This document shows, piece by piece, positions 1 through 64,000 of a stretch of 64,000 nt of DNA; position 1 is the first letter of the stretch, and every line of letters starts with the position of its first letter. The stretch covers positions 744,001 to 808,000 of the forward strand of contig OZ374562.1 in NCBI GenBank assembly GCA_977862235.1. Reading direction: 5' to 3'. The DNA comes from Dudresnaya verticillata (taxonomy: Eukaryota). The position numbers were made by a program, and so were the translations under genes. The notes beneath the pieces are model-generated. The model was not told the origin of the DNA. It searched no databases and saw only the letters and a program-made list of their open reading frames with translations.

Positions 1-2
1 TA

Positions 3-410
3 CCATACCAGGAGCATTCACCTGGTATGACATGCGCACGGCCGGGCTGGCAAGATAGGGGAAATCCCCAAAGGAACTTCGGTCCCAAGCAGACAATCAT
101 CTGTCACATTTGCTACAAGCCTGGGCACGTTTCGCCAGAATGCTTCTTAGCATGGAAGGACTACCTGATGATTATCCTCAATTATGAGTCGCTAAGTGCG
201 GTCGACCGCGAGCGTGTGCCGGTTACGTCTTACATGAAGGCGAAAGCACAGGCACAATACGATGAGGCAAGTCCTCAAGGCCGACCCCAGGGACCGCCCA
301 ATGTGGTACCCCACACTAGCGAACGCCACCCTCAGGCGTTCGCGCCCGCTGGAAAGTCCCCTTCGAATGGGCGCGACGGACGAGCGGACATCCGCAATTC
401 GGAAAACTAG
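3..410 (+). CDS. gag: Gag C-terminus with CCHC zinc knuckle (partial)
   Basis: CHICYKPGHVSPEC is C-x2-C-x4-H-x4-C. The frame is open from the window start to TAG 408-410. Confidence 0.85.
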   Translation, partial: PYQEHSPGMTCARPGWQDRGNPQRNFGPKQTIICHICYKPGHVSPECFLAWKDYLMIILNYESLSAVDRERVPVTSYMKAKAQAQYDEASPQGRPQGPPNVVPHTSERHPQAFAPAGKSPSNGRDGRADIRNSEN

Positions 411-3400
411 TCGGGGTCACACCCCCTTTGACTGGGGAACTTCAATCGGAACCCTTTCCGATCGAAGCTCAAGGGTCACGACCCGACAAGCAGGAGGATA
501 TAACTCCAAAGACTATACTGCAGAACCCTGCAAGGACTAGACGGACCTCGGCCTCGCCACCAGTGGCAGGATTACGCAGGCCCTGGCACCGGTACCGTCC
601 ACCGCATGCACAAGGCGAATTGCTGATAGCGGCAAAGCGCAACTTTAAAGTATACACAGATACGGGTTTACACCCAAGCTACCTATCGCGTAAACTTACT
701 GTGCTAGATACCGGTGCCGGCCCTAACTTTATCAGAAAATCTGAACTACCACCTCAAGCGGAGTCCCGCATTCGAGAAGGGGACATCCCCACCATCAGCG
801 ACGCCAACAATCGGCCGTTGCAAACATCCGGCGTCATCGCCTTGGTCGTTCGGCTGGGCGACCGCATTGTCAAACTTGACTTTATTGTCTGCGAGAGACT
901 CGCCGCCCCGGTCATCCTCGGGTGAGACTTCTGCGACCGTTTAGTAGAAGCCATCTACCCGAGGAGCCGTGAAGTCGAACTGGACAATGGGACTCGTGTG
1001 CCGATTACGCGGCGACCATTGAAGCGACCACCCACGGCTCCGCCACTACCTGATGATCAGGAGTATGAGCCACTGCGAGGTCACACCTCAACGAAAATAG
1101 GCGTAGCGGGACGAACCGTAATCCCAGCCCAAGCGCAAAAGTGGGTATCAGTAACCACCGAACGCGCGGGGCTGATTCGCCTTCAACCCTACGACAAGCC
1201 GTATCACCGGCAGGGAATCATCGCAACGAATGGAATAGCCCATGTTGAACCAAAGCGGCCATTCCGCATTCTAGTCGCGAACTTCACCTCGCACGACCAG
1301 GTACTCCCGAAGTACCAGGTCGTCGCTACCGCTCTCCCGCACCCCACCGCCGTGGTTCCCAGTCCCATCCGGCTGGCGGACGTGCTTGGGTTGGCTGACT
1401 TAGCGGACGATACCGCAACAAAACCCCAACGACTTGGAAGACTGTCGAATACGACAAACAAAGGTGACGCTCACGCGAAGACCCTTGAAGTTGAAAACGA
1501 ACCTCCACCTTCGGTGGACGACGTGGATTTATCCCACTTGACGGAGAATCACGCCGAGCGCGTGCGGGATTTACTTGGTAGGTTTTCTACAATGTGGGAT
1601 GGTTCACTAGGTGAGATCACCACTACGGAACACTACATCGATATGATTCCGGGTACGAGGCCGTTCTCGTGCCCACCCTATCGGGCGGGTCCGAAGCAAC
1701 GCCAAGTGGAACAAGCGGAAGTTGACCGCATGCTACGAGCTGGCGTTATAGAACCGGCACAATCTCCCTGGGCGTCTCCAGTTGTTTTGGTGCCTAAAAA
1801 GGACGGTACCTTACGATTCTGTGTCGACTACCGACGTTTAAATGCCGCAACCGTTCGGGATACCTACCCGTTACCTCGCATCGATGAATGCATCGATTCA
1901 CTCGGCGAAGCAAACGTTTTCACTACGCTCGATTGCAACTCGGGGTATTGGCAATCCCCATCAACGGTCGCGATCGTGACAAAACCACGTTTATATGCCA
2001 TGCGGGAACCTTCCGCTACAAAATAATGCCATCTGGCCTTACCAATGCACCCGCTACCTTCCAGCGGACCCTGGATATCCTGCTCTCAGGTTTCAAGTGA
2101 CAGACATGCCTCGTTTATTTGGACGATGTAATCATCTACTCCAAGGACGTGGAATCCCACTTTAAACACGTCGAACAGATCCTGACTGCATTGGACCAAG
2201 CCGGGGTTACCCTCAAACTGAAGAAATGTGACTTATTCACAAACACCGTCAACTACCTGGGCCATATCATCCGCCCCGGTGAACTGCGGGTCGACCCAAC
2301 GGTCACGGCGGCACTCCGCAAAGCAAAACACCCACGCACGCAAACGGAATTGAGGTCTTTCCTCGGATTGCGTAACGTATATAGGAGGTTTGTCCCCAAT
2401 TACTCTCACGTGGCAGGACCACTGAACCGGCTCCTCAAAAAGGATCACCCGGACAATATTGAGTCGCTCGACGAAAAACAAGAGGCCGCGTTCCAGACGC
2501 TGATCAAAGCTGTCACGGAACCACCCGTACTATCTCTGCCAAAACCTGGCTTGCCCTATTCTGTCGATACCGACGCGTCCAACTACCAAGTCGGTTGCGC
2601 CTTATTCCAAACGCACGCCGACGGTACGAGGAAACCCCTCGGGTACTGGTCCCGTTCTCTACAAGCAGCCGAAAAGAATTACTCGGTTTCCGAGAAGGAG
2701 TGTTTGGCACTGGTGTGGGCTGTTACCACTTTACGGCCCTACCTACAAATGGAAAAGTTTACCATACACACCGATCACTCCTCTCTTCGTTGGCTAATGG
2801 AGATTAATGACCCCTCCGGGCGCCTAATGCGCTGGCGCCTACGTATGTCGGAATTCGACTTTGACGTCCGTTACAAGAAGGGACGCATTAATACCCAAGC
2901 GGACGCCCTTTCGCGTCTTCAAACGCTTGGCGAAACCCAAGTCGATATCGACGACGAAATTCCGTGTTTCCACGTTGAGGCGGACGCTCCGTCAACCTGC
3001 GCCGTTTGCGATAAGGAGGAATTCCTCGAATTGGACGACGAAGTCTCCAACCAACTCCTTCTGGCGAATCCGCCGTCCAACCAACCTAAGCTCTTGCGCC
3101 CAATCACGACGGAAGAACTTCTTCAAACGCAATTAGCAGATGCCTTCTGCACCTCGCTGCGTTCTCGTCTTAACGGGGGGGAGGGGTTACCGTTCGCGCT
3201 GGACGAGACAGGAGTCCTCATTCGCACTCGAGAGGCACTTCCTCAAATCGTGATACCCTTAACTCCTCGCGCACGTGTGCTACACCTGGCACACTTCCCG
3301 AAACTATCCGGACATCCCGGTGGTCGCAAGATGTATTACTCACTCCGTAAATCATTCTACTGGCCCTCCATGGCTGTGGACTGTTACGCCACCGTAAGAA

Positions 3401-5558
3401 ACTGCACAGCATGTGTACGCAATCGCGTTATGCTACGCCGTAATACCAAGCTTATGAATCTGTTTCCAGCCAAAGCACCCCTGGAGTTTGTCTCCATTGA
3501 CATCTATGGCGAACTGATTCGTACGAAACGAGGCAATCGATTCCTCTTGGTCATCACAGACCGTTTCTCCAAACTCGTTCGGACAGTTCCGATGAAGAAG
3601 ATTACGGCTGCGAAAGTTGCCGAAGCGTTCATTACGCATTGGGTCTACGTCTACGGACCCCCGTTGTACCTACTATCGGATAATGGCGGACAATTTGCCG
3701 CAAAGTTGTTTCAGTCGTTATGTGGAACTTTGGGGATCAAAAACCTCTTTACTACAACCTATCACCCCCAATGCAATGGGCAAGTTGAGCGGCTCAACCG
3801 CACCATGCGCGCCGCGCTACTGCACTACGTTGCGGACCATCCGCGTGAATGGGACTTATTCTCAGATGCCATCACCTACGCGTACAATACGCAAGTTCAT
3901 TCTACCACGAACCTGGCCCCCTTCCAGTTGGTACTTTCCAGACCTCCACCCGCTCTAAGCGTCGAGGCACATCCCTCACTGGAACCAGTGCCGAGTTCGG
4001 CTACATTCCACGCCAAGTGGCAGTCCTGGCTCACAGGACTACTGTCAACGGCCACAAAAGGCGTTGACCAGACACAAGCGCGATACAAACGCAATTTCGA
4101 TAATAGGGTACGTCCCTCACGCGACGTCATCGGAGTAGACTCCTACGTCTACGTACGCAAGGAGTACTATCGGAAGGATACCCCAAAACACAAACTGGCG
4201 CCTATCACCGACGGCCTCTATCGCGTGAGTGACGCAAATGATAAGACGGTCACCGTCGAGAAGGACGGACCTGAATACGAGCGGATTTCCCGCGACAGAG
4301 TCGTGTCGGCACCCGCCCCACCAAGGGACGCGACCAACCAAGCCAACGCCGAAGGGACGGCAGATCCGATAGATGCGGAATTACCGTCAACAAACGATCC
4401 CAATAATGATCATACTCGAATGCAGTGCGCTGACGGAGCTACTGTGTCTCGCGGGGAAAATTCCCCAATTACTTTTCATGCTGTGGCACCAGCCATACAG
4501 CCACTAAATGATCGCTGGTTGGCGGATTTACCACCGCTGACGGTACCCGGACGCACCACTGGCGTCCGCGCACGGACTACCGCAATGCACTCGCTACCTA
4601 CCACACGCGCTGAAGCCGCCGCCCCCACTCCAACCCCTGCACCCGCAAGTCTGGAGCCGGAATCCGTGCCAGCGAACGACGCCCACGCGAATGGGCACCC
4701 CACTGCGGATCAACCACACGCCGCTACGAAAAGCACCAAGGCCGTCGACGGTACAGTAGGAGAGGAAATGCCTCGCCAGCAGCAACCTGCACACGATACC
4801 GGCACAACTGCCGCCCTGGGGCATACTCCTCAAGGGAAGCCCCTCCCTCAACCAACGAGAACTACCCTTGATAATGTGGATACCCCACAAGCGTCAACAA
4901 AGCCGGATATACTCCGCAAAGGCTCGCCTACTCGTCGAATAACCGAGAGCCCCGAGCCAGGGTCCCCTAGAGGAGCCGAAACCCGACCCGTTGATGGGAA
5001 GGATCACGCCCTCGACAGCGCGACACGCGATGTGTCACCAGGTGCGTCTAGAACGCAAGACCATCCCAAGGAGAATTCTCCACGCCCATCAGAAAGAGCG
5101 TCACATTTGACGACTGCATTAGGGAAATCCCTACGCGGCCTCTCGCGAGCCGAAGCCGCGGATCAGTAGTGGCAGGCTGCAATCAAGCTGCAACCGTGAC
5201 CCTTGGCACGCCAAGCCCCAGACGGAGTCGCCGTATTGCTGCCGTCGCGCCACGCGCGTCGCAGCTAGGCCCTCAGCAAGAGGATCCAGCTCAAGCACCG
5301 GCGCCAGATGACACCCTGTCACCAGGGCGTCGACACAATGGGGATACTCCGCCACGTGACGAGTATGTCATCGAAAAAGTGGTGAGCCACAGTTATGAGA
5401 ATACAGAACTGCTGTTCGAAGTCAAATGGTACGGCTACCCGTCCTCGCAAAATACATGGGAGCCCATACAACATCTACCGCGGAGTCAAGTTATCTCCTA
5501 TTGCAAGAGGAGGCGTCTCGGCGTCCCCTCCACCATCACCAAGGCAATGGTGGGCTAA
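401..5558 (+). pseudogene. pol: Gypsy pol (PR-RT-RH-INT-chromodomain), disrupted
   Basis: In the -1 frame relative to gag. Premature TGA at 923-925 and 2098-2100, frameshift near 1955, and a stop/frameshift at 5167-5169 before the chromodomain YVIEKVVSH..FEVKWYGYPSSQNTWEPIQHL (about 5360-5480). Confidence 0.93.
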
Positions 5559-7290
5559 CCTCCAAGCGCTACTAGGTCCAAAGGAAGTGGAGACACCACA
5601 TTGAAGAGTCGGGCCCAGGAGTCGATGCCACAGTGGTTGCTGCGCACACGACGGAGGTACTGTACGCCACGGTATAGCACCTGATTGGCCAGACGCGATT
5701 TTAATTAACGCCTCAGATTCCCACTACGCGCACCCACTCGCCCTAGTGACCTGACGCAATTGGTCGCCATCGTCGCCCCCAAAGTCGAATACGACTAAGT
5801 TAATAACGCGAGCATGCACAAAACGGGATTCCGCAACGATTGCTCCTAGCCACCAACGGCTTTGAGCTGCTGTTCCCCCACATGAAGGGGAACGCCTTGG
5901 CGCAGGCTGTCCACAAAAAGCGGAATTCCGCATCACAGGGCGTTCGCGTCAACAACAACGCGACGCTCACGACCTCCATGACATGAGGCGCTCCATAACG
6001 CCTTTTTGGCAAATCCAAAGGGGAACTCCTCCGCATAGACTGTAGCGAAGCGCAGCCATGCGCTATGGCTGTCTTCAAGCCGTCCGCGGCGGACCCTACT
6101 AAAGCTGTCATGCTTACAACGGAATTCCGTAATCGCGGGGCTGAGCAGTCAATGGCCTTTGGCATCTGCTCCCCCATGGAAAAGGGGATACCTACACCTA
6201 AACCGCCCCACGATGTGATGTCCCACGAACACCTTTTATGCCCAATAATCGGGGAACACCCCTACAAAGGCCATAGCCAACTACTGTAGCCACCTCCCCG
6301 TCGCCTACGGCAGACTCTATAACAGCAATTATGCTGAAACGGAATTCCGTGAACACTTACCGAGGGCCACTGGCGGACTGGTGTACCCCTGACTCAACGA
6401 TAAGGGGTTACCTCCGCCTGCGTGTGCCCGTGCGGCACCTACCGCCGCAAACGTTCGAGACAAGTGGTATTCCACACAACCGAGAATCCGCGCCAAAGCC
6501 CCTCGGCGCTCCTACAATGGGCAGGCCATTGTTCGTGTGGCATTCCACTTATCTAGACGGGCTGGATCGCCCTATCGCCTAACTAACCAGGAAGGCGCTT
6601 ACGCAAGTGCGTCCGGTTGACCGGGTCGGCACCCGACATATGTCGGACATATATGTCCTAAATAGGCAAACACACTCGATAACAGACTTCTGTATACCCA
6701 ATTACTGTGGCTAGGCCACAGTACGCGTTTGGTCTACTGTACTCCATTCAGGTCACGTGCAGTGCACCACTCCATGAGTATCCATTGGTTAATCATGGTG
6801 CCGGCGCACTCCGCACCAATCACCTGCCATGCGTACACACGGCGGCCCACCCTAGCGGACTACCGCAAGCACGCCGCACCTCCTCCGCCAAGTCGTTCAC
6901 GACTAAGTCGGCATTACGAGCCATGCCCAAAACGGAAATCCGTAACTATCGCTCTAAGCCGCCAACGGCCTTGAGCATTGGGAACTCCAGCAACTAGGGG
7001 ACCACTACGTCCAAGTCGCTAACGAAATGTGGACTTCCACACTGAACGGCACGCGCCTCACTGGCGACATATCGCGTTCGTCGTCCGCAGTCGGCATATG
7101 CCTATGCGAGTCGCTACGCATTACCACTCGCTGAGGGAAACTCCCCTAAGAGCGACGCGCCGCGTTACGGCAAACAACACAACCAACAGGCAAACTTTAA
7201 TAAGTCCTGATCATGGCGGCGCTCTCCCTACTACAGCGCATGGGCTACTCCCACAGGGTCGGTTGCCCCACGCCAAATGTCGACGCTCGA

Positions 7291-8587
7291 CTAGACATCA
7301 GCAGGCCCGCTTGGGCCTGCTTCATCCTCGTCCTCTAGGCTAAACCCCTTATCGACAGCGACCTCGAGGAGCTCCTCGTCGCTGCCGCGGATGGCAACCT
7401 CGGGAATTCCCGTCCTACGCAAATAGCCGATTACGGCAATCCGCTGACTAAAGCTCAACCTCACACGACGAGCGTGAGGCTGGCCCACGGGGTCAGGCGA
7501 TGGCGGACGAATGGCTGGCGGCCGAACGATCGGCACGTTCGCAATAACAGGGCCGCTGCCGTCGCCACTTGCCTCACCCGTTTCGGTCGACGTTCCCGCC
7601 GCCCCGTTCGGAGCCTCATCAGCCGGCACTGTCGCAACCGGGCATCTCTCACCAACCGGCGCGTTGACCGTCATCGTGTCATCATCGGGGATTTCCCCAT
7701 TACTGCCCGCGTCGGAGGACTGTTCCTCATAATCCGACTCCGCAATGCCACCCGCCTCGGGGTCCACCAGGTAGCCTCTCGGCTGACCAGGCGGCATCGA
7801 ACGCGGGTGGCTACGTAACCAAGCGGCACGGTCCGCAGCGACGAAAGTGCGTGTCCAAGGGTCAAACCATGCCCAATCGCCGCAAGACGGGTGCCGACGC
7901 CCAGGAGAGAAATTGGTCGACGAGGAACTCCTCTTGTTGTTGCAAAGCGGGACTCTTTGGTCATCATGGTCCCAATCAACCTGGGCATAAAACCCCAACA
8001 ACACGCGGAACTCCGCTTCGTTGTTAACTCCACCGAGGACAATCCTCAAGTCCAACTGGTCAACGAGCGTCAGGACTGTGGGAGATATGTACCACATGCG
8101 GTACGTATCGTACAATTCCCACAGCCACTGAACGGCCGTCTTCGCCACGAACTACGTGTAGTACACCGTCCACAATCCCGACTGCGGGTAGCCGATAACA
8201 TGGTGTAACTCACCGCAGGAGCCAACTCGACGAGGAAACCCTCACAACACTCCACCGAGCCCCACTGTGGGACGGGCAGCCGCACATAACATCGGTCACG
8301 ATAAGTACGATGAATTGCGTCGATTTCGACATTAGGATAAGGCACCAGGAAGCCCAGACGGGAGCGGGCGCGACGCTTCCAACGAATCTTGTCCCAATAA
8401 GCGTTGTTCTCGCGTTTGCGCACAAAGCGGAATTCCGCACGAAGCTGCACGCCGAGTAACAGGCCCGATTGACGCACCCTGGGCTCGACCCCATCCCACG
8501 CATGCGGGATGGGGAGGTTCTCCAAGGCATCAGCATAGGGGATTTCCCCGCACCGCTCGCACTATTCCCGCCGCCCCCGTTTCCCAC
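7291..8587 (-). pseudogene. Antisense ORF in the 3' region of the Gypsy element, unknown function
   Basis: ORFs 8210-8587, 8070-8525 and 7291-8148 overlap in different frames. They join into one Trp-rich protein with an acidic/Pro-rich tail (..LWTVYYT*FVAKTAVQWLWELYD..WAWFDPW..). Confidence 0.65.
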
Positions 8588-8651
8588 TCGGGTGGGCCCT
8601 GTCCCAGACTGACAGACTCCAGCGAAATTTTCACTTTATCTTGTCTACACT

Positions 8652-9326
8652 TCACTTCCTGCAGTACTGGTACGGGATACTACCAATATCCTTTATGATT
8701 TCTCTCCTCTTCGCCGCATGCGTGCACCAATTGTATCCCCTACGGATGATATTTTCCAGCCTTTGTGGTTCCTTCTGTTCTCCATTCTCAACCCTATCCA
8801 TGCAACCGCAGTGTGGATCGCTCCACGTGTCAGAGAGCTTCACTTTCTTTCTACGCTTCTTGAACTCCTCCCACTCCCGCCCCTTGTACGAGAACTTGCC
8901 TTGCCCCCTGAAGAAACTTTCTGAATAGGACTGTGGTCCTGAATTGGTTGATTCCGCCCCGTACACATGTTTGTAGAACTCTGTAAAATTGCTCCTGTCG
9001 TAGAGGCGTACACTGCGGTCGGCAAGGCTGACTACCTCCATCTTCTCGTCGATGGCACTGCTCACCTCCCGGACAATAACATATTCCCCGATTCTGTGGA
9101 TAGCCTCCTGAAGTGCTTCCCAAGGAAGCCAGAACTTGTAAAGGTCGCGAATATCCCTTCTGGCCTTCCCTGACGTTAACGATACCATTTTGTTACGTTC
9201 TCTTTCCTGACCTGCGCCTGTCCCCGAATCAGGACTTCCTGTTTAGAGCTTTAGGTCGCCCTGTTCATCATCACTGCTTATTTGTATCGACTCTTCCACT
9301 TCGATTACCTGTTTGATGTCGCCCAT
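8652..9326 (-). pseudogene. Degenerate ORF of unknown function
   Basis: 178-aa ORF with protein-like composition. The frame appears to continue upstream through a stop to an ATG near 9326. No motif recognised. Confidence 0.35.
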
Positions 9327-9474
9327 CTCGAATGTGCGTCGAGGTAACCTTCCTCGTGCTGGCCGGAACACGAACAATTCGTAGTGCGAGGGGCCTTCGA
9401 TATGTACCATCTAGTAAGATCTAGAGGGCTCGGATCCATGCAACTACCTCGCAGCAGGGACTGTAATCTCAATC

Positions 9475-9543
9475 GGTATGTGGAACCATAGTAATGAACT
9501 GGAATAACGGTTATTCCAGTTCAGTACTATGGTTCCACATACC
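9475..9543. repeat. Near-perfect hairpin (34-bp arms, 1-nt loop)
   Basis: ggtatgtggaaccatagtaatgaactggaataac-g-gttattccagttcagtactatggttccacatacc, one mismatch. Confidence 0.95.
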
Positions 9544-9545
9544 CG

Positions 9546-9647
9546 ATGGTTTTTCCTGGCTAAATAATCGCCCTGAGCAGTATGGACGTGACACAGAAAG
9601 GGCGTGTCCATACTGCTCAGAGCGCTTATTTAGCCAGGAAAAACCAT
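9546..9647. repeat. Near-perfect hairpin (42-bp arms, 18-nt loop)
   Basis: atggtttttcctggctaaataatcgccctgagcagtatggac ... gtccatactgctcagagcgcttatttagccaggaaaaaccat, two mismatches. Confidence 0.95.
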
Positions 9648-10378
9648 GGGGACGTATGCAGGACACATGACGTGCGTCCGCACATTTTCCGCAAACAGTC
9701 TCCAGATTCGCATGACGTTGCTCACAGTAACAAACTTGTTCACGCCGCAGATTTTGTTATGAACTGTTCTGGAAATATCGGACATACCGACCTCTGTACA
9801 GTACGATTACAGAGACAGGATCAAAGAATATCCTAGTAGGAGCGTTTCTGCTCCTTGTCAGATTCATATCTGGGGAAGGATCGAGTATCACGAAGGCATT
9901 ACCAATCATTATTGCTGATGCCCTCGTCATATTCATAGCAATTATTATGAGTTGAGATCGTACGCGTATGCCCTAGAGACATTCCAACCGTCACATCTGC
10001 CGGGAACTATACTTGTCTGGTGATTCCCGCTGTTTCGACCTTTTACGGTCACTGTGGTACCTCTAGCGATTCCGGTCCGGGAAATTCTGAGTTGCGTGAG
10101 GTGACTACGAATCTCCTGCGCCCGCACGCCCGGAAGCTTTGTTTCCAGTACACGCTTCGTTGTCACTTTTAGGGTGATTCTGAGGCATTGAAACGTGAAA
10201 GGGACTTAGCTCCAACCAGGACCTACTCCCCAGCTGCTGTATTGTACGGAATATGCCCATTGTTGGAGCTTCCGCATTGGGAGTTAAGTATTGTCTCTGC
10301 ATTTCCCCCAACTCCGAGATCAACATTTTCTTCACAGTCATCTCATTGCCATTGCGACAGACCAACTGCATATGCGCG

Positions 10379-13300
10379 ATGGGGAGGAAGTCCAACAGAA
10401 CGAAGAAGATGCCCGTGACAAATGACCGTAATGAAGTCGGCCTGCACCAGCAACAGATTCTGTTCGCCGACCTGCTCGACGGTTCTCTGCTGAAGCATGT
10501 CGATCCGCTGGCCTATGTACCTCTCGCCAACGTGAGGCCGATCTCCAGGTCCGGAGTCGGACGGCTCAAGTGTATGTTCAGAGTATAAGGAGCGGGTTCA
10601 AGTCAGGGGATGGCGCATGCTCCGGAGGCGATAGGATATGTAGCAGGGAGTGACATTACAGGTATTATTGAGCTCACGGGAGTCCTTCGAAAGCATGTAG
10701 GAGATTATTTCCGAAGTACTCGCAACAAGGAATGAACGCACCGTTCCGAGAAGGAGATACAAGAAACCATGAGTTCGAGAGTGTGGCATAGCTGTAAGAC
10801 CAGCTGCGCCACGTGTGCACTGCTGTGCGCATGCTGTCAGCCGGTGGCGCCAAAGCCCACTGAACTGTAAGGGAGTGCGCAGTGGCGCCCACGTGTGCAC
10901 GCGTTCGCGTGTGACACTGAAACTCCCATGTAATTTCTACGTTTATTGTTGTGTAGTGTACAGCACCGTCTAGTGTAACGCCCTGCTGTCCTGCGCGCCG
11001 TGCACACGCACTCCGGCGCAGAGCCGTTGAGTGCGTGACACGCGCGCGCGCACTCTGGCGTCGAGCCGTTGAGTACGTGTGGACCGTTTCGCCCACGCGC
11101 GCCCCCGGGTTACCGTTACCCGTACGCGTCGACGCGTGTTGGGGCCCGCCGGCGTACCTCCCGGGTTGGTGCCGCCGCAGGCCCTGTAGTATATCTAGTA
11201 GTCGCCCCCCTGGGCTTGAGTAAACAAGGCAAGCCAGCCTACGCGAGGCTTACCCCTTTCTGCTTTGGGTTTCCTTCCCAGTCCTTCGCCCTACGGCTTC
11301 CCTCTTTCCCTAGCCGCCTAGGCTTTCCTTTTCCTTTCCCTACCGTCGGCTTCGTGCCGCCCCACTACGGGGACGCAGGGATCAGGCCGCTGCCGCCCGC
11401 GTACGGTACGCCCCGCTCGCGCTCAGGCTTCGACGCCGTTGATCCGCGACCGTCGACGGCGCGCGAGGCCGACACCACCGCTCTACCACCACCGCTACCA
11501 CCCTTCGACGGGTCTGGGTGCGACTACGAGACCAGCCGCGCTAGACGTAATTTCGACCTGATGTCTATCCCACAGAGAGGGTTCTGGTATGGTTTCGTAG
11601 ACGGCATGCACCGTTAGGTTACAATTATTGAGCTCATGCATACACAGTACGAGATGTGGAAGACATTCTCTTGGCCGGTTATGCATATCAAGGGCGGGGC
11701 GTCTCTGCAGGGTCTGAAACAGTTTGCAACAAACCAGAACCGCAAACATCAGTTTGCTTGTTATGTAGAAACCACGTTCTTTGACGAACTGAAAGGCCTG
11801 CGTGAAGAAGCCGACAGTCTGCAGGCTGAAGCCAATGGAAAAGGGCCGACAGCGAAAGCAGTTGCCGCTGCCTTTTATGGCGCTTCTCATCTTCACGAGA
11901 ATACAATCAGGCAAACAACCCAGGTTGTACTTAGATTGCATAGATCGGCTGTATATTCTATCGGGGAGATTGCAACACAGGAGGATGTAGACTTTGCGGC
12001 CTCGGTGTCCATTCGAAGTGCTGGGGCTGGAGTTTCCAGGCAACTCGTATTGCCTTCGGTCGACTGCCGAGTCTATCGGAATTTTATCCATGTATCTTCA
12101 CTGAAGTCTGCTACAGTGTTTATGAATGCCAGCCGTTCGCCAGACCGGGTACAGGCCCAGATCTGTGCCTTGTACAGGCTGCGGGAAAGGGCCAGAATGC
12201 ATAATTTCAGACCTGCACCTTACAAGGTCACAGTCGGGGAATTCGACAGAACAATAGACGCGTTGGTAGAGGTTAGAAAGTTCGAGAGTCTGAGGGAGTC
12301 CCAGAACTGGCCTGCAGCTAAGTCCGTTCTGGCGACTATTCTATTGCACTCGCGCAAACTGGACCTGGAGGTTATGTCGAATCGTGGGAACAGTCTCATA
12401 CTGAAGTCGATTCTGACCATGTACCGTGACAGCTGCCCGGGGGAGGCCCCGCATAAAATCGACAAATACGACCGCAGATTAGAAGTTGCGCAGGCACGAT
12501 CGTCGTCTAGCACAGATCCAACGCATCCTGAAGAAGTGAAGAGCCCTGACAGTCACATGAATCATGTGTCGTCGGGAGTGATCTTGAACAAAAATGCTTC
12601 TAAATCTTCCCCACAGACAGATGAAGAGAAGGCCAACAACGACAACCGCATTTATCCCGACCATCTGGGCTCCACTGCGAAAAGTGCAACTCGGGATGAG
12701 TCCCTTCCCGTCATCAACGACAATGGAGATGACGACGTCGCACCTCTCCTTTTTCACTCAACGGCCACTACAATCATATCAAAAAGATTGGATACTTGTA
12801 AGAGGCTGAACATGGATGATAGAGACGAAGTCGCAACACCGGACTAGATACTGAAAGCGGAAGGCCTCGAGTTTCACCAAATGTGCTGGCAGAGCTACAA
12901 CCAAAAGTACAGTAAAAGCGAGAGCAAACGGTTTGCCTTCATTCTGTCCGAAACCCCGTACGGTACCCCTGCCTCACAGTCTCGAGCGGGGAAATCATAT
13001 GACAACTACCTCAGAACTTCAGAAATGAACAAGTTGGCTGCGTTTTGCAGGCAGACAATCGCGCCGGGTGGTTGGGTGTTCATACTCGTGTCAATTGAGA
13101 CCTTTGACCCCATGAGACAGGCACTGTCAAAGAATGGTTTCGATTGCCCAACGTATGCATTCGTGATTCTGAAGGATACGGGCACTGTTCAGCAATCCAG
13201 GGGCACCGAGAGGCCTCAAAATGGCGCAGATATAGCCGTTTTTGGGAAAGCACCGGGCATGCATCCATCAGGTTCAGAGGCAGACTTGAAGAGACCATAC

Positions 13301-14110
13301 CACTTGTTTAAATTCCAGTATAAGAGGAAGCTCGCATGTATGTCTTCTGTTCCGGTCTTCAAGAAGAAATTGCTGAGACCTCAGACAAGATCGCCGGTTC
13401 TGACTGAAGAAAAGAATGTTGAATTGCTCGCGGAAGTGCTGAAAACGTTCAGCGCAGAGCATGGGCATGTTCTGCACATGTACGCTGGCAGGATGACGAC
13501 CAGAATAGCGTGTGTTGCCACCAGTCGGAAGTGTACATTCATCGGGCAAAATGCCGACACGTTCAGACATATACACGCAAGGCTATCGCGACTGGCGCAA
13601 GAGGCACAACGTCTCACCTAGGCAGCACCGGTGAAGAAAACATGTAATGCTTCCGAGCAGGCGTCTGAAAAGGTATGTGCACCGGACTCAGAACAAGCTC
13701 CCCTGCAGGCGGGGAGCTCAGAGCGTAAACGAGTGTCTTCTGAAGGGGTGTCTGAACATATGGAACCGTTGGCCAAGCTGCAAAACGTCGAGACAGGAGC
13801 AATGCCTGCCAAAGTCACGGGACAGAATGAGAACCAGGGAGAGGGGGAGACGAAGCCCAACGCCGAGAAAATTGTGGGGGAGATGAAGTCGCTCTCTTGA
13901 TTTAGGGATAGCATGCACGGTACTGCGTTTTCGCCCTTTCAAATGTAAGATCAGCATCTCATTGCAGTCTATGCATTCAAAGCGGCGACAAAAAGCTCCC
14001 ATTTCCGGTACCCCTACACGCATCGGGAGGTAGATGGTGAGGCCCCGACAACTTTGGGTGATATCAAAAGCATTTTCGCTAGGGACGTCAATCAGATGGC
14101 ATTAAAATGA
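10379..14110 (+). pseudogene. ParB-like domain + HTH fused to a beta-class N6-adenine/N4-cytosine DNA methyltransferase; split by a solo LTR and nonsense codons
   Basis: Removing LTR 10782-11574 plus one TSD copy restores one continuous frame, interrupted only by stops (10586, 10733, 11615, 12845, 13619, 13898, about 13946). ParB-like motifs: VRPISRSGVGRLK..WYGFVDGMHR..FATNQN..TFFDEL. MTase motifs: FILSETPY (DPPY-like, 12947-12961), IAPGG, EKNVELLAEVLKTFS..VLHMYAGRMTT..AC (motif X-I, about 13410-13520). The true stop is uncertain. Confidence 0.8.
10782..11574 (+). mobile_element. Solo LTR, family A
   Basis: Termini TGTGGCATAG...CTATCCCACA. 5-bp TSD GAGAG at 10777-10781 and 11575-11579. Homologous to 16037-16973 and 52007-52807. 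Strand inferred from a TATA-like box followed by a pyrimidine-rich tract. Confidence 0.93.
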
Positions 14111-16036
14111 ACTAAGGGAACGAGCTTTTAACGCTCATTGACGAATCAACCGAGCCTTTTGAGACTAGCTTGCGCCCCTTCGCTTCGTCTCCTTACAATA
14201 GATCGACACCAATCCTCTGCTAACCATGTCCAAAGCATCCACCATACAACGCGCGCAAATCAAAACAGTCCACTCCGCGTCCGGGAACCCGCTCCAGGTT
14301 ACACCGCGCTCTCTGGTGGCCTGAGAACTTGGCCACGGTTCAAGTTCGGTTGCAAATGGTGTGCTGCGCCCACGACAATACCCACTCTACTGATGCTCGC
14401 TCCTGGTATCGCTTGCTCCACCCCGCGATTCACGGACAGCGTTGTCATCTTCTCCACCTTGCTTTAACCGAGCTTCACGCATGCAAGACCGCGACTGGGC
14501 CGGGTTCGCCGCGCACTTGTGCAGTCGCTTGGACATCTGGGGCCTGCTGCTCGCAGCAGTAGGAAGGCCGGGGCGGTAGCAGCGTAAGCGGGAAACGTAC
14601 AGCAGGAACAATCGGAAATCGCTGAGTCTTGCGCTTCACGTAAGCGTGAGAGAACGCTTCGTAGGCCATGCCTGGGTTGAACATGTCGAAAAAGAGGGCA
14701 CGGCAGTGCGCGCTGTACATTCTGTTTCACCGTGGATTTTTTATAGGTATGTGCTCTCCTCGTACTGGAGAAGGTATTCCGTATTATTGATAATACGATG
14801 ACAGTTCTGATTGCTTCCAAAAGCCGAAAAGCGTTCTGAGAGCTTCCCTTTTTGCACTGCCGAGAACAGCTGTTTCGTTATCGTTGGGCCCGCAAGGAAA
14901 ATATCTGTTGAAAAGCATTACTCTCGTAGAAAATATGAAGCCTTTTTAGATATTCCCGTTCTGGCCCCATCAATACCCACTGAGAATCATTTGACCGAGC
15001 ACTTCCACGAAAAGCTATGTTGTATTATCCATACTGCACTTTTAGTTTCGCGGAGCTTTCCCTTTGCAAAACCTAAACTATTGTCGTGCCCCTGAGCACA
15101 ATCGTCTTGATCCTGACGCTTCTAACCACAATGATTGTGGGTCTCCGCGCGCTTCTCCAGAAAGCCGCAGAATCTCGTCGCCCCCTTGTGTCACGACCCG
15201 CACCTCCGCTCGTGTTTCTCAGATGGTGTGTCCCAAATCAAGCTTGCGGCATATGCTACCTCGGAGCACTACGTTCGTGGCCTGCATAGTGCTATCTCCA
15301 ATTCAGCCCATGGTGATGACAGTGATGCATACAATCCCAGATGTGCTCGCGCACCCTACACAATGCGCCCTGCCTTGCCCTGGGCGCATACCGCTCTCTA
15401 CAGCCCAAGCACAATAGCGCCATGTGACTATGAGAACTGCCGCGTTGCCGTGCCGATCACTCACCAGCACCCGAGCCCGCATGGGCGCGGTGGATATGTC
15501 TCTGTGCGACCCTAAGCGCGAAGATAACGAGCTGAGTGAGGCATACGCGAGAAAACAGTCGTTTTCATGCTCCTCGAGGCTCTCAACGATGTCTAGCAGA
15601 CACGTTGCGGGGTTGTCGACGGCGGAAAGCTTGCCCTACGGCACGTTCTTGCCCTACGGCAAGTTCTTGCCCAACGGCGCGATGACATAGATCGCTACCG
15701 TGCCCCGTGTGCGGGTGCAACGACACGCTGATGAAGACACGCCGCCCCAGCTCGATTCTCATTCTCTGCATCGTCTGGTTCTACCCCGCTTTCGACGCCC
15801 GATACGACAAGAACCGACCTAGCACACTATTATCGCCTATCCTAGCACACTATTGTCGCCTATGGATCCCACGTGCGCAGGCAGACACGGCTTCATTATT
15901 CTGTTCAGTGGAGGTATGCACTGACTGTCAAGCTGCTGATCTCAGCAGGGGCGAAGGTCAATTGTAGCAGAAAAACCTACTTCTGATTACTGCGGATGAT
16001 GGAAGGCTCGAGGTTGTGCAGATAGGACTTGATACA

Positions 16037-16973
16037 TGTGGCATAGACGTCAGGTCGAACTGAAATCTAGCTGCGCTGGTCGATCAGTAGCACCCAGACC
16101 CGTCGAAGGGTGGTAGCTGTGGTGGTAGAGCGGTGGTGTCGGCCACGCGCGCCGTCGACGGTCGCGGATCAACGGCGTCGAAGCCTGAGCGCGCACGGGG
16201 CGTACCGTACGCGGGCGGCAGCGGCCGGATCCCTGCGTCCCCGTCGTGGGGCGGCACGAAGCCGACGGTAGGAAAAGGAAAAGGAAAGCCTTGGAGGCTA
16301 GGGAAAGAGGGAAGCCGTAGGGCGAAGGACTGGGAAAGAAACCCAAAGCAGAAAGGGCAAGCCTGGCGTAGGCTGGCTTGCCTGGTTTACTCAAGCCCAG
16401 AGGGGCGACTACTAGATATAATACAGGGCCTGCGGCGGCACCAACCCGGGAGGTGCGCTGGCGCGCCCCAACACGCGTCGACGCGTACGGGTAACGGTAA
16501 CCCGGGGGCGCGCGTAGGCGAAACGGTCCAGACGTACTCAACGGCTCGACGCCGGAGTGCGCGCGCGCGTCACGCACTCAACGGCTCTGCGCCGGAGTGC
16601 GTGCACACAGCGCGCAGGAAAGCAGGGCGTTCGACCGCCGCTTACACTAGACGGTGCTGTACACTACAAAACAATAAACGTAGAAATTACATGGGAGTTT
16701 CAGTGTCACACGCGAACGCGTGCACACGTTGGCGCCACTGCGCACTCCCTTACAGTTCAGTGGGGCTTCGGCGCCACCGCTGACAGCGTGCGCACAGCAG
16801 TGCACATGTGGCGCAGCTGGTCTTACAGCTGCGCGCGCCACTGCGCACTTCCTTACAGTTCAGCGGGGCTTCGGCGCCAACGGTTGACAGCGTGCGCACA
16901 GCAGTGCACACGTGGCGCAGCTGGTCTTACAGCTGCGCGTGCGTGGCACAGCTGGTCTTACAGCTATGCCACA
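16037..16973 (-). mobile_element. Solo LTR, family A
   Basis: Termini TGTGGCATAG...CTATGCCACA. TSD ATACA at 16032-16036 and 16974-16978. Inverted copy of 10782-11574 with an internal tandem duplication of about 100 bp. Confidence 0.95.
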
Positions 16974-17047
16974 ATACAAACGCATAGAATGGTTTCAATG
17001 CGGAAATAAGAGGGCAGCTGGATAAGCATATGGAGGTTCTCGATTAC

Positions 17048-19478
17048 CTACCTCCTCTTCACCTTGCTACGTCCAAGGGCCGCCATGACGTCGCAGAATT
17101 GCTTTTGCGCCATCATCGATGATAATTGCTTGATGGCATTCCTAGAAAGGTCACTGCTGCACGCGACGCGTGCACGGACTCTTCCTGAAAGCCCCGCCCC
17201 ATTGAGGAATCGAAGAAGTTCCAGGAACATTTTCTGGGACTTGCGAACTAACGCTACAACTCACTGGTGTGGTCTTGATTGAACCTTTACTCAATGTAGC
17301 TATGCAATCCTTGCGCAATAGTCTTGATGAAGACTCTCGCGAATCTTCTTTTGTACATTGACGGGGATGCGAAGTGCTTGTGAATCCACTAAATTCCACG
17401 AGCACCGAGCCAGTTGGAATCTTTCCAATCCATGGCGCTTAGTCATCTAAGATGGAAGGTTGATACCGCAGGCTATATGCGTCATGCCGTTCTTGCTCAA
17501 TTGCTTCGTACCAAGATATCTGCAGCTGCACCGATTTTGCCTTCCTGCCTCGTGTGCTGCGCACCACCTCTTGAATCTTCGCAATCTATAAGGGGCATTC
17601 CGGAGTGCTGCCCTCATAGCGAATGGCAACGAAATTATTGCGCAAGAATGGAACTTGTGTGTCCTCCATTAGGTCTCTCTTGTTTACTTCGGGACGGAAC
17701 TCGAGCTCGTGCTCTTCTAGCCCTTCCCTTGCGTATTTCCCATTGGTTTCCAAGACAGGATCTAGATCCCAGTGAAAGGGTTCCGTCCTTTCGCGATAGA
17801 TTTCGTCCCGCAACTTCCGAAGCTCTTCATGTTTTCTACGTATTTTATCCGCGCTTCTTCGGATCGAATCCAATCACCAATTTCTTTCAAATCGGGGGGA
17901 GAACCCGCCCGAGATGGAGGGGTTTTGGACAAGTCAGGGGGAACACAATGAAACCATTCTGCGAACTGCATGTGAGTAGCGGTTTCCACTCATCGTCGCA
18001 CTGCACACGGGCCTGGCACCCCGTCTGGAAACGCGCATTAGCTCCTTCCGCCTCTCCCGCCACCCTAAAGAAACGGAAGAACCTGTAGTGTGAAAAGGTT
18101 TCCACCTTCCCTGTACACTTAGAATCCTGACAAAGACCTGAGAAGCCTGTAATGTGCAGTATTCTTGCAACGTACGGCTGCGGCTGGTAGGATTTGCTCC
18201 GCACTTCTATCATATCATCCATAATTACGGAATCTCTTGTCTCCAACCTCCTTACGGTACAACTGAAAGTCTGATCAATATCAGGGTGAGTTTATCCTAT
18301 CGGCAGAAATAAGGTTTGGACCTCTTGAAAAAATCCCACGCTACTAGACTTTCCAGGTAGGAGAACATGAACCTGTTCTTGTTCTCTCTGGTACAGTTGT
18401 CCAATTGCAGCAGCAGCGTTGGTTGCAGATTCCCACTTGCTTGCATGAGGCTGAGCGATCTATGTATTGCTTCTATTAAATGATTGGCACCGGATTCGTA
18501 CTCCGCCGTCATGACGAAAAGGCACAGCCTATTCTTAGGTCCATGTTCCAGGACGCCAATACGTTTCACCCTGATTGCATGGTCTACTGTAGCGTTCGTG
18601 TTGACAAAGAAGTGCGGCAGCCCAAACGCGGACTGTTCTGCCCCGTCTACCATTATAGAGTAATACTCGTCAGAGAACATTATCGCCTTCTCGGCAGTCC
18701 TTTTGTACTGAACGCGCCCTTTCCAGCCCATGGCCAGATGCTGTCGCTTGCGCATCTTAAAGGGCCTCCCCGCCCGCTTGTCGGTCCCTGTCTTGGCAAG
18801 ACCATCGCGAATCTCCTCACACTCTGTGCACTTCGTCAAGCGACGTACTTTTCGGGCCCTAATGTGGGCAAAGTGTGCCTTGCATGTAGCGTAAAAGTAG
18901 ATCGCTCTTGCAGGTGCCTCACCACTATACAAAATCCCCTGGTCTTTTGTGAATTGCTCGTACACAGTCTTCCTGTCAAAGTATGGCAGATGCAATTCCG
19001 CTCTGTCCGGCATACGGTCTGCAGTAGCTTCAGAAATCCGCTCGAGGTGCGAAAAGAATCTGTTCCGTCGGTCAGAATTTGCGTCTCAAGGCGTGGCAGT
19101 GATAAGGGACGACGAGCCGCCGAACGTCTTGACAGACGTTTGCAAGTCACGTGAAAACCTGAACGCTTTATCCATGAAATTGTAGCACAATAGAGCGCCA
19201 TTGAACCGGTACAATCTGTCAGGCTGGAGCAGGCGGGATAGATAGTCCCTCCGTCGTTTTTGCATCATCAGAACACGACGAGCTTCAGCCTTGAGGTAAA
19301 TCTGCTCACAGGCATGGAAACATTTCTTCGTAGAACAGCACTTCTTGCGCTCCCAGCCTTCCGTGTCTATCCTCGCTAAAGCAGCCTTGTGTCTTATCAT
19401 CAAGGCAGTCTCGTCCTTCTTGGGCCTCTTACTGACACGTGAACGACGACGATACATCCGCTTCTTGTAAACAGCCAT
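17048..19478 (-). pseudogene. Sola-like (DUF7869-type) DDD/E transposase, frameshifted
   Basis: CCSTKKC..; MPDRAELHLP; KCTEC..QH; SIMVDGAEQS..LPHF; GAN; LLLQLDNCTRENKN; then after a frameshift FLPIG*THPDIDQTFS (about 18265-18310). C-terminal fragments continue to about 17050. The superfamily assignment is by motif memory. Confidence 0.78.
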
Positions 19479-19574
19479 TACTCTCGTACCGTCTCCTCTA
19501 CCCTCCTGAGAACGGACATGATGAGCTGCTCCTCCAGAATCTGCGTCCTCATCCCGGTAATCCGGATGAGAGAA

Positions 19575-20249
19575 CTACTCTGTTCCATCTACTGCTTCGT
19601 CAGCTGACCTGCTAGCTGGCGTTGCGACATCGTCAGCAGGGTCTCCCTGTGCGCCATCCCGATTGACAAGGTCAAGAGTGGATTCCCAATCCCCATCATC
19701 TTCGCGATAGCCTTCCCCGTCGATTATGTCTGCCACTTCCCTGCCCTCCACGTCGTCTCCCTGGTCTGGTCCTGCTTCTTGGTTTGGACCTGCTCCGTGG
19801 TTTGGCCCTGCTTCGTGGTCTGATCCTGCATCCTGGGTTGATCCTGCTTCTTGGTCTGGCCCTAGTTCCTGTTCTGGCCCTAGTACCTTGCCTGACCCTA
19901 ATCCCTGGTCTGGTCCTAGTCCCTGGTCTGGCCCTGCGGTCCCTGGGTCCGCTTCGGCCATATTTTTGTCGTCTTCAATAATCCCCTTCACCTTGTTATG
20001 AGAGATGTGGTTTGCTGGCTTTCTAGGGCGTGGTCGTAGTGGGGGCTTTTCCACTGGGGTGTACTCCAGAGGAGAATTCTCATCTCTATCATCTTCAGGC
20101 ACAATTTCACACTTTCCCCCGGGTGACATGAATGGGTCTGGATCCCGCACGACGCTGTCTCGACCTCCGGCTTCTGCAGCTACAGGCGCGTTAGGAGGGG
20201 TATTAGGAGGCCCCCTGACCGGCCTTGGGCTGCAAGTGGTGCCCTTCAC
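19575..20249 (-). CDS. Acidic low-complexity ORF with hexapeptide repeats, probably the N-terminal extension of the transposase gene
   Basis: 224 aa, same strand and directly upstream of the transposase; GPDQGL/GPNQEA repeats. Confidence 0.45.
   Translation of the reverse strand: MKGTTCSPRPVRGPPNTPPNAPVAAEAGGRDSVVRDPDPFMSPGGKCEIVPEDDRDENSPLEYTPVEKPPLRPRPRKPANHISHNKVKGIIEDDKNMAEADPGTAGPDQGLGPDQGLGSGKVLGPEQELGPDQEAGSTQDAGSDHEAGPNHGAGPNQEAGPDQGDDVEGREVADIIDGEGYREDDGDWESTLDLVNRDGAQGDPADDVATPASRSADEAVDGTE
19760..19939. repeat. 18-bp tandem repeat, 10 copies
   Basis: Consensus about cctggtctggccctgctt; encodes the GPxQxx repeat on the minus strand. Confidence 0.9.
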
Positions 20250-21127
20250 TGGGCCCGGTTTTTGTGAAGAACCGGATCAGGGTATTCCTCACGGTCCCAT
20301 TCAGGTAACGTTTCCTCTCCAGGGTTCCTCTCTGGCCCTGACTCTATCGCCTCCTTCAGATACACTGCCACCATGTCCTCCAACTGGTACAAATCCGAAC
20401 AGTGTTCACCTTTATCCATGTTTTAGCATCCTAGGAACCGCCCTGTTAGATTAGTACTGAAGCAGGCTGGGTAGGCGCTCTGCTCCGGGTCGGCAGTGCA
20501 CTCGGTGGATCGCTACCCATACCTCCCCGAGGGTTGCTGCTTGCTGAGAGAATGACCGCCAAGGACTGTGCAGAAACGACCGCTTGTGTCCTCCGTGCCG
20601 GGCAGTGAAAGAAAAAGAGTGGCACGAGCCATATGTTTTCCTCTAAGAGTGAGCGAGACGCGCGCACCCCGCTTGACATGGGGTTGAGTACTACTTGCCT
20701 CCGCGGATACAGGGCGACCTGAGGCTTCTTCCATAGCTTTAAAACGCGAGAGAAGGGGCCAGTCCGGCGATGCTTGGGAGGGAGGCAATCAGGAGAGCTC
20801 GGAGGTCACCGGGAGGGTAAAGGTGCAGTGCAGTCACCCATCGTTGGGAGGCATGTCTTAAATAGGCGAGGTTTGCGATTAGCGGCAAGATATCAGGGTT
20901 CCAATTACTGGGTCAGGAACTTGTCTTTGCGGCTATAAACTTCGCATTGGGTGTGGTGTCTCGAAGAACAGCGGATTCATAGTTTGTCGTAGACAAGCGC
21001 TGCGGCCTAGGTACCTTTGGGAGTCGCGTCGTGTAAACCATCAGGACTTCACTGCATTGGAGTCGGATCGAGGGCTTCATAACAAGGAGCTAGTATCAGC
21101 TGCAGTCGAACGGGTTAGCATGAACGA

Positions 21128-21490
21128 CGGGTACGCGCGCGCCAATGAGGCCGGCGAACACGTCGTGCTAGTTGCCCGACGGGCACTCGCGTGGCAATGA
21201 AGCGGGCGAGCACGAGTGACGGGCACTTGCGCGGCAATCAAACGGGAGAACACCAGGGAAGTGCACACGCACGGAAATGAAGCGGGCGAGCAAGAGCGAT
21301 GGGCACACGCGTGGCAATGAAGCGGGCGAGCCCCAGCGACGGGAAGAATGTGCACCGCAGCGAGGAGGGGCACCGGGCTGGGGGAATGGCCGAGTGACAC
21401 AAGGCTGCTGTGAAGCTAGTGTGATCGCGGCCCTGGGGGCGAGCAGGAGCGACAAACAGACGCGCGGAAATCAGGTGGGCGAGCAGCAGG
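21128..21490. repeat. Degenerate repeat array (about 40-50 bp period), possibly subterminal
   Basis: Core gcgtggcaatgaagcgggcgagc and variants near 21137, 21190, 21229, 21269, 21309 and 21462. Confidence 0.7.
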
Positions 21491-21899
21491 AGAGGCGGGT
21501 AGGAGCAGCTGGCAGTGGCGAGAGCAGTGGTGCGGCGAGAGCAGTGGTGCGGAAAGTGCGTTGGCGGCCCTGGGCGCGTGCAGGGCGAGGGCAAAATCTA
21601 ATCAAAAATGGTTGGCAGAAATTACGAAAAGTGGGAAACTTTCGGAAACGTTTCAGGGGGTAAACAGACTGTGTTTAGTACGCCGTAACTTCTGCATTAC
21701 TTAAGCTATGGACAAAACGATTTCACCACTGTTCTCAGCTTACGCTTCTGTTTCCAACAAGGTAACGAAACCGGGGTACAGTTTCATACTGATTTGCAAC
21801 GTTGATTCTGAAAATCTCGAAAGTAGTGTTATATTTGTGTGCTACATCAGTCCCGGGTGCAATCGTCACCTCCATCATGTCCCATAAATGCGAATGTGC

Positions 21900-23480
21900 T
21901 ACCTGCACCCCTACATTTATCCTTAGGGACAGTAATGCGCGGTACCACTCCTGGTGTTCATCCTAAAACCCCTGCGGGCAAGCCATTGTAGACTGGTCCT
22001 CCTCCAGATTCTACATTGTCTTTCCCCTTGGCTACCCACGTGTACTGCACGAAATGAAAGCCAGGGGCAGAGCACAATTGAGCTCTGTATCACCAACCTG
22101 CCATTCTGGATAAAACCTTTCGTCTCGTCGTGTACTTGGGAGGGGAGAAGTGACCACCCCCCTGCTCGTAAACCTACCATAATCCCAAGCTGCCATATCC
22201 CACGATCGGAAATCCCAACACATCAGGCAGCTAGTATCTCAAACCCCGCCTTAGCGAACCACCTACTCCGTGAACGCACCCGTACCCAGTGCGGTACTGC
22301 CTTGCCCAACTTCATCCGCCGCTTCGAAGACGCTACCACCCCCGATGAGGCCCAAGAAAGTATCTCCCAGCTTCCCAAAATACTTGCGAAGCCCTGGTCA
22401 CGCAGAAACAATCCCCATCCGCAGCGAAACACGCCTTACTGGCGTGAGCACTTCTTTGCAATGCGCAAAACGGCATCTACGCGCCCTTCAGCGGATGCAA
22501 TGAGCAACTGACCCCTCACGTCGAGCTGCTGCAGAAGCATCCTATCATTTGGTACAGCGTCGCCTCCCGACCCGCTTCCGTGCTATAAAACGGGCACAAA
22601 AAGCGACAAAAGCAACAGCTGCTCATGCAACGAGACTCAGCCTCTGTCAGCGTGATCCGCGCGCAGCAACGGAAACAACAACGACGCGTACGGCAACAAC
22701 TATCGTGGGTTTGTTCAGCCAGCCCAATTCACATACCACATGGAATCACTCCGGAACCCCACCTGCCCCCGATGCCGGTGATTCTACGTCCCTCCCACTT
22801 TCGGCACTCCATAAGGACAGCTATACTATGCATGAAGTTTGAAACCCCCATACGAACAGATAACACGCACGTGGAATTTCTCAAGGCCCACCCCGATTTG
22901 TCGGCTGACGCCATGTTCGACATCTGGAACACCTGCAGAAAGTTTGGGATTTCCCCCGCACCTGCGCAAAAGGTCTCCTCGTTCCCATACACAAGTGTGG
23001 ACCGACCCATGATCCAGCAAACTACTGACCACTCTGCATGCTTGCAAATTTAGGAAAAGTGATCGAGAGAGTTATAGCATACGAAATAGAAGCCGTCTTC
23101 GCCACCATTGCATGCAGCTTGACTTTCAGCCCTTTTTGCATTCATAAATTGCTATTGCACTCACGCTTGTATTGTGTGCTTCTGGAGATGATTACATTGG
23201 TGAGTGGGACCTCAAGAGCGTATATGATCTTGACGACAGACACACGCGATTGCCTGCTACAAGGAAAAACTCTACCCTCACCGGACTGTCATGGTCACCC
23301 ACACCCTAGCGGCACTTTGAATCCACACAGCCCGTGATGTAAGGAAAGAGACATCAGAAGTTGGATGTGGGGTAATAAAGGGATCCCAACTCAGTCCGTT
23401 CCTTTTCAACCTATTCATTAATTCTCCAGCCTATGAGCTCGGCATGTGGTGCATAGCATCGGCAGGGTGACCCTGAGCAC
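21900..23480 (+). pseudogene. Non-LTR retrotransposon (LINE) ORF2 relic: endonuclease end and RT start
   Basis: SDH (APE C-terminus), PYW, TDNTHVEFLK, NY.P(L)CML, NLGKVIERVI across several frameshifts. Confidence 0.7.
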
Positions 23481-23879
23481 GCCAAGGGGGCGTTGATATA
23501 TCGTCTATGATGGGCATGTGTCACAAACGACGGTTTGGCTCTCGATTTTGACATGGCGCGAAAATTCATCCCGTTTGTTGTAACCGTCGATGATGTCCGC
23601 AGCGCACAGACGCCGCGGGGCCACGTAAACCGGCTGGAGCGCTATTTGACGATCGAGATTGGCCTAGGTGCCACACGTGTGTCCCTGGCGCCACGTAACA
23701 CAGAAACGCTGTAAACGGGGCACGCCGACGAAGACAGGGGTGTAAGAGCGCAGGATTCGTTACGGTGTAAGGCATGCGCCTGTAATGCTAGCCCGTATCG
23801 GGATCGGCTTCCAGATTGACCGCGAGGCAACGGATACTCGCCTGTAAGCCATAGGCGTGGCCACATATGCGAGTAGGCA

Positions 23880-24470
23880 TGAGTATTGGCGGTCACATAC
23901 TCACCAGTCTGACTGAGCGAAAAATAGGAGCTAACATGTTCAGTCCGCTGGGGACGGATTTTTTAGCTTGTAATAGGACGACACGTAGTACATCACATGC
24001 GCATATGCTTTCAGGTGAAGTAGAAAGAGGTAACATTGTTCAGAGTATTGATATTGTACTGTATCTGGACGTATAAACAATTCGCAGACATGTTCCTTAA
24101 AATGAACCGTGGTTTGTTTCAAGGAGGTTTCTGTGCACAGAAGCAATGCAATTCCTTCTGCATGGATGACGTGTTCAAACTGTGGCTGAAGTTGGCTGTT
24201 GTACAGTATTTTAACCGGCTTCAGCTACAATATGGGATGAAAGAATAATAAGTGGAAGAGAGAAACGACATATACAGTATGTTCTATAGAAAATCGGGAT
24301 TATTTAATAAGTAGGATAGTGCTTTATGTGATTAGCACTATTATTTTTAATGAACGGGTTTCTGGGGGAAACGATTAGAGGCGGAATGCTAACTGGCAGG
24401 GGCAGGGGAACGTAGTGATGTCCAGATCTTTAGGTCAGGAGTCACAGAATAGAAATGGGGACATGGTGCA
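23880..24470. repeat. Dispersed repeat, direct copy of 53749-54235
   Basis: Shared blocks such as ttctgcatggatgacgtgttcaaactgt and agagaaacgacatatacagtatgttctatagaa. This copy has about 140 extra bp at 23945-24087. Confidence 0.85.
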
Positions 24471-26038
24471 ATGTCTCTCCTGGACGCATGCAAGCTACAA
24501 CACTCCCCCCGTGGCCACCTTGTACGCTATTTTTCCTCTTTTGGAACTATGGTCAGCGTACGTAGGTGACCCAGTTCCACGACATAGGGCCGGACGAAAA
24601 GCTTATGCGGGCCCTTTCCCGGAGGGTCGGAGTAACGCATTAATAGGGCCCTGTGATGGCGGGCCCGTATATGCCTTAAAATGGCCGGCCTGGGTCATTT
24701 TAGCTGTTCCAGAGGAGGGGATACGACTGCAACGACCCGGTCCTGGATAAGGCTTATCCGGCCCCTTTTCGAAAAGTCCCGAATAACCTCTTTTCCGAGC
24801 TCTTTTGGAGATGGCACGTTCAAGGCTTTGTTTAGGCCCTTTTGAGAGCTTGAAGTACTACAGTGCGATAAAGTTGCGCCCTTCTTGGGACTACGTTATC
24901 CCATTTGTGCTGAGTAGGTTCACGCGTTTATCACCTCATTAGTCTATAGTCAGAGCAAAGAAGCAGATCCTTCTGGATGAGTAGTAGCTCGACTGTCTCA
25001 CTGATTCAGAGCATATCTCTCCGGTGCCGGCAGCGTGCTTATCTGAGCCCGAGAGAACCGTCCGCCATCCTATGTGTTCAAAGTTCCAATACTTGCGCGT
25101 CTTCCTCTGATACGGAAGGCAATGACTACGCAAAATCCGTCCTTCCTTCAACAAGCCTCGCTCCTATACTACCTGTATGTATTGCGGAGCTACTCTTCTC
25201 TGAGATAATATATAGATATCTGTATCGTAGAGATCGCCAGAGATTTTCTATCCCTATTCTATCCTAGTAGAAAATAAAAACTTTTCTATTCTAGCGTGCT
25301 ACCAAGCGAATAATGACGTGGAGGATTGGGGGAGCATGTGATGAAAAGAGACTGGTTACGTCATTATGAAATGTATAATGCATGGCGTGCTTACACTTTA
25401 CAAGGGATAGATTCCCTGAAAACATTGTAGATTGCTTGTCACACATGTTTCGAACATGAAACTTTCTCAGTCAGAAGCACAATGATTCTCGGCCGGAATA
25501 GCATCATTCCAGAACTCAGGCGAAATGATACTCTGTTAACGGCAATATGCCGCTGCGAATCCATCCAGTGCGCATTTATCACAGTTATAGTGCAATTCGA
25601 GAGTTTGCCGTACTTGCTACTTTTCAAGGGGCTGGAACAAATACTGCAATTCTCTGTTGCCTCAAAATCCATGCGGGTGCGTTTATAGGGATTGATAGAC
25701 CTGCTTCTATGTGTACACATGCGCACATACTCAATTTCATCAAATGCTTGTGGAGACATGTCCCGACCTAACAGTGAAACGTAAGTCGAAAAGTACTTTC
25801 CATGAACGCACACATACAGAACGCGACGATCTCAAATACATAATCTGGGGTAAGTCTCATTCTAGATTTATGAGTTGTGCTTGCTCCGCAGAAACGTTCT
25901 GAGATACTTCTCACAATACATGTCTTTGTTTTGAGTCAATGTCAGGCGAGAATGTCACTGAAGCCTATGTGTCGATACTAAACGGCACTTCTATATATAA
26001 ATACATGAGAAATACAGAGAACTCTATAGGTAAGCACT

Positions 26039-27734
26039 ATGGATGAATCTTCTGCTTCAGGGTGCGTACACGGATACGGAACAGAACTACTCGGAAGACA
26101 TCTGGAAGAAGCCAGTATAGGGAGACTGGTGAGTTTAGGAAGAAATATGTACCCATTCTACCGAGTTGCTCCGATGTCGGCCTCGCTTTCCATCTTAGAA
26201 GGAGCAATTTCGCCCTATGACTCGAATATTTTGCGATGCATGTGTGCGCTCAGCGACCCGAGGAGAGGGCTAAAGACAAAATGGAATTGCAAAGAGAAGG
26301 ATATCGGTCGTTTGATTTCGCGTTGATCCAGAAGCGGTGGTAGAAGAAGATCAGAGTTTAAAGGGATGAGAAACAGAACTTCGAAGAAATTTGATTGTCC
26401 GGCTGCTGTTTCAACCGTTCCTTTGTCTCTCAGGAGTATTGAAACGAAGTCATGGAGTAAATAATCTAATAGTTATTGACTGTCAAGGGTGCAAAGAAAA
26501 AGGGAAGAAATGTTTTCTGTGGTAAAATCCGTTCGGACTGCACATCGCAACCACGAGGTTGAGGAGTAAGGAACTGAGCGTCTTACTCTGAGCAGAACAG
26601 CGGACATTTTTGCCCATGAAGGGGTACGACATGCCGTTTCCGTATTTTTGAACATCTATCCGGGCGGAAAGGGAACGATCATAAGAGCTAGCACATACCT
26701 CCAGGAGAGATTCCCGGAAATTTCAGTTCCTGAATCGGTGCTTCGGAAATGCGTCGCGGAGCTGAGAAAACATGGAGACGAAGTTAATGGAATTGTCAAT
26801 TCCCTACGTTCGATGGAAAACAACGGTGTCGTTGAACATTTATCGAAAACACTGAGCGACAGCACAAGAATACTAACAACTGCGCTTTGGGCCTACAGTG
26901 GCTCCAGGGAGCTCCAAAGGTGTGATGAACATTTTTTCTGGGATTCAACTCACAACTTGACAAGATATGACTACCGATTGTCAGCTTTCATTGCTGCAGA
27001 CTCGGAGTCAGAGTCAAGATCGGTCATGTTTGCTTTCAACCTCCATAAGATAATTGAAGCTTTTCAAAGAATGTTGGCTGCCTATTCTACAGCATTTAAA
27101 GGAAGACTTACTAGAGCGAAATTTACAGATAGTGATGAGGCTATTCATGTATCTATTCTAATCCCACCCGGTTCAGGAAGTTTTAGAATCTTCTATGTGT
27201 ATATCACTTGTTCGATATTAATGGCAAGAAAAAGGTTCAGGGACTTGTACCTACTGACGGGAGCTTCTTCTGGACTGGATTTAGAAAATCATTATCTATG
27301 TGCCTTCAATGCACAATTACAGAGATGCTTGAACGGCTGTGGAGAAAGATGCTGAACGAGTCGCTCCCGATTGGAATCGGAACTTACAAGGCTGGAAAAT
27401 ATCTCGCGAAACACGTCTGGGCGGAAAGAGAACAGTGGTGCGTTGCACATTTCCGAGATATTCTTACTCTTGGAGTTTCGACAACCCAGCGGTCTGAAGG
27501 ATGGCATGAATTCTTGAAGGCCGTTTTTAAACTCAAAGCATCTGAATGGAATGCCTTCACGATTGTACATTATCCTCAAACGACAGTTCTGAGAAGAACG
27601 AAGAAGAAAAGAGTTGTCATACAGGTTCCAGCCGCTTCAGGGAGTTCTATTTTGACGTACGCAAGGCTAAGAAAACTTTTGATGTTGCTAGGGGATTCAA
27701 GCTTCGCATGTATACAGCTGAAAAGAGGTGTCTA
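26039..27734 (+). pseudogene. Mutator-like (MULE) transposase relic
   Basis: RTSKKFDCP..HRNH (FAR1/WRKY-like finger), FFWDSTHNLTRYDYRLSAF..D, FTDSDEA, LCVYHL, W..F..LGVSTTQRSEGWH. Confidence 0.85.
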
Positions 27735-27852
27735 GTGCCCAGCGATGACGTTTTCTGCATCAGGTTCAGAAGTAGACCGATTTTAGAGGTCAAAAGGAGC
27801 CCGCTGCAAATAGGGAACACAGCCTCTACCCTTAACGCAGTGGTGATATTCA

Positions 27853-28555
27853 TGTGGCATAACGAATACTCCACAATGGCCCGAAGACGTCTCGCACTGT
27901 AAGCGATGGCCTCGGAGCCGAACGGGTGGCCTCGTAGCCAAACGGAGAACGAAGAAAGGAAAAGGGGGTAGCGTGGGAGAGCGGGGCGATCGACGCCGGG
28001 GACACGGTGTCAACGAATACGTGTGCGGAAAGGAGAACTGAGAGCTAACGATCACCGGGGATAATTGATGGTTCGCGTCGCTATTGAAAGCAAGACTCGA
28101 CCATATCCGCGAACACGAACTCGAAGACACCGAAAACGAAGAAGAAGGCGTTTACCGTAGGCTCTGAGGTCCGGGCGCTAGTCGCGTACCGGGAACCCTC
28201 GGAAGTCGTGCCAGACGACTGTATTAATACTAATACACGAGCAATAATACGCGTCGACCCGGGAGACAGTTCGCTCTCGGCTGATCCGTAACGGCCTCAG
28301 AGCCCGCGAACGGTAGTCTCGCGTATTGTGGCGGTTGCGTATCACGCCATTAATGCACACGGAGGCGCACGCGCGTCGTGGGCCTCGGAGCCGTTCGCGC
28401 CGGAAACAAACAGGAAACACGGAGGTGTCAGCAATTCGAATGCAGTAGCGCACTGTAAGGCGAATGCCATCGTGACGCGCGTGGTCACGAAGTCACTTCG
28501 AAATTTGTATTCCTCAATTATTTTCAAGTAAACCACGGAGTGAATTTGCGACACA
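27853..28555 (-). mobile_element. LTR fragment, family B
   Basis: Starts TGTGGCATAAC and is collinear with LTR 59548-60264. The far terminus is eroded and no TSD is visible. Confidence 0.85.
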
Positions 28556-28592
28556 CCTGAGGACATTCCAATCAGGCCAACTACTTCCGCGT

Positions 28593-29087
28593 TTGCATGC
28601 CGGGTGGAATACACTTCGCATCCAGAACAATCCCAGAAATGTCACCCAGAATTGGCTTTCGAATCATGGAGAGAAAAAGGTTCCAAGTGTGTTGGAAATG
28701 GTTGAGGCTGCAGGAAATTGGGTCAAATCACCAATGGAAGCGATTGACGAAAAGCAGTCGTCGGAGAGCATGAACCATGCTTGGACGTCAACTCAGCGGA
28801 CAGACACTCAAGAAATCAAATTCCGATTTATACTTTCTGTTCAAAAGGAGAAGTGGCAGATGAGGGCGACTCCAAATACATTTGCTCGCCACGGCACAGC
28901 TCAGATTGAGCTGGGAAAACGTGGGAGTGTTTTGGAATCAAGATCTCAAATGGTACAGGGTAAAGGTGTCTATTTCAACAAAGAAAGAAGGCACTTTACT
29001 ATTGGCAATTATGACGACGGTAATGTGGAGGAAAATAATAATATGGCAACTCATAAATGGAGGCTGGTTACTCATTATAAAGATTAA
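28593..29087 (+). pseudogene. ORF remnant ending in a Tudor-like domain, downstream of and on the same strand as the MULE transposase
   Basis: Joining two frames at 28921-29060 gives VGVFWNQDLKWYR.KV..FNKERRHFTIGNYDDGNVEE....HKW. Confidence 0.65.
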
Positions 29088-29319
29088 CCCCAGTAACAAG
29101 TCGCACCGCCTTCTGCGGGGGCGGCGCTGCGTGCCGCTAGACCCCGCGCCTTCGGCGCGGGACGGCACTGAGTGCTGGTATGATAATCCCCGCGCCGAAG
29201 GCAGGCGCGTGGTGTAACGGCGGTCGCGCGCACAAAAGTAAAGGGCCAAATTAAGAAATCAGGCGCACAGCAAAGGTGTCGGCTGTAAGGAGCACAATCC
29301 CGCCAATCAATGGTGAGCT

Positions 29320-29358
<39 letters not shown>

Positions 29359-29492
29359 ATTTTTTTCATTGGCGCTGCGGCCGTGTATTTTAGATATAAT
29401 TTCGGATGCGTAGAAACCATTGTGGCGCCAAGTGGATTTGTTGGCACATCGATATAGAATTTTGTTTATTTTTCGAGACCTGGCCGGGCTAA
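29072..29492 (+). mobile_element. Non-autonomous Helitron-like element with (CTG)n
   Basis: TC..TATAAAG start, gcgccgaaggc motifs, CTG run at 29321-29358, short GC hairpin then CTAA|T. Homologous to the next element. Confidence 0.45.
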
Positions 29493-29525
29493 TACTACCC
29501 TTTGGGCGGTCATACCCATACAAAT

Positions 29526-29933
29526 TCTTACTATAAGGTAAACAAGGGCAACGACGCGGCGCTGCGCGCCGCTATGCGCCGTGCAACCGCGCCGAAGGCG
29601 CGACTGACTCCTGTTACCTCTGCGGCACGATGGGATACTGTGGGATACCGGGGTAGGTTGGGCTCGCTTGATTTCGACAGGTGTCTTACAATTTCTTTAT
29701 GATGATATTTGTTTCCAAGCCGTGAGGCAGGTGCGGTTTTAATCACATAAATTAAGAATGGAGGCGCACGGCGGGACTGTAAGATCGGGTCACTGTAGCG
29801 CGGCGGCGCATCTGTCAATTTACTGTCAGAAAATCGGAGCGCACCAATGGGCGCGCGTTGATTTGGTACCGCGGCAAGATGCAGCCAATCGGGTGGCGCG
29901 GCTTGGCGGTCAGCCAATGGGGTTGCAGCTTTG

Positions 29934-29966
<33 letters not shown>

Positions 29967-30211
29967 ATGCTGCTGCTGCTGATGCTGCTGATGCTGCTGC
30001 TGCTGATACTGCTGATGCTGCTGATGCTGCTGCTGCTGCTGCTGCTTCTGCTGCTGAATTTTTCTATTGGGCGGAAAAGGGTGATCTAGAAATATTTTTA
30101 GGCGTGCGTAGAAATAGGTTTGGCGGCAAGGGATGGTAATGGCGGGCGGATGTTTTTTTTAGAAATTTTTTACGTGTACGAAGCCCTCGAGGGGCCTCGT
30201 ACACTGACTAA
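29526..30211 (+). mobile_element. Non-autonomous Helitron-like element with compound CTG/ATG microsatellite
   Basis: TCTTACTATAAGG start; 3' hairpin gtgtacga..tcgtacac (30174-30204) followed by CTAA|T; microsatellite at 29932-30057. Confidence 0.55.
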
Positions 30212-30859
30212 TCATTACTATGGGGAGAACATTGGATGTAGTTCGGAGATTGAAGACAGTAATGAAACTGTCGCAAGTAAAAAAGAACGGAACGTATTTG
30301 TGCCACAGTATTAGATGGCATTAAAGACCTATCATCAGCAGAATTCAAATCTTTAGGGGATCAAATCTGGTTAACTAACACAATTGTTCATGTCTTCTCA
30401 AAACGCATCTTGGTTCAAGCTTGAAATGCACAGTAAAATCGAATGGCATAGATCAATTCCCATGGAGTTGTGAAGCTGAGCTCAAAGAGATCGGCACTGA
30501 CAGGACAAATCAAGGTTTATTTCTATTTTACAGTTTCAGAACTCTGCTTTTGTAGTTTTACCACTGACCTGTAAGTTTAGAATATTGCACACGCAACTAT
30601 CCCAGATTGTGTATCCCCCTGTCATCGAGTACGGTGAATTTGGATTCCCTTTGCGGCAAATGTATGATTTGTGGGTAGCACATCTCAACGAAGCGAATTT
30701 TCAGCACCTTTCATTGCATACTTGCGATCTTCTTGGATTCTAGTTTGTACATAGTGGAAGGTTCTCCAACCTTTCACACTTCAAGCTGTACAATTAGAGT
30801 TTAAAAGGTTCTGTCTTTGATCACTTCAGTGCAGTCACCCTCTGCTAGCCATTTTGCAC

Positions 30860-33200
30860 GAAGTTGAAATCCGTCGCAGAACCTGGCTATCCCAACGATT
30901 ACACGTTTTCGTCCTTTCGGGTAGTGCAAGGTCTCGGGCGTTTTACTACCGATCGTTTTTCTGCAACTTCTGGCTGTCGGTATTGCAAGATGTCTGAACC
31001 TACGTTTATACGACAGGAGGCTATAGTAAGTACAGACCCGGACGGAGGCTTATGCGCCGAAGCAGACCCATCCTTTCACCCACACTATTTGAGAAACGTT
31101 CTCAGATCATCCCGTTTCCCTGAAGAAGGCGCCCTCTCGTCGTTGTGCAACGATCGTGACGAAGACAGCCAAAGTGTCAGGTCACCTCCTAGCGGGGAAA
31201 GCTTCCTCCACATCGAGGGACGGTCCCCGTAAATATTTCTCTTCGGAAGCGCGTATAAGAATAACGCGGTCGAGTGATGGAAAAGTGTCAAGCCCTGGAT
31301 CGTTTATTGAAGTCTCATGGTTGCCCGACGATGCTGAAGGTACTGGAGGTAACGATGACCACGAATGGGAGCCTAGAAAGGGTGGTAATCGTGCTGCTGA
31401 TTGAAAGCGATGTTCATGCAAGGACAGAAAACGGACTTGGTGGGCCGGCGTCGTCGGCAAAGACGACAGTAAGAACTCTGCACCTCTCACGTACACGACA
31501 CCACCGCACAGTATATCCGCTGATGGCCTTTCTGATCACACGTACCGTGCCGTATTCTTTCTTGGATCGAACTAGCTCCGGCATGGTCCTGGCCGTCATA
31601 GTGCTATGGTGGTATTTTTGGCGATTCTGTACGTGGGGCAGATAGTGATGATGGTATAGGATGGTCATACTCGGGGGAAATGGTCAAGGGATTGCTTTCA
31701 AAAAGGCCAAGCGGAACTCCGGAGAGCTGTCCTTTAGTTATCCGGAAAATATTTTGCTTAGAGAAACAGTTACAAGGGCTCCAGGGCGTTGCCCACGGAT
31801 TCACTGCAACGGGTAAACTAAGTGCGTTGCAAGGGCAGAGAGCTCGAGATGTCCGACGAGTGAAGCGTTTCCTGCTGACGTTTCTTCTTTCCGCTTTGCG
31901 ATCCGTTATAAGAAACAGTGTATACACAAATGCAGTTAGTTCTAACTCAGCAATCATGTGCAGGATTGTTCGTACAACGAAAACTTGCTCTACCATGGAA
32001 GATTTCATGGAGGTTGCGCAAGACGTAAGGATACCTCGAGCAGGTCGGGCAGGTATTAATCCGAACACATTCAAAGCAGTGTTTTGACGTCAAGGGATCG
32101 CTCAAAGTTCTCAATAGTATTCCCGACGTTTATGGACTGACGTGAAGAGCTGGAACGGAATTTCAATATGATACAGGACATCCTTGTACAGGTTCTGTCA
32201 ACGGCAACCTCCTCTGTAGGCACCGTTATCGTCGTGGGTAGCACATTTGACTGTATTACTCGGGGCAATGAATCGTTGGTGGGTCGTTCAAGTTGGGAGA
32301 CATGCATTTCAGTAGGAGAACGATATCAATAGCTTTATACTAACTCCAGTGATTCTGTGCCAATTATTCATCGACCTCGGTGCTGCTGGAACGAAGTTGA
32401 GGGGGTATTTGAGGAGAGCTTTTATCTACGTGAAGAGTCCTCTTCTTTCCTACAGGGTTTCAATGAGAGAGATATTTTATCTAGAAGAGCACACGAATGT
32501 TGAAGTGAAGCTGAAGCACGGCCCCGCCGGCCGAGACCGATGGATTTGAGTTTCAGCTTGAATGGGAGAAACTACCAGACCAGGAGCTGCACGCCGGATC
32601 ACCATACAATGTAGCAGAGGATGTTCTCGGGGCCTTGCAGTGCTTCTTTCCTATTACATAATTCAATGGAAACAAAGCAGCTTCCGAGATACAGAAATTG
32701 TTTTCGACACATGCCAGTAGCTTTAGTTGACCAGATCCTTCCCACGAGCATAACCAGCCTGCAGTATAGGTTTCGAGGGGCTTGAATTACTATGTAAACA
32801 ATGTTTCGAGTTCTTTGAGGCCTTCCAAAGAACAATAGCTCTACCCAACCCAACTCGTGATATTATGCAGTTTATCACGAAAGGTTGCATATCCATATAT
32901 GGTAAGGTATAGAAATACATACAGGGTAATTGGTCCGACATTGCAACGGCGGTTGCGGGATGCTGTAAATCTTTTCATTGTTCAAAGGAGTACTAAGTAT
33001 CTGCTGGCCTGAAAGAAAGAGGAAATGCGGCGGAAGGTCCATAACAAGTAGGTTACTACTCGTGCAAGGACTTCCTTTCAGGATCATGAAGCGATAATGT
33101 CTCGAGATACTCTCATAATATTGACGCAAAGATGTCTCCAAGACATTCGAAGAGTGATTTCGAACAAATCCTGTAACTATGGAATGTTGCAAGTAATAAG
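30860..33200 (-). pseudogene. Chain of degenerate ORF fragments, unknown function
   Basis: Consecutive minus-strand ORFs (32875-33192, 32071-32307, 31604-32074 and others). No motif recognised. Confidence 0.25.
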
Positions 33201-34349
33201 TAGTACTGTTTCATGCAAACAACGTCGCTCCTTGGCGCCTCTCGGAAAAGCAGCAACTCTTAATTTTCCGAGGTGCACTTTGATGTACATGTACATCTCC
33301 ACACTCTGTGAGACGCTTGCTTTGGAATTTATACCGAGGAAAGGTTGAAAGGTCAATAGACCTCTGCATATTTGCCGGTAATGAAAGGATCCTTTCAGCA
33401 TGTGGTGTTGTCCTTTCACGTGGTGACAGGACTCCACAAGGACAAATATGAAGATTGTCAAGGGTAAATAGCACAGAATCCTAGTTGTCCATGCTGAACG
33501 ACTCCAACATTCAAACTCAGAACACGTGCTGTACTATACTATTATGTAGTATATACCTTATATGGAGACAGCGAAAGATTTGGGTTACCGGCCCTCACGG
33601 AGAAGCAACAGACACTAGTTTTACTTCCGTGAGCACGCATGCCTCTTCGCATGTTTTTACGAGTGTAGGCCGGAACTGGCTCACCGAGGCTTCTCTTTCG
33701 CATTATAATTATTCAATCAGAAATGCAATAGGCCGGCCCTACGCGGCTGTCGTAGGCTGGAATGCATGCATCTCAGGTGACGAGGAGCTCCTTCTCACCG
33801 GAGCTGCAGTCCCCAAAGGTGAACCTTGGTCCCTGCTTGGCCGAAATGCAATATACCGCATACTCGTTTCGCAGAAGCAACACGGGTGCCGTCGCCCACC
33901 CGGTCAACCTCTCAAGCGGTTAGTGCCATCCCGTCCCTGAAAGAGTACCGTACCAAATCTTTCGTGGCCCTTCCCCTCCCAGACCTGCATCTACCTGAAC
34001 ATTTCCTTAAGGAATGCAATAATCAAGTTGATTACCTTCACCCAACACACAAATTTTCCCTTACTTGTTGTAGGACAAACAGAATGCTACGTACACTCCA
34101 GCAACTGAGGTGTAAAATTATGGACTCGGAAACGTCGAGATATCGGAGGTGGATGGAGCGACGTGTAGATAAGGGATTTTGTACCAGCAAGGTCATTTCC
34201 GAGTAGGCAGTGCCCACATCTTCGAGTCTTGGCCTACAAAATTGTTCCCCAATTCCGGAAGTAACGCAAGGACGGAAAAGGCTGTGGCGTCCAATGACTA
34301 TTGCGTCAAGCACAACAATGGTGAAGCTCCTAGCAGTAATCACCAACTC

Positions 34350-35932
34350 ACACAGACAATCGCGGATATTCCATGTCCGTGACAGGCGGTCGGCAAATCG
34401 GTTCACCGCTGACGGGATCCACCGCCCTTGAAGGTGGACCCCTGCGCGGTGCAGGACTGTGTGGAGCTTCCGGAGTTCGCTCATCATGGCTGGGGAGGCG
34501 CTGGCCATCTTGTTGATGGCTGCTACCACCGCTGAGTTGTCCTCCCAGAGAAGCACGTCCCGGACGTCTGCGTCCCTTGCCATCTGCGTGAAACGACCAC
34601 GGAATAAGAGCCGGACCGCCCGAAGCTCCCGGCAACTGATGCTCGCGGCCCTCTCCGTCGCTGTCCACAGGCCCTGAAAGGACTGCGCTCCCGGGGTCCC
34701 CGGTCCGAGATCGGTTCCCGATGTGCCGCCGTATCCGAGATCGGAGGCGTCGCTGTGCATTGCGCGACGCGGCGGAGGGTCCTGAATGGGTCTCCCGGAA
34801 CCGGAAGCGAAGCCGCGCCTGTGCTGGAGGTCTCTCATCCCTGCCCGACTGAGACGAGCTTTGCCGGGGTGTTGACGGGGAAGTTGCCGATGAAGATCGC
34901 ACTGCATCCCCCGGGAGTGGAACTGAACTAGTGGGTAAGGTAGAATAAACGAGGCGGCCACACCGCATGCGGAGGCGAGCCTGGCTTGCGAGACCCAACG
35001 ACGGTTCCGGGAAGCCTCGGCTAAAAAACTTGACGTGAGCTCGCGCATCTGTTGAACCTTCAACGGGGGGAGGGTGAAGGACATGGCGAAGGTGTCGATA
35101 TGAACCCCGAGGACGTCGACGGCTGTACCGCCAGAGCCCCAGACCCCCTTCTCGGGGTGACGCTTCAGACCTAGTTTCAGCATTAATTCGTCGATCTCTG
35201 CACTCGTCTTTGAGCACAGTACTTGGCATTCCCCGTCTAAACGCCCCCAGACTGGGGACCGGGCGCTATTGCAAAGTCGTCTATCCACGACAGAACCCGG
35301 TGACCCAGATCGCGCAGCTTGCGCACAAAGGGCCGAATAATGCGACAAAACCACCAGACACTGTGCTCCTAGCCAAATGGCAGCGCGATGCACCAGTAGA
35401 ACTGGTCCCCATTGCGAAATAGGAACCAGTCGCGCATACGCGGGTATAATCGGAAGTGGTGGTATCCGCTCTTGATGTCCATGGTAAGCAGCCGCTCCCC
35501 CCTGCACAAGCATTCGGCGAATCCAGGCAGAGTCTCCATTCGCACAGATCCTTTCCTCCAATGAAGGCTCTGCTGCTTGAAGTTGATTACAAACCGCCCC
35601 TTTCGCTTGTCTCCATTGCCCGTCCAGTGTACAAAGGAATTGCTCACTAGGTAGCCACGCTCCCGCACCAATTCTTCCGCATATTCCCTTGTCACCGTCT
35701 CGAAGATCCCTCCGGTCAGGCCCTCCCGTAATGCGTCATTCGCAAAGGCCCTGTCCGCGGGACTGTGCGGGATGTCCCTGGATACATGTCCTCCTCCCTT
35801 CTCGAAACGGATAGTCGGAGGATCCCAGATACCAAATTTGATCGCGCTTTCCACATAACGCCCTGCCCCAGGCAAACTGTACCATGACGCAGACCGTGCA
35901 GCCGTACGTTTCCAATGCGGTTCCGTTCCCAC
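34350..35932 (-). pseudogene. DIRS-type RT/RNase H, frameshifted and 3' truncated
   Basis: KGRFVINF..RMETL..MDIKSGYHH..F.F....ALPFG, WIDD (about 35275-35286), HSDASDLGYGG, ISCRELRAV, EDNSAVV..INK..S.S, WIPSAVNRFADRLSR. Confidence 0.9.
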
Positions 35933-36061
35933 CGCGGAAGAATGCCAGCAACCTAGCTTAAATCAGCTAGCAGCCGTTTCACCAGAGTAGTAGTACACTT
36001 ATAGGTGTATACTACTCTCTACGTGCCGGTTGGGTGACTCCTCTGTCACCCGAGTCCAGGA

Positions 36062-36712
36062 TTACTTTGATTCGGCCGAGGCGGAGTTGACGCTGCCACT
36101 TTGAGCGCTCTTCACCGCCTTTTCGGCTTGTTGTCGGGATAGCAGCTTAATCATCTGCTCTAGACGCTTGTCGCCAAGTGTCTCCTGCACGTCATCCATC
36201 ATACCCGATAGGATGGGTTCGCTTCGCCTTTCGGCAAGTTCGGACATAATCTTAGCCTCGGCAGGACCGTACTGTACCAGGTTGATAAAATACTGGTACG
36301 GAGCCTCTTGCACCTCGGCAATTCCTGACACGCTTTTACGAACGGCATAAACCAGTTTGGCGAAGTCAATCGGTTTCTTCGGAGCATCGGGACTAAGAAA
36401 CAAATCTAAACCGGCATTTGCAAGTTCTCCCCACGCACCGGCAGCATTCAAATACTCGAACTCCTTTGCTCCCCTTTTGTCCTTTGAATAAAGCTTGTCG
36501 TAGAAACTAAAGTCTGTTGGTTGAAAGTAGCTGAAATGCCCAACAAGTGGGGCACGCCTTCTGAAACCAGGGCGGCCTTCGTCGAGCTCTGCATCACGCA
36601 CCACGCGCCCAAGCTGACGCATAGTCTTGGTGTCGGCATCGGCTTTGCAATCATCGGAACCGAATCCGAGTAGTGCATCACGCACCTTTTCCAAATCTGA
36701 TTTGTCTGCCAT
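36062..36712 (-). CDS. Putative Gag-like ORF1 of the DIRS-type element
   Basis: Intact 216-aa ATG-started ORF immediately upstream of the DIRS RT on the same strand. Confidence 0.6.
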   Translation of the reverse strand: MADKSDLEKVRDALLGFGSDDCKADADTKTMRQLGRVVRDAELDEGRPGFRRRAPLVGHFSYFQPTDFSFYDKLYSKDKRGAKEFEYLNAAGAWGELANAGLDLFLSPDAPKKPIDFAKLVYAVRKSVSGIAEVQEAPYQYFINLVQYGPAEAKIMSELAERRSEPILSGMMDDVQETLGDKRLEQMIKLLSRQQAEKAVKSAQSGSVNSASAESK

Positions 36713-38049
36713 AGCGAGGAGGAGGGTACGTGCCTATGAACCGCTGATCGTTCGCGGTTCTGTGAAGAAGTCACCGCTCTCGAGAGAGGGAAGAACTTTC
36801 CGACTACCTGTTGGAAAGAACAAGACTTGCTTCGGAGTCCTCAGTAATGCACAGGCGCTTGCCTTCTTAATAGCATTCACGCGCGGGTAGTCATCTCTCG
36901 CGTATCCGTCCAGCGCCGCCACGCCCTGTTGGAGGCTATGCTGTGTCAAAGACCGAAACGTCGATACATGCCTGCGATAAACAACTTCCCGATCCCTCAC
37001 CGCTGCTTGCGATCCGTGCCCTAATCTTTATCCTCACTATGGCGACGCAGGGCCCACCTGCTACCTCCCGCGATATAATCTTCACACATGTAACCCATAC
37101 ATAAACTGTAGGCCTGTCGGTATAATTCACAGATGGACGTCACGTTGCCATGATAGCGAACGATGAAAGTTTACAGTACATCATCTTCAAGTGCAGTAAG
37201 CGGAATTCTATATTTTGGAACGTTGGAAAGGATACCCTCCCCGAAATGCCTGGGAGCTTTCGTCAAGGCCGTACTTCAGCATACTGAACACTCAACTGAA
37301 AAAATCATTCCAATCCAGAATAGTCCTTCATTTTCGCTAACAATGTGCGATATAGAGAGCTCTATATGGGAGAATGGGAGATAGTTGTACATATTCTAGT
37401 TTGTGGAGTTGGGTAATATAGGTGGAACTTAGTCGCTATCAGAGCTTTGTTGAGATACTTCGCACGAATAAATGAGCTCTATCAACCATCTTTCTATCGA
37501 TAGAACCAAGTTGTTTCGTTGACGCTACTGACAAGGATATGATATATTTTGAAATATCCTGATCCTTGCAAGCTTGCTAGCATATGAACTTGCAAGGATC
37601 GGGATAGTATTAATGCAATTCAAATGAATCCTTCCCAGCTGCTACATATATGTTCATGCACGTGCATCTGTGAACATGTTTCGTGCGACCTACATGCAGT
37701 TGGCAGGAAACGCTCGGAACGGATTCGGGTAGCGAGGCTATTTGAAGCTTGCCAGCACTAGAAATGATAATATTATCATATGAGTACTACTAGTACTAAC
37801 TTCACTGTCTCGCATTACATGTAGGAATGTATATATGTTTATTTCGGATACAGCTGCTTTAGAAAAATGGAAGGATGTATATCCTTTCACCGATCTTGCA
37901 CCCTATTTCAACATATTGATGACTTTTGGGAAAGGATGAGGGGGAAAGCAGAACTATTCCTGGCTCCCTTGCAAAGAAATAACACAAGCAGCCAAATGTT
38001 TCGCCCCCGTCATATCGAGTCACGGAGATTACCGTAGTATATACAATGA

Positions 38050-41000
38050 ATTCTCCGTCAGTTACCATTATCTCAGGCTCAGACTGCAGTGTAACATATT
38101 TTCGATCTCTTCATTTGTCAGGCGAGCACTTCCTCACGAAGGGTCGAATCTGCTTCCGTTCAATCACTATTATGTTGTTCAATGCTCTTTTGCTGTCTTC
38201 GACTTTCTCTTGTCTACACTGGACCAACCAAGGATCCTTTTCCAGCTGCGCAATCTACCCGAAACGTTTGAGACGAATTCGTGTTAATTCGAGTAGCTAT
38301 ACCATTTGAAGCATTAGAAAGGGAAGTAAATTACTTACCACTATAAAGAGAATGACACTATATACTTTCTATACATGTAGAAAAGAATACCCTCTAACCC
38401 ATTTTAGTGCCAAAGTTCCCCATTGTCCCCCTTCCTTTGAGGGGTATCCTTTCCGAAAATAATTATTTTCCGTGAACGGTTGAGAGAAAACTGTATGGAT
38501 GCATATTATTTCATCAACCTTGTTCCTCATTACAATGTACTGCTCATTTATTCCGTTAATTGACAAGAAGGCAGAATTATTACCGCGTCCTTCCTAACAT
38601 AACAACACGAGTATGTCATCATGCGGTCAACATCAAGTGACGTCGCGTATAGGAACACATCGTGCGTTCCCAATCAGCTGGCATTCATTCAGGTTCCGAA
38701 CAGCATTGACGATACTTTCTTGGTGAAAAAGGTCGAATTTGCTTCCGTTCAATCACTCTTACTTCGTCCAATGAAGTTGTGTCGTCTTCGACAGTGTCTT
38801 GTATACCCTTTCCCTGCGAAGCAGAGGCTGTTTCCGAGGAATAAAATCGCGCACCGAGCCTTCGGACGTTAAGGCTCTTCAAAACCTCTTGTGACCGTGT
38901 GGAACTGAACTGGACAAGTCAAACCCCCATCCTTACCCACAGTAGCTTTCGAAAAGACCTCTTCTACAAGTTTTGCTTCCTGATGCGATGAGGTTAAGAT
39001 CAATATTCGTAGACACGCAACCGAAGAGTTTGTAATGGCTTCAATACGTCCTTCTGATGAGAGTAGCTTGTGGTTGTAGAGTCTGTGCAAGGGAACTTGG
39101 TTTGAGCCCATTGCAGAGTCTACTCTGCTGCTGTGTAGTCCTCTCCATTTTCCCCGTTTGCTTTCGTGGGGAAACCAGCCAGCATACAACGGACTGTTTG
39201 CACTAAGAGCTATCGTATAATCGACTCGGAGTTGTGCCGAACAAGATAGATATTTCACCCATTTCGAAACTGGGGAGGTACATCTTTGTGACTCGAAGGT
39301 TGTAACACATTACTCCTAGGATTTCGGCCTGAAGACGCTCTCTGAGAGAAGTATCCGGATCCTGACAGAGCAGTGTGATGGCTGTCCGAGTTCCCGGAGG
39401 AAGAAGCTTCGTGAGTTTTTCCGAAGTGAGGCGCGGTAAAATTGCACGTCCCCTACCATTTAGTAGAATTTGTAGCAAGACTTCTGGCACTAAGTGAATG
39501 TCATTAAGGGCTTTCATTTGCTCGAAGAAGTAAAGTAGGTTCTTCTTGATGACGGTACGGAAGCGCTGCTCCATGGAAGTACCTTGAAGAAGCAATTAGT
39601 CCCCCTTCCAACTTGCGAAGCACTGTGTAAATTGACTTTCCCGGTCTTGCTCTCGTTCTGCGTTCGATCCTGACGGCAACACACTGTGCGGTGTTTCCAG
39701 CCATTAAAACATAAAATATGTCATGTTTTCGAAGGCTTCGTTCCGACTGGAGAGTAACACTCACAATCCTCCCTGTTCCACAACGCCCAGCTTCAGTCAT
39801 CTGTAACTCCGGGCCGGCCCGGCCCATCCTTCATATCCATCTTTATCGGCCGACTTTGAGACAGGCCGTTCCGTCAGATGGTACAAGACGGTATATATGA
39901 GAGACTGTTTACACAATCGAACGAAACCTTAGCCTTTCCTTCTGTTATCTACTTCGTGCACATAGGCCAGCAGAGCCATTACTTCCTGAATATTGACAGG
40001 GGATATGCCATTTTCTTCGAGCACATCAAGGATATCACGTCTACTGAATCATGAAAGTGGCGACATAATTTTCTCATCTTCTGCAGTATCTAGGGCTCTA
40101 GACCTCGGGATCGATGCCCCAGTTGCTCCCGTTAACCTCCTATGTTTTGTATGTTTCTTGAAAACTGGGAACGGACGGGTTTCTGTATCCTTTCTCATCA
40201 TACTGGCAATCTACGGACCGGAGTTAACTCCACCCTGGGCTTGATTCCGCCGCTGTAATCTTTCATTACTCAGCATCATTGCAGGGTTATTCTTGGGATT
40301 TTCGATGCAGAAAATGCTCAAGGCTTGGAACAAAGGCACTGTAACGGATTTTACAGCGGAAAGGACTTGGTCCTTTCCTTCCGAGGCGTTCTGAGGATGC
40401 TCCCACGATTTGCTATTCCTCGCGATAAACCGGCACTATTATTGTTCTCGGAAAGGTTGGGAAGCCTGCGAACAGCAACCTACATATAGCCTTGATTCGC
40501 ATCCATCAGAGCATAGATTCTGGAGCCAACAGTGTGCGATACATGGAGATTGCCATCAGGTATGCTCGGCTTGCTAGCAATTTTCTCCTTCTCTTTCTTC
40601 CTTGCTCCACTTAATAACTCAATTGGTGGATGGCTTTGCGGATAGTACGAAATTGGTAGGTCGGATAAGGGCCCAGAGTCTGTGATCATGCAACTGAAAG
40701 CAAACGCATTAGAGAGGGCCGCATCACAGAGCATCGAGAGAGGGTTTGTTTTCTTCCAGCGCCACGTTTCATAGCAACATTAAAGGGTCATAATCTACCG
40801 CGGGACATTGACACTCATCCCACGGATAGGAGAGTTCTCTGGATTCAAACCTTTCCTAGGAATGTCAGACGTGGGTTTCATGGACGGAAGTACGTCAGTG
40901 TTCACTTCACTGGTGGATATTACTGGCACCAGTTCATGTCTTGGAACATCACCAGAGTTCAATCTTGTAGCATGCGAGATAAAAGCTGGGTCAGTCAATC

Positions 41001-43200
41001 CCACCCGATCAATAGGTATCGTTTCCGGTGCTGCCGTCCTGTCAACAATTTTGTTGCTTGCGTTGTGAATCTCAACGTTATCAACGTAGGGTATTCTGCA
41101 CAATGGATTCAAACCCTGCGCTATGAAAGGATGAGCATTGTATCGTGCTTCGGTTCCAGGGTGTGCACCCGAAGGGTTCACTACGATGTTACGATGTTAC
41201 TAACCAGTGGTTCTCCGCTGTAGATGGAACATCTAGATTACAGTGGAGGCTGTGACATGTTCCATGCCCCATCGGTACGAGGCGAGTGAGAATTATCGCG
41301 GTCACGCGTCTGCGCAGGAAAGAATATCAAACCCTTGTGAACCAAATTTGCCAGATTCGCTTGCACCAACATTTTGTTCATGCATTGCTTTGATCTTTCC
41401 AGCGCTATATTGTAGCACCCTTGAAACCCACGAATTCGATTATAGTTCCAGGCTTTGAAGTGTGTTAGTGTCGTTCAAAACGTTTCATGATAGAAGCAAA
41501 GCAGCTTAGTAGGAAATGTGCAAAAGAGGCTGCGGGTTCTCTTGCCATTACTTTCTTTCCTCGGGACAAAAGGGCGGAACCATACTCGCAATTGGCGTCC
41601 CCGAATACCGATGGAGTCAAAACGTTTGACAGAATCATAATCCGACATCTCTTCCCGCGTCCGAAGCGAAATGATTGCCAATATATTCATCCGTTACCCT
41701 CCAAACACCTTCAAGGATTCCACTTCTTCTGTGCACAGAACCATGGTATTATCCGGCAACGTTTGATTGCCTATGACAGACAACATATCCTATAAACTTT
41801 TGTAAGATATTCTAGACTTCCTTCAACACGCCAATATTCCCAGCAAAAAGGTCCGTTACGTTTTCTATTGTACGTGAGATGCACGGGCGCATTCCTCCCC
41901 AGACAGTCTCCCTGAACTGTAGCGAATCAAGATCGGACTTCTGCGGGCCCATTGCTCTGTTACGTCTATCCCGTTACGTTTCAGTCTCCTGTTGCACAGT
42001 TGTGATGTCCTCAATGGTAGACAGTAGCCCTATGAGACGAATAGCAATTTTGAGAATGTATCTTCTCCCTGACGGATCAATCTGAGCAAAGTCACGAACG
42101 AACCCTTTGAATGCAGATGGGCATACCGGCCCGTTCTTATTTTCCTTCCCAGGTAGGGCCACAACTCTTTTCAGCACGGAGACATTGTATAACCTCATTT
42201 TCCCTGATTCGAAAAAGAACCGCCGTTTGACACGGAAAATAGAAGCAGAAGGGTACAAGGGCAAAGCAGTTTTCATCGCTGTGGGGCCAAAAAGGAGAAG
42301 TATTGTTTCTCGTTTTTTACGAGGAGTGGAGGTCACCTTCACACCGAAGAGACGTTCAATTTCAGGCAGCAGGCAGGAAAGGACATCGTGGAATATCTGA
42401 TCACCTGGACAAAACCATTGGCGACCATTAACTCTCGACAATACCTCCGACAGTTCGTTCCCAGGCATGAAATGAGGGATATTCATCATTCTATCCATTC
42501 CCGAAAGCTTCAGCGAGAGTTTGATCGGTCGTAGTTTGGGGCTTGCCCTGAACATTTCCCCAAAAACATTCAGAGGAGGTAGTGGAGGGATAAACAGTTG
42601 TTTCTGGAAACGGTAAGGCAAACCGTCTCCTTGATCGCAGTTTCTGAACGTGGAAGATCTTTCAAATCGGTGTGGTAGACCATATGGCTTATACTAATGC
42701 GTTTCAACACCACCTTTCGAACAGCAGTCAGAAGTGTTAACACCGACATAGGCAATTGCAGAATGCTAGGCTGTCGCCTTTGCAAAACATTAAACCCCCT
42801 AAAATTACTTCTTTTCGTCCTGTAGCGAAAGGAGGAACCATGACAGTCGGCCCCCGGGATCGCATCTATGTCGGTACAAGCATGTTCGCGAAATACATAC
42901 CATACATGCCCATCCTGGTTTCCGCATAGGTTTCTCATTTTCCATTCTCATTTGCAAGAGGATCGGCGCCCAATTTAACTTGCCGGTTACAGTTTCCGTC
43001 CAGCCTTCAGGAATCACCCGGCATCACAGTTTGTGCGGGAACAAGAGACAGGGTGCTGGCTTGCAGAAGTATTTTTCGCCGTGCAGGAGAAGATCCTTCA
43101 TGCCGGGGCAAGTACATGGACCACAAATCCGTTTGATGATATTGCACTTCGCAGCCAAAGGTGACGTAGAATACGTAATATCCTTCTAATCGTGTTGTAC
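38050..43200 (-). pseudogene. Long degenerate coding region of unknown function
   Basis: Run of same-strand protein-like ORFs (42570-42938, 41974-42621, 41475-41690, 40795-41181, 39504-39827, 39203-39595, 38869-39258). Confidence 0.35.
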
Positions 43201-44350
43201 AACGCGACATAATGTCTCAGGAAAAGGCTTTGGGATTCCAGGATCTATTCAATTTCATGTCTTTTCATGCTTCGGCGAAGGAAGGAATGGCCGGCCATAT
43301 GTTAAGAATATTCTTGTCGGTCATGGGTTTTCAGAAACGTTTCACTACTTCATTGCTGTATCACATTGTGATCACAATAACAATATGCCACACCTGTTAA
43401 CAATTGTCGAATAGGCTCTATGTCGGTAGCCTGTCTATATTCACAGTTTATACCTGTGAAGTTTATAACTGTGTACTCTTGACAGGAAGTGAGCGACCGC
43501 TTTACCGGTGAATAGCATTTCAGCAAGGACAATAGCAATAAGAGCTATATTGTGCTGCACTATTGTCTTGACAGCAGTAGGCCGTGGCATTAATGCTAAA
43601 ATAATTCTTTTGTGACTATGAGTATAATTATAAAGGCATTCATTGCCTGGTCTCCAAGGAAACGATATATCTTAGAGTTATTTATAGTCATATCCTTTCA
43701 AAGAAACGGACATGTTATATCCTTCCTCCTTTTCACTTATACACGATACAAGATGCCTCCTTTCCGTTTTATGGGAAGGATGTAACCCTATGAGTTCTGT
43801 CTTCCACGATATGCTATTGTTGACATGATCATGTATGGGAATGGAAGTACTTAAGTATAATTGATTTACCAGTGATGGTGAATATTATGCAACGTTGCAT
43901 CACCGTACGGTCATCATTTCAACTGAAGCTATCGTCGATTGATGCTCCTATTCATTGAATACAATGGACGCTGAAAGGACGAGAATTGAACACACTGAAT
44001 TCAGCTTGTTAAAAAGTTCACTTCTAATCCTTTCAGCGTTCAGCTATGCTTAATCAGACCATACGATCGATTTTGAAAGCATGAGAATCGAAGGCATGAA
44101 AGTTCAGGATCCCCTCAGCCCACCACAACACATCAGGATTACCCTTGTGATAAAAGCCTGCAGGATGCTGATCAAGCGGGGTTGCCTGGTGAGGACATAA
44201 ACACTGAGAAGCAAGTGTTGCAAGAGAAGTTTGGTGGAGATATGCGTCCTAATCCTTTCTAAACATTTCCCGCGTATCGAGTATCCCAGTCCCTTCCGCG
44301 CTGCTTAGGATTGAGAATGGGAGGAAGCTGGTAACCACCGTACGCCACTA

Positions 44351-45660
44351 GTGCTGGAAAGGACAGCCTTCAACATTCAAGATGCAATGGTCAAAAGTTT
44401 CGAAGTCTTGCCACTCAGAATTCATCACTTTTCAAGGTATTGTTACTACCTCGAGCGGTGCGATTTCGCTCAGATCAACATTCAGTTGGTATTTGCAGGA
44501 AGAAGGAAGGACATCGATTTGAAGAAGGTTGCTGGAACTCGCGTAATTGGTTATCACGATGACGAGGGAATCCAAATCAGCAGATGTCATTTTCGCGTGT
44601 ATCAGAACGTCTGCAAGGCGATGGATATGTTTTTTACGCATGATGCGCTTTCTTGAGGTGTTGGAGACGGGTTGGAGTAAATATTGATGAATATATGGCT
44701 TCATGTTGTTCGCCTTCAGCCTTGCGGAAGTACCCGGTCCGCGCCAGGCTCGTGGCGTTTTCAAAATTCAGTCAAGTTTGTTCTGAAGCACCCGTGGACT
44801 CAGATGATGTATGAGCGAGATGGTGTGGAGGTTTCGTGTGCCAAGGATCTGGAGAAGAAAAACGATGTGGCCAAGAGAAATGTTTGGTTCAAGAGCGCAA
44901 ACCTTTGGTTTGTGGCCAGAACGGAGTTCAGCATGAAAGGATATAGTTCTCCGACCGGTACAGCTTTACAACTGGATCTAGATGATATTGAAGGAGAGTT
45001 TGCCCCACAAGCCTCCGTGATAGCATTCAGGGCAAACGGTTTCGTGGACACATTCACAGCCTCCTTCCTGGTAAGTCTTGGCCTTCAGTTCGACGACGTT
45101 CCGCTACAGATCCTTTGAACGGATCTAATCTGGTCGCAATGGGGATTTATTCATGAAAACTTTTGGTCACACGAAGTTCTTTCTACCGCCTCCAGCCTGA
45201 TCCCCACACACGGGTTACTACCGATAAGCTCCATTGCCGGTATTCGGAGAAGCGCTCCACATCTCGAACATCATCGTGACGTTCACTGGGCGGCAACCTA
45301 CGGTACTACGCGTGTGGCCAGGATCTCATATCTACAGAAATACGACGTGCGAGAAGATGAGGGCAGTTATTTTAGCTTGCGTTCCTTCGAGACTGGTAAA
45401 AATCCCTCCATACAGCGTAATGGTCACGCGGGGCGATTTCACGATCATGAAACCAAGTTCGTCGGAAATGAGAATGGTATATGGTATGCTTCTGCGCATC
45501 AGTACTCCCTGGCCGTTGAAAGCAATGCAACCTTCTACCCTACTAGCCTGTTCCTTCCTTCTACGGACGCAGGTTTGCGCCTCAATGTTCATGCAGAAGT
45601 GGCCTTCACTTGACAAGGGGGTCTTTCGTATTAGTGCCCATGGTTCTCCGAGAAGGACGG
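44351..45660 (+). pseudogene. Degenerate gene with a C-terminal PhyH-like 2OG-Fe(II) dioxygenase domain
   Basis: PA*SPHTGY at 45192-45218 (PxQxPHTDY-like HxD site), LRVWPGSH at about 45306-45329, VKIPPYSVMVTRGD. Upstream ORFs 44351-44656 and 44684-45118 share a frame with each other. Confidence 0.55.
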
Positions 45661-46283
45661 AAAGGCGTTTGTCCAATATCGCCTTCGAGACGAAACCATC
45701 ATAAGAGACTAGACTCGATACTCACTCTGGAAAATCAGACTGCCAATCCATGCATGCATAGATGTACAACTTGTATAGAAACATGTATTACGGGTCGATT
45801 CTGGATATGGTAAACATTTTAAAGACATCTTGCATTAGACCCTAAGGACATCTTATGTTCTTTCCTGAAGAGGATCCTGGAGACAAGACTTTACTGGTTA
45901 TATCGTAAGGCAACTTTCTATTGACCAAACGCGGTCTAGAAATTTGTGTGGCCCCCTTTCAAAAAGTTGTTAGCAAAATACGAGTCGACTGAATCGGAAC
46001 CATTTCCCAGGATTGGGCTTCGCTTCCCAGGCATTTTCCCCTGAATGTGCTTTCCCTATCGGATATTTCTCCTTTCATCAGACGCATGCATGCATGGTTC
46101 TGATGAAAGCACAGAATCAGAAATGAGTCTAATGAACGTAGAGAATCAGACGTGAGTATGCTGAAAGGACAGAATCTGATGAAGGGTCAAAATCATGCGT
46201 GATCATGATGAGAGGACAAATTCCTTTCTGCAGAAATGAATCATCAGTGGTACGTCCTTTCATGTCGCGCTTGGTGACCGCAT

Positions 46284-47470
46284 TCACGCGTGCTTGAGCG
46301 CCTTGTCAAACTGTGTACCGAATCTTCGATAAGGCACGGAATTGTCCCTTCCTTCCCCTATCGGATGTCCTTTCCCACCTAGGACATATGTCCTTTCCCT
46401 ATCGCACATTGCCTCCCTGGACGTCTTTTCGCCGATGACTGCCTCTTGCAGCTCAGTCCAGCACATGAACTCCGCAAGGACCTGCAGGTCCGACAATACT
46501 GGACCATTCGAGATGGGATGACCTGGTCGGTCCCAAAATGCGCTTTCATCCTGAAAACGCGTCACTGCGGTCGCCCAACCTCCTCTTTGTTCCACCTCAG
46601 CGGTTTTAACATCCCACACCGCGCTGTGACTCGTTACCTTCGCGTTTGTATCACCCCGAAGTTGCTGGTGTTGCTACTCTCCTGAACAGAATCCTCGCTG
46701 CGACAAATACCTTGCGGCCACTTGCGGCAGTTTTGTCTCCTCGAAGATGCACGCTAGAGCAGTCCAGCTCCTGTACAAGTCATTTGTCCGATCGACCTTC
46801 GAACATGGCTGTTCCCTCATAACCTAAAACGACGCCGTCAGAACTGCTTCGGACGAGTTCGATGCCGAGTTCTTCCGTCTGGTCATTTCATAGAACTCTA
46901 ACCGCATGTAGCGCACGCGACTGAGGAAGCTCTGAGCGCTCTTTCGTACCGAGACACAGCTTCTTCGCCAACGCGCTCTGCAGCAGCAACTCCGTACCTC
47001 CCTGTACTGCCGGTCAAAGGACGCTTCTCCTACCGGTTGGCAAGCTCTACAGACACTCAACGCCCTCCACCATGTCCCTGTGCTGGACAGAGCACTACAA
47101 ATCCCGCTACCACGCTCGGCGTTGCTGGCGCAATGCTCGTTGGAATAGTGGGAAGCTCTACAAGGGAGTCGCCCTGCTGCCGCTTCCCTGTCCCAGTTTG
47201 TGCCGGCCCTCATGCTTCCAGATCACCGCGACCGGCTTCTGGACATCCTTTGGCACCTTCGCATGATCCCATCCCCCTCGTGCCCTACCAAACGCATCTT
47301 ACTGCGTACCCACACCCAAACCCTTCGCACACTATCGTCACTCCACCCTATTGCAGCTGCTCTCCAATCCATGTCCGGAACCATCGCGACCATCAGGCAT
47401 ACATGTGCTGTAGAGTTCCCGGGCCCCACGGCCCTCCTCGTGATCACCCCTATCACCTCCCCCCCGCCGA
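46284..47470 (-). pseudogene. Degenerate ORF fragments, unknown function
   Basis: ORFs 46824-47213 and 46284-46619, purine-rich coding-like strand; no secure motif. Confidence 0.25.
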
Positions 47471-49039
47471 GTAGCCCCCTTCCTTGCGTGTAACTCTTTG
47501 CTTCTCTGGCACTTTTGTGCTGGTGCGCCTGCTAATGGGTCTTAGTTGCCCATGAGGGACCACCCTAAACAATTAGTAAATGTTCACTATTACATTGGTA
47601 CACTAGATACGTATCAATGAAAGGGCGTCCTTTCGTCGAAGTGGGAAAACGAAATTAAGGTGCCTCATTCTTTAATCTAGATGCCAGCCGGAAATTTGTG
47701 AGGGCGCAACCATCGTACTTCACGCAGTGAAATCTCTGTGCTCAAGCGAGAGTATAACCTATGTACACTGCGTAGTAGTGGAGCGCTTAGAACGATCGTT
47801 CTACACACGTGTACTAGCAAAACCACTACACCAGATTAATTCGTGTACTAGCAAGATAACTACCGCAGATTTATTCCAATCGCTTCGCAGTTACCGTACA
47901 GTTCAAGACCCTTCCGTTGCCGTGACAAACGCGCTTCAGCAATATGACTGTCTATAGTCAAATCATAACACACTGCATGCGTACATGCATGCATGCAACA
48001 CATTCGTGAAAGGACAACACGATATCACGACTGGGGTGGCCACAAAATTCTAAACACACCTGGGCGGTGAAAGGGTTGCTGCACACCATAACAGTGCCGT
48101 GTTACTGCACATACGGTACAGAGCTGAATCCTGCCCTTTGGGGAGGGATTCTTCCAACTCTTTGGCCCGGTACTATGGTTGTATTTATGGAATTTACAAT
48201 GGCCAGTCTGAACGTCCCATAAAAACTTGCAGCACTCCCGTCCTTGCATGTCCTCCAATTTTTCTGTTAACGGCCAAATCCGACACGAGTTGCTGCTTGC
48301 GAGCGCGCGAAGCCAACACGATAAAGGCAAAAAATGTGCTTCTCGCCGCTCTCATCTGGTGAGTATCAACCAAGCCTGTAAAGTCCTGACGCTTCTTTCT
48401 TGACCAAGAAGATAGTTTTTCTTCCTGCGGCCTTCTCGCGACGACGCGCGGGCCCATTTCGGCGCCGACGAAAAACGGCGAGGTTTCCACGCGTGTCGCA
48501 ATATATTGCGCGTTGCACAAGCGGTTTTATGAGTTCGTGTGCGGATGCGAAGTATCAGTTCTCGACTGTCGTTCGTCGTGAATACCGTCGAGAATTTGCG
48601 TCACCGCGGTGAGCACGCGCATGAGTATATTTCTGTCCCCATCGCCCAAGCTTGAAACTCCGCCATTCCATCCATGGCCAACAGCACCACCTACCGCCCT
48701 TTCTGTTCCGGATACAACACCGACATCCGGTCAGCAGACGTTTTGACTCATCGAACCTATTACCCTAGCGAACAAACGAGTACAGCCTTCCGACGCATAG
48801 GATCAGGCGCGAAAGACTAGCGCGCAGCCGCTGAAGAAGGATGAAGAAGAAGCTCTTCCGTCAACGAAGCCTGGGGGATGCCGAGGCGGCCGACGAGGCC
48901 CCGGATCGGAAGCGGTGATTCAAGACCTGCGATGCTGCGGAGCAGTCGGGGTTTCTACGAACCAAGAGAAGAAGACATTCGGATACCACTGCGAGATAAT
49001 CGTTTCACTGCAACCTGGATGTAGAAGTGGAGCCTGGTA

Positions 49040-51110
49040 TTGCAGAAAGCCCTTTCAGCCCACAGGGGAGGAAGGCGTTCAATCGCGCTCAAGGCCACAA
49101 GGATGGCCAAGCGCACGACGATCGGCCCCCGCGTAGTGACAATCCTCGCCCAGTCCACGCAAGGCCATGCGCTTCTAAATCATCTCCCGCTACCGACACG
49201 CGACAGGAGATGCAGGAAAGGCGTGCCGACACCGAATACGAGGCACTTGGGGAAAGGTCACTTGACGGGGCCACGCCCTGCACATTGCGACACTGACCTG
49301 TCCGATGTTGACAGTCTAGAATCATCGTTGTTGGGACTTCCTGAACAAGGAAGGGAGAAGGGCGTAGCAGTCCTCTGCAGACTAGAACACTTTATACAAG
49401 ACGCGTACGGCTCCATCTCGGAGAAGGTTCCGGAGGTATTGAATGATCCCAAACGGTTTGGTGTGGATGCAAGCACCTCTGCCTTTTCGAATATACAACG
49501 CAAAGAGAAATGCAGTTTGGCTGATGCATTTGCGAAGGAAGATGTTCTTATCAGTGTCGCCGGTAATGTAAGTGATTTCACATTGGCGGACATGGCAATG
49601 AGCGAACGACTCGAGTTCTTCAGCCTCTCGGTTTGTCTCACCAAGGCTTACAACTCTTTTGTGATGCAGCACTTCAAGGATAACTTCGAAGGGTGTAGCG
49701 GCAAGGCTATCGTAATTGATGTGCTCGGAAATGCAATGTCCCAAGCAGTCGATGGCTACGAGCGCAAACTCTGTCTCTTGCGCGTTATGTATACGAGAGC
49801 AGGGTACATGTACACCTACTGTATACCCTAACATCAAGGATGGTGCACTTCGAATATTACCCGCATCAACAGCATTACATCGAAGCTGGTAGACACCGCT
49901 GAGGGAAGGTTCAAAATGGCTTGGCCGGACGCCACTATATTTACCAAGTTGTGACTAGAGGCACCCGTTCGACTGCACCACGCCTTCAATTCCGGTGAAT
50001 GCAACGGAATGACCTGCGAGCGATTCATCGGTATTTTGAATACGTCGTATTTCCCCTTCCCTGTAACATTTCGAAGTTTACAAGGGAGCAATACCGACTC
50101 AGAGTTGGAGAAGCAATGGCCTTTGTCCCACCTGCATCCATACAACGAGTTCATGGTATTTGATTCCGGGATGAGAATCGTGACTCACGCCGTGAAAAGA
50201 TCATGGGAAGTGATTGCCAAATTCAGAAAAAGAGCTGAGTTTGTAAATCACGTGGCATTTCCAATCAGTAGCCCTTTCATTGGCCCTTTCCGGGGAGACA
50301 GAAAGGTTGATATTCATCGTTTCTGCGCTGCGAGATCGGACAACCTGCCCGCGTGTTCACACCGCGCGGCGCGCTCTGCTCCAGTAACAATGCAAAGGCT
50401 CGTCTTTTCGCAATGGTCGAGCGAATACAACACCAAGTTCACGTTTTGAAAATACTCTAGTGTCATGATCATGTAGTGATGCTGTGAAATTGAGTCATAT
50501 CCTTGCATTTCTTACGAACGTTTCAGCAGCATGGGGGTAATGAGCGTCCTTTCCTACACTGAAAGCATGCTGAAACAGCGAGGAGTCACTTCAAACATAC
50601 CAGGATCGTGTCTAGGGGTCGTGGTTGGACCGTCAATGTGTCCCATAAGGAAAAACGTACTTGAATTGGATAAAATCAATGGTTTGGGGCACACGCATAT
50701 TCGTGTCTGTTTGCGGTGATTTCACAACCTCGTCGTTCCCGCTTCGTTCGGCGCGGTAACCCACGGGATCGTGCGCGGTTTGTGGAAGCTCCCTCACAAT
50801 TCCGGTGTAGTCTCGCAGGCCTGCTCCATGGGGCTGTCCCCGAGCACTACAAAATATGCAAGGACGGAATCGGAGAACGAAAAGAGGGCCTATCAAGTGC
50901 ACGATGAGTCTATGTCAACCGGTATCTGCTTCTCAAGGACGCCGACTCCTTCGATATACGGCTAGGTTTTGAAGAATGTCTACGAGGCAACTGGGCACTG
51001 AAGTGTCGGAATCATTCGTATTTCAACAGCAAGACCTCCGTGAACTCATTTCAAGGTACGATAACCATTTAAACACATTGAAATGCCCCTCTACGGAACT
51101 ATTTTGACGT
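49040..51110 (+). pseudogene. Long single-frame degenerate ORF of unknown function
   Basis: ORFs starting at 49040, 50009, 50531 and 50771 all lie in one frame, separated only by stop codons. Possible start at ATG 48674 in the same frame. Confidence 0.5.
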
Positions 51111-52006
51111 TGTGAAATCCATTGAACTGTCCGGAAAAAAGGTTTCAACGACCTGAACATTTCTTTCCGCTCACCCCTTCTTCCTGCTCAAGCTTTTCAC
51201 ACTCTCTACTGCAGTAGATTTTACCACTATGGGCCCGGGTCCTGTTGGCGTTGCAGCCCTTACAATCAGAAGAAATGTTCTACAGAGGGAAAGGATGAAT
51301 CCAGTGATGGCCTCTTTACGACGGAAATGTGCAGACGAGGCTGCCTGCCCACGACACTACACTTCATGTATGACTTAGGACCGTTTCGTAGGATAGTAAG
51401 AGAATAACTATTAGTGGGAGAGAAAACTGCAAAACGTTCTCACTATTCGCAGTACATGTACGTCTGGTATGTGCACATGACATTCGTACGTACTCCGCAC
51501 AGTGGTATACCGTTTCACAGGTGCAGTTTGTTAACGTGCAGTAAACATTTCACGAAGGAATTCCACCTGCTTGCTCCAGTGCAGTTGAAACTAGCTAGTT
51601 TTTGACAGGACCAGAGCAAGCAGTGTAGTAGTAATCCTGCACGGTTTCTAAGCCGTACCCGTTTTCAGAACATACCTGGCAACAGATTCCTGGCTATAAC
51701 GAAGGTAGGGAACGCACGCATGCTCCGACAGGATCTACCTGGCCTTCTTATATCCATATTCATTTTCTCAGTATTCATGGAGCATGGGCGTGTGCACATT
51801 ACAACGAGTCGAACTGAAAGGATGAGGGTTGGAAAGGGGTTCGCAGGTATAATGCATGCAACGAGGGAAAGAGGGGCTGGATAGTCCGTTCTGTCGCATT
51901 CGCAACACCGTATCCGTGCAGGTGCGAGTTCTACTCGTGAAAAGATACTATTAGTACTGGAATACAGCTACAATAGGTCCTCCGAGCGGAATACAGGAAC
52001 AGTGGT

Positions 52007-52807
52007 TTTTGTATAGACGTCGGGTCGATCCGACGTCTGGTACTCGCTGGCCCGAAGCCGCCATACAGACCTGTCGATGGGTAGCTGGTGGTAGAGCGGT
52101 GTCGGCGGCGTGCGCTCTGCAGATGCGGATCGACGGCGTCGATGCCGGATCGCGCGCGGGGCATACCTTAGGCAGAGAGGCAGCGGCCGGAACCCAGCGT
52201 CCTTGTCGAAGGGCGGCACGAAGCCGACAGAAAAGGAAGAAGTAAAGCCTAGCGAGGCAAGGGAGAAAGGGAAACCGCCCGCTGGCATAGAGGAAAAGGA
52301 TCGAACCCGAAAGGCAGGGGGCAAGCTTCAGCACGAGCTGTTGCTTGCCCGGTTTACTGAGCCATCAATGGCAGACGGCCTTAAATATTCTAGACTAACG
52401 TACACCTACGGCTACTCCTACGCCTATTGCGCCCCTGCGGCACCAGCACGGGAGGTGCGCGTGCGTGCGCCCATACATGTGTCGAAACGTCTGGGTAACT
52501 ACCAGTGGGCGCGTGCAGGGCGTAACGGGTAGAGTCCCTCTCAACGGCTCAGTGCCGAAGAACGATACGGGAGCGAGCCGTGTGTGGCACGGTTCGCGGC
52601 CGCTGCCGACAGCAAAGCGATCGACTGCCGCTAAAATCAACGAAAAAACTAACGGGCTTGCTGCCCAAATACGACTCGCCAGCAGGCGTCGTCCTAGTGC
52701 ACCATTACAGTGCGCGGCTGTGCGCCCCTCCTTACAGCCGCTGCTGATCGGGTGCTGACAGCTATACTACAATACGCTGCTGATCGAGTGCTGACAGCTC
52801 TATTACA
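52007..52807 (-). mobile_element. Solo LTR, diverged member of family A
   Basis: Aligns to 16037-16973 (atagacgtc.ggtcga, ggtggtagagcggtg, gggcggcacgaagccgac). TSD GTGGT at 52002-52006 and 52808-52812. The left terminus is mutated. Confidence 0.85.
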
Positions 52808-53748
52808 GTGGTGTTGGCGGAAGAGCATGTGAGCAAAAGCGGTTGGGTTCCCTCGGATTGAAAGCGCGCGCGCAACTACGAAACTGGACAACTATGAAAC
52901 ATGCGGCGGAAGGATGGTACTTACTCGTGAAGGCGAACAAAATAGTTCGGAGCGAGCACCTGAGATATTTGTAACAGCGCGGGAGAGATGATTCTAACAC
53001 ATGCGTTTTACACGGCCGTTTGCCAGAGCACCGCAATATGCCTGCGCAAGGACGGGGACTTCGGGCATTTGGGGACGTACAACCTTCACACTTGCTGGGT
53101 ATGGGGCAAGCTGTTGCTGCAGTTCTTCTAACTCTACAATTGGAGCTCCGCGCAAGCTGGGAAACTGTAAATTTCTAATTTGAGAAATTCTGCTCCTATA
53201 CCACAAATCACGTATACTGACGCAGTTCTTAACAATGAGCCACGCAGAGCGAGGAGATATCTGATTTGGCCCGGCCAAGTAGAGTTTAGACCCTTAATTT
53301 GTCGCCCCAGTCGGTGAGAGACCTGGTGGGTTGTTAGCAATGTCTGGACCCTCATCATGTGGGCTATCTTACGTGCAGGGCCATGGCCCATTTTTAACGT
53401 GTCTCATTGGTGTCTTTGAATAGACAAAACACCTAAAACGGACGTAATGCTGTTTGATCCCTTCGGCCCAAGAAATGACTGAAAAATGAAAGCAATCCTC
53501 AAAATGAAACCAATAAGGGCGTTGAAGCCATTCTGCTTACAGTATTCGGAGAGTTACGATGATACACGCGTATGAAAGGTTGTGTTGACGTTGAAAGTTT
53601 GTGAGGATCTCAACTTCACCTCGAAGCCACCTGGGAACTCCGTAGATTCTGGGGTTCCCCTCTGTCTGTACATTTGGTCCTTCATCTCTGGCACTGCTAT
53701 CCCGAAGATAGACAGTTCATTTTCAAAAGCTATGTCTCGTACCAGACA

Positions 53749-54235
53749 GAATATTGGCGGTAACAAAGCTCACGAGTCTGACTTAGCGAAAGGTAAGAGC
53801 TCACATGTTCAGTCAGGACATGTTCCTTTAAACGAACCGTGGTTTGCTTCAAGGATGTTTTCTGTGCACCGAAGCAGGGCAATTACTTCTGCATGGATGA
53901 CGTGTTCAAACTGTAGCTGCAGTTGGTTGTTATATAGTATTGCAACCGACTTTAGCTACAATATATATGATGAAAATAATAAGTGATAGAGAAACGACAT
54001 ATACAGTATGTTCTATAGAATATCGGGATTATTGAATAAGTAGGATAGAACTTTGTGTTATTAGTACCATTCACAAGACCACGTTAAACAAGTATTAAAA
54101 TCAAACATCACAATTCTGTTTTATGAACGGGTTTCTGGAGAAAAAGGATTAGAAGCGGAAAGCTGAGTGGCAGGGGGACGTAGTGATGTGTAGATCTCCA
54201 GGTCAGGAGTCAGAGGTTAGAAATGGGGTAATGGT
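53749..54235. repeat. Dispersed repeat, direct copy of 23880-24470
   Basis: Collinear sequence similarity over about 480 bp. Confidence 0.85.
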
Positions 54236-54559
54236 CCTGTAATGAAATCATTAATTTTTCTACGGGCATATTCATGCTGACGAACCATGGTTATGTTTTA
54301 TGTAGTTGTATTCACAATGGTTCTCAGTGAGCATTTTCTTCTAACTTTAGTCAACGGTCGTTTTAAGTTTTAGAGGCAGTCCTCTCCTGCCTATAAGTAC
54401 CGCATAGTTCTCTCTTATTGTACCCTCTTACTACTGAGAGATACAACAATTTCATCTACACAACACACTCTTTTCTACTATGCTCAGTAAATCTACTGTT
54501 CCTCTGATACCGCTGCTATTGCCAACTTGCTACTGATCCAAACAGCCTTCTTTTATTGT

Positions 54560-55289
54560 TATGATCCCAGGCTCAGCATCAGCGTATCTGCGGACGTGCC
54601 CAAGGTTTTCTTGACATATACAAAATGTACATTGAACAGATGGCAAAGGCAATCAAGAAGAGTACTCAATATCTGTTTCTTTATGGAATTCTTTCCATAA
54701 CAGGCTCCCAGACGCTAACGCAAACAAAATACCCACGGGACTTCGTGGTACAATGCTTCAGTCCCAGCTTTATGGAAGAGCAAAAGATCTATGCAAATCC
54801 ATTCCAGATACTGAGATCCAATCCGCTACGGGCTTAGAGGCTGTGGTGCATGCTGTATACACAGGAAATGCACTCTCGGTTGTAAGTGAAGTTTACTAAA
54901 ACTTTATTGCCCTATTGTGTACCAAGCGCGGAACCACGGAGACACACAAAAATTTCGAATCACGATTCGGCGCTCAAGTTTCCATATTTAGTGCTGTCTC
55001 CAGTACAACAAAGCTCTCAGAAGCCCCTTCTGCTTCTATGCTACTTGAAAAACCTACCGTGGATAACGGTCAAAGAGTTTATGTTCTTGCAGCAGCTTCG
55101 AACAGCACAAATACAGCTCCGACTGCTCAACTGATGATTCTCTCGATTCAATTTCATACAAGATAGTAGCTTCTGCTGCAAGCCAGTGTGACCAAGTCAT
55201 GACCGAGACTATTCTTCCCCTGTCTGCAAATGCTGTGAACACGCAGTTCAAAAGAACGAACTTCCCAAGAAATCGCAAAAGGCTTACAC
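54560..55289 (+). pseudogene. gag: Ty1/Copia gag relic
   Basis: LQSQLYGRAKDLC..AVVHAVY..LSVVSEVY*NF..LL..KRG..E..KNFESRF.AQ..MLL..VD..QR..VLAA; same strand and upstream of the Copia pol. Confidence 0.65.
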
Positions 55290-56487
55290 TGTAGTGTAAC
55301 GCCAAGGAGGCCACCGAATGGAAGCAACCTGGCGGGCCAGGCGAATGAGCGGCCCAACCCACAGAAGATACTTGGCCAATGGAGCCACAACGCCGGCGCA
55401 CGGACGACGGTGATAGCGCGCAAATACAACACGTGGCCGCCGAGTGCACACGTAGCGCACACGTGGCCACTTACAACACCGAAGTGCACCACGTGGCCCG
55501 CTGTACGCGTATGATCTGATCTGAGGCCAGACACAAATGGAAATTGGATTTGGCCGCAAGCGAAATCAAAGGGAAGACAGTGGAAAAACCAAGGGAAAAT
55601 CTAACTCGCATGGCCCACCACTAACGCATAAGTACTTGGTTTAATCTCGCAAGGGCCCTATATTGTCCCGACGCTGGAACACCAGTAGATATTATGGCCG
55701 ACGGGGAGTAACCTCGGCCACTAACTGTTGAACAGCTTTAGATTAGCTCAGATTGCCGATTTTGAGTCTACTTATCTGGCCACATACCACGGCTTACCCG
55801 AAAAGGTACGAAGCCGTCCCGCTAGAGGTCGGGAGTAAAGTTAGCAACTGAACCCCCTACTTGGCCATTTTCTGTCCTCATCGCAGATCTGGCCACGACT
55901 TCGTCTGCGCGCTCCCGCTCTACCATGCTTGCTACCGGCGCGCAGGTCCGTTCTACGTTCTGGCCAGTTCCTACGAAATCCGACAGGTCTTTTGGTCTTC
56001 TTGGGGTCTCGTTTTGGCGCCGCACCCGGTGGTGCTTTTCGAGATAGTACATACACCTGATTAGCTCGCAGACTTCAAAGCCGCAGCAAATGTCGTAAGT
56101 TTCACAAATTCGGACACTGGCACTCTGATCACACAGATGACGGTAAATGAAAGCCTGGAGTGAAGTGATGCAAAATCGAACCCCCAACCACCGAAGAAAA
56201 CCGTGGCCTTCAACATGCGATATCTACTCGATTCCCCCATTGAGATAAGCGAAGCCTTTACAGGCCCGTTACTTGATGTGATGAAGGTGGTCCGTATAGT
56301 GGTCTAGGCATGTCCGAGTTTACGATACTGTAGTACATTATCCTCCCGGACCGGGAAGGCAATCTGGGCCCTATTCCGTAACAGCTGCAGTTTGTACCTT
56401 TTGGCAATACGGTGCAGGGCACAACTCCAGTGAGGCAAGGAGAATTATCGGATCGGTTACTTTAATGGCTCGCACTGATTATACTAA
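55290..56487 (+). mobile_element. LTR (family C) lodged in the Copia element, no TSD
   Basis: Starts TGTAGTGTAA and ends TTATACTAA (degenerate inverted terminus). Non-coding. Copia coding sequence stops and resumes at these points. Confidence 0.55.
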
Positions 56488-57853
56488 CCTAGTGTCTATT
56501 CGACAGCTAATCATTGAAGGCTCCTCGCAATGCATTATCGACCGTAATATCACGAAGGATTGTGACATTGTTCATGTCGGCGATAACAGGCTCGTTATGC
56601 CAACATCTGAAGATTCGATTGGTCTCCAAGACAATTGATTCCACAGATACATACCGTATAACGTATTCCTACCGCACAGTTCCAACCTGTCATCCCGTGT
56701 CACGAACAAGTTCTATTGTGCCACTGCTCAGATCAACCAAAACCAAAACCAAGGCACTCTTCCCTTTGGAGACATCAAGAAGATTGTTGATAAGGTCCAT
56801 CAACACGTCTGTGAACACTCTTCTCATTCTGATATCAAGATATTGCTCCAGCGAAACAACATTTGGAATGCTGAAGTGCAGAAATATCTGTCCTGTGTCC
56901 TGGACAGATGCTCAAGTTGTTCAACTACTTCTCGACACTAAGAAACCCGGAAGGTCTCACTAAGCTCCATGAGCAGGAACGTTGACGAAGTTGTATGCAT
57001 TGATAATTTCCACCTTGATACGAACTATGTGTTTCGTCTCATGAACTCTGCTTCAAGATATTCTACCGGCGATGTTATAAGCACCATGACTATGACGGAA
57101 GTTATCAATTCTTTCGAATCTCTATGGATAACATCGTTATGGCGCGAGATGTGTTCTATTTGACCAAGCGTTCAACAACACCGAGTTCATACATTATCTG
57201 AAAAGTCAAGACATTGAAGCCCGCCCTATACCTCCGCGTCGCCACAACAATAATGCCATTGAATCGAAGCACAGAGTTATTCGAGATGTCTACCTACGAT
57301 TGAAAGAAGGATGTACAAATTGCTCTGCTGAGCACCAAAACATCCTAGTGCAGCAGGCAGTACGAATATCAAATGATGTATGTTCTGCTCATGAGTTGGC
57401 GAAAGGCTATACGAGATGAATAGAATCCGGAGAATTTCCTGCACAAGTTCCGGAAGAAATTGTCAAGGCCCATTATGACCTCATGCCTAAGCGAAAATTG
57501 ACCCGCATCCTTCACTGCAAGTCAACTGCTGATATACCTGCAATGTTGGAGATACCGCACAAGTTTATATCAAAGAACAAAATGCCAAGCGCGGCAAGTG
57601 GTCATCTCCGAAGGTGATTCTATCGTTCGATAAAACTTCTGGAACCATTTCAGTTCCTGTAAAACGTGCACGCCAAGACAAAGCGGCTGTTGAAGATGTC
57701 CGTCTTGCCCTACCTGTGGATACACTAGGCAGTTCCAAGAATCATTTGATGCTCTCTCCAAAAGTCTGGATGAATGCATTGATGATCTCTGTTCTAAAGA
57801 AGAAGTTCCATCAAATAACGAGCTTGAGACTACCACTATCGAGGAGGTGGGAT

Positions 57854-57929
57854 ACGAAAACGATGACGGAGATATTCTCAGCTCAAAACCAACGGTGTGA
57901 GCTGAGAATATCTCCGTCATCGTTTTCGT
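57854..57929. repeat. Perfect 32-bp inverted duplication inside the Copia coding sequence
   Basis: acgaaaacgatgacggagatattctcagctca-12 nt-tgagctgagaatatctccgtcatcgttttcgt. Confidence 0.95.
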
Positions 57930-57950
57930 TGGTTGGTGACTGTTGGTGAC

Positions 57951-58897
57951 TGTAGTGCAAAACGTCTATGACGGAAAACACTGTCCGGGCCGTTCGTAGC
58001 CCGGCCGGTAGCTCGCCTCTGGCGGATGAGTTCCGAGGGCGGTGCACGGGGGTAGAGTTTCGTAACACACCAAGGGCGGACTGTAATGGCCCGAAGCGGT
58101 ATAAATGGAAAAGGGAAGCGTCGTACTGACAGAGAAAAGGGGAAAAGAGGAAAACACACGTCCACAGCGGAGTCGATGAGTGCACGGTAGTCCGGCACGT
58201 ATCCCACGCTAATAGCGGCGATGTACGCTCTTGAGCGCAGGTGGTGCAGAACCACTGAGCTTCTAAGAGGAGAAACAAAAGGGGATACACGTCAAAGACG
58301 GAAATTGACGGGGAAGCGCGATCGTCACAACGCGTAGCCTACGTGGTTAGCGGCGGTGATGCTAACAAGCGAAGCGGCGAAGTGTAATGGCAGACCGGGT
58401 CGGCGGGGGATTACTGAGTGGTCTCCCGACGGGTTTCCTATGTAGTACTGCTACTGCTAGAGCGACGGAGGCGTTGGAACGCAGGACACGTGTCATCCCA
58501 GCGTGGGTCTGACAAGTGCCCTGGAATTCAGCCACGCTCCTGACAGATTTGTCTATACCGCGGCGAACGTAAAGCCGATGCTTACACTTACACGTGGGTA
58601 CATGTCGCGCTTACAGAAGCGTACCACGTGATATGGTCAGCCGCATGTTGGCCCGGTTGCGCCTCGGCTGGTGCCGAGTGTGGAACGTGTCCGCGTATAC
58701 CATGTACACCGCGTGCCACCCATAGGAAGCCGGCTTTGCCATAATCCACGCCTAGGCCGACATTTCCCGGGAAGTTAAAGCGGGTTCGCGCCCGAATCTA
58801 GATCCTGAACGGCGTTGGCGGCGGAGCGCCGAGGGCGGTAGAGGTCCATCCAAGACAGTATAACTGCGCCTAGGGCGATATTGAAGTTAGCCCTATA
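57951..58897 (-). mobile_element. Solo LTR (family D) inserted in the Copia Tudor-coding sequence
   Basis: TGTAG...CTATA termini with TSD GTGAC at 57946-57950 and 58898-58902. Its removal restores VGD-AIDVYWPLDD. Strand is tentative. Confidence 0.8.
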
Positions 58898-59547
58898 GTG
58901 ACGCCATTGATGTATATTGGCCCCTCGACGATATGTTCTACACTGAAAAGTGGCCACAATTAACGAAGATAACAACCAGTACAACATTGATTACGATGAT
59001 GGTGGCAAAGAATATCTCAAGCTATCGGATGAGACATGGAGCTATAGCTCGGATGAAGCAATAGCAACCAACAACGCACGAATATCGATTCAAACGCTCA
59101 CAAGTTCTCTGCAAGACGTTCTTGAGTCTTATAATCTTGCCTTCGGTCACAAAGATTTTACGGGCTACCAGGCGCAAGGGCTACCAACGTTTCCCTTGTT
59201 AAATGATTACAAAAAAGAAGAAGAGGCCTTGAAGAAAACAGTCAAGATGGTCCATGCTTCTGATATTCGAAAGCATGGAAATGTCATCACAAGCCATGTG
59301 ATATACAAAATTAAGAATAATGATGATGGCTCGATGAAAATGAAAGCACGCATAGCGCCACATGGTAACAAAGACAAAGAACGCTTTCAGTTGAAACCGG
59401 ACTCTTCAACCTGTCCGCCCACTGGTAATGGAATTCTGTTGTCCCTCGCAGCTTAGTTCAAGTGGTTCTTGGCCAAGATAGATTTTAAGAGGGCGTTTCT
59501 GCGAACAGGAGAAGAAAAGCGATACGTCTACGTCGTTCCGCCACGAG

Positions 59548-60264
59548 TGTGGTATAACGAAGTTCACGGAGACGCAGGGACGTCTCGCACTGTAAACGAT
59601 GGCCACGGAGCCGAATGTGTGGCCTCACAGCCTAAGGGAAAACGAAGAGACGAAAATCGGCGGTAGCGTGGTAGAGCGGGGTGACCGACGCCGAGGACCA
59701 CGGTAGCAATAAATAGGCGTGTGGAAGGGAGAACTGCGAGCAGTCGAGCACCGGGGATGATTCCATGTGCGCGGGGCTATCGAAAGCGAGACTCAACCGT
59801 ATCCGCGAACACGAACTCGAAGACACCGAACACGAAGAAACAGGCGTTTACCATAGACTCCGAGTTCCAGACGCTAATCGCCTACCGGAAACCCTCGGAC
59901 ATCGTGCCAGACGGCTGGCTAAGTACAACTACATGCGCACGAGTACGCGTCAACCCGGGACACGGCTCGTGCTCGGCTAATTCGTAACGGCCTCGGAGCC
60001 AACGAACGGTTGTCTCACGTAGGGTGGCGGTTACGGAGTACGCCAGCAATGCATACGGAGGTGCGTGCGCATCGTGGGCCTCGGAGCCGTTCGCGCAGGA
60101 AACAGCGGGAAAACACGGAGGTGTCAGCGATTTCGTACCTGGTGCGCACAGCAATGCGAATGCCTTCGTGGCGCGCGCGTTTACGGAGTCACTTCGAAAT
60201 TCGTATTTCTCGATTATTTTCACGGAGACCACGGAGTCGATTAGCGCACATCTTCTATACCACA
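59548..60264 (-). mobile_element. 3' LTR (family B) of an LTR element inserted into the Copia RT
   Basis: Termini TGTGGTATA...TATACCACA. It interrupts YVVPPRE. No TGG primer-binding site follows on +; a weak purine tract gatgacggggccg precedes it on -. Confidence 0.88.
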
Positions 60265-63200
60265 CGGCCCCGTCATCAGGAGCGAACGTCCTGGTCGCGG
60301 GTTACGAATCACAAATTGGCGTGGCCCGGTTTCCCTCGGAGGAGCTCGTGTTGAGCCATCGGAGTGGCAGAGCGGTGGTGCATCGAGCTGAGACCACGTT
60401 GTCGCGCAGAGGTGCATCGGGGCTCACGAATTTGAATTCGGATCCCGTATGCGATGGTGCCTTTGTATTGGTTAATCACGGAGATATTTAGTATACGTAA
60501 AACGGGCTAGGGCTTCGGCGCCGTCCGCCGACGCGTGCGCGCGGATCACGGAGACGGGGTGCGAGCCGCGTGGGTTATTTCAACTTCGTGTTTCGCTGGA
60601 TTCGAGTCCATTGATTCTCCGGTCATCGTGCACACACGCGCAATCGCTTCAGCTCCTTGGCTTTCGGCCTTCGCGGTCCCGTCTGCTTCTTCGTGTGCGT
60701 CTTTTCGTCCGCGCTCATCTATTTTCGCATCGTTCGCTCCGCTCCGTGGCGTTCTTGTTGCTGCTTCGTTGGCCTCGGTGGTTTGCGGTGGTCGGTTGTG
60801 GGTCTCGGGTCTCGGTGTTGTGGCACGTGCTGTTGGTCCTCCGTGAGTGGCGTCTGGGTTGACTTCGTGTCACGGGTTCTTCGATGGCGGACAAGGGTCG
60901 CACGAAGGGAACCGAGTCCCATGACGAGCGTATCGAGGCTACTCGTCGTCGCCTCGATGTTGAGCTCACGGCTGCTGCGGTGCACGTGTCCTCGGAGCCT
61001 ACGCAGGGTGTTGCGGGTCCGTCCGAGGGCTTCGGGTCCTTTGTGGGCCCTTCGGGTGGGGACTCCGAATACGTACCTCGGACTCTCGCAATTCCACACG
61101 TCGTGGATATCGGGGCCTCGGGGGCAGTGGACCTTGAAACTCCCTACGCGCGTTCGGGCCGCTCGAATCCGCAGTTCTTAAATCGCGGCTAGCGTTCGAG
61201 CCATTCGTTAGGGATCCGAAGTTGTTCACGAAGGATGAGGGTGCTCTGAGGCTTTCGTCATCGCAACTATTCTTCGCACGGGATCAGTTCGCGGTCTCCT
61301 TGGGTACTTACGAAGAGGCCGCCGTCTACGATGGCCGTATCCGTCCGGATCTTGCTCGCTTCCGTGCGTTCTGCGACGGTCGCGATGAAAACGGAGTGGG
61401 TATCTTTCACTTATTCTGGCCCCGTGGCCCCATGTATCTGACGCCGCTGGGTATTCCGTGTGACGTCTCCTAAATGACCACGGTCGACGAGGTTGCTTTT
61501 GTAGATTCACGCGGGCGTGTGCTACTGACAGAAGGTCCGGGTATCTCCGTGGATTCTCCGCTTACTGCGGTTGCTCGCTTTCGTGATTACCCGGAGTTCG
61601 TGTCCGCCGTGGGAAACGTGTGCCGCCACGTAGACACGATTTATCGCATCCTTGGAGGGGCTTCCTCTCCGACCTTTTGCATATAGTGGAAGATAGCTTT
61701 ACCACGTCGGCCCTGAGAAACTTGAAATGGGATAGACATGCATGGTCACTTAGGCTATTGAACATATCGGTGCTGGAAACCGGGTGCTATTTCGCGGCGT
61801 GGGCACGATGCCAGATCGCGTGGATACTAATTCGCGTCTCGATGACCGCGTGCCTCTGAGCATGTTTCCGAGTTCGTTTTGGCTCGATAACCTGAGTATT
61901 CGGACCCCCGAGGGCTTAGCTTAGCCGTCCCACCTCCGGGGGTGATTCGGTACTTCAGTCACGTTGTCAACATGTGTACGGAGCATACGAAGAAGTTTTT
62001 CGTGTGTTTTCGAGACTCCGAATATCGCTTCGGACTTGGTCGCGCGTTGATATCGGATGTCACGCAACGTCAATACGTATGGGTACTTGCGGAACTTCGT
62101 TCATGATGGTGGTTCGAAGTTGTTTCCGAGGAAGGCGGGTACCCGGATCTTTCGCTCTGATGCTCAGATCGTACGATGCCGTTCCCGAAGATGTTCGTGA
62201 TTTCCATCGAGGCTGCGGATCGGAGGGAGCTCCAGTCGACTCGTCGCGATTTCCAGACGGGACAGTGGTCCCAAGTGGTCGGGCACGACTTGGGATCCGG
62301 GGCCTGATTCGATTGGCGTCACAACCGACCCTCACGAGGGGGCGCGGTCCGCGAGTCGATTCCTTTTCGCATCCGAGTGCCGCGGTTCGTGCCATCGGAG
62401 GCGAGATTTATCCTTGCCGCGTGTTCCCCGCTCCGTAGCTCCGATGTGTTCGCCACCGCTGACTCCGGGATCAGCGCTCGGCACCAGGGCCGTTGCTTTG
62501 GCGCCGAGCGCTTCGGGTTCCTCGGCCGCGAGTCTCGAGATGCTCTGTCCCACGAATATTCGTACTCTCGACTCCGTGAGTAATGCGTGTAGCGAAACGG
62601 GCATCTCCCCGATGGGACGTTTCGGCAAGTGCTGGAACACTTCGGCGGAAACTTCCTTCCCACAGCCACGGAGGTGAGTCGCCTTCGTAGGAAGCTTCGG
62701 GATCGGGATGCGGAGATAGAGGACCTTCGTCATCGTATTCGGGACCTCGAGTTGAGCGGTAAGCGTAAGCGTCGGCGCGAAGATTACGGTTACCCGAGTT
62801 ACGATGCTTCGCGTGGGTCTGGCTCCGGGGGCCCTTCGGGCTTCGGACCCAGCGGTGGCGACGGATCGATGGTCACCGTGGACAATCAGAGACATCGGAT
62901 CCGTATGCGCCGAACTTTCTTCGAGTGACTCGTGACGAAAATGGAAACGATCCTCGTAACAACCGGCCTTAAGAATAATCTAATCCGTATGGTGTGGTAC
63001 GTAGTGGTAGCGCCGTGGCTTCTTCTTTTAGCTTCATAGCTACTTAGTTTCTCGTTTTGTTATCGGGCTCCTTGTTATTGGAGCTCACGGTGGAGGGGTC
63101 TCGGTCTCGTTGTATCGTCTCGAGGAAAACGTTTCTCTTTCTCGACCCTTCTCTTGCCTCGTAGCAGTAGTCACAAAGTTGTTAACATTTTATCTTTGGC

Positions 63201-64000
63201 ATAGTAGCTTCTCTTTATCAGGCTTCATGCTCAAGTGTGCGAATTGAGACTTCTTCGTAGAGCGGCTTCGTTTTTCGTGATGCGTGTGGCGTTGATTAAG
63301 AATAAAATTACGCGTGTTTCCTTCGAGGCGTCGAGTCATCGAGACTTCGTAATTCTGCGTGCACGGCCCTCTCCTCAAGACGAAGGCGTCCGCGGCGGTG
63401 TGATTCGTGTGATACGTATGTCCGGGCAGCCCGCAGCGCTGCGGAGGGGTCTCAAAGTCTTCGGGGAGCAAGTCGCGTGAGCTCGCTGGCTTTTGAATTC
63501 GAGTTGCGGCGGATGCGCACGGGCGCGGAAGGAACGTATAGTAACGCGATATCGAGCACCGAGGCATGAGAGAGGAGTGCGCGAGTCGAACTAGTGAGAA
63601 ATCCGTGGCATTTTGCGAAGGCGCGTCGTGCGTCTAAAAAGGGAGGACTCTGTGGCTCCGGCAAGGGAGTGAGGAGGCGCGTGCGGTGCTCCGAGGCAGG
63701 CGATCGAGCGATGTTGGCGTGATGCGTGGGTTGCGACTGCGGAGTGCGTCTTGCGGGTGGCATCGGCCTCGATCTATTACGTACGGCGCGTATGACAAGT
63801 TAAGTATGGTGCACAGTGTCCGTTCGTCGCGGTGTCAGCCCTGTGATTCGAGTTCCGCAGTGCAACCATGTGCGCGTACGAGCCGGCGGCGGATATCGCG
63901 AAGCTTGTTGGGTCGACCACCACACTGATGGTCGATACCGCACGCTTTCGTGACCAGCAACTTAGCGGTGGCATCGTGGCGAACGAATTCGGTGACGCAG
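60265..64000 (-). mobile_element. 3' internal region of the family B LTR retrotransposon, running off the right edge
   Basis: GC-rich sequence contiguous with the LTR. The Copia RT does not resume within the window. Confidence 0.6.
60884..62928 (+). pseudogene. Large antisense ORF of the family B element, with a C-terminal coiled coil and basic NLS-like motif
   Basis: Chained ORFs 60884-61192, 61222-61473, 61474-61686, 61620-61859, 61974-62438, 62629-62928; ends EVSRLRRKLRDRDAEIEDLRHRIRDLELSGKRKRRR. Confidence 0.6.

Follow-up and report, generated by a model that had tools for sequence, protein, structure and literature searches.

A convergent pair of Sola-like transposase and ParB-methyltransferase pseudogenes in Dudresnaya verticillata, the likely remnant of one large DNA transposon

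Large DNA transposons with ParB-like and DNA methyltransferase (MTase) cargo are already published, as passages on the element Sola1-1_Ec32 of the brown alga Ectocarpus (PMC12477816) and on Bostrychia elements in a preprint (bioRxiv 10.1101/2025.02.11.637652) describe this kind of transposon. According to the former, Sola1-1_Ec32 measures 21,549 bp, has AACCG..CGGTT ends, a 282-bp terminal inverted repeat (TIR) and a 4-bp target site duplication (TSD), and carries opposite the transposase strand a gene for a 1104-aa ParB-like/N4-N6 MTase, for which self-modification was proposed (PMC12477816). The preprint passages report giant Plavaka (EnSpm) elements with PAG1-3 from Bostrychia and other red algae, and they cite the VANDAL (Mutator-like) transposons of eudicots, whose VANC was shown experimentally to remove methylation (bioRxiv 10.1101/2025.02.11.637652). 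ParB-HTH-fused Dam MTases of the chlorophyte type and phage ParB-Tls loci, with a prokaryotic or phage origin, are described in passages of a further study (PMC4738411).

The window analysed here, a stretch of 64,000 nucleotides of Dudresnaya verticillata contig OZ374562.1, is packed with mobile elements: Gypsy pol and a chromodomain lie towards its left end, the remnant of a MULE occupies 26570-27352, and solo LTRs are present. For the block 9475..21673, a first-pass annotation had proposed a giant transposon in which a plus-strand ParB-MTase gene and a minus-strand Sola-like transposase gene converge and are similarly decayed, and it had based their linkage on adjacency alone. Both genes are real, converging and dead (Table 1). 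PF01555 and PF25273/DUF7869 matches lie on opposite strands, and the extent of decay is indeed similar, the MTase gene having 7 stops in 979 codons and zero frameshifts, and the transposase gene 3 frameshifts as well as 4 stops within 703 core codons; both genes also sit on long terminal branches in their trees. The two genes together span 10.4 kb, or 8.6 kb once two LTRs are subtracted. Adjacency has been superseded as the basis of their linkage by the same pair standing head-to-head in three other loci (L004, L008 and L013) and by six size-matched contigs, and recurrence of transposase and ParB-MTase in other DNA records makes it likely that they belong to one jumping element. The core of the earlier proposal is thus supported by other loci and by the published Sola1-1_Ec32: with high probability, the block is what remains of one large Sola-like cut-and-paste transposon with ParB-MTase cargo. 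Rather than a single case, the pairing represents a family.

As in the passages on Sola1-1_Ec32, the cargo combines an N-terminal ParB-like domain with an N4C/N6A MTase domain in one protein, and it lies opposite the transposase strand in the window as well as in L004, L008 and L013, the recurrence of the pair being our ground for treating it as one element. Unlike in the complete Sola1-1_Ec32, no ends were found in the window, and the two were compared by description rather than by sequence. With the Bostrychia Plavaka elements, as portrayed in the preprint passages, the block shares the format of a large DNA transposon, a PF01555 methylase and ParB as cargo, inverted repeats near ParB and a proposed self-marking. 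There, however, the transposase is of the Plavaka/EnSpm type and the two cargo domains sit in separate proteins, an MTase-SET fusion (PAG2) and a fusion of ParB with a 2OG oxygenase (PAG3), whereas here ParB and MTase form one protein, and neither SET (E<=0.001) nor an oxygenase was found in 50 long ParB-MTase homologs or in the window. The systems in the passages of PMC4738411 likewise join a ParB-type module to an N6-adenine MTase, by fusion or by linkage; that family (Group 2, M.EcoKI/M.TaqI-like, from chlorophytes and chytrids) is set apart by description from the PF01555 MTase found here, which in the window's family has the beta-class order with DPPY before the SAM motif. VANDAL, as cited in the preprint, offers the parallel of a transposon-encoded accessory protein altering the epigenetic state of its own element, as is proposed here, but the cargo in our case is predicted to add an amino-methyl mark.

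Table 1. Coordinates of the features of the block within the window (strand left empty where none applies).
Feature	Position	Strand	Remarks
Hairpin	9475-9543		34-nt arms, 97%
Hairpin	9542-9651		46-nt arms, 93%; top-scoring of 5 hairpins in 64-kb scan
ParB-MTase pseudogene	10376-14110	+	~980 codons, divided by solo LTR
N-terminal part of ParB/Srx domain	10376..10781	+	2 stops; tblastn, 7 intact homologs, E 1e-12 to 1e-19
Solo LTR, copy 1	10782..11574		793 bp, TG..CA, TSD GAGAG; within ParB domain, later insertion
Remainder of ParB-MTase	11580..14110	+	5 stops; end of ParB (DGMHR), HTH and helical region, linker, N6_N4_Mtase, barrel
N6_N4_Mtase domain	~12850-13600	+	ETPY, HMYAG where relatives read DPPY, DMYGG
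C-terminal barrel of ParB-MTase	~13840-14107	+	~100 aa
Spacer, possible third cargo gene	14111..16036		decayed ORF-like stretches, e.g. 14394-15515 (+), 15686-15967 (+)
Solo LTR, copy 2	16037..16973		TG..CA, TSD ATACA on both sides; internal 104-bp duplication
DUF7869 (Sola-like) DDD transposase pseudogene	17370..20734	-	start ~20734, end near 17370; stops, at least 3 frameshifts
N-terminal barrel remnant of transposase	20734-~20400	-	
Low-complexity linker of transposase	19760-19935	-	18-bp repeat; followed by Cys-rich region
Catalytic core of transposase, then C-terminal domain		-	motifs DGAEQ, DNCTRE, THPDID
Tandem array, 40 bp	21177..21343		4.2 copies; 0.45-0.6 kb upstream of transposase start

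The reading frame of the MTase gene can be followed through its intact homologs. An 887-aa relative, P0001, with 45% identity to the window MTase piece, and six further intact homologs align in one frame to 10376-10789 and then to 11576-~14107, and excising LTR copy 1 together with one TSD restores the frame just before DGMHR. The two LTR copies are 94.3% identical in opposite orientations, so that the later solo LTR that the first-pass annotation had seen between the genes is confirmed and joined by a second copy inside the MTase gene. PF01555 is found in all seven of the intact close homologs, and the window MTase domain itself matches at E 1.2e-5, slightly below the curated cut-off. With 244 clusters at E<=1e-30 the family is large; within its tree the window gene is sister to P0001 (support 0.95). 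For the N-terminus, the first 245 residues of P0146, to whose family the window gene aligns, were modelled with a pLDDT of 93; the top 12 rows of a Foldseek search are all ParB, Noc or PadC (best E 0.003), VIA aligns PadC over 98 residues (Z 9.7, rmsd 2.6), and HTH proteins match residues 171-242 in VIA. According to this model, the cargo begins with a ParB fold followed by an HTH fold. The best PDB matches of the MTase profile are amino-MTases including DpnA, and passages of PMC8885841 state that DPPY predicts N6-adenine rather than N4-cytosine chemistry; the cargo, a beta-class MTase with DPPY, is therefore predicted to make probably m6A and not m4C. The window copy lacks the motifs of an active MTase, reading ETPY and HMYAG and having 7 stops and an LTR insertion, whereas its closest relatives have them. 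The small Cys-rich ORF remnants noted earlier between the two genes did not gain in substance: a Pfam search of the spacer gave no significant match (best E 0.004, below the cut-off), and no relatives were found among the loci and proteins compared.

The transposase pieces match PF25273/DUF7869, a family that we take to be Sola-like, at E 5.8e-19 and 6.3e-9, and 21 longer homologs were matched, the best at 47-50% identity. Three Asp motifs (DGA[DE]Q, DNC[TS]RE, H.D[IV]D) are conserved in the window and its relatives, and their conservation suggests that they form a catalytic DDD triad. Such a triad is reported for Sola transposases in passages of PMC10741241. A Plavaka/EnSpm identity was rejected, as Plavaka and EnSpm models match neither the transposase pieces nor five intact homologs, all of which match PF25273 instead; a sequence search of the PDB with the transposase profile found no relative. 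The earlier Sola assignment is consistent with the DDD triad and otherwise leans on a presumed link of DUF7869 to Sola, DUF7869 and PF25273 having returned nothing in a literature search.

Both proteins contain an SH3-like barrel of ~100 residues, located at the N-terminus of the transposase and at the C-terminus of the MTase. A profile built from six MTase C-termini matches the N-termini of the transposases P0047 (E 3.8e-25) and P0045 (8e-22), the two among 21 transposase homologs with the barrel at this position. The start of the window transposase matches P0047 (43% over 42 aa, E 6e-7), and the barrel is present as a remnant on both window genes. Its model is a small beta barrel for which fold searches return weak SH3-like, Tudor, KOW and PWWP rows (Foldseek E of at least 0.5, VIA Z<=4.5), so that a role as chromatin reader is a lead only; a structure-atlas search with the barrel gave no usable match.

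Scanning metagenome contigs with the transposase profile yielded 24 loci, 14 of them close and 10 (L014-L017, L019, L020 and L022-L025) set aside as distant or short before flanks were counted; none of these ten has a real MTase match (L017, E 0.001 over 70 aa). The loci L004, L008 and L013, found by the transposase alone, each carry a ParB-MTase homolog on the opposite strand 1.4-2.4 kb upstream of the transposase match, with profile E values of 1e-104 to 1e-255, and L008 fits both genes in about 8 kb. The genes are head-to-head in these loci as opposed to tail-to-tail in the window. The pair thus occurs in three of the five close-relative loci having at least 2.5 kb of upstream sequence; the MTase is absent at L006 (flanks of 5.4 and 4.5 kb) and L021 (2.5 kb upstream), and therefore not all of these transposases carry it. 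In the transposase tree, L006 groups apart with L005, L009 and L012, whose available flanks contain no MTase. The co-occurrence suggested by the first-pass annotation accordingly holds from the transposase side, while scans of metagenome and genome contigs with the MTase profile gave zero loci. Viral contigs gave no hit with the transposase profile and, with the MTase profile, a match (L001, E 1e-3 over 37 aa) that was treated as noise.

The sizes of the contigs encoding the homologs provide a second line of evidence. Six of 38 transposase contigs are identical in bp size and source to one of 65 MTase contigs (8748; 9690, 10330 and 12365; 11185 and 11236 bp), where a jittered null gives a mean of 0.25 and none of 200,000 trials reaches five; among transposase contigs of at least 8 kb, six of nine have such a match. 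These six contigs, which represent three independent families in the window's own clade, very likely carry both genes. P0001, the sister of the window MTase, and the transposase P0047 come from contigs of equal bp size. The divergence of the two proteins is correlated over seven pairs (Mantel rho 0.92, 2 of 5040 permutations), three of which rest on equal contig size alone. Comparison of the gene trees, which had been proposed as a check, gave two shared splits, grouping L004, L008 and L013 (support 100/100) and L008 with L013 (100/97), and no resolution of the branching order within the window's clade in either tree. As L004, L008 and L013 have one assembly prefix in common, the deepest of the shared splits may stem from kinship of their hosts.

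The hairpins on the left and the repeat array on the right, ending with cagactgtg at 21673, had been taken as the bounds of the element. The features are there, as are the letters cagactgtg at 21665-21673, but the repeat arrays end at 21343 and 21552, short of the supposed terminus. The hairpin pair lies 0.7-0.9 kb upstream of the ParB-MTase start. In L004, stacked hairpins (2366-2480) precede the MTase by 0.7-0.85 kb, and at this position none occur in L008 or L013; repeats of 41 bp precede the transposase by 0.5-0.8 kb in L008 (4497-4633) and, weakly, in L004 (3042-3109), and are absent in L013. The likeness to the window is positional, with no detectable sequence similarity. Given that they stand at the distances seen in the relatives, both the hairpins and the 40-bp array resemble internal, gene-linked upstream elements, the array being likely internal or subterminal, and they are outermost in the window because the genes converge here. 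Minus-strand ORFs are present left of 9756, and a structure-atlas search with the ORF 8655-9242 gave no usable match.

Sola elements are characterised by a TIR of 11-1124 bp and a 4-bp TSD. In this old and interrupted copy, a scan for a TIR together with a 4-bp TSD returned 3 candidates, compared with 0-4 in 15 shuffles, in agreement with the first-pass annotation, which had found no matching TIRs. The strongest candidate, 7901/24483, falls within another ORF and was equalled in 1 of 15 shuffles, and 258 pairs of 20-mers with at most 5 mismatches include none that is convincing among the pairs listed. No convincing TSD was found in 10 related loci, and a 22-nt arm pair starting with GAGAG in L012 was discarded as a TIR for lack of a TSD. 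Since neither TIR nor TSD rises above chance, 9475 and 21673 are unsupported as termini.

Several other explanations of the block were considered. That two unrelated fossils became neighbours by chance in a transposon graveyard would agree with a window dense with elements, with missing termini and with 3 kb of unassigned spacer; this is largely refuted, and in our view very improbable, given the recurrence of the pair, the contig size matches, the correlated distances, the matching decay and the shared domain. The ParB-MTase could instead be a promiscuous cassette that is swapped among transposon superfamilies, so that the pair seen here would be recent or loose. Red-algal accessory genes do move among Plavaka, Mutator and Zisupton elements, according to passages of the Bostrychia preprint (bioRxiv 10.1101/2025.02.11.637652), the MTase family is large, gene orientation varies, and 7 of 13 MTase contigs of at least 8 kb have no size match among the 38 transposase contigs. 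Against this, the two proteins diverge in step down to an MTase identity of 25-30% and share the barrel, which argues for a long partnership within the clade, and we regard a swapped cassette as improbable.

Two further alternatives accept one element and differ in what the cargo does. Its main role might be that of a clamp or scaffold that binds DNA or chromatin and assists transposition, with methyl transfer being dispensable. Of 116 aligned sequences, 86 extend over the MTase domain, and of these 25 read DPPY, 4 DPPF and 57 neither; the entire clade of L008 lacks DPPY/F in long open ORFs, L008 itself, a full-length linked relative with an intact ORF, reading AIPS in place of DPPY, and passages of PMC4738411 describe catalytically dead MTase domains in DIRS1 elements. 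All the closest full-domain relatives of the window, on the other hand, keep DPPY (P0001-P0004, P0017, P0023, P0032, P0083 and P0235), and with the window's nearest relatives in this group, its ancestor was probably an active writer. Moreover, loss of DPPY/F tracks loss of the ParB motif DGxxR, which, among sequences with both domains, is intact in 17 of 21 with DPPY/F and in 9 of 37 without (Fisher p 4e-5, ignoring kinship); these linked losses suggest that the two activities, where present, function jointly. We regard a mainly accessory role as unlikely. Alternatively, an active MTase might act not on its own element but on DNA of the host or the target site, or in trans on other elements. 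This would sit well with a hairpin position common to only one of three linked loci, but a fusion in cis to ParB-HTH fits an MTase that acts locally, and the Bostrychia ParB cargo genes adjoin tandem inverted repeats in the preprint passages (bioRxiv 10.1101/2025.02.11.637652); we consider a target other than the element itself distinctly unlikely.

The explanation we prefer, and hold to be probable in full, is one Sola-like element whose cargo would have bound the element's own DNA and marked it with N6-methyladenine. The transposase would have cut and pasted the element. Bacterial ParB loads on parS, and the ParB-like domain, which has DGxxR in DPPY-bearing members, would have loaded on inverted repeats within the element, for which we infer the hairpins at 9475-9651 to be candidate sites. 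The fused beta-class amino-MTase would then have marked nearby element DNA, probably with m6A, which may have countered silencing by the host or set the timing of transposition. Through the SH3-like barrel, both proteins may be brought to the same chromatin, or one to the other. Judged from the motifs, self-methylation is plausible only for relatives keeping DPPY, as the window copy reads ETPY, and for the DPPY-bearing members the chances that self-marking is the cargo's job appear evenly balanced. The window copy is a fossil and contributes little alone. A wider and rather unlikely extension would be an old, widespread eukaryotic clade of DDD transposons with a two-protein system derived from prokaryotic partition, in which a CTP-type ParB clamp loads on hairpins, slides and writes m6A, and a duplicated barrel, at the end of the writer and the start of the transposase, holds both proteins on the same chromatin or binds them to one another; entire sub-clades would afterwards have been stripped jointly of clamp and catalytic motifs, retaining the protein as a pseudo-enzyme scaffold.

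The shared barrel, the clade-wide motif loss and the co-divergence are not mentioned in the passages on Sola1-1_Ec32, nor was a mention found in the literature searched; algal supplements and Repbase may cover them. Self-marking transposon writers were proposed twice in algae in 2025, in both cases as proposals without experimental test in the passages concerned. The intact DPPY-bearing members P0001, P0023 and P0235 have likely cognate transposases, so that self-marking can be put to a direct test. Should it prove true, eukaryotes would be making use of a ParB clamp, and m6A would have a path into their chromatin.

In the window, the SH3-like barrel of about 100 residues is encoded by both pseudogenes of the putative Sola-like transposon, the ParB-MTase and the DUF7869 transposase, whereas in each of three length-matched pairs of an MTase and a transposase homolog, taken as likely partners with records of equal source and length, it is present on one partner only. 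The barrel lies at the transposase N-terminus in P0001/P0047 and at the MTase C-terminus in P0023/P0042 and P0235/P0074.

On the left of the element, family and atlas searches with the decayed minus-strand ORFs returned no match, and a weak PHD-like piece overlaps the hairpins upstream of the MTase gene. This ORF chain may belong to the Gypsy element as an antisense gene, or it may be additional cargo. On the right, decayed ORF pieces carry motifs resembling those of a LINE endonuclease/reverse transcriptase; a Pfam search with these pieces gave no match. They would bound the element on this side.

Elsewhere in the window, ORFs with RT and RNase H-like stretches, similar in sequence to a DIRS/Ngaro-type retroelement, had no Pfam match at E 0.05. 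The solo LTR has a third relative, partial and more diverged (~75%), and a perfect hairpin is located away from the putative transposon.

Coordinates of flanking and dispersed features in the window
Feature	Position	Strand	Remark
Gypsy-type pol with C-terminal chromodomain	320-5555	+	PF00385, E 3e-11; 3' LTR not located
Decayed ORF chain	7294-8151, 8073-8561, 8655-9242	-	part of stretch 7294-9756
PHD-like piece	9514-9756	-	E 0.023
Decayed ORF pieces	21900-23400	+	LINE-like motifs
Dispersed repeat pair	23881-24467 / 53749-54235		76-85% identical
Dispersed repeat pair	27886-28558 / 59579-60253		81% identical
ORFs with RT and RNase H-like stretches	34041-36733	-	from sequence letters
Solo LTR relative	52013-52550		
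Hairpin	57854-57929		32 bp, 12-nt loop

Overlapping inverted repeats at the end of contig L008 (19-124), which carries both genes head-to-head, lie right beyond the MTase gene and could mark a subterminal region of the element on this contig. Eukaryote-type DUF7869 transposases also occur within records labelled as Bacteroidota MAGs (contig L026 and protein P0060), whose sources are probably eukaryotic contigs binned into these MAGs. In contig L002, a SET-domain ORF (2948-3493, +; PF00856, E 8.7e-17) is situated immediately 3' of a related DUF7869 transposase and is possibly a second type of chromatin-modifying cargo for this transposon group.

What the first reader, a model, noticed from the sequence alone, without database searches (positions are those of the whole stretch)
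10379..14110. Eukaryotic ParB-HTH / amino-DNA-methyltransferase fusion hidden by an LTR insertion
Seen: excising the solo LTR and one GAGAG gives ..MSSR|GFWYGFVDGMHR.. in frame, and the whole region reads in one frame of up to about 980 codons. It has a ParB/Srx-like signature (R..V.RL....VDGMHR....A..QN) and a helix-turn-helix-like segment (PTAKAVAAAFYG..NTIRQ). After a linker comes a permuted MTase with the catalytic motif before the SAM motif: SETPY is two substitutions from SDPPY, and VLHMYAG mirrors VLDPFAG. Known: this order defines beta-class N6A/N4C MTases (N6_N4_Mtase). ParB-MTase fusions are common in phages, and beta-class enzymes were co-opted for 4mC in bdelloid rotifers and Marchantia. 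Inference: a prokaryote- or phage-derived 6mA/4mC writer, possibly with a CTP-dependent sliding clamp, spreading as transposon cargo in an alga. This copy is dead.
Basis: partly seen in the sequence, partly recalled or inferred. Interest (0 to 1): 0.92.

Follow-up and report, generated by a model that had tools for sequence, protein, structure and literature searches.

The report
ParB-methyltransferase fusion family, likely transposon cargo
This is a broken copy of a gene whose many intact relatives join a domain predicted to fold like the bacterial DNA-partition protein ParB to a bacterial-type DNA methyltransferase, and it is likely cargo that seaweed transposons would use to put methyl marks on adenines in their own DNA.

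Summary
Observation confirmed, with corrections. A 793-nt LTR-like insertion (TG..CA, GAGAG duplication) splits a 977-codon frame that has 7 internal stops and decayed catalytic motifs, so this copy is dead. Intact relatives exist: 45 of the 46 hits of 780 aa or more among the top 150 carry both halves in one ORF. In relatives' models the C-terminal half is a beta-class amino-methyltransferase (CcrM Z 23.7). The N-terminal half is ParB/Srx-like by fold only (Foldseek top 9 all ParB/Noc; VIA Z 8.8). All 10 nearest relatives keep DPPY and none of 96 aligned domains has SPPY, so 6mA is favoured over 4mC; about 70% of the family has lost the canonical motif. No prokaryotic or phage member turned up. 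A 2025 Bostrychia preprint already reports a PF01555 methylase (PAG2, with SET) and a ParB-like protein (PAG3, with 2OG oxygenase) as separate red-algal transposon cargo; the fusion is not described there. Host taxon, element boundaries, CTP use and clamping are untested. Verdict: new variant of a known kind, interest 0.6.

The parts
10379..10781 (+). 5' part of the gene: N-terminal arm and first half of the ParB/Srx-like domain (conserved Arg in NVRP 10529-10540); stops at 10586 and 10733
   Evidence: that Arg is R in 77 of 78 aligned relatives
10782..11574 (.). LTR-like insertion, 793 nt, TG..CA, 5-bp GAGAG target duplication (10777-10781, 11575-11579); likely a solo LTR
   Evidence: 92% copy at 16037-16973 and 75% partial copy at 52013-52550
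11580..11790 (+). second half of the ParB/Srx-like domain: VDGMHR box (11597-11614), stop at 11615, ..QN box (11723-11740; the family's Arg is Thr here)
   Evidence: fold of relative P0018
11791..12000 (+). HTH-like helical segment (PTAKAV 11846; RQTTQ 11909)
   Evidence: helices 204-269 of the P0018 model lie inside the spans matched to pNOB8 ParB, KorB and Spo0J
12062..12490 (+). conserved family-specific all-helical domain (DCRVYR..), no family match
12497..12847 (+). low-complexity linker; stop at 12845
12848..13618 (+). beta-class amino-methyltransferase domain, decayed at motif IV (ETPY for DPPY), at the SAM motif (HMYAGR for DMYAGT) and at motif II (IGQN for IEQN)
   Evidence: PF01555 E 1.2e-5, profile 3-208 of 221, 25.9 bits, just under the 26.7 cut-off
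13619..14110 (+). second linker and decayed C-terminal ~100-aa beta domain shared with 23 of 150 relatives; stops at 13619, 13898, 13946; terminal TGA 14108-14110
   Evidence: no credible Pfam match
9475..9651 (.). two abutting DNA hairpins (arms 34 and 46 nt, different sequences) about 730 nt upstream of the start codon; link to the gene unproven
   Evidence: (z -15.5, 0 of 200 shuffles as stable)
17070..20420 (-). decayed DUF7869 gene, convergent with the fusion gene; transposase-like by recalled motifs; limits approximate; membership in the same element unproven
   Evidence: PF25273 E 5.8e-19 and 6.3e-9 in two frames; frames; no TIR found

Best explanation
The locus is a dead copy of an intact, diverse gene family that fuses a domain predicted to be ParB/Srx-like, with an HTH-like part, to a beta-class DNA methyltransferase, and it is likely a red-seaweed DNA-transposon accessory gene whose product would bind the element's own DNA and write N6-methyladenine nearby. 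Shown: architecture, intact relatives, DPPY and SAM motifs in the window's clade, decay of this copy. Predicted by models of relatives: both folds. Inferred: 6mA on DNA (from DPPY and closest structures CcrM, M.BceJIV, MboIIA); DNA binding through the HTH-like part, gated by a nucleotide bound at the R / DGxHR / RxxN boxes; carriage by DNA transposons; a benefit to the element (keeping it expressed or marking self, as VANDAL anti-silencers do). In most family lineages the catalytic motif has drifted (EPPx, xIPx, DPF) while the fold and SAM motif remain, so these would act as non-catalytic DNA or chromatin binders.
For: phmmer: 404 representatives at E<=0.001, best 41% identity over 672 residues. 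45 of 46 hits of 780 aa or more, and 51 of the top 150, carry both halves. All 10 rows in the window's supported clade (99*) have DPPY. MTase: profile vs PDB E 7e-19 to M1.HpyAVI; model matches CcrM Z 23.7, rmsd 3.0, 232 aligned. N-terminus: Foldseek ranks 1-9 all ParB/Noc, E 0.014-0.23; VIA top two pNOB8 ParB Z 8.8 (rmsd 4.2, 216 aligned) and PadC Z 7.1 (rmsd 2.6, 97 aligned); viral ParB/Spo0J rows are frequent. Mobile-element signs: near-identical (97-100%) whole and split versions within clusters; TE-only neighbourhood with a DUF7869 gene 3 kb away; PF01555 and ParB-like genes are highly mobile cargo of red-algal Plavaka, Mutator, Zisupton and Fanzor-encoding elements (10.1101/2025.02.11.637652). 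GxxR is kept in 10 of 13 members with DPP[YF] against 10 of 35 without (p 0.004, kin not independent), which suggests the two activities work together.
Against: No relative could be seen in its DNA context, and no terminal inverted repeat or target duplication bounding an element was found. No tool named the host taxon of the window or of any relative. ParB likeness is weak by score: no Pfam ParB hit, no PDB profile hit, hhalign probability 4.5% against three ParB domains from metagenome loci, and Z 8.8 is near the usual background for helical models. Only 14 of 49 two-domain relatives keep DPP[YF]. Split variants may be alleles or assembly errors. DPPY suggests but does not prove 6mA on DNA. 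No activity data.
Confidence: 0.55

Rival explanations
1. The family is PAG2 itself (or its SET-less form): the Bostrychia PAG2 protein also has this ParB-like N-terminus, unnoticed because only PAG1 and PAG3 were run through HHpred. Same mechanism as the best explanation, but less new.
For: PAG2 has PF01555 and is widespread and mobile across red seaweeds; the methods passage shows InterPro only for PAG2. PAG3's best HHpred hit, 7BNR, is also rank 2 in my fold search. The family's C-terminus is variable (beta domain in 23 of 150; Cys-rich tails in P0008 and P0010).
Against: No SET (PF00856) in any of 106 relatives scanned.
Confidence: 0.45
2. The ParB/Srx domain is not a DNA clamp but a nucleotide-sensing or NTPase switch of the DndB/SerK/Srx/GmrSD kind that regulates the methyltransferase or represses the element's own promoter.
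For: The box reads DG-x-H-R, not ParB's GERR (consensus motifs recalled). The only recurrent sequence-level hints are DndB (E 0.0005 for P0017; 4 of 30 members) and DGQHR (E 0.017-0.021). Srx and SerK appear; GmrSD and DndB-like rows.
Against: The best structural matches that span both the nucleotide-binding and helical parts are partition proteins (pNOB8 ParB, Noc, KorB, Spo0J).
Confidence: 0.4
3. A domesticated host gene family, or cargo of an endogenous virus or plasmid-like element, rather than transposon cargo.
For: Long intact ORFs and deep divergence (24-50% identity) imply long selection; no element ends found.
Against: No member in IMG/VR scans (only 18-27% MTase-domain matches) or in 50,697 phages; no viral gene among 149 + 12 window frames scanned; this copy decayed among transposon debris.
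Confidence: 0.15
4. The enzyme writes 4mC, or methylates RNA, rather than 6mA on DNA.
For: Beta-class enzymes include N4C writers; bdelloid N4CMT matches the model at Z 19.1.
Against: 0 of 96 aligned domains have SPPY, the motif that PMC8885841 ties to N4C enzymes; MT-A70 enzymes score far lower (Z 14.6 or less).
Confidence: 0.12

Closest known systems
Plavaka accessory genes PAG2 and PAG3 of red seaweeds (10.1101/2025.02.11.637652; section 8 and methods passages read)
   Same: PF01555 methylase and ParB-like domain (7BNR hit) carried as mobile cargo; inverted repeats beside the ParB gene; self-modification proposed.
   Different: There the domains are reported in two genes (PF01555+SET; ParB+2OG oxygenase). 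Here they are one polypeptide, with no SET in 106 relatives scanned; the upstream hairpins are two different sequences, not a tandem array; the nearby transposase-like gene is DUF7869, not Pfam Plavaka.
Beta-class N6A methyltransferases CcrM, M.BceJIV, MboIIA, M1.HpyAVI (PF01555)
   Same: Fold and motif order, DPPY before the SAM motif.
   Different: 15-21% identity; fused to a 430-aa ParB-like module; no partner nuclease in view; catalytic motif lost in most lineages.
Phage/prokaryote ParB-MTase fusions (L043, L068, L075; ParB-Tls loci in PMC4738411, passages and section 8 read)
   Same: ParB-like domain N-terminal to a beta-class DPPY MTase.
   Different: About 440-520 aa; no HMM similarity of the N-termini; not sister in the MTase tree. 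The fusion looks independent or too old to trace.
Bdelloid N4CMT and Marchantia 4mC enzymes (PMC8885841, passages read)
   Same: Bacterial amino-MTase recruited into a eukaryote; in N4CMT with an added domain.
   Different: SPPY/4mC host genes there; DPPY and likely element-borne here.
DAM-carrying retrotransposons (10.64898/2026.05.21.726589, first fifth and word searches read) and chlorophyte-type Dam with ParB-type HTH (PMC4738411)
   Same: Eukaryotic adenine MTases of prokaryotic type, some element-borne, some with a ParB-type HTH.
   Different: Different MTase class; the first paper has no occurrence of ParB, PF01555 or Plavaka.

Membership tests
beta-class amino-MTase (PF01555) | motif IV precedes SAM-binding motif I; permuted fold | tested here: met
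beta-class amino-MTase (PF01555) | intact [DNS]PP[YF] and SAM motif in this copy | tested here: not met
   ETPY, HMYAGR, IGQN and 7 stops; met in all 10 nearest relatives for DPPY
beta-class amino-MTase (PF01555) | methyl transfer to DNA | not testable with these tools
   needs an assay
N4C writers (N4CMT type) | SPPY motif | tested here: not met
   0 of 96 aligned domains
ParB/Srx superfamily | ParB/Srx fold | tested here: met
   on a model of relative P0018: Foldseek ranks 1-9 ParB/Noc; VIA Z 8.8 and 7.1. Scores modest
ParB/Srx superfamily | GxxR box with upstream Arg and downstream Asn | tested here: met
   R 77 of 78, G 84 of 86, box R 43 of 86, N 85 of 95; equivalence to ParB boxes I-III is recalled
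ParB CTPase sliding clamps | sequence match to ParB_N/ParBc profiles | tested here: inconclusive
   no Pfam or PDB profile hit; PHROG ParB E 0.03-0.08 in 2 of 11
ParB CTPase sliding clamps | HTH domain binding a parS palindrome | tested here: inconclusive
   helical part aligns within ParB spans; upstream hairpins are long and unlike each other
ParB CTPase sliding clamps | CTP binding, dimer gate closure, spreading | not testable with these tools
   needs biochemistry
PAG2 | PF01555 domain | tested here: met
PAG2 | SET domain | tested here: not met
   none in the window frame or in 106 relatives
PAG2 | sequence homology to Bostrychia PAG2 | not testable with these tools
   supplements closed
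PAG3 | C-terminal 2OG oxygenase | tested here: not met
   an MTase follows the N-terminal module in 45 of 46 long relatives; Pfam alone would miss this oxygenase
DNA-transposon cargo | lies between TIRs/TSD together with a transposase | tested here: inconclusive
   DUF7869 gene nearby; no TIR; no genome

The most novel reading that the evidence does not exclude
Seaweed transposons encode a one-chain load-slide-write machine: a CTP-gated ParB clamp loads at the element's own palindromes, spreads along the element and drags a DPPY methyltransferase that lays a domain of 6mA over it. It would be a nuclear ParB clamp used as an epigenetic spreading device, with catalytically dead paralogs acting as readers or competitors.
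Probability: 0.18. Interest if true: 0.92.

Novelty: new variant of a known kind. Interest (0 to 1): 0.6.

Why it matters
If active, intact members would be a transposon-encoded source of 6mA in a multicellular lineage, although 6mA is described as lost from the major multicellular lineages and AMT1 was not found in Pyropia (10.64898/2026.05.21.726589). They would also be a second case, after VANDAL, of an element that binds and modifies itself. The fusion gives a single testable protein for the open question raised for PAG2/PAG3: how a ParB-like reader is coupled to a DNA-modifying writer. The family supplies natural controls, with intact and motif-less clades.

Tried and rejected
No whole genome was held. 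No sequencing run was listed; this is no evidence on expression. Earlier-findings look-ups returned nothing. Word-index search with the decayed protein found nothing; the 'longer' search covered only 2077-5000 aa and found nothing, so it does not test SET-fused forms. Context scans found no family member: viral, JGI metagenome, GTDB (one generic MTase), phages; all matches were MTase-domain only. Three cluster look-ups (30 proteins) gave no names or taxa. PDB sequence search with the window MTase alone: 0 hits. Homodimer prediction of the N-terminal module gave no verdict (alignment not used, own fold uncertain). The C-terminal beta domain recalls the CACTA Tnp1/En/Spm domain from memory, but no such Pfam hit came in 12 + 1 sequences and it was not folded alone. 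Read-through under another genetic code was rejected: three stop types, an insertion and decayed active sites. Alternative frames at the junction were rejected by the alignment. No TIR between 9240-10378 and either 20300-24200 or 14110-16036. Rfam: 0 hits. DUF7869: no paper, no PDB hit. A possible outer LTR 15189-17061 is one of 6 such flank-matched TG..CA pairs, so not established.
Full report
Observation. The insertion at 10782-11574 is 793 nt, begins TGTGG, ends CCACA and has GAGAG on both sides. A 92% copy at 16037-16973 has its own ATACA duplication and a 75% partial copy lies at 52013-52550, so it is a repeated element inserted independently, most likely a solo LTR. The coding frame runs from ATG 10379 to TGA 14108, 977 codons once the insertion is discounted, without frameshift but with 7 internal stops of all three types.

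The family. phmmer with the 3' part (X at stops) found 404 representatives at E<=0.001, 82 at E<=1e-30; 150 were listed. The 5' part alone matches 58 of the 150, and the alignment runs straight across the insertion point. By family profiles, 51 of 150 carry both the N-terminal and the MTase domain at 60% coverage or more, including 45 of the 46 proteins of 780 aa or more. The layout is: ParB-like domain, HTH-like helices, a conserved helical domain, a variable linker, the MTase, and a variable tail (a ~100-aa beta domain in 23 of 150). Within 90% clusters, whole and split versions differ by 0-3%, for example P0171 (986 aa) against 540-aa and 416-aa pieces. That fits young multi-copy elements, but alleles or assembly errors are not excluded. 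No relative carried a name or taxon in 30 look-ups.

Methyltransferase. The window's domain hits PF01555 at E 1.2e-5 over profile positions 3-208 of 221, just below the curated cut-off; 39 of 39 long relatives hit it at E<=0.05. The family profile finds M1.HpyAVI, M.BceJIV and CcrM (E 7e-19 to 5e-11), and a model of P0026 (pLDDT 88) matches CcrM at Z 23.7, M.BceJIV 22.3, MboIIA 21.4, bdelloid N4CMT 19.1 and MT-A70 enzymes at 14.6 or less. Of 96 aligned domains none has SPPY. On a quick tree of 92 family domains (4 near-duplicates dropped) and 72 of 80 metagenome/genome MTases, the family is one side of a branch (100*), and the window sits in a clade of 11 (99*) whose other 10 rows all have DPPY. 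The outgroup was sampled by a DPPY pattern, so no donor can be named. Overall 27 of 92 domains, and 14 of 49 two-domain proteins, keep DPP[YF]; whole clades read EPPx, xIPx or DPF while mostly keeping the SAM motif. The window's ETPY, HMYAGR and IGQN are decay from DPPY, DMYAGT and IEQN.

ParB-like module. Sequence searches barely see it: no Pfam ParB and no PDB profile hit, only weak DndB, DGQHR and PHROG ParB hints, and hhalign probability 4.5% over 18 columns against three ParB domains. Structure does: the P0018 model (pLDDT 87, pTM 0.82) returns ParB/Noc at Foldseek ranks 1-9 (E 0.014-0.23, none under 0.001), pNOB8 ParB (Z 8.8, rmsd 4.2, 216 aligned) and PadC (Z 7.1, rmsd 2.6, 97 aligned) at VIA ranks 1-2 with Srx, KorB, SerK and Spo0J lower, and many viral ParB/Spo0J rows. 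The scores are modest, but three libraries agree. An upstream Arg (77 of 78), DG (G 84 of 86), the box Arg (43 of 86) and a downstream Asn (85 of 95) are conserved; their equivalence to the ParB CTP boxes is from memory. The box Arg is kept in 10 of 13 members with DPP[YF] and 10 of 35 without (Fisher p 0.004; kinship not corrected). Whether the domain clamps DNA or only senses nucleotide is open.

Context. The window is transposon debris: a Gypsy pol at 320-5169, a MULE fragment at 26570-27355 and a decayed DUF7869 gene on the minus strand at about 17070-20420, convergent with this gene. Two abutting hairpins at 9475-9651 are far beyond chance (z -15.5), but an unrelated hairpin of like size lies at 57854, and no TIR links the region upstream of the gene to the far side of DUF7869. 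No family member was found in viral, metagenome, GTDB or phage scans; all matches were to the MTase domain alone. The host is therefore unidentified; a red seaweed is inferred from the literature match and the TE-rich, intron-free anatomy.

Mechanism. Most likely the intact protein binds the element's own DNA through the HTH-like part under control of a nucleotide bound by the ParB/Srx domain, and the tethered DPPY enzyme writes 6mA locally, favouring the element's expression or marking it as self (0.55). Architecture and decay are shown; folds are predicted; substrate, targeting, mobility and benefit are inferred.

Known kinds. The Bostrychia preprint (10.1101/2025.02.11.637652; section 8 and passages) reports PAG2 (PF01555 + SET) and PAG3 (ParB-like, best hit 7BNR, + 2OG oxygenase) as cargo of Plavaka, Mutator, Zisupton and Fanzor-encoding elements, with inverted repeats beside PAG3 and self-modification proposed. 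PMC6431247 (passages) notes 16-20 kb Chondrus En/Spm elements with 4-5 ORFs. PMC4738411 (passages, section 8) lists eukaryotic N6A-MTase clades, one with a ParB-type HTH on a Dam of another class, and no red-algal clade of this form in the parts read. PMC8885841, PMC12695648 and PMC12730594 were word-searched only; 10.64898/2026.05.21.726589 was read in its first fifth and word-searched. Ten paper searches gave no description of a ParB + PF01555 fusion in a eukaryote, but Repbase Reports, most subscription journals and the bioRxiv supplements with the PAG sequences were out of reach and bear directly on novelty. No SET was found in 106 relatives, so this is not PAG2 as defined, yet PAG2 was not run through HHpred and may share the N-terminal module (0.45).

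Verdict. Real, dead here, alive elsewhere; a new variant of known transposon-borne epigenetic cargo. Interest 0.6; 0.92 if the CTP clamp reading (0.18) holds.

Noticed in passing
window 17070-20420 (-): Decayed DUF7869 (PF25273) gene with a frameshift near 18295 and 18-nt repeats at 19739-19954; acidic motifs (DGAEQ, LDNCTRENKN) recall a Sola1-like DDE transposase (recalled). No paper in the library mentions DUF7869.
   Followed up: partly
window 9475-9543, 9542-9651, 57854-57929, 46072-46109, 37553-37608, 29145-29205: Six long DNA hairpins in 64 kb with unrelated arm sequences; origin unexplained.
   Followed up: partly
window 15189-17061: Possible older LTR (TGTCACG..CA, CCTTG flanks, 931 nt net) with the second LTR-like copy nested in it; one of 6 chance-level candidates.
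   Followed up: partly
window 16732-16973: The second LTR-like copy carries an internal ~104-nt tandem duplication absent from the first.
   Followed up: no
window 320-9242: Ty3/Gypsy pol with a chromodomain-like end, followed by long antisense frames (7294-8151, 8073-9242) without Pfam match; no matching LTR pair seen.
   Followed up: no
window 34038-36733 (-): Frames with RT/RNase H-like motifs of DIRS type (recalled; no Pfam hit).
   Followed up: no
window 26570-27355 (+); 27886-28558 vs 59579-60253; 24087-24467 vs 53817-54235: MULE transposase fragment and two dispersed repeats at 81% and 76% identity.
   Followed up: no
window 21112-21489: 40-nt tandem repeat array just beyond the DUF7869 gene, possibly subterminal repeats.
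   Followed up: no
P0001 residues 20-270 (relative): Nearest ESM Atlas clusters are unnamed Mollusca, Porifera and Bacteroidota proteins and fungal DUF3723 (0.94-0.95), then ParB_N: possibly a wider eukaryotic ParB/Srx-like group; DUF3723 is recalled as Starship cargo; no paper links it to ParB.
   Followed up: partly
L043:315-1724, L068:130-1683, L075:4573-5898: ParB-MTase fusions in metagenome contigs with N-termini unlike this family's.
   Followed up: yes

Follow-up and report, generated by a model that had tools for sequence, protein, structure and literature searches.

A PDS5C/RDM15-type Tudor domain behind the integrase of an apparently undescribed Copia retrotransposon clade, and its predicted role as a histone reader

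To our knowledge, the choice of insertion sites by Copia retrotransposons is largely unexplained outside yeast. For plant Copia elements, the accounts accessible to us report a bias to H2A.Z chromatin, without a reader encoded by the element.

According to the accessible parts of the published descriptions, the chromoviruses of the Ty3/Gypsy group have an integrase-linked reader that was proposed to direct insertion (PMC12477314, PMC2774666). They show the Gypsy order RT-RH-IN and a chromodomain associated with repressive marks, whereas the clade described here has the Copia order, a reverse transcriptase (RT) of the RVT_2 family, and a Tudor domain, the closest solved relative of which reads H3K4me1. 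The CoDi-A elements of diatoms are also Copia, and their integrase has a putative histone reader at its C-terminus; this reader is reported as a chromodomain, which by description sets them apart from the present Tudor domain (PMC2774666). In Gypsy-10_Ec32 from Ectocarpus, likewise an LTR retrotransposon, the integrase end bears a Tudor domain; the element was called, in the text available, the first reported transposable element with a Tudor domain (PMC12477816). Compared by description, it is a Gypsy element of a brown alga in which the Tudor domain ends the polyprotein, whereas the present clade belongs to Copia, has an internal Tudor domain, and comprises dozens of families. The initial annotation of the locus knew of no described Tudor-bearing Copia clade, and none was found in the openly accessible papers searched; the accessible text of a red-algal genome preprint (10.1101/2025.02.11.637652) does not mention Tudor either. 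That claim now has to be read beside the Tudor-bearing Gypsy element and the chromodomain-bearing CoDi-A, both already in print. The Tudor domain is real and clade-wide and, for Copia, apparently undescribed.

The locus lies in the window, by which we mean the whole 64,000-nucleotide stretch of DNA analysed. It is a dead copy from a distinct Copia clade, with many stops and frameshifts, and the argument therefore rests on its intact relatives. A tblastn comparison with those relatives gives the domain order gag-PR-IN-RT, which is the Ty1/Copia order. A probable 5' LTR remnant (54258..54556, + strand; limits approximate, 5' end lost or diverged) is the sole LTR evidence in the window, the 3' part of the element being cut off; in run X1, the depth of the related contigs that match from 54258 onwards (2883 and 2649) is about double that of the internal region (1399), which is not to be taken as copy number. 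The broken 5' part of gag (54561..55289, +; tblastn with P0001 residues 1 to 237, 56% and 38% identity) is followed by a solo-LTR-like insertion within gag (55290..56051; 762 bp, TG...CA, TACAC on both sides), which the relatives skip. The gag zinc knuckle, the protease, and the integrase zinc finger and core lie at 56067..57536 (+; P0001 residues 250 to 746, 31 to 64%) in tblastn frames +3, +2, and +3, the integrase being interrupted by several stops and frameshifts. The C-terminal SH3-like barrel of the integrase lies at 57548..57730 (+; P0001 residues 755 to 815, 66%); a beta barrel at the integrase end is also seen in the model of P0006 (residues 78 to 128), and one relative weakly matches Pfam SH3_11 (E value, 0.03). 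A helix and an acidic linker (57721..57885, +; linker conservation, 0.24) lead from the barrel to the Tudor domain. A local rearrangement at 57854..57929, with a perfect 30-bp inverted repeat (57854-57883/57900-57929), is not found in the relatives, and the rearranged stretch just before the Tudor domain spans 57886-57945. Behind the Tudor domain follow a short linker (59046..59110, +) with an integrase/RT protease site predicted from motif resemblance, and the N-terminal part of the RT with one stop (59111..59546, +; P0001 residues 889 to 1088, 61%; the relatives match RVT_2). The RT is truncated by an unrelated inserted element (59547..64000), and the relatives differ past 59547. The surroundings of the Copia copy are transposon-dense DNA.

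The Tudor domain (57942..59045) is itself split. Its first three codons (57942..57950, +) overlap the left target duplication at 57946-57950, and a solo-LTR-like insertion absent in the relatives follows at 57951..58897 (947 bp, starting with TGTAG and ending with CTATA, with GTGAC at 57946-57950 and 58898-58902); its GC content is 0.57, versus 0.44 in the Copia flanks. Strands 1-2 are encoded in frame +1 at 58898..58944 (+; cage Trp at 58918 and Tyr at 58939; family profile E value, 7e-6). Past a frameshift, strands 2-5 are encoded in frame +3 at 58947..59045 (+; 8e-11), where the cage and contact residues are Tyr at 58992, Asp at 58998, Glu at 59010, and Glu at 59031. Gly at 59004 sits at the position of RDM15 Asp645, which is thus not kept, leaving six of the seven contacts. 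The initial annotation had read 57951-58897 as a solo LTR. The insertion with its 5-bp duplication stands; no second copy was found within the window and the end is TA and not CA, and its solo-LTR status is only likely. The 1-nt deletion proposed near 58945 is borne out by a frameshift between 58944 and 58947 that is missing in related contigs. As for the reading frame said to run into the RT, the frame +3 piece from 58947 does so; the window holds no continuous integrase-Tudor-RT frame, and a single polyprotein of this kind is observed solely in the intact relatives. The two insertions, at 55290-56051 and 57951-58897, are unrelated to each other; both start with TGTAGTG and both have 5-bp duplications.

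When the family Tudor profile was compared with all six-frame pieces of the window, the two larger Tudor pieces were the top two matches. With X inserted at the breaks to join the pieces, the family profile gives the segment 78 bits, compared with 8.1 for the best of 200 shuffles; a profile made from 43 domains of non-family proteins gives 54 bits. The unjoined 3' piece matches the Pfam families Tudor_5 (E value, 3e-4) and PTM_DIR17_Tudor (0.009), both below the cut-offs. Contigs about 93% alike, taken from two public runs that belong to separate studies, cross from 57885 to 58898 with neither the insertion nor the frameshift, and a related contig of 2,965 bases spans gag to RT.

A search with the Tudor-RT piece of the window returned 35 proteins, 30 of them with RVT_2 above the cut-off (E values down to 1e-23); in the relatives, rve precedes RVT_2. 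A Pfam Tudor family is matched at an E value of ≤0.05 in 24 of the 35, the cut-off of PF21743 being passed by 7, and no chromodomain match was found among them at the same E value. The intact relatives encode gag-PR-IN-Tudor-RT-RH in single open reading frames of 1,420 to 1,660 residues. Since selection by the Tudor domain was to be avoided, a second search used the RT/RNase H of P0001 alone and yielded 73 proteins, 57 at 46 to 75% identity and 16 at 24 to 33%. The Tudor domain is present in 49 of the 57 clade members found in this way and absent in 8, and it was found in none of the 16 distant proteins. The possibility raised at the outset, that intact family members would lack the segment, is thus not what the relatives show. 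In a library at 50% identity, 270 relatives of the query reach an E value of ≤1e-10. One clade member comes from the red alga Gracilariopsis chorda, and on this one record the hosts are probably red algae; of 155 pattern matches in a metagenome scan with P0001, none was confirmed as a relative.

In the RT/RNase H tree (80 rows, quick search; 13 of 93 left out for short cover), 66 rows form one clade (SH-aLRT 100), with 53 Tudor-bearing rows, 5 fragments starting behind the Tudor domain, and 8 rows without it. The latter, several of which are full open reading frames, make up one nested subclade (SH-aLRT 100). For 31 chosen long proteins, a tree uniting all Tudor-bearing rows was rejected (AU p 0.01; integrase plus RT/RNase H with the linker excluded, LG+G4, long outgroup branch). 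The simplest reading is a Tudor domain in the clade ancestor and one loss, the absence in the nested subclade likely being that loss. The Tudor-less proteins P0030, P0034, P0059, P0061, P0066, P0068, P0069, and P0075 have short conserved linker motifs of their own at the place of the Tudor domain, possibly a peptide-type targeting signal.

The best PDB match for the domain of one member is the Arabidopsis RDM15/PDS5C Tudor with H3K4me1 (PDB ID 7DE9; E value, 4.8e-9). With a 20-row profile, the same structure is found at 1.8e-19 and the next match at 7.8e-5; weaker matches are the Tudor domains of SMN, LBR, and PHF20. The AlphaFold model of P0006 is a five-strand barrel (pLDDT 93 to 97), for which the top Foldseek match is again 7DE9 (TM 0.86, rmsd 0.8 Å over 52 columns). 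The two domains share the fold and the seven peptide-contact positions, which the accessible text on RDM15 gives as the cage residues Trp616, Tyr623, and Tyr641, the monomethyl-selecting Asp643 and Asp645, and Glu647 and Gln654 for H3R2 (PMC8184781). In the family, the cage columns hold W in 61/63 (Trp616), Y or F in 62/63 (Tyr623), and Y or F in 64/64 (Tyr641). The remaining contact columns hold D in 64/64 (Asp643), D or E in 55/64 (Asp645), E in 61/64 (Glu647), and E or Q in 62/64 (Gln654), with Asp itself at the Asp645 position in just 43/64 and Glu replacing Gln654 in 60/64. The full aromatic cage is kept in 60 of the 63 complete domains and all seven contact positions in 50; P0056 is a natural member that lacks the cage. 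The profile behind these counts was seeded by a pattern demanding aromatic residues, which gave 56 domains, and the other 8 came by profile; the seeding bias is small, because of these 8 and because Tudor-less members give no match at all. RDM15 is a host chromatin protein for which H3K4me1 binding has been shown, whereas the binding by the clade's Tudor domain is predicted and its position 654 is mostly Glu (PMC8184781, as far as that text describes RDM15).

Mean column conservation is 0.57 in the Tudor domain, compared with 0.54 to 0.62 in the integrase, 0.62 in the RT, and 0.24 and 0.34 in the flanking linkers. The linkers of the clade contain no PHD. The family domains are 40 to 47% identical to plant PDS5 Tudors, the best named plant matches being annotated as PDS5B-like, and the best non-family single domains are those of P0240 (79 bits) and of plant PDS5 proteins (75 bits). 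P0240, a protein of 350 residues with four tandem Tudor domains, matches the family domain more closely than any other non-transposon protein and is a candidate for the donor type. Judged by sequence and structure model, the domain behind the integrase is a PDS5C/RDM15-type Tudor with a predicted methyl-lysine-type pocket. This makes the MSH6/PDS5-type assignment of the initial annotation more specific and agrees with the aromatic cage that it had described; the search that might have returned no Tudor match at all returned 7DE9 as the best PDB match in both sequence and fold.

The nearest Copia relatives recovered bear GalEa-type motifs, and GalEa is described, in the parts of the papers available, from red algae (PMC3587641, PMC5445492, PMC5029228). 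The clade is separate from these GalEa-motif proteins (SH-aLRT 100), none of them a named GalEa element. RT/RNase H identity is 24 to 33% across a long branch, and a Tudor domain on one side stands against a GalEa-like cage-less barrel on the other. The GalEa motifs (CX2CX4HX4C, DTGC-type protease, KARLVA, TRPDI) were not found in 14 clade members. Instead, the knuckle ends with His in 11 of the 11 matched, the protease motif is DDGAP, and a KARLVA-type motif and TRPD were each found in 0/14; fungal GalEa elements are likewise described, in the sources as far as accessible, to depart from some GalEa motifs. The GalEa primer site TGGTAGCAGAGC after the 5' LTR is absent from 54530-54600, which belongs to a decayed copy. 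A Met-Gly-Pro/Ser start is found in 11/14 clade members, which presumably fits an internal tRNA primer site of the copia/Ty5 type overlapping the start codon.

In seven of nine GalEa-motif proteins, the slot of the Tudor domain is taken by a different barrel without a cage. This five-strand barrel of Tudor/SH3-like fold, with a Gly-Arg-Ala-Gly-Lys motif, lies just before the RT in P0077, P0078, P0080, and P0082-P0085, and has no Pfam match. Its single-sequence model (pLDDT 83) gives 7DE9 as the top Foldseek match (E value, 0.019). The VIA comparison gives a Z of 7.7 to 7DE9 (rmsd 1.9, 56 aligned) and of 8.1 to PHF19, values that are common for small barrels; identity to 7DE9 is 11 to 12%, and the hhalign probability to the family Tudor is 5%.

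We lean towards the reading that the Tudor domain of the clade, likely carried on the mature integrase, is a predicted binder of methylated H3K4 through which the integration complex would be held at chromatin with that mark; H3K4me1 is the most likely form. Binding of a methylated histone tail is predicted and steering of insertion is likely. The Tudor domain would derive from a host chromatin protein. The protease would cleave the polyprotein downstream of it, as proposed because a Ty1-site-like motif follows the Tudor domain, and the mature integrase would keep the Tudor on a flexible acidic arm. This acidic linker may allow the Tudor domain to reach nucleosomes during integration by the core, and with H3K4me1 as the presumed ligand, integration near H3K4me1 nucleosomes would result in biased insertion. 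The motif in question, a small residue with Asn, recurs before the gag knuckle and by eye persists in Tudor-less members, and resembles the Ty1 protease sites described in the accessible text of PMC6952103. A strict regular expression for the site matches downstream of the Tudor position in only 13/28 members, and co-variation of the protease-site motifs, by eye and by regular expression, is only suggestive. Counting against targeting, 8 members persist without a Tudor domain and the window copy sits in transposon-dense DNA. In the parts of two preprints available, PDS5B Tudors are reported to have lost H3K4me1 affinity (10.1101/2025.05.08.652912), and the MSH6-Tudor is reported as not seen in red algae and Chlamydomonas as lacking gene-body H3K4me1 (10.1101/2024.10.15.618488). 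No red-algal H3K4me1 maps were found in the literature, and the accessible text of 10.1101/2025.06.06.658275 holds no red-algal term.

The domain may be a real reader of something other than H3K4me1, be it another methylated histone site or a host protein with methyl-lysine or methyl-arginine, and would then serve targeting to other chromatin or nuclear retention. The same cage in single Tudor domains is described to read several marks (PMC8184781, in the text available), weaker matches point to SMN, LBR, and PHF20, and the family varies at the Asp645 and Gln654 positions, so that the choice of methyl state may differ. We regard this as rather unlikely, if to be taken seriously, as 7DE9 stands far above all remaining PDB matches, and 50/63 domains retain both the acids that select for monomethylation and the positions of the H3R2 pocket. 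Still less probable in our view is a Tudor domain that stays with the RT or an uncut polyprotein and binds RNA or DNA, helps in particle assembly, or serves as a decoy that diverts host silencing. The integrase/RT cleavage site is predicted from motif resemblance only, and since a barrel without a cage occupies this position in the GalEa-like elements, whatever the slot does may not depend on a cage. A role without a ligand pocket, however, leaves the invariant Asp643 and the near-invariant cage unexplained, and the protease-site-like motif lies downstream of the Tudor domain, on the side expected if the mature integrase keeps the Tudor as proposed above.

The same weighing applies to the origin of the domain. 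We reject, as very improbable, a Tudor-like segment that arose by duplication of the SH3-like barrel of the integrase, and a chance or artefactual join is refuted. The family Tudor does align with the family integrase barrel over 37 columns at an hhalign probability of 51%, but its similarity to integrase barrels does not exceed that to host Tudors, the window segment scores on the profile of non-family Tudors as given above, the segment is unbroken in the intact relatives and in two independent runs, and both fold and contact residues agree with 7DE9. That the reader was gained once is less certain. In P0315 and P0325, the integrase end is GalEa-like (best match P0086; E value, 1e-16), and the integrase barrel is directly followed by a Tudor domain of the same type that exceeds the Pfam cut-off; in P0315, the RT lies behind it. 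An integrase tree of 18 rows, from which four outgroup and three clade rows without an anchor were left out, places both proteins outside the clade; joining them to the clade was not rejected (AU p 0.20), so that one and two Tudor origins are not separated. The initial annotation had proposed a convergent gain at the integrase C-terminus. The position of the reader on that side holds, and a single convergent gain is perhaps too simple and in doubt because of this second Tudor-bearing lineage and the GalEa-like barrel in the same slot. These two observations, with 7DE9 as the top Foldseek match of the barrel, make it possible, though we hold it tentatively, that the Tudor was not newly captured at the base of the clade and is an older module of this Copia branch, which some lineages have retained as a reader and which has decayed or been exchanged in the GalEa-like ones. 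Against such an age stand the low identity of the cage-less barrel to 7DE9, its low hhalign probability and its commonplace Z, and an AU test that fails to separate one origin from two. Unless selection was strong, the family Tudor is also too similar to plant PDS5 Tudors to have had a separate history of great age. A poorly resolved Tudor tree (44 domains, 58 columns) does not reject one origin of the 24 family domains (AU 0.68); one row labelled as host in this tree, P0325, turned out to be a retrotransposon. Across 46 members, Tudor and RT identity are weakly correlated (rho 0.13; 7 of 500 permutations as high).

If the preferred reading of a chromatin-tethering Tudor holds, the repeated capture of chromatin readers known from Gypsy would also include Copia, with this Tudor as the third type of reader, and the clade would bear on how seaweed genomes grew. 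Since the reader has a solved, ligand-bound homologue, the prediction of H3K4me1 can be made at the level of residues, and the nested subclade that lost the Tudor domain provides a natural control. A wider picture, which we put forward with considerable doubt, is that the elements of an undescribed Copia clade themselves encode a reader of H3K4me1, which directs them to gene-associated and not to silent chromatin, that the slot is a reader socket repeatedly filled, swapped, and emptied, and that two Copia lineages and a Mutator-like element of the window captured the same Tudor type.

This Mutator-like element, a decayed transposase at 26000-29100 (+) with a weak Pfam MULE match (E value, 0.003), has another Tudor-like segment, also frameshifted, at the 3' end (about 28915-29075). 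The segment reaches 28 bits with the family Tudor profile and again with the non-family one, with shuffles at 8.4 at most; its 3' piece gave no sequence match in the PDB, and no contigs were found in the two runs. A DNA transposon may carry the same reader type, the membership of the segment in the transposase frame being putative. The Gypsy pol at 926-5169 (+; RT, RNase H, and integrase, with a long low-complexity tail) gave no match to a reader domain. The Mutator-like element is interrupted by a piece of about 700 bp (27853-28558) that is 80% like the start, over its first 700 bases, of the element at 59547-64000; the latter is GC rich and has open reading frames to which Pfam gives no identity. 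Terminal inverted repeats of about 800 bp (93 to 95%) at 10782-16973 enclose open reading frames, one of which (12848-13621) matches a DNA methylase (Pfam N6_N4_Mtase; E value, 1e-5). Copies of a dispersed repeat, 76 to 90% alike, lie at 23881-24467 and 53749-54236, the second just upstream of the Copia copy.
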